A stretch of 64,000 nucleotides of DNA from the NCBI GenBank assembly GCA_973851085.1, contig OZ316775.1, positions 9,238,001 through 9,302,000 on the forward strand, written 5' to 3'. Each line of letters begins with the position of its first letter. Positions within the stretch are counted from its first letter, which is position 1. Source of the DNA: Ptychomitrium polyphyllum (Eukaryota). Below the pieces are notes generated by a model that searched no databases, was not told where the DNA came from, and worked only from the letters and a program-made list of their open reading frames with translations. Both the position numbers and the translations under genes were made by a program. Shown here piece by piece: positions 1 through 64,000 of this stretch.

Positions 1-35
1 CTGATGATATGGTATTTTTGAACGTTGTTTTCCAG

Positions 36-241
36 GTATGAGGAGGTACGAATACCTCGCACCAACAGGATTCAAGCTTTTGCAGCGGAAAAGACGGGCT
101 TGCCTGATTTCGTTCCTGAGTGCGTGCGCAATCTTCCTTCCGAAGAGCAGCGAATGAGTGACCTAGAGATTCAGCAATGGAACAGTATAATACCCAGAGG
201 GCATTTCTGGAGACCCAAATTCTACATACTGCAAACCATGA
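36..241 (+). CDS. 3' exon of an upstream gene, probably an FAD-dependent monooxygenase (partial; possible frameshift near 185)
   Basis: Acceptor ttttccag|G at 35/36. RYEEVRIPRTNRIQ resembles the C-terminal YExxRxxR helix of flavin monooxygenases. A second frame gives YPEGISGDPNSTYCKP* ending at 241, so the true end is uncertain. Confidence 0.4.
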
Positions 242-1014
242 TACTCTATACACGTGGTGTGTTACTTTTTCGCTTCAACACTAGTGAAATGCTTTTTTGA
301 TTGCAATTCCTTGTGATAGGGTACCAGGATGTTTAACTTGGCAGAAATATTAGTAAGAAAAGTTTGTGTGCCATTGAATATCAATGTATAAGCTTTGCAA
401 ATAGTCAAGGAATTTCCTCTTTCGAAAACGTGCAGGCCATGCAATATTTTACAACTGTGATCATGCCTATTGCCAAATTGCACTATGATTCAGTGCTAAA
501 ATCTTCTGTGTATGTTTACATTATAGCATTGGTATAAGGAAAAAATTGGCCGGTCGTTAGCATTTGAATTTCACATCTGTTGAAGAATATGTCTACTTCA
601 TTGTTTTGAATTTGCAGAAGGTTTTGTTGATGCAAGGTCCCAGAAGTTCGCGATAATTCTAGACCTCTTAGTGATCCGGGAAATTGAAATTCTTCATTTA
701 GCCCCATAATGCATCGATCCAGTGTCTTGGATCATATCGCAGTCATTAAAAGCAAAAAGCATCACCTCTGATGTGTTAAAGGTCAGTAGTATCAAAATAT
801 TCCACAAGAACACATAACTCATCCTGACAAATGAAAAACCTCAACACATCTTTTGAAATGTTTGATCGTTGAGCCACCTCGCTGGTTGTACTCAAAATTC
901 AAGCCACCCAAGTAAAATCCTAGATGTTGGTTCATCAAGATAAGTGGCTGGACGTTTAGCAGTCCGTGCAAGCGGTGCAAATTGTTGCATCTCACATCAT
1001 GACAACTGTCTAAG

Positions 1015-3638
1015 CTACTCAATGTTCCAATTTAAGGCTTGGCCTGCCCACATCGGCACAACTGCACCTGGTCCAAACCCATACTCTGTAGGCACATGCC
1101 AATTCTTTCTAATCAAGGTGGTTGTGTTGGAGTTTCTTGGGAGCCCATAGAAATCTGGTCCATTCAAACTTGCAAACCCTTCCAATTTATCAAGAGCACC
1201 AGCCTGCAAATATCAAATAGCGTCAAGATATTCTGTCATTCCTTGAGTGACACCGGACAGTTCGGAAACAATGGAAACAATAACGTACAAAGCGACTTGC
1301 GATTACAATAAGTTGTAAACAGAGTACGGAGTAACATGCATTGCGTACAAGACTTGCAAATAAGATATCTTTGGGCTATCAACAGCACGTTTGCAAACTC
1401 TCAAAATGATCTGTCACTTCTCTGATTCAGATGACATATAAAACCTTTAAGAAGCTTTTAATATGCAGTTGATATAGCACAGTAATTAAATGCTAAACAA
1501 GGCAAGTACCTGTTCAAATGCTTCTGCGTACAAGGGCAGAGCAATGGGAGCACTGAATATGCCTGCACACCCACAAGATGCTTCTTTCGCATGCCTCTCA
1601 TGAGGTGCACTATCTGTTCCCAGGAAGTACCGCTTGCTTCCACTTGTGACTGCTGCAACCAAGGCTCTTCCTACAGTCTCATCCCGAGATTAAAAATTAG
1701 GAACATTATGCAAGGGCTTATCTTATTAGTGAACGTGGAAAATATCGACCGTATGCAAGTGTCGAAACAAATTCGAAAGAGGTGATAACAAATTTGTCAT
1801 GCACTAAAAATGTAATACTTATATCTTGCTCAGGAATCGATGCCACATAGAACCGTAGAAGCAGATATGATCACTCACTATGAATCTCGCGCTTAAGCAC
1901 CGGAAGGCAGTAATTGTGAGGTTGGAGTCCTCCCTGAAATAGTGCATTTCTATTCATCAAAAGATGCTGTGGGGTAACTGTTGCTGCAACCATGCCTGTC
2001 ACAGGAATAACACATAGATTGAGAACCTTTCAACTTTCTAAAGATGGTGGCAGCTTGCTAGTATCCAAGAATGTGGTAGAAGAAGATATAAACACTAAGT
2101 TAGCCCTGAAAGATGATTAATAATATTAAGATTTCGTGCCTAGAGAACACAAAACCTTTTCAATGCGAAAACAATCTTCTAACAAAAAGTATACCTCGCT
2201 GAAAACCACAAAATGAAGCTCACATTTTCCAAAATCTTGAATATTAGTAAACGATAAGCATCAGAGTGTATTTAGAAACTACCATCAATATTAGACTCCA
2301 CAAACGCAACCGCGTCTTCAGTTGTGATGTGCTCCATCACTATCTTAAGCTTGGGAAGTTTCTTTCTTAGGGGGGTAAGTACAGTTTCAATGAACACTCT
2401 CTCTCGGTCGAAGATGTCCACCGTTTGATCCGCTACTTCTCCATGAACCTACAGCCATATCACCGAAATTTGATCAACTTAGAAAGGTATGAAATGCAAT
2501 GCAATAGTCTTGCATAAGTGGTCTATAATAGTTTGCTTTAGGCGTCTCTCATAGACGTTCACAGGCACCTCGTACATGCTCTTCAATAGAAAAGCATATA
2601 CTTCAAGTGAATCCACAGAATCCCTATTTCAGTTATTAGTTCCTTCTTCAGTTCTTAGTTGCGATGTGGATTTATTTGTAAACAAATTATTTACACCGTA
2701 ATACACTACATCTTCTGCCCTAGATAGACTGGAGAAGAACAAGAATGACAAGCTTACCAGTAAAGGCAAGCCCCGTTCAACCATCTCCTCAAGCACAGGC
2801 ATACACTTTCCAAACAAGTCAGTAACACCTGCTTGCGAGTTTGTGGTTGCTCCCGCTGGATACAATTTGACAGCTTTTACTAGCCCACTCTCACCTGTCA
2901 AGCCAACCCCCCTGCTGCTCCCTCAACGTCTGGCCACTTTTTCCCGCCCTTACACCGTTTATCAATTCAAGTCCCTGTATACAATATATCTTTCAAGTTA
3001 TGCACTTCATGTAAAGGAAACATTTGACACTTACTTGCATCCTTGATATCTTTCCTCGTCGTAACATCAGTCAAATAAAGAGTCATCAAGGGCTCAAATT
3101 CCACATTTGAGGGCAGAGCCTTCATGATGCGATCTCTATATGCTGTCGCCGAAGAAAGATCTGTAACTGGCGGTTTCAAATTGGGCATTATGATAGCTCT
3201 CCTGAAGATACCTGCACTGAAGAACCCATCCAGAACCCAAGAAGAATTCAATCCTCCGTTGAACATGCCCTGGAAAAAGCCAAGAACTTACCACTGAACA
3301 AAAACACAGGCATGATTGATTCTCTTCTGTTGCAATACACTGATGATACAGCAATCGCCCTCACTTCACATTCTTATTCACCTTAGAGGGGCAACCGCGG
3401 CGAGACCATCGCCATCCCGAAGATGGAGATGCCAGTCGTCTGGTTGGACAATCGTGAGGCGCTGGATGCCATCACTGTGACGGCTGCCTTCTTCCACGAC
3501 TGCCCCTGCTCCAGCTCCTACAACCGCGTTCATGACGACCAGCGTCCCCTTTCCGAATCCTCGAGACAAACCTTCCGATGGCACAATCGAGAACGAAGCT
3601 ACAAGAGCTTGCGGTGGTTTAAGCATCGTAGGAAGCAT
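1015..3638 (-). CDS. PYR4: Dihydroorotase (type II, PyrC-like) with N-terminal organellar targeting extension; 7 coding exons
   Basis: Exons with GT-AG ends: 3638-3382, 3216-3035, 2894-2758, 2448-2283, 1995-1879, 1670-1510, 1203-1015. Motifs [74 protein letters not shown]. Confidence 0.96.
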
Positions 3639-4777
3639 AATGCACTCGCCTTCGTCACCAGAGGAATATCCTTATTCGCTCGCAGTAGAATTACCCTTAA
3701 AGCATTGCAATCATGCTCAAAAGAATAGAAGGTGAATCAGATTCCTCCTAATCTCCAAACTCTGTCACTCTTCCGAAACCCTACCAAAACCCCCACCCGC
3801 CAAACCTTCAAAAGCCCTGCAAAAGCGCCACCATAACAACAACGTATTTCAACCTTTCGCCGACACCAAACCCTAAACCATCCTAAACTGCAACCTCAAT
3901 CACACAAACACGACAAGCGCCCTCCATTGCAGCACCATCACACCGCATGAACAAATCCATGGCTCATCCAAGCAGACAACCATCCACGTTAACCCTCAAA
4001 CTCTAAGTGAATCAAAACTCACGACGCGAAATACAACTCCGATGGAAACTGAATGCACCATGATACAAGCACAGAACAGAAACAGCAAGTACTCACTTAC
4101 TCTGGCAACCAGGCTCTCCATGCACTGCTTGCTTTGAGAGGTGACTTCTTTCGTTGCCTCCCTCGAAGAACAGAACATCCCCACACTTGCAAAATGATTT
4201 TGGACTCTCTGAGATTATGATTTTCATTCCCCCAAGATACCCACGAGTTCAAAATCTAGCTCCATTTTCGATTGGTTAAATCATATGCTGGTGGGATGGA
4301 CAATGTTCCCAGGTTTTGCGTTGCGCAAGGACCCGCCTTTGACTTCCCTACCACCGTCTCAGGACCAACCCTAACGCCGTGTCGACAGAAATTTCTAGCA
4401 AAGTATTCTTCGTTCTTTTTGTTGCGCAATCACGCACCGATTGGTTTGTCATAATTGATCCATAGTCGCCTACCAGCATACGAGGATGTAGCTTTCAACT
4501 TCAACTTCGGTAGCATATAGACATGAATTTTGGGTTGTGTGTTCGAATGGCAAAGAGGGGCTGCTCAGTGAAGTGATGGTGGGATCAGAATGGTTGTGTG
4601 TTTGTGGAGGGGCTTTGCGTGGGGTTGATGACCACGCATGCGGCTCTGAGGGCCAGTTTACAGGGAACCCGTGATGTGGGGAGGGTTATGTTGAATGGAA
4701 AGAGATGCATCGTTTTCTTATGTCTGGGGATGAGGGTTGCGACATGAAGGGTGCAGGAGCTCAGATGAGTGTCGACG
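3639..4777. promoter_or_regulatory. Shared divergent promoter/5'UTR region of the dihydroorotase and ICME genes
   Basis: Head-to-head ATGs about 1.1 kb apart. Telo-box AAACCCTAAA near 3868; CCAAT/ATTGG boxes near 4271 and 4440; probable 5'UTR donor on the minus strand near 4095. Confidence 0.5.
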
Positions 4778-7700
4778 ATGGTTTTTTCTGTGGATGCGAA
4801 GAATGATAGGCTGCCGTTAGCGGAGCCGCAGGAGATGGAAGTGGGCAATGTGAGTCGTCTCCCAGGTCGCGGGATCGGGCCCGCGTACACGCAGCTGGCG
4901 CATGAGGGCAGTGGGGAGATTGTGGTGGAGACGGTCGTGAATGTCGAGGAGCTTCTTAGAAACCGACATTTCTCGCCGGATGGAGGTGCATCTGCGGTAT
5001 GTGGAATCATTTTCGAGTTCTGTACGTTTCATTAGAACTGGCATGTAGTTGAATTGACAAGCGATAGTGGTCAGCTCACACCTGAGTTGACGAGGGCTTC
5101 CTTTCTGAATGGGTTCCTTTCTTTTCGGGAAATCATATGGACGATCCATAAGGTTAGAAAATGCGACGCTCTTCTGGTCATTTTGATCGTCTGAGACAAC
5201 GGTCGAATCCAAGTGCTAGGAGACTAAGAGGTTAACAGCGATGTTCGGAGATTTTTATCTTAGCCTATAATGAATGGCTACGTAATACTGTTTTCTTTCT
5301 GCATTTGTAACTTCGGAGGCCTCTTGACGCAACCGCGGGCCAGCTTTAGCTTCGAGCTGAAGAGTTCCTGAAGTCTACTGTGCACACTTTCAGCCGTTGA
5401 GTTCTTACAAGTGTGTTATATGATTGAGCAGAGCCCTCATGCTGAAGGGGAGTGTGGATCTTTCTCGGATCCTTCTCTTGAACGACAAGCTTCAGTGAGG
5501 CAGATGTTGACTGATGAACTACAGCATGTTGCTTCTGAAACTTGGTTGATTACACGGCTCTCATTGAGTCTTCTGAGGTTTCTTGGGTAGGTCTTTGGTT
5601 TCGCTATGAATCTGAACTCTTCTGCTTAATCACGACATGTCTGTTGTTTTCAACTTTTAGTGTCATTGTCTTCTATATGTTTTTACCTCCCTCATTGTTG
5701 ATATCAAGTTTATATTCCATTCATTTATTGTTAATCAAGGCATGGGCGTGCGTTGTGGGAATCAACGCATGTAATATAGACACCGCTATTTTGAAGTTAC
5801 TTCTGATTGCTCGTATATTATAATGTTTTCGTTTTCTGTCATCGACTCGAATGTTGATTTTGGAAGTAATACACCAACCTGTGGCGATTCTATTTGGCAG
5901 CGTTGGGACCCGATGGATTGGAAAATTCTTACGATTAGCTCTTTATGCCATGTTTCTGCTGCCTGGCTTCATCCAGGGTATATGCCCTTATTACTCCTTT
6001 GATCTCATGTTCTTTATGATACAATTCATCTACGTTGTGTTCAAGCATGCATCATTTCAATTTTGCGTTAGACTTTTCAACTGCTTATTGGTCATTGCAT
6101 ATGTTGTGTGCTGATGAAATATATTTGACTGAAATAATTTGTCTTGATATAAGTACTACAGTGGTTGAAACAAGGATGAAGATTTCCCATTTTAGTCATG
6201 ATTTCATTGACGCTCCATCCCAAGACGCTGAAATGTATTATTCTGGTCTAAAGACAATCGAATAGGAGGGAATCACTTTGGATAATTTACAATGGAAGTC
6301 TGTTGTCTAATCCAAAATTTTCTACCGCTTTGCAGTCGGATATTATTATTTTTTCTCGAAGAGTATCCAGCGCAGCCTGGTGTATGGGGACCATCCGCGC
6401 AACAGGTAAATCGATTCTCATCTTAAGACGATACAAATGTGCGTATTATGCAATTACTTCCAAGGTTGACAAATTGTTGCGGTTAAGTTCTGTCGCATTG
6501 TGATTCACAAATTTTTAAGACCAATATGTGCTTATCCGTGAGAATGATGGACAGGTTTGATTTGTATCTACCAGCAGTCGGACACAAATTGGGACAGGCA
6601 CAGATAGGACCTGTAGCGGTGCACATACCGAGACCTGCAGTGATCTTTATTACTGGAGGTGCTTGGGTTATTGGGTGCGACTGCTTCTCGAAACTTTCTT
6701 ATTGGATTCTTTTTGAATCGTTGGTCCTCTGCCTGGAATGTACTAAGGGGACTCTGGGGTGGTCTTGTTAGGTACAAGGCGTGGGGTGCGTTACTAGCAA
6801 GGCAGCTGGTTGAACGGAACATTATTGTGACCTGCATTGATTACAGGTCATCGTCTTATTCTTCCTTTCTACATAGTGTTGGTGCATATTCTACACCACC
6901 TGACTTTGGAAGGAAATAGCTCTTGGTCGGTCATCGCATTCCGAGGAGTGTCTCATTTATATGAGTTTATATGTTCAATAATCTGGAAGATGAATAACTT
7001 GGAATCCATTCGCACTGCAATTTTTATTGGTATAGAGCGTGGTCATGTTCGGAGTCTCATACAGCACTGGATATTCTGCAGGAATTTTCCTCAAGGCTGC
7101 ATTAGTGACATGGTATCAGATGTTTCTAAAGGAATTGGCCACGTTTGTCAGAACATTGAAAGTTGGGGTGGAGATCCAAACAAGTAAGGTCACCATTTTA
7201 TCTCAGGTGGCGTTAGATTTCTGGCATGAATGAGGAATTTTCAAAATCTGGCAACCGATTGAACGTACTGAAAAGAATGATGAAGAGAATGTCGATAGAG
7301 TGTACGAGTCTTCTTGCTTCATCAAATTGGATGTCTACACACAGCTGGGAAGCTCTTATAGTCTGTTGGGATGCTTGAGCAGAATATATTTAGCAGGTCA
7401 ATCTGCTGGTGCACACCTGGGAGCGTGTGCATTGTTGATTCAAGCAAAGAAGCAAAGAAGGAGCGAAGAAGCATCGGAAGGACCTGCTGGACTAACTTGG
7501 AAGGCATCTCAAATGAATGCCTACTTCGCTCTTTCAGGAGGGTTAGTTGGCATAAAATGAAACTCCCGATATACATTCTGATTTACGGAGGATTAGGTTT
7601 GTTGTTACTTAAACTGTACAGGTCTGTCGAAGCTTCTTAGATGAATTGGGTTTTTGTTGGAATACCAGTCCATAAATCTACTACCTCAATATGGATTTCT

Positions 7701-9013
7701 CTTCTAGAGGCTCCCTTCAGAGTTTGTGCCAACGTATTTACCCCGGACTTTGAAGGTGAGTCAGCTTGTGGATTCACAAAACACATGGGTTTTTTTCGGA
7801 ACAGGTACAATCTGATGAGTCTTATGGAACATTTCAATAGGCGCGGTTTATACAAATCAATGTTTTTGAGGTATTACGATCCTGCAACCCTTAGAAGGTC
7901 TCGTTTTAATGGTAGAATTCCTTAATTTGATGATGTTCTGGTGCTTACATTGCTATTCGACCAAACTTGCTGATATAGTTGAGTGAGATCAAAGAATGGA
8001 CAAAAATTCTGGGATAATGATTGTACCTGATCTGAATTGCAGAATCATGGAGGGTGAGGAGTCATTGCCGTCATATTCTCCAGAATGCATTACTAGAAGT
8101 TCGTCCTTTAGGGATGCAGTGCCTCTACTCCCTCCAATCATTTTGTTTCATGGAAAAGCCGATTATTCAATTCCTTATGAGGCCAGGTATTCTCTTCACG
8201 CACGCATAAATTCATAGTTATATGGAGAGCTAACTTGCTTCATGATTCTGCAATTTATGAATTCTCAAAACGAGCAACCTTTTCTCTTTCCAAAGTTTAT
8301 CTACCTTGGTAACTTTTGGCTTGCCTACCTGCTCGCCAAGTCAATCATAATCTTCCAGTTTGAAGCAACGCTCTGGGGAAGTCATAGTTAAGTCACAGTT
8401 GCTGATAGACTTGCATGAGGCTTTCATTAAACTCATCCCCATGAAGTGTCTCAAAGTGTTTTTTTGGAATTGAGTTTATTTGTCTGGTGTTAGGGTATTG
8501 GAGTTGAACCTATTGCATCGCTGTAAATCTCATCCCTGGATGTGACAAATCTAAAGTTAAATGTTTTCTCGTTCCTCGGTAAAAACGGATGTGTTGTATG
8601 CAGCGTTCAGTTTGAGGAAGCCCTTCAGTCGGTAGGGGCAACAGTTACAACTAAGTTGTACCCAGACAAAACACACACAGATTTATTTCTTCAGGTATGT
8701 GAGTGGTTATTCGTCTCAGTTTGCAGCTTTCAAATCTAATTCTTGAATAAGGATGCCTGGATGATCTTTGAAGTAATGGTGCTTACAATGTAACGTTCAG
8801 GAGAGGACGTATCTGCTCTTTGATATGCATGTGAATGATTTTGAAATGCAGGATCCCATGCGAGGAGGGAGAATCGACTTGTTAGCAGATCTATTGGCAG
8901 TGATTCATGCAGATGATGCAGATGAGCTAGCCGAAGATGCAGTAGCCATGATGCGTCCTCGGATGGTCCCTGAATGTCTATTACAACTTGCACGGTGGGT
9001 CAGCCCGTTCTGA
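4778..9013 (+). CDS. ICME: Isoprenylcysteine alpha-carbonyl methylesterase (alpha/beta hydrolase), multi-exon
   Basis: Exon peptides [90 protein letters not shown] (nucleophile), [46 protein letters not shown] boundaries. Confidence 0.93.
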
Positions 9014-9639
9014 AGGTGGCGACGAGTCTGTTCAAAACTGAGACGCCTCCCCTTACAAAGAGGATGACCCTAGAAGTCACCTTCTGAAAGTGGCTCCGCA
9101 AACTACAGGATAACCGCATGTATGGTCTCCACCGAATGAGGTAGTCAAGTGTCTAAATGATACCAATATCTTGAGTGGAATTTGAGTCGTTATCACTTTT
9201 GTGACGTGATTTTCCATCTCGGATTTGAGTGTCATTGCATCTGCAAAGTAGAAACAGCAGTGCGAAGAATCAGATCATAGAGCTGAAGTGTTTTGTCACA
9301 GATCTTCGGATTTAACACAAGACTTTATTCTTACGAGCTTATATTGGATGTCTGTGTCAGAAGTAGGTTCTACAGAGCAGATAGCCTTAGATTTCCATGC
9401 TTATGTATGTACATGTGGTACTTGCAACTTTCTACAGATGATATTCAAGTCACAGGAGAATAGATGATAACATCTCGAGACCATCAAGAAGTGCTATATG
9501 TTCATTCTTTGAGAAGACATTTGAAATTAGTTACAGGTATCAATCTATATCGATAGTATTGTGCTGCAAGTTGTGTACCCTAGTGATATGTAAGTAAGGG
9601 GTCGTTGCTTCTAAGAGTTCTTGAAGGGGGTCGGTCTGA

Positions 9640-10100
9640 CATTAAGCAGATGACAAATAGCATCTCCTGTGCCTGTAAATGTATTGATGTGTAAATACAG
9701 ATTGCTTTATACATAGATTGAATAACATAACCATCATCAAATTTGTAGTAAACAAAATTAAATGAGAATGTATAATAAATAGACCTTCAAGGAACAAAAA
9801 AGAAATCATAATGTAAAAATTATCTTTCACTTTATAAGAAAAAATTCAAGAATGTAGGTGTATGAAGAAATCAAAGGCTTTATTAAATGTTTGCACTACC
9901 ATTTCCAAGCAAACCTTACATATGGTCTATCTCTTGAATTACATTTTTAGAACAATTATAATGATTTCTTTACTTTGGATGTTGATTGGAGGTTTAATTT
10001 AAAATCATTAAAATGGACCAGCAAAATCATTCAAAGTCTTGGAATTAGACCCAAGGGCTAGACCACAAAATCTCATGTCATTAAAGTTCCTATATGCCAA
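9640..10100. repeat. AT-rich non-coding block, possible decayed transposon fragment
   Basis: Abrupt drop in GC with no credible ORF, between the ICME 3' region and the NLR locus. Confidence 0.3.
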
Positions 10101-11071
10101 CTCCAAGGTGCCCTATCCCACCTCTCGAAAATGTTATATCTCATGTATGACATACGAACTACTTAAACTCATTCACATTCTCGCTTGAAGGTCCATCCAT
10201 ACTAACCCGGCCCAACACAGAACTGCACAGGTAGGAAACCGAAGCACGCTGCCAGCATTAACGGCATGTCACTCTGTTGCGACAACACAGTTTGCAAGTT
10301 TGTATGGAATGTGGCAGAACAACATCTTCTGGCCAGAGGTGCTCTTATGGTCACTGCCTTCGTCTCTGATTCTGCGGCTTTTCTAACTTAGTCTAATCTT
10401 TGTGAAGAGCTCTAGAAAGGGTGTAGTCGGGATTGGTTCCTCACTGCCGCCAACGTGTGGGCGTCACCTGCTCCCAACCCCATCTGCTGGGGTTTGGCGG
10501 AGTGCTTCTTGTGACTCGTGAGTCGTTTGAGGTGCGGTCCGTGGAGAGCAGCCCGGAGGATGAGAATGACACGTTTGTTGATGGTATCGCATGTATCATG
10601 GTCGAACCGTTCCTGCAGAAGTGAACATTTCGACGCGAAGGTCAGTTCATAGAGATGGAGCATGATTCGTTTGGTAATGGCTTATAGGAATGGGTCGCTG
10701 ACCTGATTGATGAACATCAGTGTAGATCAGCGGATAGTATGTGGTAGTGTCAGTGTGTGCTGGAGCTCATACCTTGGGTGATACCGACGCCATGACCAAT
10801 GTCAACAGTGATGGCAGGCGCAGGGAGCTGGCCGCGAAATGCTGAGGGGAAGCTTGATCTGAGCCGAAAAGGCATCCTCTGTTGGATTATGTTAGTCACG
10901 ATTCGCTGTGGGGTTGGATGTCCTGTCTAGTGAATTACGGTAGTCGACGCCTCTGAGACGAACGCAGCAGCCTATTCGGGGAAGGTTGCATGAGGTCTGC
11001 TCCGGTATTCCGATCTTCGAAAGCAACCGTTCTATAGACCGTTGCTGGCAGATCAAGCCTCCCATCACGCA

Positions 11072-14000
11072 ATGAAGAAGAACCGGAAGAAGCGCAAGGT
11101 GGCCAACCGGCAGGTGCAGGAGAGGGTCAATGGTGATTCGGAAACCACTCAGGGCATCATCAGCCCAAAATCTGATGCTGTTGGCCCATCTGATCAGACC
11201 AGGTATGTCCCGTCGTTGATTTGCATCATGCTCAGAGCGGACTTCACATGTTCTGGTCGCTGCGCTTGTCGGCCATTTGCTAAGGATGTGAGCACTTTGT
11301 TTTCGGCAATCATGGGTTGTGGCATTTCTAGGGAGCCGTGCGTGGAGCTCGCTGAACCGTGTCTGGAACCGAAGCACAAGATATTCCTGAGCCGCAGCGG
11401 GGCTCAGAAGGCCTTTGTAGAGCGCCTGAGGGAGAGACTGGAGGCAGTGCAGCACTTTGCGTTCTTCGACAAGCGGGACGTTAGTCTGCGCAAGGGCGAG
11501 AGATTTTACCCTCCGTTAATGAAGGCGGCCAGAGAATGTCGTGTTGCGGTGTTGGTGCTGTCAAACGATATCTTCACCAGCTCCAAGTGGCCGATGATGG
11601 AAGTGAAGGAGTTCTGTGTGGCACAAGCAAAGGACAACCCAGGCCTGAAGATACTGCCTCTTTTCTTCAAGATATCAAGGAAAGAGTTCAATGAAAGAGA
11701 GAGTGGGATGGACTGGGAGGCTGTATGGCAGGTTGTATGGCAGGGCCTCAAAAGGGACGATGATTCGATTAACGTAGCTGAATGGAAGGATGCGTTGTCA
11801 AGGATCCGAGGCAATAACGGGTTGCAATATGGTGAAGAGACAGAAGGAGAGACAGAAGGAGAGTCAGAGTTCATCAAGAAAGTGGTGGCAGCCGTGTGCA
11901 GATTGTTGCCCCCGGACGTGAAGTGGGATGTGTCGCATATTCAGTCCATGGAGCAGTTGTGTGAGGTGTGGATCAAATTGTCTGTGGCCTGGAATCATCC
12001 TCGTAGACTTGAATGTTCTATTGGACTTTCGTGCAGGAGGCTCACACAGCTTAGGACCTAACTGGGATAAGAGTCCGTGTTGTGGGAATGAGGCTTGTGC
12101 ACCTCCGGAAGTGGAACTGAAGTTTGTTCGGAATGTGGCATGAGTGGAAGCACACATGGAGTGTGACGGAGTGGGATTGAAAGTTGTGGTGTCGTAAATT
12201 GGAACCGAAAGTGAATGCTTAGCACTTGTGTGTGAGAACGAGATGATATGCACGTAGTCTTGGGGTATAGCGGCAGTTTTATCCCATTGGATTGTCGGCA
12301 TTTCAAAATTGTGGAAGTGTATGAACTTGTGGAGATGACGTCTGGGAGTGGTTGGTACAGTGATCGAAACGGGTTCCTGCATGTTAGATGTGTTCGTAGT
12401 CGATGCTAGGGTCTGCTCACTGGGTGGCACTGATGTGCTGTTTTGGGCAGCCAATATTGAATAAGTTGGAGGCTGTACGATCCGACAGATACAAGGTTCC
12501 AGTGGTGGGTTTGTACGGGATGGGAGGCGTTGGAAAGAGCACCATTTCAAGGGCTGTTTGCAACCAAGTGTTTGGAGAATTTGCTGGAAAAGTTTGCCAT
12601 GTGGAGTTGGGTAGCAGGGCACGAAGTGACCTGCTGAAGAGCGTGCTGCGAGAACTGACAGAGGCCAGTCCCGAGATTCTGGTATACGAACGCGAGAAGG
12701 TAATTGTTCCAGTTCGGGTGTATTGAAGTCGTGAGAAAGAGGTCAGTGTCTGTTTAGTCGCAAATTAGATGCTATGGACGTTGTTGTGGCCTGGCTTGCA
12801 GATTGATGTCGGTAGTACGTCTGAGTTCCACACGTGAGACTTTCGTTGACATTCCAGTATGTGGATGGCACTTTGGTAAGCTGGTTTATCTGTTGAAGCA
12901 GCGTATGCGTCTGCAAAGAGTGTTCCTAGTCGTTGACAACTTGTGGGACGAGGACATTGAAGAATTTAAAACATATTTGAACGCCGGGTACAGAGATGGC
13001 AGCATGGTGCTGGTGACAGCACGGTCTGCAGAGGTTCTGAGCAATGGACTTCACATTGGGAACAGGATTGTATGGAGATGCAAGTTTGAAGGAGGATGGT
13101 GCAACTGATGTGTTTCTCCAGTACAGTGGACATTCCAGAGGGTCTGTCAGGGATGAGAAAGAGTGGGAAATTGTGAGAAGATGCGTCCAGGAATGTTGTT
13201 TCGTAACGGAGGTGGAACCAAAGGGATTGGGGCGGCGCTATGGAGAGCAATCTGGTCATCATCCTTTGGCACTGAAGGCCTTGGGGAGCGAGGTAGGGAG
13301 TATTGGCATCTGGAGATGGGGTGAAAGTCTCGGGAAGGTGGCCGCTAACAAGGTGAAAATGTTGAAAGACAGTGCACATCTTGTCTTTTCAGTTCTGAGA
13401 CTAGGATACGACGCACTGTGTGTGGAGGACCAGCTGATGTTTCTGGACCTGGCTCTAGTTGTGCGTCGGGATTGGATGGGCTTTTACCCTTGTCGCTTTG
13501 AGGGTGAGTGGTTGCGCACGATTCATAGGATTGGGACTACAGCTGACATGGAGCAAAGTGCAAGTCCGTACTCTGTGCTATGACATCCTTAGAGAGACAA
13601 TTGTAGCAAAGTGAGGAATTGTCATGCTTGCTAGTGAGTCAGAATAAGTGTGAAGTTTACGAAATGGCCGAGAGAGGGAACATTAGAGGTGTGTGAAAGG
13701 ATGATCTTGTTTGCATGGTATAAGATGATAGAGTTGCGAAAGGTTCGGGTTTGATTGCACGTTGGCGGCTTGACGAGAGTAGCTGGTGGTGATCAGAAGA
13801 GTAATATCAGGCGTGGTGGTAGTTTGATGGTCGCATGGATCGGTGACACTTTGTGTTTGGCGATGGCCATTGCACGGACGTACATGTGTGTTGTAGTGGA
13901 ACCTGACGGTGCCCTGTTTGTGATTCTAGGTGAAGGGTCATCTGAGGAAGGGGCTCCTTGAGAGAGTTTCTGACAACGCGGAGTTGGATTATAGTATTCA

Positions 14001-16264
14001 TGATTTGTACCTGGAGTTTGCTGAGGTAGAAGCCCGTAGAGGAGCGCATGAGGGAAGGCGTTTCCTGATTGACTAGGAACGAAGGTCCGAGGTTCCTCAC
14101 GAACTCCGGAAGCATCCACCAAACGGCTTGTGTTGGCCGTGTCTGATCAGGCTCGTCATACACAACATCTGAGTGCGGAGCTTGAAGAGTGCCAAGCTGT
14201 ATCTTTGCAAGAACTTGGAAGTGCTAGATCTGGATCGCTGTGATGAGCTCGAGGAGCTTGACGTGACGGGGATGGAGATACGTGGTGGTCACCAGTTGTA
14301 GGCACCTTGAACATTGGAAAGGGCTGGAGGATTTGAGCGATCTTGCTATCTTGCGTTGGACTCGTGATGTATATGCCCTTGAAGTTTGTATTGCGCCTGA
14401 ATTCGTCCAAGATCTGTTGTTGTTGACTTCACTGGAAGTCTTGGATGTAACGGGATTATCCTGGTCGAGGATCGATGCATTCCCACCGAACTTGAGTGGG
14501 TGCACTAGGTTACGGGAGCTCACTATATCTACAGATTTATTTTCTGGAAAGAGGCGGGCACCAGCAGCTTCTGCTGCAGGTGTCGGCGAGTGTTTGCCTA
14601 AATCTCTGATGAGGGTTGATTTCTCTGACGGCCCTGTGCTTGTAGTAGGCTCACATAGTATTGGTGGAATGAGCGCACTAAAAAACTTGCGAGACTTAAA
14701 TTTGGTTGGTTGCGTGGAGGGCACAGATTTGACAGGATTGTGCGAGCTGATTTGTTTGGAGAAGCTCAATGTTGGCTCGACAGGGATTTGTCAGGTACCT
14801 GATGATTTGAGGAAGCCGAAGCAGCTGCGGTTGCTTGCTGTAAGCTGGTGCCGTAATCTCAAGAGCTTAGCTGGCCTTGCCCATACGACAGCCTTGCAGC
14901 GTTTGGATGCTCCTGGTTGTCTTAGCTTGGAAGGGCTTTCAGCTGGTGATTATCTTGGTTTGGAGCTACTGGGGCACCTTGATGTGCGATGTTGCGAGAA
15001 GCTGACAAGCATAGCTGGCATTGTCCATGCGACAGCTCTGCAACGCGTGGATGCATCCTGGTGTGAGAATTTGGGGAAGCTGCCTGATGAGTTCAGAGCC
15101 TTGGAGAAGCTGGAAATGCTCGATCTGTCTTTTAGTGCAAATATACGTAAGCTGCCAAACGACTACAAGTGGCTTGCAGGAGATCCTGGAAGTGAAGGGA
15201 TCTCGAGGGTGAGAGTGGGAGGATGCTGGGGGCTAGTTGGGGCATTCTTGGAAAGACTACAGGGGCCTGAGATGTCACGACCAGTGAAGTGCAGCGAATG
15301 TGAATCCATGCAAGCATGGACTGATGGCATGAAGAATGTCGACGGTGCTGCATATCACTGGCTTACGGAAATCTTTTCAAGCAGAGATTTTTTATGTTGT
15401 TACTGGAACTACATGTTGAATAATGATGAGGTGCCTCATGTCGTGATAAGAGCGCTCTGTGAGCATTTCACCAGGGGGACCTGTTATGCAGTGTTGCTTG
15501 CGGAAGTCACTGATAGTGAACAGGGTTTCTGTAAGTTGCACTGGTGGGTGGTGGTTGCGACAGCACCGTGTACGTTTGCGGCTGTGACAAAGAAGGCGGC
15601 GGTAGAGCCGTGGAAGCAGACCCTTCTTTACTACAGTATAGATCGGATCGTAGCACGCTACATTGATGATGCAAAATGGCGTGCAATGTTCTGTACGCAC
15701 ATGGGAGCAGGAGAAAGCGAGACATTGGACTAAGAAAGCGAGACGCAGGACGAAGGAAGCAAGATTGATGTGGTTGAGTCTGGATCTCCGAAGGCGGCCG
15801 AAGAGCCATCTAGTGTGGATCGAGATGCCTTGAGAGGACTCGTGAAGTCGTTGACAGAGTCAGTGATCTTGCCAGAGCATGATGGCGATGAGGCCCGAGA
15901 CATTGACGAGGAGGGAGATGATATGTCAAGTAATCAGTCGTGGGTGAAAAGGGGGATTGTGGCTGTTTTTCAGAAGTGCAAAGAAATGCTTGAGGAATCA
16001 AGTTAGGACACGGAAGTTGTGGACACTTTCCTGACACAAATAGAAGCAGCGACGGGTGAAGAACTCACGAAAGTTAGCATATTGTGGAGACAGAACGATC
16101 ACGCACTTCAGAGATTGTCTAGCGAGAGAAGTGCTATGCGAATGGCTGCGCGGAAGTCTGAGCTAGAGACTGAGCAAGTCTCTGAGACAAATGTTCGTGA
16201 AGCCACTATGCTAGAGAGGCTCAGATGCCATAAGGATCTGTTTCCAAACATCCCATTTGGATAA
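11072..16264 (+). pseudogene. TIR-NB-ARC-LRR (TNL-type) immune receptor pseudogene with long post-LRR extension
   Basis: TIR exon 11332-11965: KIFLSRSG, FFDKRDVSLRKGE, AVLVLSNDIFTSSKWPMMEV. NB-ARC: P-loop GMGGVGKST, kinase-2 FLVVDNLW, RNBS-B GSMVLVTARS, GLPL-like GHHPLALK, RNBS-D MFLDLA, MHD-like SIHDLY (exon from 13930). LRRs LxxLdLxxC at ~14180-15200. Lesions: frameshifts at ~13060-13082 and ~14280; in-frame stops at 14074, 14170, 15731, 16004. Confidence 0.88.
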
Positions 16265-17021
16265 ATGCTTGAAGGTATATCATACGGTACATCCTATTGC
16301 TAATCGTCGCCTGATGGGCCAGGTGTTGTTATAGCTCTGCACATACAGTTAGTATTCAGAGAACTGGGGTTGGGTTGTAAGAATCAATAGGGGGTAGTAC
16401 GTTCTACCTTGTTGTGGCACTACGCCAATGTGCCCGATTTTCCATCGGGAATTCTACTAATTGGAATTTGACAATTGAGTATTCCTGCTTCCCAAGTGCT
16501 TGTTTTGCTTCCTGATCAATGCACTGCAGCATTGAAATGGATTATCGGAGCGATTTTCCCGACTATGAGGCAAGTTAATTGTAATTATGATCAATGGCCT
16601 CCCCTTGCGCCTATGCTCAAAGCATGCCGCAGCTGGTGTCCATATGACGACATGGCATTCTGACCATTTGGGCCCCCTTGCACGAGCTTGCGATATCTTA
16701 CCCAGAAATGCACATGTTTGTACGTGCTTGCCATAGGCGCATCGTTTTGCAGATCACTTTAAAAGTACTGAGTCGCTAACAGTCCAATCTACTGTTAGAA
16801 CTCAAAGAATCTCCAACTTCAATACGCGAATCGCTTTTCGCCTACCACGTGGACAGTTCAACAAGGCTATTAGGGTCCATCTCCATATTTCACCATTGAT
16901 CTCCGCCGCGCGCATGCTCTTTCCTGTCGACCCTGAACGCGAGGAGATTGTGCGCCATGAAACTGTTGGGTTTCGAGATTCTTGTCACTCGTCTCGTATA
17001 GTTGTGGCTACAGCCGTGACG

Positions 17022-17470
17022 ATGGCAGGCGCTCTGGCCCCTCCGCACGCCTGCGCTCGCATCATCGCCCCTGCCCCTGCCTCTGCCCCATTACCCCCAC
17101 GTAAGCCCTTCACTGCCTCCCACTTCTCTTTTTCTTTGCAGTCGCTGCAGCAGCTCGGTATGGCCACCCTCAGATGATCAGGAAACGCTTACTTGGATAG
17201 AGTATTTCATTCCACCTCGCTAATCCTGGCAACATTTATGGAGTTTGAGTGGTTTCAGTTCCTAGTGCGTTTGTACAACATGATGAAAGCAAGCCTCGGG
17301 TTCCTCTTGAGGAAGTTAACTAGAGAAGCTAGATCCCACCCGGGCGGCGCCGCCGTACCGAAGTCCAGTGTTACCCCCAAGCATCACAATGTGGTCTGCG
17401 AGCGGCTCTTTTCGTAGCAAGCTGATGTGCGTGCTGTTGCTGGTCTTACTGCTGCTAGCAGCGTTCTGAC
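17022..17470 (+). other. Possible orphan/decayed 5' exons encoding a plastid transit-peptide-like sequence
   Basis: MAGALAPPHACARIIAPAPASAPLPPRKPFTASHFSFSLQSLQQL is Ala/Pro/Ser rich and acid-free, and ends at donor CTCG|GTATGG. A following segment has an in-frame TAG at 17415. G-box CACGTG near 16846. Confidence 0.25.
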
Positions 17471-19651
17471 GTAGCGAATTGTCGACGCCCGGCAAACTGC
17501 AATTGTATGTGTCGTGTATATTGTTTTTGATGAATAATGAGCATTTGTGCTCCTCTTATCATTCAAGCGTTCCAACATCAAGTTATTTCGTAGATATTCA
17601 GTATATGGGCAGAATAAGTTCTTAGGGCAGTTTTCCTGTAGAAGTGAATGTATTTGATTCATTTCGTGCACTACTATACCAGGAGATTTTCCCGAGGAAG
17701 TAGGCTACACCTTAGAGATAAACGAGTACAAATCAATGCCCAACATTGAAGCCGATTGCACATATCCACAAATTCAAAGCTCAGTAAAAGTCTGGTAGTG
17801 TGGCCTCAACAAGTGGTTGATGTGGTCAGTGTTTGTAACCACAGCGTTCGGTGAAGATCATTGCCATAAGACTCTAGTGTCCTTATTCTGGTAACGCCTA
17901 TCTACAATGTTGATCTCACATTGTGCGCTTTCACGAGATCAGAAGGGAAACATGATAGAATTGCGCAGGGAAGGAGACCTTCCAAAAACGACCAAGCATG
18001 GTAAACCTTCTCCCTATTAAACCCCGCCACATTATTTCAGTCCTGAACTATAATTACTGTGGCATTGTAAACTGTAATGCTACACTTACTGTTATTACAA
18101 TGCTCAAGTCACGATATATTTCAGCATGTTATCAATTCCTACTCAAGCCAGATCGTTTCAATCCCACAGGCTGGCTTCAGTAGACGAAGGTACAATCCAC
18201 ACTAACAGGCCACGTTCTTCATAAGACGGATGTCTAAGTTGCCATCAAGTCGGGACCACTGCAGCAGATTTCAGTCACTTGTGAAATCAGAACCTTAGAC
18301 TACCGATGTGTTGTCCAATGTAAGTTCACTTACACCCCTTTTGACCGTGAACACGAACATCATTAATTACAACTCTGAAGACAAACAACAATATCAACCG
18401 TCCAGAAAATGCGGATGTGATTCAGATGAATATGGTCCTGAATCGTACTAGAGTGCCATGTAACACATATTGCAGAAACAGTCCACCTAGTTTATTTTTT
18501 AATCATATCATAATACAGAAGCTCCTTTCTGCTCTTTCGCCACTGTAGCACAGCAACAAGAAAGCCGTAAATCTTGTCGTTCACGCATTCTAAGTCCTCT
18601 CTAGTCTTTTATGACTCTCTGGTACAAATATTCGTAAGCAGGTGATGCTTTCGTTTACGCTACCCCAGGTTGAGACTTCGCTTGTTTACTCCCCTTTTGC
18701 CTGGTGGTTGACACTGACTGTCCCGAGCCAATCTACTCGTTGTCACCGTACTGCAGACAGTGCAACCCGAAAAGATTGTTTACTCAAATGTAGCAACGGA
18801 AACGGACGTTCCACTGTAACGACATCAATGCCGTCCCCAAATGGCCACAGGAATCCCCACAGAACTCAGCTCCCTCGCAGCACAGGTGCCGTCTGCAGAT
18901 GAACGCAACACCTCTGCAGAGTCCGCGCACTCCGTCGACGAACGGACGTCGTCAGTCGGCCTTCAGATCGCAAACTCCACAGAAACCCGTGGCCCCCATG
19001 ATCGAGCACTGGCAGGTCAGGAACCTTCGTTTCCTTCCGACCCAGTTCGACCCTCGCACGTCGTGACGTCGCAACTATGGGCACAGAAAGCTTCATTTGC
19101 TGAACCTTTTCGGAAGTACAGGGTGCTCGATTCATCAGCATTTTCTGGTTGTTGCAGCAGAGGGGTGGTTGATCTTTGGCCTACGGTCAGCTCAAGGTTG
19201 AATGTAGAGCTGGTCGGTACAACTATGGAGTCGGGATCGACATGACCCAGTCTGAATCTGGTGATCAATCTGGTTGCGTCGAGCTATGAGTGGAAGGCAA
19301 TTATTGAGGAGATGGTAGACTAGGTTACGAAGTGAGTGGCGAGTGGTGGCGGCATTTGATCGACCAAGGGGCAGCAAATCTGCTTGTCCGTGTGCAGCTT
19401 GCGCTCTGCAGGGATGAGTATTTCGAGGTAAGATCTTGAATTCTACTTCACGTTTTTTGGGTGTTTCTCAACCATTAGATTTTGCTCTGGGTGGTCTTGT
19501 TCAAGAATTGGCGCTCTTGGGTGTTCTTGTGAACTGATTGAGAATCTGAAAACCCAAAGCACAGGAGATCTTTCGGCCCTACGAAGGGTGCTTGTGGTGA
19601 ATCGCACCGGATGGTCGAGGTTTGATGTGATTCGTCAGCTCGGGCCGGGAA

Positions 19652-21397
19652 ATGGCCATGGGCTTCTTTGCCAAAAACGGAAAATGTCGCCACATTCCGC
19701 GCGCGACAGGGTTCCTGTTCACGCTTTTCCTGGCGCTTTACTATTTAGTGTTCACACGGCAAGTGCACATACTGTACCGAGGGGGAGGTGCGTTCGGACG
19801 CCCGTCTGAGAATCTGAATGCAACCGAGTTGAAAGAAAGTCGAGAAACCGCCATTGAAAGTTTGATTAGATCTTTACAAGAGGCCACCAGGGAAGCCGCG
19901 GGAGGGCAGGACGAGAGCGCATGGTGGACACTTGAGGCGAGGGAGAGATGGAATCGGGAGAATCCGTGTGTGAGTCGCATGGAAATGCGGGGGAAGTACA
20001 AGCAGCGAGCAGGAGTGCCGTACGAGGAGCCCAATCCGCAATGGGGAGTGGTTTTGGCGGAGTATGCCAGGCTGCACCGCACTTGTATGCGCAGAGTTGG
20101 TGATGCGACGGCGTATTTCTTGAGCAGAAACTCCTCCGTGAACTGCAAGTTCACGGTGGTGGACACGGAGGAGGCGGCGGGGTTGGGGAACAGGCTAGTG
20201 ATGATAGCGTCGGCGTTTACGTACTCTTTGCTCACGCAACGAGTGCTCCTTATTGCCAGAGAGATTCTACCTCCCGCGCTAGTCTGCGAGCCCTTCGAAG
20301 GCTCCTCATGGCGGGGCTTCGACCCTGGCTATCTTGTGACGCCCTACAGAGCAGGGAACGACTTCTGGACGAAATCCGCGCTCTTTCACAGCCGCATCGA
20401 CATCGCGCAGCGAGTGGGCGACTCGCCCGCGACGTCGCCGCTCACGCACCCCTACTCCGTGGCGAACGGCGAAGGCGGCTACACGGAGCAGGTCGATAGC
20501 CGATTTTACTGCGACATGGAGCAACAGTACTACAAGAACGTCCCATGGGTGTACATCATGGGCTGCCTCTACTTCACGCCCAAGCTCTTCGCAATCCCCT
20601 CGTTCCGTCCCGCCCTCGACGCCCTCTTCCCCGCCAGAACAATCCTCACTAACATCCTCCGCGACGTGCTCTCCCCGTCCGCCACTGTCTGGGACCGCGT
20701 CAAGCGCACCGAGGAAGCCCACGACCTCCACCGCGCGGACCGCCGCTTGGGCATCCAAGTCCGCTATCGCTACAAAGCGGAGCAGTTCAAGAACATGCAC
20801 GTCCTCGTGGAGGATCGCATCCTCCAATGCGGGATCACAAACCATCTCCTCCCACAAACCCAGGAAACCCAAGAGCACCATGCCCTAATCACGGACTCCA
20901 ACCAAACAGTCCACACAACGTCCGTCTTTGTGGCGTCTCTCTTCGAAGGCGTGAAGAACAACCTCACAGCGACGTTCCGTCGCTATCCCACGGCCACCGG
21001 CGAGCGCGTGGAGGTGGTGCAGTTGTCGTCCGAAGGCGAGCAGAAGTACGGGGTGGAGATATTCCAGGAAGCGCTGGCGGAGATCGTCACTCTCAGCTTC
21101 TCCGATCACTTGCTGGTCACTCCGCAGTCGACGTTCAGCGGCGTGGCGCAAGGGTATGGTGGGCTGGTGCCGTGGTTCATCGAGTTCCGGGAGGGGTTGC
21201 AATCCTCCGCTCCTCCTTGCACTCGCGGCCAGAGCGTCGATGTCTGCTTCCAGGTTCCGTATGACTACAGCTTTCGGTGTCCACACGACGCAGCTGTGAA
21301 TAATTATGAGATCAGTCGCGTTTATCCTGATATTCAGCGCTGCTTGGACGCCGACACCCCCGGATTGCAGCTCATCACGCACCCTCCTGCAAGCTGA
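19652..21397 (+). CDS. GT37 family alpha-1,2-fucosyltransferase (xyloglucan FUT-like), type II membrane protein, intronless CDS
   Basis: 581-aa ORF with N-terminal TM (FLFTLFLALYYLVF). GT37 motifs YARLHRTC, GLGNRLVMIASAFTYSLLTQRVLL, CEPFEGSSW, YFTPKLFAIPSF, ADRRLGIQVR, VFVASL, ALAEIVTLSFSDHLLVTPQSTFSGVAQGYGGLVPW, PPCTRGQS. Confidence 0.93.
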   Translation: MAMGFFAKNGKCRHIPRATGFLFTLFLALYYLVFTRQVHILYRGGGAFGRPSENLNATELKESRETAIESLIRSLQEATREAAGGQDESAWWTLEARERWNRENPCVSRMEMRGKYKQRAGVPYEEPNPQWGVVLAEYARLHRTCMRRVGDATAYFLSRNSSVNCKFTVVDTEEAAGLGNRLVMIASAFTYSLLTQRVLLIAREILPPALVCEPFEGSSWRGFDPGYLVTPYRAGNDFWTKSALFHSRIDIAQRVGDSPATSPLTHPYSVANGEGGYTEQVDSRFYCDMEQQYYKNVPWVYIMGCLYFTPKLFAIPSFRPALDALFPARTILTNILRDVLSPSATVWDRVKRTEEAHDLHRADRRLGIQVRYRYKAEQFKNMHVLVEDRILQCGITNHLLPQTQETQEHHALITDSNQTVHTTSVFVASLFEGVKNNLTATFRRYPTATGERVEVVQLSSEGEQKYGVEIFQEALAEIVTLSFSDHLLVTPQSTFSGVAQGYGGLVPWFIEFREGLQSSAPPCTRGQSVDVCFQVPYDYSFRCPHDAAVNNYEISRVYPDIQRCLDADTPGLQLITHPPAS

Positions 21398-21899
21398 GCA
21401 TCGATCCGGCGCTTCTTCGATCAAATCCCAAGATCGATCTGTCAGCCATTTGGTGATCGATCTCACAACTCACACAACCCAGGGTCATACACAGGCTGCA
21501 CCCTTGGTATATCCGAGCTGGCAGATGGAGAAGAGCCGACGTGGGGACGAGCGGTGGTGTGCTGTGAATTGGAGCGTAAGTTGTCATCAATTTGCTCGCT
21601 TCACTGGTAATCCTTCAATCACTTATTGAACTGGTTTCTTTCGGAGTTATTTCCTGGGAGATGATTTTATGAAAGTTGCAGTGGAGGTGATGAGGGTGGG
21701 ATTGTCCGGCAATTGAGACAGGTGAGGATTTTGGTCCTCGTTAGGGAATGTACAACGTATTAATGGAAGAGAGAGAGAGAGTGATTTAGACGATTGATTC
21801 AATTCATGACTTGGCAGCTCATGGGTTCATTCATCTTCTTTCGTGGAGAGATGGGAATTGACATGGAATTCTTGAACAGAAGCTTGGAATATTCCTTGA

Positions 21900-22960
21900 A
21901 TTCGTTTCGAATAATAGTTGGAAACGTCAGCTAAGGATTCTTGACAATGGCATGCGTTTTGAGAATTCATGCAAATAAACGTGACATTTGTTCATGGGTT
22001 TAAAAGAGCACATTTGAAATCTTTCATTGGACCCTCTTCTTGAAAGGGTAGTCCTCTCCATTGTTCTGGAATGCTGTGATCTATAAAGTTATAAAAGAAT
22101 TTAGTGAATTGGAAGTTATTATTATATAAGTTAGCCTAGCACTGTCTCTCAGATTGGAGCTTGATTAAATTTGGTATCATATGCTTTTGTATCCCTACAA
22201 TATAATAATTTGTAATGATAAATGCTAATTAATACACCTTAATTTCATATAATTTCCAAATGATTCAAATATTTTTAATTAAATCCTTTTTTATCCAAAG
22301 ATATAGAACTTGCTTTAAATGTCCAAGTATAAATTCACCTTAGTTGGTTAAGAATTAATTAGATCTTGTTTTCTTAGTATACATGTTCCAATCATATATT
22401 TAAGAGCATGCTTTCATGGTATACCTATCTTTGTTATTTCCTATAGAAGCACTATAAATAGATTCGGATAAAATATTGTGAAAAAAATTTGGAAAAGACA
22501 TTTCTATGTAGATATTCAATTTACTTAAGTGAAATAAAAGACAATTCAAAAAAATCAATGAATAGGATGAAGAATAAAAGAATATACAAAAGAAAGAAAC
22601 AATGAATCATTTAGTAATGAATTAAGTAGTTAGAAATTTCAATGATTTAAAATGAATATAAAAGACACCCACTTTTTAAGTGGGTTTGCCATCTCCTTGA
22701 GTGAAGCCTTTCAACATATCCAACATTATTATGATAGCTTGGAAATTAATCAGTTGCAAGGAAGTGGCTTAAGGTCATTGTTGACAATGGATTGGATGTA
22801 GCATGGAACTCTCTTTAATTGACATGAAAAAACAAGTGAGACAGTGCAATTCTCTGCAAACTTACGCCTTTACAACCTTTGTCCTAGACAGCTTTTGTGG
22901 TTGTTAAATTGATGTAAAATCAAATCATAAGTCAAAATAAAAAATACTACTAAAATCTGA
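21900..22960. repeat. AT-rich block immediately upstream of the truncated ankyrin gene; probable decayed TE
   Basis: Very low GC, no ORFs; ends abruptly where GC-rich ankyrin coding sequence begins. Confidence 0.35.
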
Positions 22961-22979
22961 GAATTGAACATATCAACTG

Positions 22980-23993
22980 TTGGACATAGCAACGCAGCAC
23001 AGGTCGGGTGGTCACGGCGCCATTGCGCATTACCTCATCGATTGTTTGGAAGCGTCTGTCAAGGAGTCGGAAGATGAATGTTCCGGCAATACTTTAGTGC
23101 ACTGGGCCTCAAAGAACAGCAACAGGGAGCTGACGGACCTCATCTTGGCCTGGAGGCCGGAGGCTGTGATCGTGGTGGACAAGAGGAGGCAGACTCCGCT
23201 CTATTCGGCCTTTATCCACGGCCACACGGATCTTGTGCACGGGTTGTGCCGGGAGCAGGGTTGGCCGTTGAGTTCTGCCGAAGTTGACAAGACGGGCGCC
23301 AGACCTTTAGATCACGCATTTGAGCTGACACATGAGAAACAAGTGCAAGAGATTCAGGAGCTCCTCCTTCGTCGTGACGACGTGAAAGAGTATATGGAAA
23401 AAGTCTACAGGCTTGACATGAATACCATGAACGCGCTCTCCGTCGGGGCGGCGCTCTTCGCAAGTGTGACATACGTTGCTTGGATGCAACCACCCTTTGA
23501 ATTCCTAGCGGATTACAACGATCCACTAAAGTCGCCTCCGGTTCCACAGGATACATTCGCAGTGCACGCCGCAGTCGGTAACGTAAATGTCAGGTTCTTC
23601 TTCATTTTCAGCGCAGTAGCCTTCATCTTCTCCTTGATTACTATTTTTCGTGGCATCGAGGCTCTAGCAAGCAACCGCAAGAAGCTTAACTAAGGATACT
23701 TCTCCAGGTTGTTAAGAAGATCGATTCGGCATAGCTACTGGTATTTCGTCCTGTCCACGACGTTCATAATCGCAGCTTTCGAGCAAGCTGGGAAGGCGAT
23801 TATACCTCCAAACGAAATGTGGTACATTTTCGCCCTCATGTATATCATATGGGCTTCCTGGGGGCTGTTATTTTTAGTATTAGCACGTAAATTTATCAAA
23901 CGAAGATGCAAACAATGTTGGAAGGAGAATGGAAGAGAGCTTAAACGACTTTGGTGCAAGAAAAGTACAGCTGTAGACAATGATGTTAGATAG
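22980..23993 (+). pseudogene. Ankyrin-repeat + PGG-domain transmembrane protein (ACD6/ITN1-like), 5'-truncated with internal stop
   Basis: Ankyrin motifs GNTLVHWAS, QTPLYSAFIHGHTDLV, DKTGARPLD. PGG-type MNALSVGAALFASVTYVAWMQPP, FFFIFSAVAFIFSL and further TM helices. In-frame TAA at 23691-23693, after which the same frame continues to 23993. No clear ATG-bearing N-terminus. Confidence 0.8.
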
Positions 23994-24375
23994 CAACTAA
24001 CGAACCAGCACAGTGTAGAGTTGAAGAACGACATTTGTAGAGCGAATGCAAATGCTACTGCTAGAATTTCCGACTCAATTTGTGGTCGTAAAATATTAAA
24101 ATTTATGTTCGCAACTTTGTGCTTTTTCTGTCTGCGTTCCCTTTTGTCATTCGTCTCCTTTCCACTGCAGTAGACATCTTCCATCTTTCTAGTCTATTGC
24201 AGACCTGTCGTCTTGTTTCAACAATGAGTTTACAAGAATGTCATTGCACAGAAACAAACTTTTCAGTTATAAATAAAGCAAAGTATACAAGTTGAATTGT
24301 CTTGTTCCAACGGTTTACGGTGAAAATTTTCAGATACTGCCGATCGAGTCAAATGGATGAGCCTTATAGACATCT

Positions 24376-26688
24376 CTACACGCTTGCACAATCTGCGGGC
24401 ATGAATCCGATCACTTTGTCTTTCAGATCGTACACAATGTCGAAATTCTGCTGTTGAATATTGCCAAGAAAATTAGCCTGCAAAACTTGGGGATCTCTAT
24501 TCGGAACAATGGCCAAGCAAGTGAGATCCTTCACTCCTGGGATAGTGACGAAGCTGTTCGGGGTTGGCAAACTAAGCTGTGCTCCGTCCAGATGAATTTC
24601 CATAGTCGGAAAGCTTGGATTCGTGACACCCGCCATGTCGAAGCAAAGCTCCAGCCCAGTCATGGACGTTGTGCTTATGGGGTACTTCACCTGAGATTTG
24701 TAGGCCTGCAAATCAACAGACAAACAAACAAGTTGGAATTCGATGCTCCAAATGCAATTTGGAAAGCATCAAGGGTACATCGAGAACGTTGATGAAGTGC
24801 AACTCACCACGATAATTTGGTCGTAGGCTTTGGGAAGGAAAATCGAGACAGCAAACCCGGTGTCGATGATGGTGCCGCCTTGACCTGACGAGTCTATCTC
24901 GAAAACAGACTGGTCAATAGGCAGAAGCGTCGATCCCACGCTAATCCCCATCACACGAATATAATAGAAACTAGGGAATTTGGCGTTCGGCAAAATCGGA
25001 GTGTACTGAACTTCACCCTCTGGAATCGCAGCATCGCCCAAGTACAAGGTGCTCGTCTCTTTCGATAGCCAGTGCACAAGACAGTACGAGAATTTTTTAC
25101 CGAATGCTGCCCCGAGCTGCGAGGGTAGCGAGATAGCGCCTTGGCCTAATCCGAAAACCCCTTCAATCTCCTTGTTTTCAGCAAAAAAACCCCTGCTGAG
25201 ATCGCTCGCTCCAAAATGAAGAGTGACCTGCGTCATTGAATGCCACAAATCAATGACGTCTCCAGTAATCCGCCTGATAACATTTCAAAAGTCATGTCCT
25301 CAAAGAAGTCAAGTGCTGATTGTACCTCAGATTTCCCGCCCATAGTGAGGTCTACGGTCAACCTTTCTGTGGAGAAGTTACCGAGCGTTATGGAATGGCC
25401 ATAGTTATAGGTGTATCTGCAAGAGCCTGACAAGCATTTAGCTTTGCTTTTAAGCTCGTCGCACATTGAACTGGAGCATGCAAGCTTCTTGTAGGTGGAG
25501 GACTTGGAAGTGTCGAATATAGGGTCCACTTGCTCGTAGCAATCGCTGCAAGGCTGGCTTTGGATCCATGTAAGGTCACTGCCCGTGTCGATGACGATTC
25601 TGGCTTTCACTGGAGGTGTGCCCAAGTAGATTGGAACTAAAAACTCGCCGGCTCCTGCGGACTCTGGAAACTTCCAGTCAAAGCTCGCCGCCCCGGAAAC
25701 ACCTTCCTGCAATGGGATCGAATTCCACCAACAATTGAGCTGTACTCTGTGGACACGATACCTGACCCTTAGACTCATACAGAATCCTCCACATATACGT
25801 CTATTGTTGGAACGCAAATTTCCTTCGATATCGGTAGCTTCAGACTAAATTTGAAATCATTTATTTACGAATTATAGCTGCGATTAGGGAATCTCTCAAG
25901 AGAGAAATCTGAAAGAGATTTGTAGAGTTGGTGTTTTGGTGGAAATATGCTTACCATGTCTTTAGTGTCACTACTGAATTGTTCCGCCTTTGCTTTCTTC
26001 CCAGCCATCAGGCTGAGCCTGCGAGCGCTTCTCTCAACTGCACATGCGATATGCCGACTGCGAGACTCGACGCCTTGAAGCATTGATAATTCTGCACAGC
26101 TCGGAGATCTTCGCGTCATGTCAAAGCGAACGCCTGGAACGCCATTCTGGTTGTGACGTCGATGAGTTGATGCATGTTCTGCAGCATCGCCCTCTACAGT
26201 GACATGACAAAAACCATAATAATCTGGTAAGCAATGTTTCAGACATGGCTTCACATTTCAATTGACCAGTTAATGAAGGCTCTGGAAATCTTACAAACAA
26301 ATCAAAAGTGCTGAATCGATCATGTTCAATCATGCCAGACTCATAGTAATACTCAACGTGGTGAGCCAGAGAATAAATCACCTGCCGGTAACACTGTTGA
26401 ACCGAAACCCAATTAAGATCAGTTCTTTTCGAACAATCAGTAACTTCTAGATATTTCAATTTCGGTCGTGATACGAATCCAACTCTAGGGGGCCTTACTT
26501 GACAAACTTGAGGTAGCATGTTGATGATCAGCACTACGAGCGTGGCCGCGTGCATTTATACGGCCAGGAGCCCGTGGAACTACGTTACCATATGCTGCAA
26601 TGCTGCAGGAGCTGCTCATCAGCATCAAGAGCACGAACTTCAAAACCCCCATCGAAACTAGGAAACTAGCTGGAGAGGAGACGGCCAT
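24376..26688 (-). CDS. Pepsin-like (A1) aspartic protease, nepenthesin/CDR1 type, with signal peptide; 5 exons
   Basis: Exons 26688-26499, 26193-25955, 25706-25326, 25227-24808, 24705-24376. GEFLVPIYLGTPP, IDTGSDLTWIQSQPC, DPIFDTSKSSTY, GVFGLGQGAISLPSQL, FSYCL, GGTIIDTG, LGNIQQQNFDIVYD, PADC; hydrophobic N-terminus. Confidence 0.92.
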
Positions 26689-27800
26689 AGTATAAAGATC
26701 AAGAAAGCGCAGCAGCTCCAATAATCACTAAAATGCAATCTAAAAACGCAAGATGCAAGGTGTAAGTGAGATTGCAAGCATACAGACGAGATTATATACA
26801 GAATCAAGCTTGAGTACCTACCTAGTAAGTAGAATTTCAGCAGCGTGATCATCATGAAAGCAACTTGGAAAAATCAGCGTACTGAGAGTGATGAATGCGT
26901 GAATGGTGCAGCCAGGTGCATCGCAAGACAGTGCCTGAAGTGTGTGCAGAGCCGACAGCTTCTGGAAGGCCGTTCATGTTAAATTTAACTCCTAGTACAT
27001 TAATCTAATCTCCAAAATACTAATCTGCATCGAAATAATCATCATACATAAGTCCTTAGAATTCTTTAATTTTCACCCTAACGCCAGCAGTTTTCTTTAG
27101 TTCCAGGGCAGAGATTGAAGCTTAGCAAGATCACTCGCAGAATTTAATTTGTAGTAAAGTTATGAAATACTATCCGTATTGAGGTTTCTCAAGCAATCAT
27201 TGAGCTGAGACGTGATTGTCAACATGATCTGCGTCAACGTCGGCTTCAAACTCTTACCCAGACTTTATTGCAGCTTTAGTACAATAGCATGCTTTTGCAC
27301 GTCTTGATTCTGTAACTGTCGAATTACTGAGAAAGGGAATCTCTCACGAATTGTGTAGTACAGATGCATCCCCACACACATGAGTTATGATTTCCATTTC
27401 TTGCGGATAATATATCAAAAAACACGTCATATGAGTAAAGACGTTACAGTCCACTGCTCCGTATGGTGATATCTAACTGTCGCCCAGAATAGTGGAAAAA
27501 ATGTGTTAGAAGTTAGTGAAATGCCCTGCTAAATTGACCCAGGATGATTTTATTGGATCACCTGCCCTACGTGAGTGTAGACGCCTTTGGCACCCTGTAC
27601 TCTATAAAATGTTGTTATGAAGGCTTTCAATTCCATTAGGTCTTTAATTCCTATTTTGTTTACTACCACAAGTTTCTGGATATCTGCCTACTAAGCTCTA
27701 TACATGAAGCAACAGCTTCGTTAGAGCCATGGCCATTCAATATTCAAAACAAAGCCGAACCTGCTTGCAAAAGTAACTACAATAACGACGATCACAGCGG

Positions 27801-30800
27801 TTAAGTGAGAAGATTGGCATCCTCCACATCGTGTAACGATCTCAGCATCTTTACCTGCCATACAAATATTACAACACCAGCTCTCAGTTAGACGGGTCGC
27901 AACCAGAAATACAATTTGAGTAGAAAAACCTGATGTGGGAATGTTAATTCCAGAATGCCCTCCAGCGATTCCACTACAATATTCATCTTAAATCCCTAAA
28001 ACAGAAACAGTTGAACCCATCACGAATGATAATAATGATCAGTAGCAGCAAACACTTATTCTCCAAAACAGAAAATAACAAAGACTATACGATAAAAAAC
28101 AAGCTTCAAAATTACCTCAAACATAAGTACTGGAAGGATTCAGGCATTTCTGACAAACTAATACAACTGCAATAATTATGTGTAGTATACAGAACTATTT
28201 GACAACATTGACAGATATGATTGCAGAAAAGGCCATTAAAAACATAAAATGTACCTCAGCTTTGCTGCGAAGATACGGTAATAGCTCGTCATCATCAATC
28301 TTGTCCGTGCTTTGCATGTGGTGAACACCAAGAGCTGCTTTGTAATATCCATCTTCCAATTGTATATGTTTGACCTGTAAAATCCAAAGAAATATGTTAG
28401 TAGAAATAGAAGTCAGGAAGAACACCTCCAATAATCAGTTACTATGCACACATCAATATAAAGAAAAGTCCAGCATCTACAAACATATTTGTTTTGAACT
28501 ATGCCAACTACGAAGGCCATGGACAGAAGGATAGAAAGCTGTTCTCTAAGACCAACATCAAGTGCTAGATAAGGCATTAGTCCTCGCCAATACCACTGAA
28601 AGAGATGACACCAAAAGAGATTAGCGTACCCCACGCAAAAGAAGATACTCAATGACGAGGTCCTCCCAGTCTAGCTCACATTTTGTTTCTTGTGGTGACT
28701 GCACTAAATCCACCTTACGTCTTTTTGCTCGTGAACGTTCAACACCCGTTGGTTTCAAAGCGCTTGAGAGCATCAATTGAGAAGGCTTCAGTTGATTGTT
28801 GCCCACCCTTGACAACAGGCTCTGCTTTGCCAGGCGAATGCGATCCATTGCTGCACGAATTTTACTACAACGTCTGCAAACCAGCCAACCATAGTTTGGT
28901 TCAAAGACTGTTAGTAGTCGCCTGACTGAGAATAAGCAAGATACTACTACCTAACCAATCCATCTTCACAAGCATTTATTGCCACCAGATATTTGGATGT
29001 CAATACTTGCATACTGCTTTAATAAAGCAGAGAAATAGAAACAATTTCGATACCTGCTGTGGGCATCTGCACCAATAAGAAACGATTTCGGCCACGCTTG
29101 CCACTCGACCTCCTTCCGCTTCAGAGCTTCCACCAATTTCAACTCCACACTTCTACTATCCTCCAAAAAGACTCCGGATTGTCTTCCTGACGCGCTTGTC
29201 CCCCTCCCAGACGTGTTACAATCTGAAGCAGATTCCTGCGTATTCAACTCGTGGGATTCCATTCGGCTCTTTCGTGCGCAAGAAAGCTCCAACTCAATAG
29301 GACTCCTTGTACTGGGCCGTTGGGGCAGCTCTGAATCACTTCTGTTTTTCTTCTTTGCTCGCTTCATGTCCGACTCCAAGAACTTGAGCAGGAATGGCAA
29401 ATGTTTATCCAAAGTCTTGACAGTGATGTCCTTTCCCCACGGCAATTTTTGCCCTACTCCCACCAATGCATCCTGACACCATCAAGTCCAAAATTCAAAT
29501 TATAATGAAAGGTGCGGGAAAACGAAGAAAATATTTTGTCTGTTAAATCTTTGAAGAATATCTTGCATGGCAAAAGAGCTAATACACAAGTAGGCATTTT
29601 GTTAGGAGGAATTGACGTTTGCACACATCAAAGCAGTTTTGGTTAAGAACAAGTATTTGAACTCTAGGCTGATGGCATACCTTCAGTTCTGTAAGCCGCA
29701 TTTTACTTGTTCGCGGATGGCTATATACTTCCCGCACCACATCATCAAAATCTAGCTTGACCTGCTCAACCATGCCAAGTAGTCGCCTTCAGACGTCCTA
29801 TTCTATTATCATACAATTTCAAAAATTTTAAGACTGAAGATAAGCTGCATAAAACTACAATGGTGGATAGAAGTAGTACCTGATTGGCTTCTGCTACCAA
29901 TGCTAAAACTGCTGCCACAACCTGCACCAAACTAAAAAAATATTATGAACAAAACTGAGCCAAAAATATCATTCACGATTATGCTTGGATAAACATCCAT
30001 TGTGATAAACATCTTTCTTATCATACGGACTCTGCACAAAAAGGATGGATCGCAACAACTCTACTGGCTCCAAGGGGCAACGTAATAGTGCTACTCAGGG
30101 TGAAGATCACAGCAACTTTTGCCAATGGCACGTCTAAAGCAGCGACCAGAGAGAGGAGGCACAGCTTACTGGTAGAGGTCGCCTTCCAGTGATAATAAAC
30201 CACTGTTGCGAGCATTCCAGAAGAAAACTCCCTTGCTTTGACATAGACCGAGTCAAATCCCTATCTATTCCCTGCACAAGAACCGCGTAATAATTTCAGT
30301 ATACCAACGAACTCAACTCGCCTGAAACCATGCAATATTGCGAACTACCAAAATCAAACCAATCAAGAGATAACAACTACAAGCAAAGGAAGAAAGAGTC
30401 TAAACTAGTGCTGGATATTTAAATCAAACAGTAAACTTTAAACTTCACTTGACGAATAGAGGGAAATGGATAAATTGGACGCGTCCCAAGAGACAGTACG
30501 TACAAAGAAATACCTTTGCAAGAGCAAGGGAAGAAATTGCACGCTCCAAAAAAACGAGTGGATCTGTTTCAGGCTACGAAAACAAAAGATGTGGCTCAGA
30601 AAGACACATTTTGAGGATGACAAATATGGTTACATCAACTACCTATATTGCCCGAGTGTCAAGTCACCATCGCTAAGCCACAAAACACGCAATGGTGCAT
30701 CAAATTCTTTCCAGTAACGTTGACCTTAAATTAGAATCAAGGTTCACAAATTCAGATCACAGCATATATGTACACCAACTGATAAACCTCCTGAACCAAA

Positions 30801-31902
30801 ATAAGACAAACAAACAATGAATAGCAATGGTGATAACATTATCCACGTAAACAAAGGTGGAAAAAGCAAGATACCGAAAATCCCACAACGGTAAGCGAAA
30901 TACCAATTCCAGTTCGAGAGACTCAAGAACGCGCCGGTACATACGCCCCAATTCGACTACGCCGCAATCAACTGAGGACTGTCACAACAGAACCAGATCT
31001 TGACTTCACAACTGACATTACTGTCTATAAGAAAACTCAAGCTAGAAGGGTTAGGGTTGATGCCTTGCAGCCAGCAGAAACTAAAGCTCCAGAGAAATCA
31101 TGATATCCCAAGCTAGATAATCTAATTTAATCAACAATCTTACACATCTCGAATATGCTTAGTACCTAATTCACATTGCCAGCAACAATTACACCAATCG
31201 ACTAGAAATTCAATGCAGAATTTGATGGCAGCCGTCGTTCGTGAATATCCAAAACTTACCGCAACCTCTACAAGCGTGAGAGGAAGGCGGCTCTGACGAA
31301 CCGCTACGTAAATACAAGCGCCCACCAAAACCTCTATCCACCTGCCTTGCCCCCATTCCCCATCCAGCAATCTCTCCAACATGAACTTCACGTCTTCAAC
31401 TTTCTCATTGGGCACCCGTAAAATCGCAGTTATCTCCTTCATTTTGTTCATCACGTCCCTCTGGAAAAACCAATCAGGTTAACAGATAAATCAGTTTCTA
31501 GACAACATGCTCTATTATCTCTTCCGCTATCACCGATAGCTCCAGAAAGCGATTCAAAAGGATAGCACAAAAACAAACAGAGAATAACCAAATAGACACA
31601 CCCAGAACACCATCAATGCCAGCAATCGCCAATTTGCCACACCGCACCTTGTTCACATCCTCGCGATTGGCAGAACGAAAAAGGGACGCTCCCCCCAACC
31701 CGCACGCTGCCAAAGCTCCAGTTTCTGTACTCTTCACAAAGGTTCCCCCTCGCTCCATCACATGCCCTGCCTGATGATGAGCGCCCAAATACGTCTCCAC
31801 ATCGTCGAACACACGACCGCAATTATCACACGCCATGATCCCGTACACAGAATCCATGCTCACCGTCCCCACACCACAAGCCTCGCAAGTATCCGCTGCC
31901 AT
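27801..31902 (-). CDS. PTF2: Plant TFIIB-related factor PTF2 / BRF2-like (Zn ribbon plus two cyclin folds), about 11 exons
   Basis: CxxC...CxxC Zn ribbon (CEACG...CDNCG), GEWGQGRWIEVLVGACIYVAVR, CGVVELGRMYRRV, WFIITGRRPLP|VVAAVL, GQKLPWGKDITVK, LDWEDLVIEYLLL, IQLEDGYY. Final exon 27854-27801. Confidence 0.88.
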
Positions 31903-32849
31903 GGCTGCACAACTTAACTCCCGTCCACAAAAACACCAATCCCTCTAAATCCTAAACCCTAAACCTTCGCCACATCCCCGCATACACATCAATATCAATC
32001 CTGATCTGCACGCCCTCCACCCCCAACGCTACCCCATCTCACTTCATCCCATCATAACAGGCGGTGCCGCCATCAAGGCGCCGAAACTAGAAGCATAGAC
32101 TCCATGCAAATAAGCCACTCTCACAGGAAGAACCGCACTGCAGCGTGCGTGCATCTACCGAAACGAGCCCGGGCGAGGGAACTACGAGCGTGATCGTCTT
32201 CAGAATCAGGTTGTGAGCTCCTCTCCACTTCCAAGTCTTCGATCTGATCCTCCATCTGCTGAGCTAGTGATGTGCTTTCCTCTCGTGCAAACGGTTCTAG
32301 GGTTTGGTGTAGTCGCCTAACTGCGGGCTCTCTGTTGTAGCCACTTCTCTATAACATCCCTGCATCTCTTTCTACAACACGCTCCCTAACAAGAGGACCA
32401 CAGCATACGGCTGCTCGTCGATGCCAGGCTGAACAAGCCGCCACCATCCTCACTTCGGATCCATCGCTCCTCTCACTGCCTTCTCGTGTGCAAGTGAACT
32501 CTTTCCTTCTCACCACTCCGAAGTATTACGCTTCTCAAGGACAGGTTGCCATCCACACGGGCATGATACCATGAGCATGGAAACTGTTCCACAACTTGAG
32601 ACCAGGCGCTCTCTGTTTTTGTCGAGAAAGTAGACATCCCTTTGATGCGAGGTGTGAAGGAATCACTGCTGCAAACTTGGTGTCCTTGCACGCCGTCACC
32701 GCGTCAAAAAACAAATGTTTCTGCTTTGCATAGGGAACCGAAGTCTTTGTTTTCAACGATGTTACACTAAACCAACCGGGTATCCGTCCGTTCGTCTCGG
32801 CTGGTCTAACTGGACCAAATTTCTTTCTCCAAATTGAACCTTTTTTGGA

Positions 32850-34950
32850 TTTTGTCTTGGCGTTACTTCCTAGAGTTTTCTAACTTCATTTTAGAAGCTT
32901 TTCATTGGCTGTTTATTAGTTCTTGCTGCCGAACACTACTTTATCCACTCAGGAACTTTTTATGTTAGACAAATTTTTAACTTTAGTTAGCTACAATGCT
33001 TTCTTAGAATGAGTGCTTCTTGGAAGGGAGAAAAAGGTGAAAGTTGAATAGGACTTTTTGGAATTAGTGCGGTTTTTAAACGGTAGCTAGTTAATGATTT
33101 TGTAGGGTATTTGAAGGCCTCTTTACACCTTTTTCAATATTTGTAAAAAAAAAAATTATTAAATTTAGAGGAGTTCAATAGTTTAATTGTTTGAAGTTTT
33201 GAAGTTTTTTTGTAAGGTTTTATACCTTGTGTTTGTTGCCTACAAAAGAACAATTTAGAGATGAATGAAAAAATGAGTTGGTCACTTTTATGGCAATAAT
33301 TATTGCTAAAAAGTCATATTCAGCTTCATGTTGATTATTTAGGAAGTGCACTTTGAGCGGCAATTCAAAAGCTTGTCCATAAAAAAAGCCTTTTTATATT
33401 AAATATTATTCTATTAACCTTCCATTTTCTTTTATAAGCTGTCTTTTGCTTTAAATATTCATATTTTGGATTAAATTCATTTTCTTCTTTCATTTCTTCC
33501 AAGATATAAAGAAAACTTCATTTTGCATTAGTTTTTGCAAGGCTAATTCAAAAATCATTTAAAATTTATAAAATAATAATTTTGAGTGTAATTCCTTTTT
33601 TCAATTTAATCATATAATTGTAATTTTTTTTTTTTGTATATAACAAATTTTTAAGATGTGACTTGTAAATAAAGATTGCAAAGGAATTTTTGGAACACCT
33701 AAAATCTTAAATAATTTTTTTTTAAGTTTTGATTTTGTTTTATATATATATATTTTTAAATTCTTGTTTTACCTATGCTAATCATTTTTCAAATTCAACT
33801 ATCTAAATTGATATTTAAATATATATAATACTTTACAACTTATAATCACTTTGCATTATGAATATATTTACTTTTGATTGCATAAATGATAAGCATATAA
33901 TATATCATATTATTAGAACATATTAATGTTAAAATTATATATTATAACTTTAGGTTGTATGGTGCATATTTTGAGGCTATATTTTTGAATATATGTTATA
34001 CATATTAAGATTGTACTTTGATTATATATTATATACATTAGCACTACATAATATATCTTTGAATTACATAATATAAATAGTTGATTATTTACAAATTACA
34101 TCTTCCACCTTCTTATATCAAAGGATATTAATCTAAAGAAGTGTACATCTGTATATATATCAAGTACTTGGTTTAGGTACCATATATTGTTCTTATTATG
34201 AACTAATTTTACTTTCATCTAATTTATCTTAATATTGAAAATATTTGAAAATTATATCATTTGGTAACTCCATTCTAGTAGTATAGGATTTAAAAGGTTA
34301 GAATTTATCTCAATTTAAAAGGAATGTTGAGAAGATGCATTTGAAATTCTAACAAATACTAATTACAAAACATCTACAACTTGATTGTACCAAGTGTACT
34401 ACATAAAAACAATATTTAATATCATAAGAAGTCAATTTTGAATTTTCTTGTGAATTGCATCATGATAGGTTTCTTATAAAACTACCTTGTGATTCTAATT
34501 TATCACGCTTGCATCTTGTTGTGTTTATGAATTTAGAAAACCTTTTGAAGATATAAAATCTTGCTTTTTAAGGTTGGAATGAGTTGAGAGAAAGAATATA
34601 ATCTATCTTGTACAATTGAAAATTCTCTAGTATTTGCACTTCCATGCATTACTATATCTCTTGAATAAGTATTTCCTTACATCTTGTTTCATCACCTCAT
34701 TCTTTCCATATTTTTAGTTACAAAAATTATATCCATAAAAACGTCATATTTACATGTGACATTTTTTTCTTGTTTTTAATGAGTGAATCATCAATATATT
34801 CTTAGATCTTTTTGTAAGAAATGCATTTCAAGTTGACCTTATTGGTGTTCATAAAAACATTCTTTATAACATTTTTGTATGCTGTGAAACTGTCACGAAT
34901 ATTGCATAAGTAAGGTTTCGCAAAACAAGGTCTCAATAGTATGTTCTAAA
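32850..34950. repeat. Long AT-rich block, probable decayed transposon sequence
   Basis: About 2 kb of very low GC with poly-A/T and (TA)n runs, no ORF of 60 aa or more; flanks the GT47 pseudogene. Confidence 0.45.
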
Positions 34951-35755
34951 ATTAGGTGTAGGACAGAGCATTTTAGAATGGCGTTTTAGAAAAACACTTG
35001 CATCTAACGGAAAATCCGACCATGGTTGTTGATGATAAAACGTTCAGCTCCAGTCGACACATATAATGATTTCAATACCAGTTTGCAGCAAAGAGACCCC
35101 GATTGTATAGCATAATACAACTTCATTGATCTGCCATTTATTCTATCCTTAGGAAAGTGCACTCAAATAGAAATCTGTCGTCAGTCAGATTATCAAGGCA
35201 CAGTGAAATGTCTTGACGATGAATCTCGTGCAGGCCACGTTATAATCACCTGGAACTACTTCAACGTCATTGTGTAGGCAGGTCTGATATAAAAATAGGA
35301 GACGCACTTGATCTACATTGTTATTTTTCAACGAGTTGGAGTTATTAGCTGATGTAGATGAATCTTATAACTTCTAGTTCGAACTTCTCAGTGCACATAT
35401 TGCTTATGTGAAGGTTAAGTTTCCATGTGGGATTATAGCCAGCTCGCAATGTAATCAGTTCGGTTACAACCCTGTCAAACCCGGCGGCAAGAATTCTGTT
35501 CAAGAACAAACGATAGTTCCGACCTGTTTTCGATCGTGTCTGGCATGAGCGGTGAACCAAGGGTCTGTTAAGTCTCCCATTCGCAGCTGAACGATCGGCG
35601 TTCTCATTCTCACAGTTGCTGGGATCGACTTGCAGGAGACTGTCAGATGAGAGGTCATATAGGTGACGATTGATGTATTCGTGACCCCTTCAACAATTAT
35701 GCATACCCGTCGATCGCAAGGACCAACTCCCGGTGTCGCAGAGACACTTGTTACC

Positions 35756-37328
35756 ATGGCTTTGTCATCACCAAGCCACTCAAAGCCACACCTCATGTCT
35801 CAGCATCTCCAAGTCTTCAAAGCTCGTCGCCCACAGCCAGGACAATATATATCTATGCCTCTTCATGGTATTGGTGTTGAGTCTCATTTTCATCACCTCA
35901 GACCACGAGGTTCCCCTCCAAGCTCAAACCAGATCACGTTCTCAGATTCGTAACTGCGATAGACGACAAAATTTCATCTATGATCTCCCCAAGGAATTCA
36001 ACGACCTCATCGGCATAGGCTGCGCGAACTGGACACTCCCTTTATGGTCCATGTGCGACGAAATCCTAAACGACGGTTTCGGCGAGCTCATGAATCTGTC
36101 GACAGCCTATCATGGAGCACCGCTTCTGCAACGGCCGAGTGCGTGGTATAAGACCGACCAATTCAGCTTAGAGGTCATCTTCCACCACCGACTCGAAACC
36201 CGCCCGTGCTGAACCGAGGATCCTACCCAGGCTTCCATGTTCGACCTCCCCTACTACGTCACCCTCGACATAACGAGCAACTTGTTCAACTCAGACCTCG
36301 CCATCCGCGAGGAGCTCACCCGCTGCTTCGTCACCTGGCTACACGATCAGGAAACGCGGAAGCTCCGTCAAGTACACCGTCACGTGCTCACCGTTGGGCG
36401 TATCATATGGGACGTCTATCGCTTGCAAACTGCGACGTAGGGGAGCTCCCTCCTCACCCTTCCGGAGCTCGAGAACACCACCACGCTCCTCATCGAGCGA
36501 TGTGCTCAGCAGTTTTGTGTTTCGTCTATGGTACCCGCGTGATACATAACAATGCTATCTACCTATGTCATACCCACTCCGATACTCCGATCGTTTTGTT
36601 CTGCTTCATTCTGCCGGTTGTAGGACACAGCCGTCGCGATCCCGTACCCGAAAAACTTCCATTCGGCCTCCGACACGGAGCTTCGGTCATAGCAAACCAC
36701 AGTACGAATGGCAAAGCGCTCTCAGCTCGATTTGTTCGCAGGCTCGGCGCGGGGAACGGCGATTGAGATCATAACAGGCACGGTGCGTGACGAGCTTATC
36801 AACAAGGTTGTCAATTTTCCCAAATGTAAGCTCGTCGCGTGTACCCAGAAGCCATGCGCGGAGAATTTACAGACGATTTACAAGCTGTCTCTAGAGTCCG
36901 TGTTTTGCTTGCAACCCCCGGGTGATAGCGAAACGCGGAAGGGCATCTTCGATACGCTTCTGTTTGGATGCATATCCATTTTATATAGGAAATCGCAATC
37001 CGTGGAGCATTATCTGTGGCATCTGCTGGGGGTTGGAAGTAGCTACTCGGTTCTACTAGACGAAGGCGCCGTTGTGTTCGACCAGTACAACGTGATGGAG
37101 CACTTGGAGCGCATTCGGCAAGCAGAGGTGCAACGATTGCAGGAGAATATAGTGCAGTTGTTGCCAACGCTTCTTTTTCGGAATCTGAGGTTGAATAGTG
37201 AGTACTCGTCGAAGGACGCGTTCGACGGCGCCATCGATTTCCTCGTCGAACTCTTCGAGCGTGAGGGAGCAGGATCTACTGTGACTCTAAAAATCTGCGC
37301 TTCCGTAGAAATGTTCATATGGCCTTAG
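35756..37328 (+). pseudogene. Exostosin family (GT47, MUR3/xyloglucan galactosyltransferase-like) pseudogene
   Basis: TM IYLCLFMVLVLSLIF; CDRRQNFIYDLPKEFN, NDGFG, WYKTDQFSLEVIFHHRL, FDLPYY, HVLTVGRIIWD, AIPYPKNFH, LFAGS, SVFCLQPPGDSETRKGIFDTLLFGC, YLWHL, DAFD. In-frame stops at 36210 (TGA), 36438 (TAG) and 36690 (TAG). Probable intron ~36500-36623; start codon out of frame. Confidence 0.88.
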
Positions 37329-38105
37329 ACAGCCAACGACACGATTGTGGTAATTTGTTATTGCAAAAAGTAGCTCAATGTTTAAAGTGAAAGCTAATCA
37401 GTAGGGCTCATCAGATAGAACAGTAATTTGAAGAGTACACACTGTTGGGTGTCGATGTTGTTGTAAGTTTGCAACCTTGTTTGTGTAGACAGAGCTCCAA
37501 TATCCGCGTGTGCTTGTGTCGCCTCACACCTCGGCAACTCCAACAACTAAAACCCAATTTACTAAATTTCTCTTCTGTTCAAGCACAGGTTTTCAAAGCA
37601 TGAAATGAGCAGGAAATTGGATATGGAGAATCCAGACTTGCCAACAGATTGTGTTCTAGCTCGGGTATGATCCGAAAGAAAATGGTTTGGAAGGCTCCTA
37701 CTTTTATTCAGGCAGAAGGTTTGGGTAGATACTCGTGCTCAAAGAAAAGGTAGAGCAGCTAGAGAAGAGCACATTAAAAGCTCTAGAACATTGAAGTACA
37801 CGTAATTTACTCACAGATTGTATCTATTCACAAAGCTTTCATGTAACATCGGGTTGGTTCCCTTACTACATTGTTTTGCAGCTCAACCCTTTACTACCAG
37901 CTTTCAGAGTATAGCTTGACAAGTGCTCCGTGCTCATTGTGAACAAGCCATCAACAATCTTCTCTCCATTAAGAAATCAATCTTGAATTACAATACAACT
38001 GCGTCATACGTCTCTAAGGCACCGGGCTCAAGCTGAACTTTTTTCCGTTAACATCAACAACGCATCCTTCGTGAACCCTGCGAGCATTTGATAATAACCC
38101 AACAA

Positions 38106-40193
38106 TTATCTACCATTGCCAGTGCGCTTCCTGTCTTTCCTCCGCAAAAAGTCCGGGACTTTGCCAAGATCAGAACTTCTTTTAGGATTCTGTTCCCAGT
38201 AGAATATATCATCATCTACAGTTCGAACACTACTAACAACCTTATCATCTCCAGGCTCCCTAAACCCAGTCGCAATGACTGTCATACGTATCATCCCTTT
38301 GAAGCTTTCATCAATGACTGCCCCAAATATCACATTGGCGTTTGGATCAGCCATGTCGTGGACGATTTCAGCAGCAATGTTGACTTCGTGAAGAGTTAAA
38401 TCGCTTCCACCTGTAACGTTGTACACAATGCCCATGGGTCTCGAGATGGATCGGAGTAAGGGAGACATAATGGCTGAGCGTGCTACTTCCTCTGCACGGT
38501 TCTTCCCAAAGCCAGCACCAATTCCTAACATAGCACTCCCTGCATTTGACATGATGGCTTTCACATCCGCAAAGTCGACATTGACTAGCCCGGGTATTGT
38601 GATAATATCTGAGATTCCTTGCACTCCCTGTTGCTCCGAGAAAAAGCACAGTAAGTCATTCGAATTGGACACAAGCACAACGTTAATGTAGACAATGAAA
38701 CAAATAATGACACTGGCAACATCGCAGCTTGGGCGGATGTAAGCACCTCTAAGTTACTCATTCAAGAAAGTTCTTCTGCTGTTTAGATAATATACCTGGC
38801 GCAAGACGTCGTCTGCAAGGTGGAAAGCTTCCAGCATAGATGTATCAGGTGACACGGTCTGAAGCAAGCGATCATTTGGGACTACAACTACGGTGTCAGC
38901 CGCATGGCGCATATCCTCGATGGCTTTCCTAGCTTGCCGAGCCCGGGTGAAGCCTTCAAATGTGAAAGGTTCGGTTACTATGCCAATCGTTAACGCTCCC
39001 ATAGCCTTCGCCAACCGAGCGACCACTGGCGCTGATAATAACAACAGCTAATACATCAATCCACCGTCTTCAAAAGAGACCTCAAGAAATAAAGTCACCC
39101 TGTTATCACACACAATTTATTCTTCAACATCTTATCCTACAAAGTGAAACTAGCTACGCTCTCATGCATGTTCATCAGAAGAGACTGCCATTTGATCATT
39201 AAATATGACTACAGTAAACTGATTGCAAATCAAGCACTTGACCAACGCCTGATGAAATGACGAACTCAGAAAGAACACAAACCTGCCCCTGAACCGGTGC
39301 CACCGCCCATACCGGAGGCAATGAAGACCAAATCAGCACCTTCAAGTGCCATCGAAAGCTCGGCCAGAGACTCTGTCGCTGCTTCTTCGCCAGTTGCACT
39401 TTTCCCACCTGAATCTCGCCAATTACCATAACATCAGGTAATCAATAACTAACCAACAGCTCACATCAAATCGTGCTTACTACTGCACAAATTTCCATTC
39501 GCATACAAAAAGGTTTGAACCCATCTTAAGCCAAGCCATCAGTGAACTCTTTACTTTTCTAATCAATGATATGACAAGGAGTAAGGAACCCTAACCTGCA
39601 CCACGACCAGCGGTGGTCTCTTGCCCAATCTGAATCTTATTTGGAGCAAGCGACTTGTTCAAGGCTTGTTTATCTGTGTTGACGGCCCAAAATTCAACGT
39701 TCAGCAGCTCCGATCTCACCATTTCATCCACTGCATTGCATCCACCACCTCCAACGCCGAACACCTTGATCGAAGCGCAGCCAGACAAACTGCGTCTCAT
39801 GCTGCTCGCCGCAAACGAATCCTGTACGTCATTGTAGTCCTCCTCCACCTTACTGGCGAAAGAGTCCATCGCCGCTGAAAAAGCATAGGGATCAGCTCCT
39901 TCAGAGGGCAACGCATATCCATTTTCCTGGCTCGATGACCCATCGAAGTTCCCATTCAAGCTCCCATTTCCTCTGTTGTAAGCCGAGACGCGACTGTGTT
40001 CTCTAGCCCTCTCATCATCACCCCTACAAGTATGAAATGCCTGACATCGAATACTTTGCAAATGCAGCGGCCCCCGTAATCCAAAACGAGCTCCTCTTGC
40101 ACCTGAGCGACATCCCCAATTGCCTCTCAAGGGTAGATGAACCAAAGAAGGGCTCACAGGGCCAGAACCCACCACAGCCCTGCACGTGACCAT
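38106..40193 (-). CDS. FtsZ3: Plastid division protein FtsZ, FtsZ3 type; 4 coding exons
   Basis: Exons 40193-39596, 39408-39283, 39031-38796, 38627-38106. [64 protein letters not shown]. Transit peptide and C-tail (DDDIFYWEQ...[11 protein letters not shown]) match my recollection of moss FtsZ3. Confidence 0.93.
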
Positions 40194-40867
40194 GATAATG
40201 CTATCTGACTTGATTCATTCACAATCTTCCACACAATCTCACCTCCGATCCAAGCAACAGCTTCGCCAACTCCACCTCCACCATGGTCACACTCTCCCAA
40301 CCTTAAACCCTAATTCTCCGATTGATCAAAAAGCTGCGTTGTAACCTCCCAATAAGAGCCACTCCCTGACAATAGCCGCCAATCGCTACTCCAAGATGCC
40401 AGCACTAAACCCCAACATCAGAAAACCTTGGTAAAACCACCCCAGAACCTCCGACCATCTTCCGCTGAGCCGTGACTGCTAACGGCGCAATCCGCTGCAA
40501 TGCTTTCTCTCTGCAACCAAAGAAAGCAAACTCTTGTCAACGCCAACGAAAACCAAACAGTACCAAACAGAACCAAAGAAAACCAAAGGAGACTAGAGGC
40601 AAAAAGGCGAACACCAATCCAGCACACGCTTCCTGGACACAACCTACCCGGCAAATAAACCCCTAAACCTTGCACCAGCCGAGACGCAATTCAAATGTTG
40701 TACGAATCTAGGAGACATGGTCAAGCATGGGATCGTTGGACACCTCGTTAGATAACTTGCAGCTTGCAAGAGTGGGAAGACGGCGAGAGTGGAAGCTACA
40801 CTCCAGCAATGGCGCACGCAGACGAGCACCCTGTCTGCCGTGCTCGCCATCGCCGGCCGCTCCGTCC

Positions 40868-40913
40868 TCGCCACAGCTCGGCCACGGCCGTAGGGTCGGC
40901 CACGGCTGTAGGG
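40868..40913. repeat. GC-rich 18-bp tandem repeat TCGGCCACGGCYGTAGGG x2 (plus partial) upstream of FtsZ3
   Basis: Units at 40878-40895 and 40896-40913. Confidence 0.75.
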
Positions 40914-40999
40914 CCCTAAGGCGGCGGTAGCTCTCACCAAACTCACAAAATGCATTTGATACTCCATCCACGGTGTAGCACATCATATCAATGTGCAAT

Positions 41000-43030
41000 C
41001 AACAACATTGAATGATACAATACAATAAGAAATACATGGCCTTATTCAATAGCATGTAAATAAAGGCTCTTTCTTTAATTAGATTATCTCTTTCTAAAAT
41101 ATATCAAAGTTACAAAAGTGAGAGCAATATAATTATTCATCTTATACCAATTAAAAGTCATATAGTCTTTTTAATAAAAATAACATAAAAATTTCTTTAA
41201 AATAAAAGAAAGAATTTTTTTTTAATGTCTATTGTCATTTATTAGATATTCGTATGAATCAAAAGATTTTTTTTAATAGTAGATGAATTTTATCCATAAT
41301 TTTGATAGATAGGGTTGCATCAACCTTGGAGACCTAATATCATATTTATCTTTAATTTACGCATTTACTTATTTATGTAGTTAGATTCATCACTTCTTTA
41401 TAAATGATATTGTTTAAACATTTAAATACAAGGAGGCATCAAAAATAATTGGATAAAATTGAATGTTTACAAATAATCTAAAAATTTAATAAAAAGAATA
41501 ATTTTTTATGATTATTGAAACTGGCACATGTAATATACTAATTAATGGCACATACAATATTCTTGAAGCAAGATTTAATTAAAATAATTCTAAATTTTGA
41601 AATTAGACAAATATTATTACGGATATAGATCATACAACATAGTCTTTAGAACCTTTTAGTATATTATAATAGTTTTTTAGAATACTTTCAATGTTTCTAT
41701 AGCCGTTTCTACGTCCTTAGAAATTTCCTAAGAAGGTTCCATCACTTCAAGAAACTTCTTAAGAAAGTTCCATCTCTTTTGTAAACTTGTTAAGAAGGTT
41801 TCATTACCTTAGGAAACTTCCAAGGACAATTTTGTAGACTATTAGAACATTCTTAAGCCTTGTAAGAAGCTTATTTAGAAGTATCTTTAGAAATACAAGC
41901 ATTATAGTATAAATAGGAGGCAAGACAAGATATTCTTTAGTCTTGCTACCAAGAGAAGCTTCTTATTTCTTGTATTCCTAACAAATATAATCTTATATCT
42001 TTATATAATATTTTATTTATGATAATATTTACAAAACAGTGATATAATACTTTAATAATGTATGATATTTAAACCTTATTTAATATTCAAACATCATTTA
42101 ATAAAATTATAAATGAAATACAAAAGGATATAGTTTAATAAAATCTTTATCAAAGTTTTTAATCATTAGCAAATTGCCAATCCTAATGATAAGATAAAAT
42201 TATAGATATTTTATATATATTATTTTTTTATTATTAACAAACAAATAATAAAGTTGATTGCATATTTTTACAAAAAAGTCTTAAGCAAGAAATTGATGTG
42301 TTACCTCAATATTGCTTAAGCATCCAAATTTAAAATGACTAACAAGCAAAGAAGCACCTTATCAATATTGGATAACCTTTTCATCCATTGTATTTTTCTT
42401 TGATTCTAAAATTTACCAACTAATATTTGAATTGTTAAGGTTTTAAAATATTTTCTAGGACTATTTGAGGAGAAATAAATTGAAAGCACATTTCATCTAT
42501 AATTGTGACATTCATATCTAAAATTTGATTAAAAAATAAATAAAACCTTGAGTTCTAATCATTCAAGATCTTCAACATTGTCTAATGTTAAGAATTTTAC
42601 ATTGAAAGAATATTGAATGAAATACTATCAATGAGCTGTTTACATATTAAAAAATGATGTAAAAAAGTTAATGGCAACAAAGGGGAATCCAGCCATAAAG
42701 ATGTAAGGTGTAAATTATAAGTTACAAAATTTAAAATTGGGATTAAGAGGGATTAACACACTTTGAAGTTGAGATTATAACTCATCTTTTCATGGTTAAA
42801 TTAAAAAAAGCAAAAACAGAAGACCCACCATCAATGTTGCTCTTCAAATGGAAGGTACATGAACATAACTGTTGGCAATTGTTGCTTCCACCTTCTTATT
42901 CTAACGTATGAATTTTCTTTTAGAATAAGTAAATTCATAAGAACTGCACAGTTTTGTTAAATGGACTAAGCAAAATCTTGGGGGAAATGAAAGAGTACAT
43001 CTTACTTTAAGAAAATTAGTGACAGACTGA
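41000..43030. mobile_element. AT-rich decayed element, probably a Copia-like LTR with adjacent degenerate internal sequence
   Basis: 31-bp tandem units at 41721-41813; TATAAATAGGAGG at 41908-41920; possible LTR end ...ACAAAACA near 42038. No intact ORF. Confidence 0.4.
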
Positions 43031-44105
43031 AGACGACTACACCTGCAGGCGCTTATGTTCCAAGGCTCCCCTCTCTCCTAGTCTCAAACACCACATGCTC
43101 ATGGATTGACAACCAAACCCGATCCCAACTATACAAATGGAATCCGAAAACTTTAAAAAATCGCATTGGACTAAGGCCAATGGTGACCAGATTAGCCAGA
43201 AGGCTAATGGTAATCCATTCTGCGGTTGGGTCAATCAGAATACCGATAGGACCACGTAGTCAGCAGATCATCTCGAGGTACATTCAACAGAGAAGCTTGG
43301 CCAAGTCGACCCACAAGTCCAACGCAGTACTGCTGCACAACTTATCAAATTAGGTGCCAATTGCATCTCAGGATTTTGCATAGAAACCGCAAAGTGGGCA
43401 CACATTTGCATCACCGGCAACAAATAGTATGATGAAGTCAGCTCCACAGCTGTAGTAGGAACAGAATCAACGTGTTCCGCCTACCTTCCTGTAACCCAGA
43501 ACACGGAAATCAAACGCTGTTAAAAGTGTGAGTACCATGTTGAGTCATGTAAACAGGCAACCTGAATCTCACTTGCACCAATGTAGCAACACCAGGCATG
43601 CGTTTACTAATGCTGGCATTTGATAAACTGACTCATAGTAGACGCCACCTGAACTGAGAACATTACCATGTGTGCTGCAAACGGTTCTAGACTTGCACCG
43701 ACATTCAACGACCAGAGAATACATGCATCGTAATCTCAAAAGAAGGGTCCCCATACGCGACCTCTTCTCCTCAATTTACATGGTCCGACAAGCGTGTGTA
43801 ATAAACACTTCGCTAAAACAACTCTGAATGAATATAAGATACAAATGCCGAATGTCCTACGAAGTATGCCCTACTAAGCTATTTGAGGGACACTCTGAAA
43901 AAGTGCACTACACCAAATCACCAGGACATAATTTACCGTTTCCTGGAGCACATGCTGTGATCACTTGGTGTCCATTGTAAAAGTCCGATAGGGACATAGG
44001 AGAGAAGGGAGGGAGTCAGCTACTGCCAGCCCTTGAGAGACTCGTTCACCAACTAAAGAGTAGCAGACGAAGATAAGACGTACTTAAACAACTACTCAAC
44101 CCTAA

Positions 44106-45680
44106 TCAAGCATCATCATTGTTGGTAACTCTCCTCGACCTTGGAGAAAACTTCCCGAACCTTCTCGCAACCTCTCCACTTGACAGAGTATCCCAAACAT
44201 GTAAATTTCCCTTAGATCCACCAACAGCGAGCAAGAACGGAGCATCCTTGCAAAAACTTGCTGCAAAGACAGCACCGACCTTGGGATTCGTGGAAGCAAT
44301 GCAGGATGGTTGATTCCCTGTTAAGTCCCATAGTTTCACCATTTTATCAGTAGATGCTGTAGCCAGAAAGTTGGGCGCGGCAGTATTATATGCCAAACTA
44401 CACACCGCTTTCTCATGTGCATGGATTGTGAACAAAGCTTTCCCTTGAAGAGGATCAACTGTCCCTGAGCGAACATCATACCCTCCAATAGTTCCGTCTT
44501 CTAAACTTACTAGAAATGTGTGCGACGTGTGCGGGTCCCAGGCAAGAGACTCCACATCGGCAGAGACAGACCACCGGATGGCAGGGGCTTGAGGAGCTCT
44601 CATGTCCGTCAGGCCCACCGTTCGATCGAAGGATCCGCTGAGAAGGACAGTAGGTTCCTTCAAGTTCCAAACTACCGCTTGGACTTTGTCAGTATGAATG
44701 TTCATGGTATGCTCGCACGCCCCTTTTACAATATCCCAGATTTTGACCGACTTATCTGCACTTGCACTAGCAATCACGTTCCGAAATTCAGAATTCCATG
44801 AAAGACCTAAAACTGCATCAGTATGACTACCCTCCTTGTACTTCACCTCCTTGGCTTTCGCCTTCGACTTCTTTTTCGACTTCTTCTTCTTCTCCGAAGC
44901 CTCTTCCCCCGCTGCAGGCTGCAGCGCTCTCCCTAATACACTCACAGGCTCGACCGAGTCCACCACATCCAAGTCCCAAATTTCAATCTCCGGCTGCATC
45001 GTCCCCACTGCAACGTAACTCCCCTTCCCTTCGCCCGTAGGGTTACAATCCAACCATGAAAGACATAAAGGAAAAGCCGGCAACATGATGTCATGATGAA
45101 CATACATATTACTCTCTTCAGGATCCTCACTAACCGTCTCCTCAGTCTCATACACCCAAACCTCAAGATGGCTCACGTCGTCTTCATTCCGAGCTGTCAA
45201 AACGATCAAATCCGAATCCTTGATAGTCATATCCTCAATTTCCTCCTCATCGTCATCATCCTTATCAACAAGATAAGGGTCATCCTCATTACTAGGGTAG
45301 TACGCTGCCCCCAACCCGCCATTACCAAAAATCTCAACTCGTTCTTCATCTTCCTCATCGTAATGATCCATGTCAAGCTCTGCCAACCCATCCGCCAGAG
45401 TCTCCTCGTACGATTTCTGCCCCTTATTAGACTGCGACACCGTCGCTCCAAGTGCCGTAGCAGCCGCTAGAGCTGTAGCGACAGCACTAGGCTCAGTCTC
45501 CTCCATCTCCTCCGCATCCAGCTGCTCGTCGTCTTCCTCTCCCTCCCCCTCGCTCCCCACGGCGACATTCTCCTCGTGCTGCAGCAGAAGCTCTCGAATC
45601 TCCTCCTCCGTGGGCGGTTCTGCCACAATCGGCACGTTCTTGGCTGCCCCCTTGGGCACCCAGCACACAGCTGCAATCAT
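44106..45680 (-). CDS. PWP1: Periodic tryptophan protein 1 (WD40, ribosome biogenesis), intronless CDS
   Basis: 524-aa ORF: MIAAVCWVPKGAA, LAELDMDHYDEE, YYPSNEDDPYL, EDDVSHLEVWVY, NMYVHHDIMLPAFPLCLSWLD, AVGTMQPEIEIWDLD, SHTDAVLGLSWN and further WD repeats. Confidence 0.96.
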   Translation of the reverse strand: MIAAVCWVPKGAAKNVPIVAEPPTEEEIRELLLQHEENVAVGSEGEGEEDDEQLDAEEMEETEPSAVATALAAATALGATVSQSNKGQKSYEETLADGLAELDMDHYDEEDEERVEIFGNGGLGAAYYPSNEDDPYLVDKDDDDEEEIEDMTIKDSDLIVLTARNEDDVSHLEVWVYETEETVSEDPEESNMYVHHDIMLPAFPLCLSWLDCNPTGEGKGSYVAVGTMQPEIEIWDLDVVDSVEPVSVLGRALQPAAGEEASEKKKKSKKKSKAKAKEVKYKEGSHTDAVLGLSWNSEFRNVIASASADKSVKIWDIVKGACEHTMNIHTDKVQAVVWNLKEPTVLLSGSFDRTVGLTDMRAPQAPAIRWSVSADVESLAWDPHTSHTFLVSLEDGTIGGYDVRSGTVDPLQGKALFTIHAHEKAVCSLAYNTAAPNFLATASTDKMVKLWDLTGNQPSCIASTNPKVGAVFAASFCKDAPFLLAVGGSKGNLHVWDTLSSGEVARRFGKFSPRSRRVTNNDDA

Positions 45681-46837
45681 GGTGCCACAAAGAAACGGGC
45701 TCCCAGAAACCTAACCTCGAAATAAAAAGCTTAACTGAATGCAAAGCCTGGAAGGAGTTCACAGGCTGCTGAAACTGTGAAAAGAGAAGTAACCTTCCTC
45801 GAGGGTTTAGAAGGCACCAAGCGCTCAATGTGCTAGGATTTAAGGATTTAGGTTTTCCCACAATTCCAACTTCTGCGTTGCCCTGCCTACCTCGTACTTT
45901 CACATCCGTCTTCCGTCCCACACTCATCCAGCGTCCCATCCGCTGTCTGTTGTCGCTCTGTCCTTTCACGGCCTCTTTTCACCTTCTTCCGTCGCCCACT
46001 GAAGAGGAGATTTCCTTAGAGGGTTTCACCTCCTTATATGATGGTTGCTAATTGCCCCTTCTTTCAATTATAAGCTAAATACCCTATTTCATCCTTGATT
46101 TACAATCTTCAAACCACAACTCCCAAATAACATAATACCTTTAGGATTGAATCATATAATAAGTACTTTAAAACTGAACACTACGTTTAAATTACTTTTT
46201 CCTCCCGTTCGTTTTTCTATCAAACCTTCTAAAGCCGAATTACTCCAAAATTGCTTATAGAAGAGACATTGTACAAAACCCTCCCGATTCTCTCATCATA
46301 AGTGCTTTTATTCTTTAAAAGTAATTTTCCCAAATCTGGATAAAACAATCCCTCGCCTGGACAAAACTCAGAAAAAATCAAAATTACAGATGAACGATCA
46401 CTCGTCACCAACGCGCCTACAGCTTAAACATGCAAACAAGGAACACTGTCCAAATGAGCGCCCTCCACCCCACTCGCAGCCCTACCACCGCGACTCCCCC
46501 TACAAGCACACGCCCAACGCCGCACCCTCACCCGCCCGCCATGTGGGGCCCACCACGACGAGGCCCTACTCTCATCGGTCGCCGCCCCGCGGTCGCAGAG
46601 GGTGGCAACCACCCGGGAGCGCAGAGAGGCCACCAGTCGCCTCGTCAAAGTCGCCCTCTCGGCTTCTGTGCTTTGCTTCCTTGCGGATCCGCCACTGCCA
46701 GAGTATACACACGCGCGCTCGCACGCACGCTCACACATAGAGAGGGAGAGGAAGGGAGCGAGCGACTGAGAGAGAGAGAGTGAGAGAGCAGAGTGCATTA
46801 GTTTGGTTGCAGGAGGCGGTGGACGTGCTTCCTCGCA
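45681..46837. promoter_or_regulatory. Divergent promoter region PWP1/KAS I with (GA)n microsatellite
   Basis: Head-to-head genes. Telo-box-like AGGGTTTAG near 45802 on the PWP1 side; GC-rich 46450-46740 including GGGCCCA; (GA)n at 46739-46790. Confidence 0.5.
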
Positions 46838-49800
46838 ATGGCTATGGCGGCGTCGCTCCCGCACTACCACGGCCTGCGCTGCACCGCTCTGCAGCCGCAG
46901 TGCTACTCGCGTGCTGTGTCTCGTAAGTTTGGGCTATCTCTTGTTGCTTTATTGGTTGCATTCGTTCTTGGCGTTCTTTAGGAGTACTAGCTTGGTCAAT
47001 GCGGTTCTGCTGTGGTTGCTGGATTGATGATCGTGTTTTGTCAAGTTCAGTTGTTTGTTGAAGTTGTGGTGGTCGGAGTAGTGATTGGGGCAGGGTGGTT
47101 GGCTTGAGGTTTCTGGATTGGTTGGATTGTGGGTGTAGTTGATTGGAGTGAGCGTGTGTGGGTGCAATGTGGTTTTGGGGTGTTTGGGGGTGTACTCGGT
47201 AGGTGGGTGCGGATGTTTTGATGTTAGGGGATTGAGTTGACGATTGTTTCGGTTTCGGCATGTGGATTTATGGGATGTTGAGTTTGGATTGGTTGGAGAG
47301 GTTGAGGTTGTGGGCGAGTAGTGGGAGGGGGGCGGGGTTTAGGGGATTGCTGTTTACGAGTAGAAGGATGGAGCTGAAGCGGGTTTTTAGTTTCTCTGTA
47401 TGTGTGTTGCAGCGAATGGCAAGGCAGGGGCTTCCCGAGTGCGGTGCGCGGCGCAAGTTGCGAGCGCGCCCAAGAGAGAGACGGACCCGAAGAAGAGGGT
47501 GGTGATCACGGGAATGGGGCTTGTGTCGGTCTTCGGAAACGACGTCAATACTTTCTACGATAAGCTTCTGGAAGGGACCAGTGGGATTGATATCATCGAT
47601 AGGTTTGATATCTCGAAGTTCCCCACAAAATTCGCCGGACAGATTCGGGGGTTCAGTGCAGACGGGTATATTGACGGGAAGAACGATCGCCGTCTAGACG
47701 ACAGTCTTCGGTACTGCCTGGTCAGTGGCAAGAAAGCGCTTGAAGACGCTGGGCTCGGTGGAGATGATCTCAACCAGGTTAAGTTCCGAATCTGCATAAC
47801 AATATGATGGAATTCAAAACTCAGTATTGAATACGTTACTCTGTGCTTGAAGTTAATCTTTTGGATTCCTGTCAAGAATTTAGCGTTTTGATATTTTTTG
47901 CGCAGCATTCTATAGAAAGGTTTACGAAGCTTTGTAGAACTGGAGGTTGAATTTAAATCGACATGACACTCATTTTCTGTGGCAGGAGCAAGTTGAACTT
48001 AACGTGTGTTCTTGTAATGCAGGTCGATAAGCAAAAGGTTGGAGTGCTTGTTGGAACTGGCATGGGTGGGCTCACTGTATTCTCTGATGGAGTTCAAGCT
48101 TTGGTGGAAAAGGGTCACAAAAGGATCACACCGTTTTTTATCCCGTACGCCATTACTAACATGGGTTCTGCCCTTCTTGCTATCGACCTTGGGTTGATGG
48201 GTCCCAACTACTCAATCTCAACTGCTTGTGCCACTTCCAATTACTGCTTCTACGCCGCTGCCAACCACATTCGGAGGGGAGAGGCTGATATAATGGTCGC
48301 TGGCGGTACAGAGGCAGCCGTTCTTCCGATTGGGTTGGGCGGTTTCGTGGCTTGCAGGGCTTTGTCGACGAGAAACGACAGCCCACAAACTGCGTCCAGG
48401 CCTTGGGACAAGGAACGTGAGGGGTTCGTGATGGGCGAGGGTGCAGGCGTGTTGGTATGCGCCATGCCCTTACTTAGCGGTCGGTTGAAATGACAGCGAC
48501 AGGTTTTTAAAATGTCGCAATGTTTGCATTAGCTTCTATGGAGCGATCGATCAATGTTGTGCCAGAATGATAATCTGATTAAGGTTGGTTCCCCTCTGAA
48601 GGTTATGGAGAGTTTGGAGCATGCGTTGAAGCGAGGAGCACCAATCGTGGCGGAATATCTGGGGGGTGCGGTGACGTGCGATGCATACCACATGACAGAT
48701 CCCCGAGCCGATGGGTTGGGTGTTTCTACGTGTATTGAGAAAAGTTTGATAGATGCCGGTGTTGCCACTGAGGAGGTATCAATCTGCTTACTTTGTAGTG
48801 ATGAATGTGGGACAGGCTCCTCAACTTGAAGGCAATTGCTTACAGGGCTAGATGGCCATACATGGTGCACTTGCATGAAATGTGTGTAGCTGCAACTAAC
48901 TTGTTCACGAAGTTGTGCTCTGGTAGGCTAGAGTTATTGAATGATATCTTAAAGGCATCTGAACCTACTTGATTTGTGGACATAGCCTGTTGGTATCGCT
49001 CCGGTTGAATGTGGATGGTGAACTGGCAGGTCAACTATATCAACGCACATGCTACTTCGACAATCGTGGGCGATTTAGCTGAAGTGAACGCACTCAAGAA
49101 GGTCTTCAAGGACACCTCAGAGATGAAAATGAATGCAACCAAGGTATTTGTGCTTTCTAATCTTCTGACGCGTATTTTCCTGGTTCTACAATGGGGTTGT
49201 CGCGGTTTTGATTTTTCAAGCAGTAATAATGCGGAGTTTCTAGAGGAGTTCAGATTTGCAGTCCTGGTTTGTAGAGCTTGATTGCAAAGATCGAGTGCTT
49301 GCCGCATGTCCGAGTTAATGTCTTCAGTCTTTAATGCAATTTGGGTGACTTGCTTAAATGTCTCAGAGTATGATTGGGCACTGCCTTGGAGCTGCTGGAG
49401 GTTTGGAAGCGATTGCTACCATCAAGGCTATTCAAACTGGATGGTTGCACCCATCGATTAATCAGTTTGTAAGTGCAGCTCCTGCAGGACGATTTCTAAC
49501 TTCTGTAGAAACGTGCTGTTTGTTCTACCATGTCTGTAAACAAACGACTGGCTAATATCAGATCTGCTGAGCACTTTTTGTCTACAAACTGGAACTTGTT
49601 TATCAAGGGACGGTCATTACTGTGGTGTGCTCTTGAAAGCTTGAGGCAAGTGTGCCATTTTAGTGAATGCTAGTTCGGGTATAATGTATTACGTAGTTTC
49701 AATGGGCTCCTTGTCTTTATGGAAACTAAGAAGGCTTTGATTGGTCTCGGCTGTTACAGAACCCCGAGGAGGCGGTGACGTTTGACACAGTGCCAAATGT

Positions 49801-50222
49801 CAAGAAGCAGCACGAAGTAAATGTTGGTGAGTGTACACCTCTGATTGCCGTGTGTTCCTCTACTTCCGATTGGCATTGCGGTTTACGATGGTTGAGTTTC
49901 TGTTTGGACGAGCATACACGATGGTCTTCGTAGATTCTTGCTGTTTCATGAAGATCATGAAGCCTGTTGTTGACAAATTGCACTGAGGAGAGTCTGTATT
50001 GTGTTTTAGAAACGGGTCCTTGCTTCCCACGTAGGATGTTCAGAGTTGCCCTTTCTGCAAGTCTGACGATGACTTGCCACAACCAACTGATACCCATATC
50101 ACTCTCTGCCTTTACACTTCACTTCTAACCCTTCATACTATTGTTATGTACCAGCTATTTCAAACTCGTTTGGCTTTGGTGGGCACAACTCCTGTGTCGT
50201 CTTTGCTCCTTACAGAGCTTGA
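46838..50222 (+). CDS. KASI: 3-oxoacyl-[ACP] synthase I, plastidial (FabB/F type), multi-exon
   Basis: Transit-peptide exon 46838-46922. Then [53 protein letters not shown] (catalytic Cys), [42 protein letters not shown]. Stop TGA at 50220-50222. Confidence 0.97.
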
Positions 50223-53200
50223 GGAATCATTCCATTTTTCCTGTTCCATAGGGTAGAATTTGGAAACATTCATGGTTATAGGTTCATTTATGTCATGTAT
50301 CAGCATGAAGGAGGTCTAATCGAGGAGAGTTAGCTTCTCGAGTCACGGTCTATGGAACTTATTTTGTCTGAATTTGCCTGAGATTGACCAGTTTGTGAAC
50401 AATTGGATAATCGGATATCATGCATAGGTTACAATGTGAGTGCAAGTTGTCTAAGTAGTGGAGAGTTTTACCTGTGAGTACGAGCTGACATTTGGAAACC
50501 ATGTCTACATTTTTTGATACCGGGCACACTATTTCACATAGTCTGGGGCCAGACGCTCCATTGTTAGGGTTTCGAAGGTGCTGTAATAAATGCGTCGTTA
50601 TACATTACGAACTCCTGGAGTGCTGGTAAGTTTTAAGTTCACCTTTGAAAGTTGTGCTATCTGGTTCCCATTTTATTTGCACTTTGTGTCTATCTCGATT
50701 ACTTTTTGAGCGTATCAGGTTGTGTTATGCTTCTGTATTGACTCGTGTCCAGTAACAGTAGTGCTAACCCTCTCATGGTGATGGTGTATCGTGAAAGGAA
50801 GTTCGTTCAGTAAAGCTGTAACAAACTAAACTGAGTAGAAGTTAAGAAAGTGTGATGTAAGTTCGGCTCCGCTGGTTGCATTGGGTTTCGTAACCTTCAG
50901 CTCGCATCACCTTCGAAGCAGCCAGCTATCCCAAACCTTGAATTCTAGGGTCGTTCGCAGCAACAAGGCAGCATGACATGGAGCCGAACAGTGCACCAAA
51001 AAGCTACATGAAAAGGACTCGCACTGTAAATTGTTTTTGTCAGAAAGCCAAATGAAAGCTAACAACATCGCCCTGCATCCACTTACACTTGGAGAAAGTA
51101 CAGAATGGCGATTCTTCTTTGGTTGCGTAGAGTACGTGCATATGCACTCTCCCCTCTACGTGGCCCCGGAACCCAAGTTCCGTTCAAGCTTGCCGGCCCC
51201 TGTTGTAGTTCACATGTGCCCCAGTCGAGTGGAGTGTTCTCCAGCGGAGAAGGTTGACACGCATAGATCTTGCACGCACTCACTTGTAATTGATTGACAT
51301 GTTTTCGGGAATTGGACCAGCACATTGAGTTGTCCACGCAGCACTGCGTGCCACTGGGCTAGTTTAGGATTAGGGTGTTCAGATCGTCGGCACACTGCTT
51401 TTGTTTGCAATCATTTGTGAACAATCAACATTTACATGAACAGAGCATCTGACCGGCGTATGGCTGCGTTGAATTTCATGGAGGTTGTAGGACGAGGCTG
51501 AGAACTTCAAGGGTGAGTAAGTGTTGGTTGCCTACAAATGGGGGAGCACCATGTAGCGGGCTGGATTGCCACTACGAGCCAATGCTCATAGTGTGATTGC
51601 CACGTATTCCATGTCGTATGCAGAACAACAGCGTGCTGGCCGAATTATGAAGCAGTGGTCCATGCTCTTCGGGTGCAGGCTTCCCGAATTCGCGTGCTCA
51701 TTTACACTCGGTCATTGTAGATGCATCCATATGCCAGCATTTGTCGATGAGATACTTTGGGTCTTCGTGTAGAAGTGCAGGCAATCTCGATAACTCAAGG
51801 CTTAGCGAAAGGGGGGAAGTTAGAGCACTTGGCACTGGTGCTGATTGTTGCTGTGTGACAAATTCATTTGACGGGTTCTGCAAGAAAGACTGCAACTTTC
51901 AACGGGCACTGTGGGGCTTCACAGGCACTGGGGATTCAGCTTGGACGCCGTTCAAAACAATGGCCTGCAACTTGTGAGCAGAGAAATCGTTACAGAGGAG
52001 GAGTCATCAGTAACTGTGACAAACCGCCACAATGATATCCTGCAAACCTTATGCAAGCAAGCAAGCATGAATCTCCTCTCGTAAGGGTAGCTCAAATACT
52101 GGGTTCTAAAACCATAGAAACGGCTCGCCTCGTTCAAGAAGGGCGGCTTCTCAAAGTCGAAGAGCATCACGAGTTTCCGGTTATCGTTTCCTCGGCGAGT
52201 AGCTCACTTGCTCGTCACCGTGGTAGGGTTGTTCTTTTCTGAGCAAGAGGTTTGAAGTTTGAGTTGCCAGGCAGCTGGCCCTCTGCATTGTAATTTTCGG
52301 ACCCTGAACGTGTAGAGATGGGACCAGCTCGCAAGACGAGCGCGGCCACGTCTATCGCGTCGAACAAGGTGGTTGGCGGGTCGAAGACAATGTAGCGGAC
52401 ACGAGCGCGGGAGGAGGATGTTCGTGGCCGGCGCCATCATCGGGGATTAGTTTGGCACTTTGGTGCGGACATGAAGCTCAAATTCTACAGCTCTCTTCGG
52501 AGAGCGGCCTCGAAATGGAGGAGCTTGAGTGTGAAAGCTGCCTCTAGAGTCCTGCGGAGGTGGTTTCATCAGCACCAGTGCTTGCCGTCATGGCTCTGAG
52601 AGCAGCTGTAATGTAATTCCCGCTACGACTAATATTACCAGTTGTTGTAGTTGGAGCCGATGTTCTGGCAAACACAGGAGATGACCACACAAGTGACCTG
52701 AGATTGACTGGTTTAGAAAGGTAGAAGTTGAGAAGAACCTGAATTATATGCCGTAACAGCAACTTGCTAGACGATGATGACGCCTTCAATAGTACATCGT
52801 AGTCGGTTTCCAGCTCGATCCCATTGATTTGGTTCGGTGATTTCCGCGAGCAGCTGGACATCAGCGCGTATAGCCTATATTGTTGCAGTGCTATGGTCTA
52901 TCAAAACAATCACGACTTGAGTGTAAATTTGGAATCGGAAATGATTCGGTTTCGGATTGCGCAAGTAGAGGGCTGTTGTCCTTTGGATATTTCGCAAATT
53001 CACTCTGCCGTGTTGTTTGCGTTGGCAATAAGATTTCTTTCTGGCGATTTGACTTGTACAAAAGCTGGACGCTTATGCACAATGTGCTGAGATGCAGCGA
53101 GAGTTCGGCGATTTTTTGATTTGATATCCGATTTGTGTAGATCAGGTGAATTGGAGTGATGTAAACCAATTTTGCTGCCTCATAAGATACTGAGGGCCCT

Positions 53201-53592
53201 CGTTTGAGTACATTGTTATAGGGAAGGCTTTCTGGTTTTGCAGAGTGAGGATCCCAGCAATGACTGGACTTTTGTGCCTTCTGATGCAAAGAGGATCATC
53301 GATCCCAGCATGGTTTTTTGAAGATGGCTCCGTCCTATATGACACTGTGCTTATGCAACGATTCAGCTCGGGATATCAATGAGGTGTCTTCGCATGACTC
53401 TGCTGTCGACAGTAGCTGCGCAATGAAGTTGTAGAACTTAACTTCCGATGGATGGGAGATATGCATCTGATCTTTTCCTCGTTTTCATAAAATTAAGGGG
53501 CGATTCAAATATTTGTCATTCATCATGATGAAAGATGGTGCTTCAGGATTTTCCGATGCGGCTGTGATTCATGATGAGAAATGTTGAGCCGC

Positions 53593-54324
53593 GCAGAGAA
53601 CAAGTCTTTTAGGGCCTGAGCCGCAGCAGGTGCGATACTTTTGAGCAGACCTCTCCAGCCATTTCTCCACGCGGTGCTAAGGACCACTGGAGACTCAGAG
53701 CTCCGTGCATCCAAGCTTTGCAATCCGAGATGGTGAGGGTGTTCATTCCTTCTCGACCGGCGCATTTTTTGAAAGTCATATTAGAAGAACTGACAGTCGA
53801 GATGATTAGTGGTAATGATTTTCTTGGAAGGTCACTTCTGTTTTCTGACACTGATTCACTGCCTAGGACATATGTTTGGGAAGAGTGGACAGGTGGGGGA
53901 CTGCAGTAATTTGAGAGAGTTGTTTACTCATATCACATGTAAATCCTTAACTTGGGACATAGCTGTTGCAGTACGGAATCCTATTGTACCTCTGAAAAGT
54001 TGACCCACCTCTTCTGATTAAAGCTAGACTATGACTGTCGCGGACAAGCCACTTCACCGTACAATTGTCGAAAAAGGCAGTGCCGTCTCGGAGTATCCAT
54101 TGTTATTATAGAACTCACAAGATACGCGCGGTGCGCTGCGAAGAGAGCGAGCCCTGCAGACAACAAGGCTTTTAGGGCCTGGGCACCAGCACGTGCGATA
54201 CTTCTCAGCAGGCCTCTCCAGCCATTTCTCCACGCGGTGCTAAGGACCTCTGGAGACTCAGAGCTCCGTGCATCCAATCCGAGATGGTGAGGGTGTTCAT
54301 TCCTTCTCGACTGGCGCAAATTTT
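53593..54324 (+). repeat. Dispersed direct duplication of ~170 bp (53593-53768 and 54156-54324)
   Basis: Near-identical core CCTCTCCAGCCATTTCTCCACGCGGTGCTAAGGACC...GGAGACTCAGAGCTCCGTGCATCCAA...TCCGAGATGGTGAGGGTGTTCATTCCTTCTCGAC; a 9-bp indel between the copies. Confidence 0.9.
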
Positions 54325-55105
54325 GGTGACAAGACTCGTAGTGAGCGAATCCTGTCTCGCGCAACCCCGTGTAGAGATTAGTTGGGTGTGAAAGTGTTGT
54401 TCTTGGTTGCACGGCAGCGGTATTCTGAATGGCACGCTGAGAGTTACGTGAGTATGACTTCTTTCTTGTTTGTATATTTGCATTCAGCAGATCACCTCGG
54501 TCTACCTGTGTCACATATTCCAAAATGCTGTTGAGTTGGTGAGTTCTGTGAGACTGTTTTTGCTGGCTACATATGTCACCGAAATTGATCCGCTGGGAAT
54601 TCTCTGTTCTTGCTCCAAATGTTTCTCACGTCCTGAAGGTGGACATCCAGTTCTGCGTTCGTCGGTGGCTTTACACTTTCTTGTTCAGTAGTCATGGAGA
54701 ACCTTGAGTGTGGGATCAGTAAACTGTGCACCTGAACTCCGAGTTTCTGGGCTAGCTTTGCAGAAAGTATGTAAAGAAAGTAGTGGAACGAAGTCACTAG
54801 AGTTTGAGAGTTTAAAGCATGCATCAGACGTTACCAAGGTCTCTTGAAATTGTTGATCTCTTCGGGCTCTTTGAATTTCGTAGGATTTCATTTCGGCACT
54901 TCACATTGTTGTGATCGTTGTACTAGGTGAAAGGGATGTATGATCTGAAAAGAAACGAAGCAACTGAGCAAGTGTTTAGGTCTAGCAGTGTTTGGAGCTC
55001 GGTTTGATCCTCATATTGAATCCTTCATTCTCTGGATTCAACTTCGTGTATATTTGGACTCGGCTCGCTTTAGCTTGAACTGATTGTCTTTACTTATCCA
55101 ACGCC

Positions 55106-57697
55106 ATGGCCGGGGAGAAAGGAAAAGTTGTGCTCATTGGCAAGAGAGGGTCCGGCAGAACAACCCTGGCAAACATGCTCGTGAGCGGGATGCTTCAGGA
55201 TTGCCCCCAGCCCCCAGACACCGACAGCATCTGCAAGACATATGTAGGCAGAGGATGGACTGTCATAGACACTATGGGGTTCGGTACTGAGCCACTGGGC
55301 GGCATCGTCCCAGACGAGTGTGCCAGGAAGATGACGATCGACTTTCTGGAAGAAGTGAAAGGCCGTTACAGCCACATCATATTTGTTGTGGACGGTAGCG
55401 ACATAGGCGACACGGAATTTGGTCGAGACGAGGAGTCCACCGTGCCAATCATGTGGAAAACCTTTCTCGAAATTTTTGAAGGTAGTGAGGAAAACTTTAT
55501 CGTCCTGGTGACCAAGGTCCAGCCGTCAATGTCGGTGCCGACCCGTGAGGAGATCGAGGCGATGCGGACCAAAGAAGGATTTGAGGATGTGTGGTTCACC
55601 GAGGTTCTGCTGATGTTCCCGGAGTGCAGACAGTTTCTCTTTCTACCTCTTCTGAAGATTCCAGAAATTTCGACAGCTTCCGAAGCCACAGCCGAAGTGC
55701 TCTTTTCCAAGAAGCAGGAGGAGTTGGAGAGATTAGAGAAAGAGATGGCAGAAATGTTCATAGCTAAGCCGTGGGTGGAGCCGGACATCTGGAAGATGGG
55801 GGACGAGGAGATAAACGAGAAGGCAGTCAGGATCACACGTCAACTAACGTCTAGTCGGGCAGGAAAACTACGGAACTGGGACTCATTGCATGGGTCGGTA
55901 TACGTGCCAGTAATGTTTTATAGAAGACAATCAGTACCGGTTTCAGGTAAGGAATTGTTGAAAGGAAAAGCTGGTGCAGTTTCGGTTGTTCTGGACGAGA
56001 TGAAGAATTTGGGGAAGGAGGTGAAGTTTTATTACCGTCAATGTGAGTACCTTCTCCAAAGAAGCATAGCAGCATCGAAAGAAATTCACGACCTTTTTGA
56101 TGCAGTGAACTGGAGCGAGCGTATCCTAACGCATTCTTTGGATCGTCTGATCAAACCTCTAGACAATCTGATCTGTACTATGAAGGCGGGGAAGGGATTA
56201 CTGCACGTCTGTGGTGATAGCGAACAGGAGCAGGAGGTCGCCCTGACTTTGTCTCCTCCGGGCTCTGGTACAAGTTCGTTGTCTAAGTTCGCTCTTGTGC
56301 TCCGTGACCTGGAATGGTGTCTGGATGCATGCCGCTTCTTGTTTCACAATCCAGAAGTTGACCGCGGTAGTCGAAGTGAACGAAAATCTCGCCTCTCGAA
56401 TTTTTTCGCCTTTCGGTTTCACATTCCAAAAGTTGAGCGCGCTTCTGAAAGTGAACGGCAAGCCTGCCTCTCGAAATTCATGTGGTGTGAAGCGAGATGC
56501 AGAATGGTTTATATGGATGACGGTGAGAACATGGATGCAGGTGTACATCTCGCTGAGTCTTGCGTGGCAGCCGATAACGATAGACAGGCTCAAGATCAGC
56601 AGGATCTGATTTCATCTATGGAGAGTCACTTCTCAACCTTACACAATCCAAGGAAGGTTCAAAATAAGCGCTTTGATTCTAATCGGTTCTTTTCAGATCG
56701 ACAGAAGAATAAGAAGCAGCCTTCCAGTTCCGAGATTTTGAACTACATGTCCATTCTGAAAAACAGGTTGCAGGGTGATTCATCTTTCGAAGCCCCGAAT
56801 ACGATTCCAGGCTGTTTTTCGATTCGGGGAAACCAAGAATTCAGGTCAATCCAACTTATTGGAAAGGGGAGTTATAAGGAGGTCCATGAATGCGAATGGT
56901 TGGGAATGAATGTGGCCGTGGCCACTTCCCAGAACCAAGATAGGCTGTTCAGACCCGTCCTTGAAGCGGAAGCAGGAGCGCTGGCGAGGGTGCAACATCC
57001 AAATGTGGTATCCTTTATAGGGTTTACCTACGATGAGGAGAAGAGTCAAGGTTATCTAGTGACAGAGCTTCTGGAAACAAGCTTGCGAGCTCTGATAGAT
57101 CGCAGCAATCGCCACCGTTACTCATCCTCATACCCTTTCACCATCTCTGAATCGATTGATATATTGCTTCAGATTGTGGAGGCAATGATTCACGTGCATG
57201 AGTGTGGAGTGATGCACCGGGATCTGAAAGCTGACAACTTGCTTGCCAATCGTGCGTTTGATAGTAACGGAGGTGGCTTGTACGTGGCTGTGGTGAAGCT
57301 CGTTGATTTTGGGACATCCAAACCCCAAAGCGCAGAGACGGGCTCTAACTTCAAGACAAAGAATGTAGGAACCCGTGCTTGGATGGCACCTGAGGTAATC
57401 CGAAAGGATGGAAATGATATGCAGCTGTACACGATGTCTGCCGATGTGTACAGCTTTGGAATGACTTGCTACGAGATCCTGACTGGTGAAGTACCTTTTC
57501 GGTTGTACATGGGTCGTGCGTTGCCAGAGGCGATTTGTGCAGGACAGCGGCCACGTATTCCAGATAACTGTCCAGATGGTTTGAGGGAGCTGATGACGAA
57601 GTGCTGGACCCACATTCCTCGCGATCGACCAACCTTCAAAGAGATTCGGCGGAAGTTGTGGAGTTTGAAGTTGTATTATACGATTTGCGAGGTCTAA
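55106..57697 (+). CDS. Multidomain protein: AIG1/GIMAP-like P-loop GTPase + plant-MLKL-like (DUF1221/HeLo) helical domain + TKL/Raf-like kinase; intronless
   Basis: 863-aa uninterrupted ORF with gccATGg context. GTPase aa ~5-225: VVLIGKRGSGRTT, VIDTMGF, SHIIFVV, FIVLVTK. Helical domain aa ~285-410: YRQCEYLL, IKPLDNL..MKAG, LRDLEWCL. Kinase aa ~578-857: IGKGSYKEV, WLGMNVAV, HPNVV, HRDLKADN, DFG, GTRAWMAPE, ADVYSFG, CW...RPTF. Confidence 0.9.
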   Translation: MAGEKGKVVLIGKRGSGRTTLANMLVSGMLQDCPQPPDTDSICKTYVGRGWTVIDTMGFGTEPLGGIVPDECARKMTIDFLEEVKGRYSHIIFVVDGSDIGDTEFGRDEESTVPIMWKTFLEIFEGSEENFIVLVTKVQPSMSVPTREEIEAMRTKEGFEDVWFTEVLLMFPECRQFLFLPLLKIPEISTASEATAEVLFSKKQEELERLEKEMAEMFIAKPWVEPDIWKMGDEEINEKAVRITRQLTSSRAGKLRNWDSLHGSVYVPVMFYRRQSVPVSGKELLKGKAGAVSVVLDEMKNLGKEVKFYYRQCEYLLQRSIAASKEIHDLFDAVNWSERILTHSLDRLIKPLDNLICTMKAGKGLLHVCGDSEQEQEVALTLSPPGSGTSSLSKFALVLRDLEWCLDACRFLFHNPEVDRGSRSERKSRLSNFFAFRFHIPKVERASESERQACLSKFMWCEARCRMVYMDDGENMDAGVHLAESCVAADNDRQAQDQQDLISSMESHFSTLHNPRKVQNKRFDSNRFFSDRQKNKKQPSSSEILNYMSILKNRLQGDSSFEAPNTIPGCFSIRGNQEFRSIQLIGKGSYKEVHECEWLGMNVAVATSQNQDRLFRPVLEAEAGALARVQHPNVVSFIGFTYDEEKSQGYLVTELLETSLRALIDRSNRHRYSSSYPFTISESIDILLQIVEAMIHVHECGVMHRDLKADNLLANRAFDSNGGGLYVAVVKLVDFGTSKPQSAETGSNFKTKNVGTRAWMAPEVIRKDGNDMQLYTMSADVYSFGMTCYEILTGEVPFRLYMGRALPEAICAGQRPRIPDNCPDGLRELMTKCWTHIPRDRPTFKEIRRKLWSLKLYYTICEV

Positions 57698-59899
57698 TTG
57701 AGGAGATACTGCGCTGGTAAGTATGGCGCTGAATACTCAAGCAACGGTTCCTGGTTCGGATTCATCGAGGATGAGTGGCCAAGCTGTGATCCGACAGAAT
57801 TAGCTGGGAGACACATCCAGTAGGCTCTTCTCAGCGGGGATCGAACTAGACACGAGGCTTTTGCAACCAAACATGCAAAGAAGAGTGCAATGTATTGAAC
57901 CTTCGTGCGTTTTCAAGGAAAGCTTCTAGAACTTGCCCCGACGGTAAAGGTGGGAGTAATTTTAGGATATGTTCTCAGTGGGTCCAAATACGCTGGATGC
58001 GTACACGAGGGCTCAATGTGCTGTCTGCAGTTTTGCGTCATGTTTCGAATGGATTTAATTTAGCCCCACACCGATGGTCATGGTGTTTGGAGTTGTCGCT
58101 GAGATTGGTTAATACTTGCTACGAGAAACCCAGCTTGGTCATGCGTACAGTACAGTACATGTAACGCTCGAATAGAAGCCATTCTTCTGGGCACTTGACA
58201 CTTCGAGCTTAGGTGCACAACAGCTCTGTTAGCTTCAGGAAGTGGCACGACTGGAACAAGGGGGTGTGAGCGACGCCTTGAACGACGCATTCTGACCCGA
58301 CGCTCAAACTTCTGGTTCCAAGTGGTTGGACGCCAACGCCCATCCCATGCTATGGAAGGTTCTGGATAAATTTCCCACAATCGTTACTCTGTGGAGACTG
58401 GTGATGAAAACTCGCAGGTACATGGTCCGCTGGCAAATGAACCTGCCAATTTTGAAACAATCGGGCAGCTTGTAGCGATGTCGTTGAATGTGATAACCTG
58501 CAAGGTTGGGGTGAAGTAATGTGCTGGTTTGAAATCCGGTGCCTGGTTGTCTCGATCCACTATGCTCCAGAACGCAGTGTAAGATGTTCCCAGAAACTTG
58601 AATTGTGGAATGCTCCGGTGTGAGTGAGAGACCACCTGCCGTGAACTTCTGCAGTGATGCACAGGTAATGTGTGACAAGGGAGCTTTGAATGCTTGTCTC
58701 TGTGAGCAGGTGATCATCGTTTTCAATTTCGGGAGAAGTGGAGCAGTGCATCTTTGCAGCACTCCGCAGTTAGTTGCGGCACTGAAGAGAGTCCATCTTT
58801 GCAGAAAGCGAGGCCTGTATGTCAGGAGATTGTGCGCTCATGAATTCGTACGCAGTTTATGCAGAACGGGTTTTTCTCCGTTTTTCATTGTTGTGTTTTC
58901 TTCATAGGTGCCTTGGACTCGTGGTTGTGTTCTCTTGCGCAGGAAAACAAGACGTGGTTTCGTGGGGAAAGGGCGGCGCAGCTTAGACAAGCCAGAAGTG
59001 ATCAGAAGCGACGGCAGGGCTCCACAGTTCTGCTCAGAGTCTCTGCACATGTTCAGAATCCACCAAAGCTCCGAGCATGACTTCGCCTCATCACACTATC
59101 CAGAGGCCAACTGACAAATCAGAGTAAGCATTCTCGAATCCTGCAAGGAGCTCCATATGGGGACGATGCTGATGCTGAGGATGCGATCCACAACGGAGTA
59201 CTCGCTACATGGACCGCACGTCTCTCCGTTTCGGTAACATCGTCAACTCCCCGCTGATGGCTTCAAAAAGCACGACAAAGGGAATCCATGCATGTTGCAA
59301 CACATAAGTTACACTCATGCAAATAGTGCTATTTGTATATTCAATTCTCTCCTCCCCGAAGTTGCGACATCTTTTGTAAGACACTGTTACTCAAAGAGCT
59401 GATATGTTAAGGAAAATGAGTAAAGGTTGGCCACTCACCAAAATCAAAATCTGCTGTTTGAAAAATGATTGAAAACACTATTAGTCTTACTTCCAGACAC
59501 ACAGATGCACGTATACTGCTAGGTGTGCAGAACATGGCCAGTTGGAATCACTGCAGCGGACGCGGTGATCATATACATAAAGAGAAGAGGCGGAGCATCG
59601 AAGGACGCTTCAGAGGATCTGTGCTCAAGGTCCATTTGCGGTCTTCCGCAGATAGGCTGCCTTCCAAGGCTCACTTGATAGATCCTCAATAGAATCATGC
59701 TTGATAGGGTCCCCATGTGCATTGCATTGAATCATAGTAAAGTTTGTCCTGCTGTAGCAACAGTATATGCCGAAATTTCAGTTCACCAGCAACTCAAGAT
59801 CAGCAACTCTAAATGACGCACCAATTTTACGTTGAACTCTTGTTGACATAAGACTCTGCACTGAAAGATGTCATACGTATGTGAAGTATGAGGGCCATT

Positions 59900-62800
59900 C
59901 CTTTGATCATTTTTTATAAGGAAGGTTTCGTTCATATTGTACATGTGCTATGGAAGTACCAAGTAACACAAAGGTATGATCGGTTTAACATTTGAAGAAT
60001 CGGTGGTCTTTCAAGATTGGATCCGCTTTGAAGTTGGTCAACTTTTTGAAGGATTGGTGGTTTGATAGTTCATAAGTTTATAAGTGAGTGTTTCTGTTGT
60101 CATGCTGGAAGGAGTATCATGAATCTTGTGGTTGATGGATGAATGTGAATAGGTGCATAGGAGTTTGTGATAGGGAGGCATGCTAGAGTTTGTGATAGGG
60201 AGCCATGCTAGGGCTCAGACAATAAGCAACTCCACATAATCAATGAGGCAAAACTTCAAATATCTTTGAGTTTTTGTTCTTGGAAGTAATATAACTTAGA
60301 AGGAGATCATCTAATTATTTTTATGACATGAAGAATTATGGAGTTTTTTCTTTTGATATTAAGGAATAAATTACAAAGCCATTATTGAGTTGATAACTTC
60401 TTTTAAACTAAAAGGATGAATATTGGACATCACATTGTAATCGACAATATTTAAATTTAGATTTGTCATAGCAACTTCAGTCAACCTTAGATGTTGTATG
60501 GAGTAATAGCACAATATATAAAAATTATGAATTATTATGAAGATTTAGTTTGCAATAAAGAAGTATAAAACGAGATAAGAAAATAAAATAAAAAGATAGA
60601 AAGAAATAAAGTGATGAGAGAAAAGGTTGTGGTGATAACCACAGATTTTGGAGGTCATTGCATCTTGTCATATGCTCAGGGATGGTAGGTGGCACCAACA
60701 AGTAATTTCGTGCCTAATTTTATTTGCAGTGCCAAGCCACATGGTTATTGTGCCGCTCAAACAGATTTGATGGATTCAAACTTGGATCGTTGCTATGGCA
60801 CCTGAAGCACTTCACCAGCTAAGTTTCTGCGCTTTGGCAATTGGTTTTGAAAGCCTAGGTATTTTATCTCTGCATGCTATTGTATTGTAATTTATTTATA
60901 GTATAAAAAAGATGGTTATTATATTAATAGTAAATTGGTAATGACCTTAATATTATAGAATTACCTTTTAGAGTATTATTGATTCGTAGAAGCCTTATTA
61001 AACTTGTTTAAGTTTTATTATTAAGGATAGAAGTTATAAAATATGTTAAAAAAGAATTTAGAAGGGGCTTTTGTGTCAAAGGTAAAATTTCTTAGACTCC
61101 TTGGCCGTCCTATGTGATTGGATAAGGCAAGTAGATGGCGGACTTCATGCTCAATGGTTAAAATTCATGCCTAATGACCTCCAAGATGCTGCCCAAGACC
61201 TTATTAAGGTTTGAAACTACTTCAAAGACGATTTTGTGAGTTAGAGTGTTTAGATTTGATAGAATGTGTAGAGGGCTACAATTCTCGTGCAAAACTTAAG
61301 AAGTTTGGAGTAATTATGAGGGGAAATTGAGCGTTTGAAGTCAGAGTCATAAACTTGTACCTACTGTCACTTATTTGTAAATAAAAAAAGTCTCACAAGA
61401 ACTTTTGGAGATCGAAGAGTGAGATCTAAGAGCTAATTTTAGGAGCTTTATTTCACATAGAAGAATAGATCAATTCCAGTTTGGAATAAAAGAACAAGGA
61501 TTGTTGGAAGTTAGTGCTTTAGATTGAAGTTTGTAATTGAGTTTTTTTTATGCATGTTTTGGTTTGGTCTATATCTTAAATTTCTGGACGAATTTTCAGC
61601 TCAAAATTTATTAATGCGTAGATGACAATGTTAGAAAGCTATATATAAAATTTTATGGCATTTGAATGTTATATTATTGAGATTTAATGGATATAAAGCG
61701 CAGGTGGTAGTAAATTGACATATTTTGCACCTACTCTAAATCAAACAATATTTAAAGATTTGTAATGAATCTATGGTCGAATTTTTTTGTGAAAGTAGTT
61801 GAAAATAGGAATTAATATGTAGATAAGTTTAAGAGTATTTGGATGGTCAAATGAAGAGATTTTGGATTTTGTAGATCTGGAAGAATTCATTAAAAGAGAG
61901 TAAGAGGTTTTGGGATGTTTGGACACAATTTGAGCATCCTAGACTTGTATGTTTGATGTATGTGACTTCATAAGGATAAGCAATGTACAAAACTTGTGTT
62001 TTGTAAAATTTAAAACTTGTTTAAGCAAATTAGTGGCAGCTAAAAGTCCAGCGCTTTCAAGAGGTAATTTTTTCTACTACTATGGGTAATTTAAATCCAA
62101 AATTTAGTATAGATAAAGAAGAATTATCTTTTAAAAAAGCATGCATTTTTGTAATAGCATTTGTAAATAATTTAATAATCTTTCATACATTTTTTTTGCT
62201 AATAGATTTTTTGAATAATTTTGAAATTGTCTTATTTTGAATTATAATTTAGACAAAATACAGGAAAAGTTGTTGAAGATTCATGAAAGTTTTTATAATA
62301 AATATTCCTAAATATCTTGTTGATGTTATTTAGTTGAATACCAATTGTACTATGACAATTGGCAAGGAAATATCATAGTAATTTTTCTATCTTTAATATT
62401 ATGTTTATTGCTGATATCATAATACAATTAGTTTTAGCCATTTTTTGCTATCTTTTTTTACAATTTCATGTTTTCTTTTGCATGGTTTTGTATTCTTTGA
62501 TAAAATTAAACTAAGGTGAGTAACTTTAAAATTATATTAAAATTAAAAAATTCCAATAAGAAATTATTAATGAAAAGTGCAAAGTTTTTGGTATGCAATT
62601 GTATAAAATCCATTTGTTAGTTTTACAAGTTATTTAAAAAAATAGTGGAAAATTTTATTTCATGATTTTATAATAGGACTTCTTATACAACTTTAGAATC
62701 AATTTAGAAAAAAATATATTTTGTTAATTCTCAAATACATCATGATTTGAACTACTAAATTAAAATTTTAAAGCCTTCATTTACTTGTCTCCTTCCATTT

Positions 62801-63170
62801 GTACTGTATATTCATAATTGACATATTCTATATAGGACTTAAACAAAAAATTTACAACTTAATGTAATTTTTTAGCAAAGAATGAAATTTAGAATTCTAG
62901 AAGGCTAAAGATATTTTGTAGCTAATACATGGACACAAAATGTATGTGGATTCGAGCTTCTAAGATCGAATTCTATGATTTTGTATTTTTATTTCATTGA
63001 AGTTTCTTTTTCAATATAATCAGCTTTATAACTTCTTACCTACTTTTGTCTACTTCAATACTCATTTAAAGAAAATCTTTGCTATTGCCTACATCAAAGA
63101 TTATTTTAGCATCTTGTTTTGATCTTATTAGAGGCATCTTCACATTCTCTTATCAGACATCATTTCTATA
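59900..63170. repeat. About 3 kb AT-rich block, probable decayed transposon(s)
   Basis: Low GC, no ORFs of 60 aa or more. Includes a 25-bp tandem duplication GAGTTTGTGATAGGGAGSCATGCTA x2 at 60161-60210. Confidence 0.45.
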
Positions 63171-63395
63171 AGCTCAAAGCATACTTGTTTCTAAGAATAC
63201 AGAGTGTAGGAGGGTCCCAAAGATGATGCCTACAAAGAAGCAAGCCCTTAAGGCTGCACCCGAATGACATGCTAATTTGTGGGAATGCAGTGGGGAGCTC
63301 GTACCCCAACACAAAAACAAACAAGGAAATCCATAGATGCTTCCAAAGTTCCCAAACAATCCACCTTATCCGGCCACATTTTTTCCAGGTCATGC

Positions 63396-63465
63396 GCGCC
63401 ACATGTCGTTCTCGCATAGCGCCACCTGTCGTCGTCATCGCATAGCACCACTTGTCACACGTTAT
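63396..63465 (+). promoter_or_regulatory. Tandem cluster of ABRE-like/E-box elements
   Basis: GCCACATGTC, GCCACCTGTC and ACCACTTGTC in tandem 23-26 bp units, plus ACACGT, about 350-400 bp upstream of the ATG at 63805. Confidence 0.55.
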
Positions 63466-63804
63466 CCTCGTGCAGAATTTAGTGTTAATTTCTCATCGAC
63501 AACCAGATCGTTATTGGCCGCCTCCATCACGCCTATCTGAACATAAATTCCTCACAGATCCCCAAGCTATTCAGAAACATAACTACGGTCACAACGTACT
63601 ATTCACAGCGCACCCCAGATACTGTAGAGAAAAGCTGTCAGTTTTCAGATTTTTACAACTTGGTCTGGATCGAGTCGAACACTTCTTACACATCGTGAAT
63701 CATTGTTGTGCAGTGAGTCCATCGATTGAGGTGGAGAGACCATCGTTGTATTGATCTGCAAGCAAGAGTGTTGTGCTGTTGGTGTCTGTAAGATTGTTGG
63801 CGGG

Positions 63805-64000
63805 ATGGCGGACTACAACCAGCAGAGTGGGTACGTTGGGCAGGAGGAGCGGAGGCCGGTGTCCAGCTATAATGCGCACCAGGATGAGTTCGGTTTCAAG
63901 GAAGGGAACGATAACCCTGTTGGAGGAGGATATGGTGATCGGCAGAAGTTTCAGCAGGGCCTTGATCAAGGTCAGGGCTATGGGGGCGAGACAGGGGAGA
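63805..64000 (+). CDS. 5' end of a Gly/Gln-rich hydrophilic protein, probably LEA/dehydrin-like (runs off the window)
   Basis: Open frame MADYNQQSGYVGQEERRPVSSYNAHQDEFGFKEGNDNPVGGGYGDRQKFQQGLDQGQGYGGETGE. No Cys or Trp; DEFG resembles the Y-segment; ABRE-like elements upstream. Confidence 0.55.
   Translation, partial: MADYNQQSGYVGQEERRPVSSYNAHQDEFGFKEGNDNPVGGGYGDRQKFQQGLDQGQGYGGETGE

What the first reader, a model, noticed from the sequence alone, without database searches (positions are those of the whole stretch)
55106..57697. GTPase-MLKL-kinase fusion: a candidate single-chain immune/cell-death switch in a moss
Seen: one intact intronless ORF joins three modules. These are an N-terminal AIG1/GIMAP-like (TRAFAC) GTPase fold (G1 GKRGSGRTT, G3 DTMG, G4-like LVTK), a helical region, and a kinase. 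Known: angiosperm MLKLs (AtMLKL1-3) are four-helix-bundle/HeLo (DUF1221) plus pseudokinase proteins acting in immunity, and IAN/GIMAP GTPases are immunity-associated. From memory, residues 285-410 (RQC..LL; PL..L...K.G; L.DL.WCL) and the kinase N-lobe (W-L-G-x-x-x-A; F..DEEK...LV.EL) line up with plant MLKLs. Inference: the GTPase may act as sensor, decoy or oligomerisation switch and occlude the membrane-attacking bundle until activated. I know no description of this architecture.
Basis: partly seen in the sequence, partly recalled or inferred. Interest (0 to 1): 0.9.

Follow-up and report, generated by a model that had tools for sequence, protein, structure and literature searches.

The report
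Dead-GTPase-capped MLKL kinase of mosses
This moss gene puts a GTP-switch domain that has lost its key nucleotide-handling residues in front of a relative of the plant cell-death protein MLKL, whose kinase is predicted to be still active, and it likely works as a one-chain immune sensor with the dead GTPase as bait.

Summary
Window 55106-57697 is one intact 863-aa ORF: an AIG1/GIMAP-like G domain, a predicted four-helix bundle with brace, and a kinase whose two best PDB sequence hits are AtMLKL3 and AtMLKL2. The same fusion occurs in Ceratodon purpureus and two unnamed lineages, so it is not an artefact. DUF1221 is not hit; the bundle assignment rests on a low-confidence model and a weak collinear alignment.

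(1) The GTPase looks dead. Its free-standing, tail-anchored parent (Sphagnum, Ceratodon) keeps all G motifs, while the fused copies form one clade that lost the P-loop Lys (7 of 7), part of switch I, the conserved-box Arg and the G4 Asp (8 of 8 each), yet stay 54-62% identical. (2) The kinase may be active. The beta3 Lys is gone, but a Lys occupies the WNK/POMK beta2 position (7 of 7), with HRD and DFG intact. AtMLKL2/3 keep that Lys but lost the rest.

Best reading: an integrated-decoy MLKL-like immune switch (0.45). Immune role, killing and transcription are untested. Ten literature searches found no such architecture. New variant of a known kind; interest 0.7.

The parts
55106..57697 (+). 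Complete single-exon ORF, 863 aa (P0001): pseudo-GTPase, linker, four-helix bundle, brace, atypical kinase
   Evidence: full-length relatives
55106..55855 (+). Degenerate AIG1/GIMAP-like G domain with its helical extension (aa 1-250): a copy of nearly the whole free moss GTPase without its hydrophobic tail
55139..55165 (+). G1/P-loop GKRGSGRTT; Arg18 stands where the parent has the invariant Lys
55268..55279 (+). G3 DTMG, retained
55856..55945 (+). Variable linker (aa 251-280) replacing the parent's hydrophobic tail; 3 of 30 positions shared by three lineages
55946..56347 (+). Predicted four-helix bundle, HeLo/MLKL-like (helices 281-303, 310-333, 346-368, 394-414)
   Evidence: AlphaFold2 model, block pLDDT about 56-79 over the helices; model residue 286 aligns to AtMLKL3 residue 1 and 287 to mouse MLKL residue 2; weak collinear alignment to AtMLKL2 22-107
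56348..56830 (+). Helical brace region (aa 415-575); low model confidence; its end aligns with the AtMLKL3 brace
56831..57694 (+). Protein kinase domain (aa 576-863): Lys591 in the Gly-loop/beta2, Ala606 in place of the beta3 Lys, Glu622, HRD 704-706, Lys708, Asn711, DFG 734-736, APE
56876..56878 (+). Codon of Lys591, the predicted relocated catalytic lysine
   Evidence: aligns with Gly in CTR1 and with Lys in POMK; present in 7 of 7 kinase-bearing relatives

Best explanation
The protein joins a GTPase domain that has lost its P-loop lysine, conserved-box arginine and G4 aspartate to a predicted MLKL-type four-helix bundle and a kinase predicted to be active through a relocated lysine, and it likely acts as a one-chain immune switch in which the dead GTPase is bait. 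Shown: the architecture, its conservation, the origin of the G domain from a free tail-anchored moss GTPase, a single degenerate clade, and the kinase residues. Inferred steps: (1) the G domain no longer cycles GTP but keeps its fold and surface, so it would catch whatever binds the free GTPase, most likely a pathogen effector; (2) at rest the bundle would be held off, by brace and kinase packing as in AtMLKL3 and by the 280 residues in front of helix 1; (3) binding to the bait would move the cap on its variable linker and change kinase nucleotide state or autophosphorylation, supplying in cis what RIPK3 does for animal MLKL; (4) the freed bundle would oligomerise at a membrane, or trigger an uncapped partner, to give Ca2+ influx, defence or cell death.
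For: Fused G domains form one clade (100/100; SH-aLRT 99 among 48 rows) nested among free moss GTPases, next to Ceratodon P0024 (support 81), on a long stem (0.40). Losses in the 8 rows of that clade: P-loop Lys 7 of 7 readable, 5-residue switch-I deletion 8 of 8, G2 Thr 6 of 8, conserved-box Arg to Asp 8 of 8, G4 Asp 8 of 8. The 9 free copies keep Lys (8 of 8 readable), Thr and Arg (9 of 9) and G4 Asp (8 of 9). The dead domain is still conserved: 105 of 250 positions (42%) identical in three lineages, against 53 of 134 (40%) in the bundle and 153 of 288 (53%) in the kinase, but 3 of 30 in the linker. Kinase: Lys591, Ala606, Glu622, HRD, Lys708, DFG and APE-Glu in 7 of 7, Asn711 in 6 of 7; Lys591 and Ala606 align with the POMK Lys/Ser pair, 15 residues apart, the catalytic Lys91/Ser106 of PMC5142810. 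MLKL kinship: (6ka4 top Foldseek hit, E 1.3e-8, 603 columns). N-terminal tags compromise killing by mouse and human MLKL (PMC7305131); helix 1 is needed for killing, and active-site perturbation auto-activates the wheat MLKL R3AK.
Confidence: 0.45

Rival explanations
1. Guard or tether through G-domain pairing: the dead domain pairs with the moss's own intact, membrane-anchored GTPase (or a related GTPase delivered by a microbe) across the GIMAP G-interface, which brings the MLKL module to a membrane or reports the partner's nucleotide state.
For: GIMAPs work through homo- and heterodimers, and GIMAP6 inhibits GIMAP7 through that interface (PMC8201404, PMC9111091). The parent has a hydrophobic tail (19-residue hydropathy 1.8-2.0 in 5 of 5 tested) that the fusion lost. 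Ceratodon holds both forms. One distant relative carries a Crinkler effector N-terminal domain (P0105).
Against: The conserved box and switch I, which form that interface, are the parts most altered in the fusion (Gly-Arg lost, insertion after it, 5-residue deletion).
Confidence: 0.2
2. Non-killing signalling kinase or scaffold: the cap has permanently disabled the bundle, and the protein acts only as an active kinase or as a dominant brake on other MLKL-like proteins, with or without a role in immunity.
For: N-terminal additions compromise MLKL killing. All catalytic motifs are kept. AtMLKL immunity can be separated from cell death.
Against: The bundle is as conserved as the G domain (40%), and a Ceratodon paralogue annotated without the cap exists (P0005, 89-90% identical to the capped copies).
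Confidence: 0.17
3. Cleavable prodomain: a host or pathogen protease cuts the linker and frees helix 1, as in gasdermin-like activation.
For: The linker is exposed and variable and ends just before the residue that matches the AtMLKL3 N-terminus.
Against: No conserved site: 3 of 30 linker positions are shared and the G-to-bundle spacing runs from 72 to 131 residues. A mere plug would not need 42% conservation of the G domain.
Confidence: 0.08
4. Working GTPase switch: GTP binding dimerises the G domains and drives oligomerisation of the bundle, as Roc does in Roco kinases.
For: G3 and the overall fold are kept; Arg is a conservative change; two rows keep the G2 Thr.
Against: Joint loss of P-loop Lys, switch-I residues, conserved-box Arg and G4 Asp in the whole clade.
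Confidence: 0.06
5. Artefact or functionless passenger: two neighbouring genes joined by misassembly, or a decaying fusion.
For: No transcript evidence could be obtained. One Ceratodon copy ends just after the Gly-loop (P0003) and P0027 ends inside the bundle.
Against: Full-length open frames in four lineages that are 51-60% identical over the MLKL part, with shared derived changes in the G domain.
Confidence: 0.04

Closest known systems
Arabidopsis AtMLKL1-3 (DUF1221/HeLo plus pseudokinase; PDB 6ka4, 6lba; bioRxiv 10.1101/681015)
   Same: Best PDB sequence and Foldseek matches; bundle-brace-kinase order; shared N-lobe motifs including the Gly-loop Lys and no beta3 Lys.
   Different: AtMLKLs start at the bundle, have lost HRD and DFG (HGE/HGD, GFG), carry a Ser-rich tail and have about 4 exons. 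This protein has a 280-residue pseudo-GTPase cap, intact catalytic motifs, no tail, one exon and no DUF1221 hit.
Cereal MLKL-type kinase fusion proteins Pm13 and R3AK (PMC10951266; bioRxiv 10.64898/2026.08.07.743466)
   Same: Four-helix bundle fused to a kinase with catalytic residues; immune receptors or executors.
   Different: They have canonical kinases of other lineages and a free N-terminal bundle; R3AK is genetically paired with an NLR. No DUF1221-clade monocot MLKL kept the catalytic residues.
GIMAP/IAN (AIG1 family) GTPases, e.g. human GIMAP7 (3zjc) and GIMAP4 (3lxx)
   Same: The free moss parent hits AIG1 above the cut-off (4 of 4), has GIMAP7 and GIMAP4 among its top three PDB hits, and has the conserved-box Gly-Arg and a hydrophobic tail.
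   Different: The fused copy has lost the nucleotide-handling residues and the tail and no longer reaches an AIG1 hit.
WNK kinases and POMK/SgK196 (active-site migration)
   Same: Lys in the Gly-loop/start of beta2 in place of the beta3 Lys.
   Different: Not a WNK or POMK orthologue: the domain scores best with MLKL/Raf-like kinases; the likeness is most likely convergent, and activity is untested.
NLR and tandem-kinase receptors with integrated decoy domains
   Same: A copy of a host protein, degenerate in function but conserved, is built into an immune-type chain; moss NLRs are rich in integrated domains.
   Different: No NB-ARC or LRR and no second kinase; the integrated domain sits in front of the executor bundle; no effector is known.
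Roco proteins (LRRK2, Roco4)
   Same: GTPase and TKL-type kinase in one chain (family knowledge, recalled).
   Different: Roc-COR is a working Ras-like unit; here the G domain is AIG1-like and dead, with a four-helix bundle and no COR.

Membership tests
Plant MLKL (AtMLKL/DUF1221 type) | Four-helix HeLo bundle fold | tested here: inconclusive
Plant MLKL (AtMLKL/DUF1221 type) | DUF1221 Pfam match | tested here: not met
   0 of 9 members at E up to 1.
Plant MLKL (AtMLKL/DUF1221 type) | Kinase-fold domain closest to AtMLKLs | tested here: met
   Ranks 1 and 2 of 2,424 PDB sequences; best single-domain scores with the family profile; no tree with AtMLKL could be built.
Plant MLKL (AtMLKL/DUF1221 type) | Pseudokinase lacking the phosphoryl-transfer residues | tested here: not met
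   HRD, Lys708, DFG and alphaC Glu present in 7 of 7; only the beta3 Lys is absent, with a beta2 Lys in its stead.
Plant MLKL (AtMLKL/DUF1221 type) | Bundle at the N-terminus and Ser-rich C-terminal tail | tested here: not met
   280 residues precede the bundle; the chain ends about 12 residues after the kinase.
Plant MLKL (AtMLKL/DUF1221 type) | Auto-repressed tetramer; bundle-dependent cell death or Ca2+ influx | not testable with these tools
   Needs experiment.
GIMAP/IAN (AIG1) GTPase | AIG1-type G-domain fold and ancestry | tested here: met
   44-53% identical to free proteins that pass the AIG1 cut-off; Atlas 0.95; nested in their tree.
GIMAP/IAN (AIG1) GTPase | Intact G1 Lys, G2 Thr, G4 Asp and conserved-box Arg | tested here: not met
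   Window protein: Arg18, Asp40, Gln139, Asp99; clade tallies 7/7, 6/8, 8/8, 8/8 lost. The role of the Arg as an arginine finger is recalled, not confirmed in a call.
GIMAP/IAN (AIG1) GTPase | GTP binding, hydrolysis and G-interface dimerisation | not testable with these tools
   Needs biochemistry.
Active kinase by beta2-lysine migration (WNK/POMK type) | Lys at the third Gly-loop position, non-Lys in beta3, catalytic loop and DFG intact | tested here: met
Active kinase by beta2-lysine migration (WNK/POMK type) | Measured phosphoryl transfer that depends on that Lys | not testable with these tools
   Needs a kinase assay.
Integrated-decoy immune receptor | Integrated domain derived from a free host protein and functionally degenerate | tested here: met
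Integrated-decoy immune receptor | Binds a pathogen effector and triggers defence | not testable with these tools
   No effector known.

The most novel reading that the evidence does not exclude
A necroptosis-like pathway folded into one moss polypeptide: a pseudo-GTPase decoy as receptor, a WNK-type active kinase doing the RIPK3 job in cis, and a capped HeLo bundle as executor. It would also show that seed-plant AtMLKL pseudokinases descend from an active beta2-lysine kinase that mosses still keep, and would mark an unstudied GIMAP-like moss GTPase as a pathogen target.
Probability: 0.25. Interest if true: 0.9.

Novelty: new variant of a known kind. Interest (0 to 1): 0.7.

Why it matters
Described plant MLKLs begin with a free bundle, and plants have no identified RIPK3 equivalent (recalled). 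A moss relative with a built-in input domain and intact catalytic motifs makes two open questions testable: how plant MLKLs are switched on, and where their pseudokinase came from. The shared Gly-loop lysine suggests an active WNK-like ancestor, which one point mutant and a kinase assay can test. It extends the AtMLKL-like lineage, first described for seed plants, to mosses, and gives a clean parent/decoy pair in the genetically tractable Ceratodon for studying how a GTPase becomes a pseudo-enzyme.

Tried and rejected
Single-sequence AlphaFold2 model: mean pLDDT 35.6, not used. Complex prediction of the G domain (1-250) with the rest (275-863): score 0.00 in two runs, verdict 'no answer', alignment not used by the tool; not evidence either way. 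pdb_via re-ranking listed only kinase domains. Profile of the middle region against PDB: one irrelevant hit, E 0.21. hhalign of A8 with A6 was circular, because A8 holds P0003 with its G domain; discarded. Prokaryotic source of the GTPase: 99 pattern matches in genome contigs, 0 confirmed. No whole genome is held, so paralogues in this organism outside the window are unknown. No sequencing runs could be listed, so transcription is untested. P0006 (39-44% identity) is the only more distant relative without a G domain, and it may be cut short at the N-terminus. A plain pseudokinase reading, my own first one, was dropped. Earlier scan findings: nothing in three look-ups. Rows left out: P0022, P0023 and P0025 (internally deleted or partial; P0022 has Arg in its P-loop) and near-duplicates P0003, P0004, P0008, P0012 from the tallies; the tree used the 48 best-scoring G domains with at least 150 profile positions after dropping 12 near-duplicates or partial rows. 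Pfam was run on 72 of the 148 new hits; none of the 72 showed a kinase family among the families listed. Literature: ten searches listed no paper on a GTPase-MLKL fusion or on moss MLKLs; the library lacks most subscription papers.

Full report
Observation. Window 55106-57697 (+) is one uninterrupted ORF of 863 aa. Pfam finds MMR_HSR1 at aa 7-107 and a Tyr/Ser-Thr kinase at 582-851; nothing credible lies between, and DUF1221 is not hit in any of 9 family members. The best two of 2,424 PDB sequence matches are AtMLKL3 and AtMLKL2, with the alignment reaching back into the brace. The neighbours are a KAS II-like gene upstream (read from the translation, not scanned) and no clear gene directly downstream; a TIR/LRR gene lies about 40 kb away.

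The fusion is real. A search with aa 1-420 returned 3 proteins among 7,994 scored candidates: two from Ceratodon purpureus and one metagenomic. Cluster look-ups added full-length P0007 (Ceratodon), P0008/P0010 and P0175. These four lineages are 51-60% identical over the MLKL part. No transcript evidence could be obtained.

The GTPase has a free parent. A scan of metagenome contigs confirmed 4 of 127 candidate stretches; each encodes a free, single-exon GTPase of 258-261 aa, not a fusion. Its 13 relatives are from Sphagnum species, Ceratodon (P0024) and unnamed sources. It passes the AIG1 cut-off in 4 of 4 cases, matches GIMAP7 and GIMAP4 including the conserved-box Gly-Arg, and ends in a hydrophobic tail. 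The fusion contains this protein up to the tail, which the linker and bundle replace. A profile search of 1.84 billion representatives gave 850 hits; the wider family includes liverwort (Calypogeia), other moss and chytrid proteins. No prokaryotic relative was confirmed.

The fused GTPase is degenerate. Fused-type domains form one clade, 100/100 among 14 rows and SH-aLRT 99 among 48 rows, nested in the free moss group next to Ceratodon P0024 (support 81) on a stem of 0.40. This fits one fusion event in a moss lineage after the split from Sphagnum; sampling is thin and the tree is midpoint-rooted. Six of the 8 rows are seen joined to a bundle; P0026 and P0028 are fragments. In these 8 rows the P-loop Lys is Arg in 7 of 7 readable, switch I lacks 5 residues in 8 of 8, the G2 Thr is lost in 6 of 8, the conserved-box Arg is Asp in 8 of 8, and the G4 Asp is lost in 8 of 8; G3 stays. 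The 9 free copies keep Lys (8 of 8 readable), Thr and Arg (9 of 9) and Asp (8 of 9). Of 112 columns invariant in the free copies, 52 are kept and 18 lost in all five fused rows tested. The domain is nonetheless as conserved as the bundle (42% against 40% three-way identity; linker 10%). Loss of catalytic residues with retention of fold is what a pseudo-enzyme or integrated decoy looks like. That the Arg is the GIMAP arginine finger is recalled; passages of PMC9111091 confirm only that the conserved box and switches form the dimer interface.

The kinase is atypical, not obviously dead. Against CTR1, the third Gly-loop Gly is Lys591 and the beta3 Lys is Ala606. The same pair aligns with POMK, whose Lys91 at the start of beta2 replaces the beta3 Lys and is needed for activity, as in WNK (PMC5142810, PMC4718504, PMC13519141). 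Lys591, Ala606, Glu622, HRD, Lys708 and DFG are present in 7 of 7 relatives, Asn711 in 6 of 7. AtMLKL2 and 3 have a Lys at the same column but HGD/HGE and GFG, and no DUF1221-clade monocot MLKL kept the catalytic residues. The simplest inference is that the AtMLKL pseudokinase derives from an active beta2-lysine kinase retained in mosses. No tree with AtMLKL sequences could be built, so orthology is not shown.

Mechanism. AtMLKL3 is an auto-repressed tetramer whose bundle plus brace is cytotoxic. N-terminal tags compromise animal MLKL killing. In wheat R3AK helix 1 is required and active-site perturbation auto-activates. A 280-residue natural cap should therefore hold this protein off, and a dead but conserved copy of a host GTPase is best read as the input. 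I commit to bait-triggered release with in-cis kinase control (0.45). Rivals: pairing with an intact GTPase (0.2), non-killing kinase or scaffold (0.17), cleavable prodomain (0.08), working GTP switch (0.06), artefact (0.04). Every step after the sequence anatomy is inferred.

Comparison and novelty. It is built like a plant MLKL and probably works like one, but fails three defining features of the AtMLKL family (DUF1221 hit, pseudokinase, free N-terminal bundle) and the G-motif test of GIMAPs, so I file it under neither. Ten full-text searches listed no description of this architecture. The Ceratodon proteins are deposited as hypothetical or 'protein kinase domain-containing'. Limits: the supplement of PMC11218826, which inventories NLR-associated proteins including MLKLs in Ceratodon, could not be read and may list these genes; the journal version of the AtMLKL paper and later AtMLKL work were not seen.

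What was read. 10.1101/681015: parts 1-2 of 5 (abstract, main text, start of methods). 10.64898/2026.08.07.743466: part 1 of 6 and passages. Passages only: PMC10951266, PMC8201404, PMC11218826, PMC4718504, PMC5142810, PMC13519141, PMC9111091, PMC8857920 (109, nothing relevant), PMC7305131, PMC12881547 (113, no GTPase mention), PMC11476962 (114, no GTPase mention). Roco proteins, gasdermin cleavage, P-loop Lys-to-Arg behaviour and the lack of a plant RIPK3 are recalled.

Verdict. Real, conserved, apparently undescribed: a new variant of a known kind, interest 0.7.

Noticed in passing
window 11072-15733 (+): TIR domain (Pfam TIR, E 3e-12) and LRRs in separate exons: a probable TIR-NB-LRR gene about 40 kb from the fusion; AtMLKLs act downstream of TIR signalling, but linkage here is loose and the NB part was not confirmed.
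   Followed up: partly
window 53586-53771 and 54149-54325: A 186-base direct duplication, 87% identical, 0.8-1.5 kb upstream of the start codon; the only self-match in the window. Possibly duplicated promoter or 5' leader sequence.
   Followed up: no
P0037 (Ceratodon M758_11G040400, 666 aa) and P0041: Relatives with an intact-looking G domain followed by what reads as a second, degenerate one (two profile stretches): this GTPase family seems to have made pseudo-GTPase fusions more than once.
   Followed up: partly
P0105 (408 aa, unnamed source): A distant member of the same GTPase family fused behind a Crinkler effector N-terminal domain (E 6.7e-9), a hint that some microbes may deliver such GTPases.
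   Followed up: no
P0003 and P0007 (Ceratodon KC19_1G154600, KC19_1G155200): Near-identical copies with close gene numbers on one chromosome; P0003 stops just after the kinase Gly-loop, giving a kinase-less GTPase-bundle form or a pseudogene.
   Followed up: partly
P0044, P0052-P0063 and similar hits: A large group of 420-565-aa relatives (one from the liverwort Calypogeia) with a 160-300-residue region without Pfam match in front of the AIG1-like domain.
   Followed up: no
L004 8965-10094: LTR retrotransposon remnants (RT RNase H, integrase zinc-binding) downstream of the free GTPase gene.
   Followed up: no
window 19652-21397 (+), 36708-37328 (+), 24769-25778 (-), 38106-40193 (-), 44106-45680 (-), 47400-49281 (+): Ordinary plant genes: xyloglucan fucosyltransferase and GT47 (Pfam); aspartyl protease-like, FtsZ-like, WD40-like and KAS II-like genes (labels from reading the translations, not scanned).
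   Followed up: no
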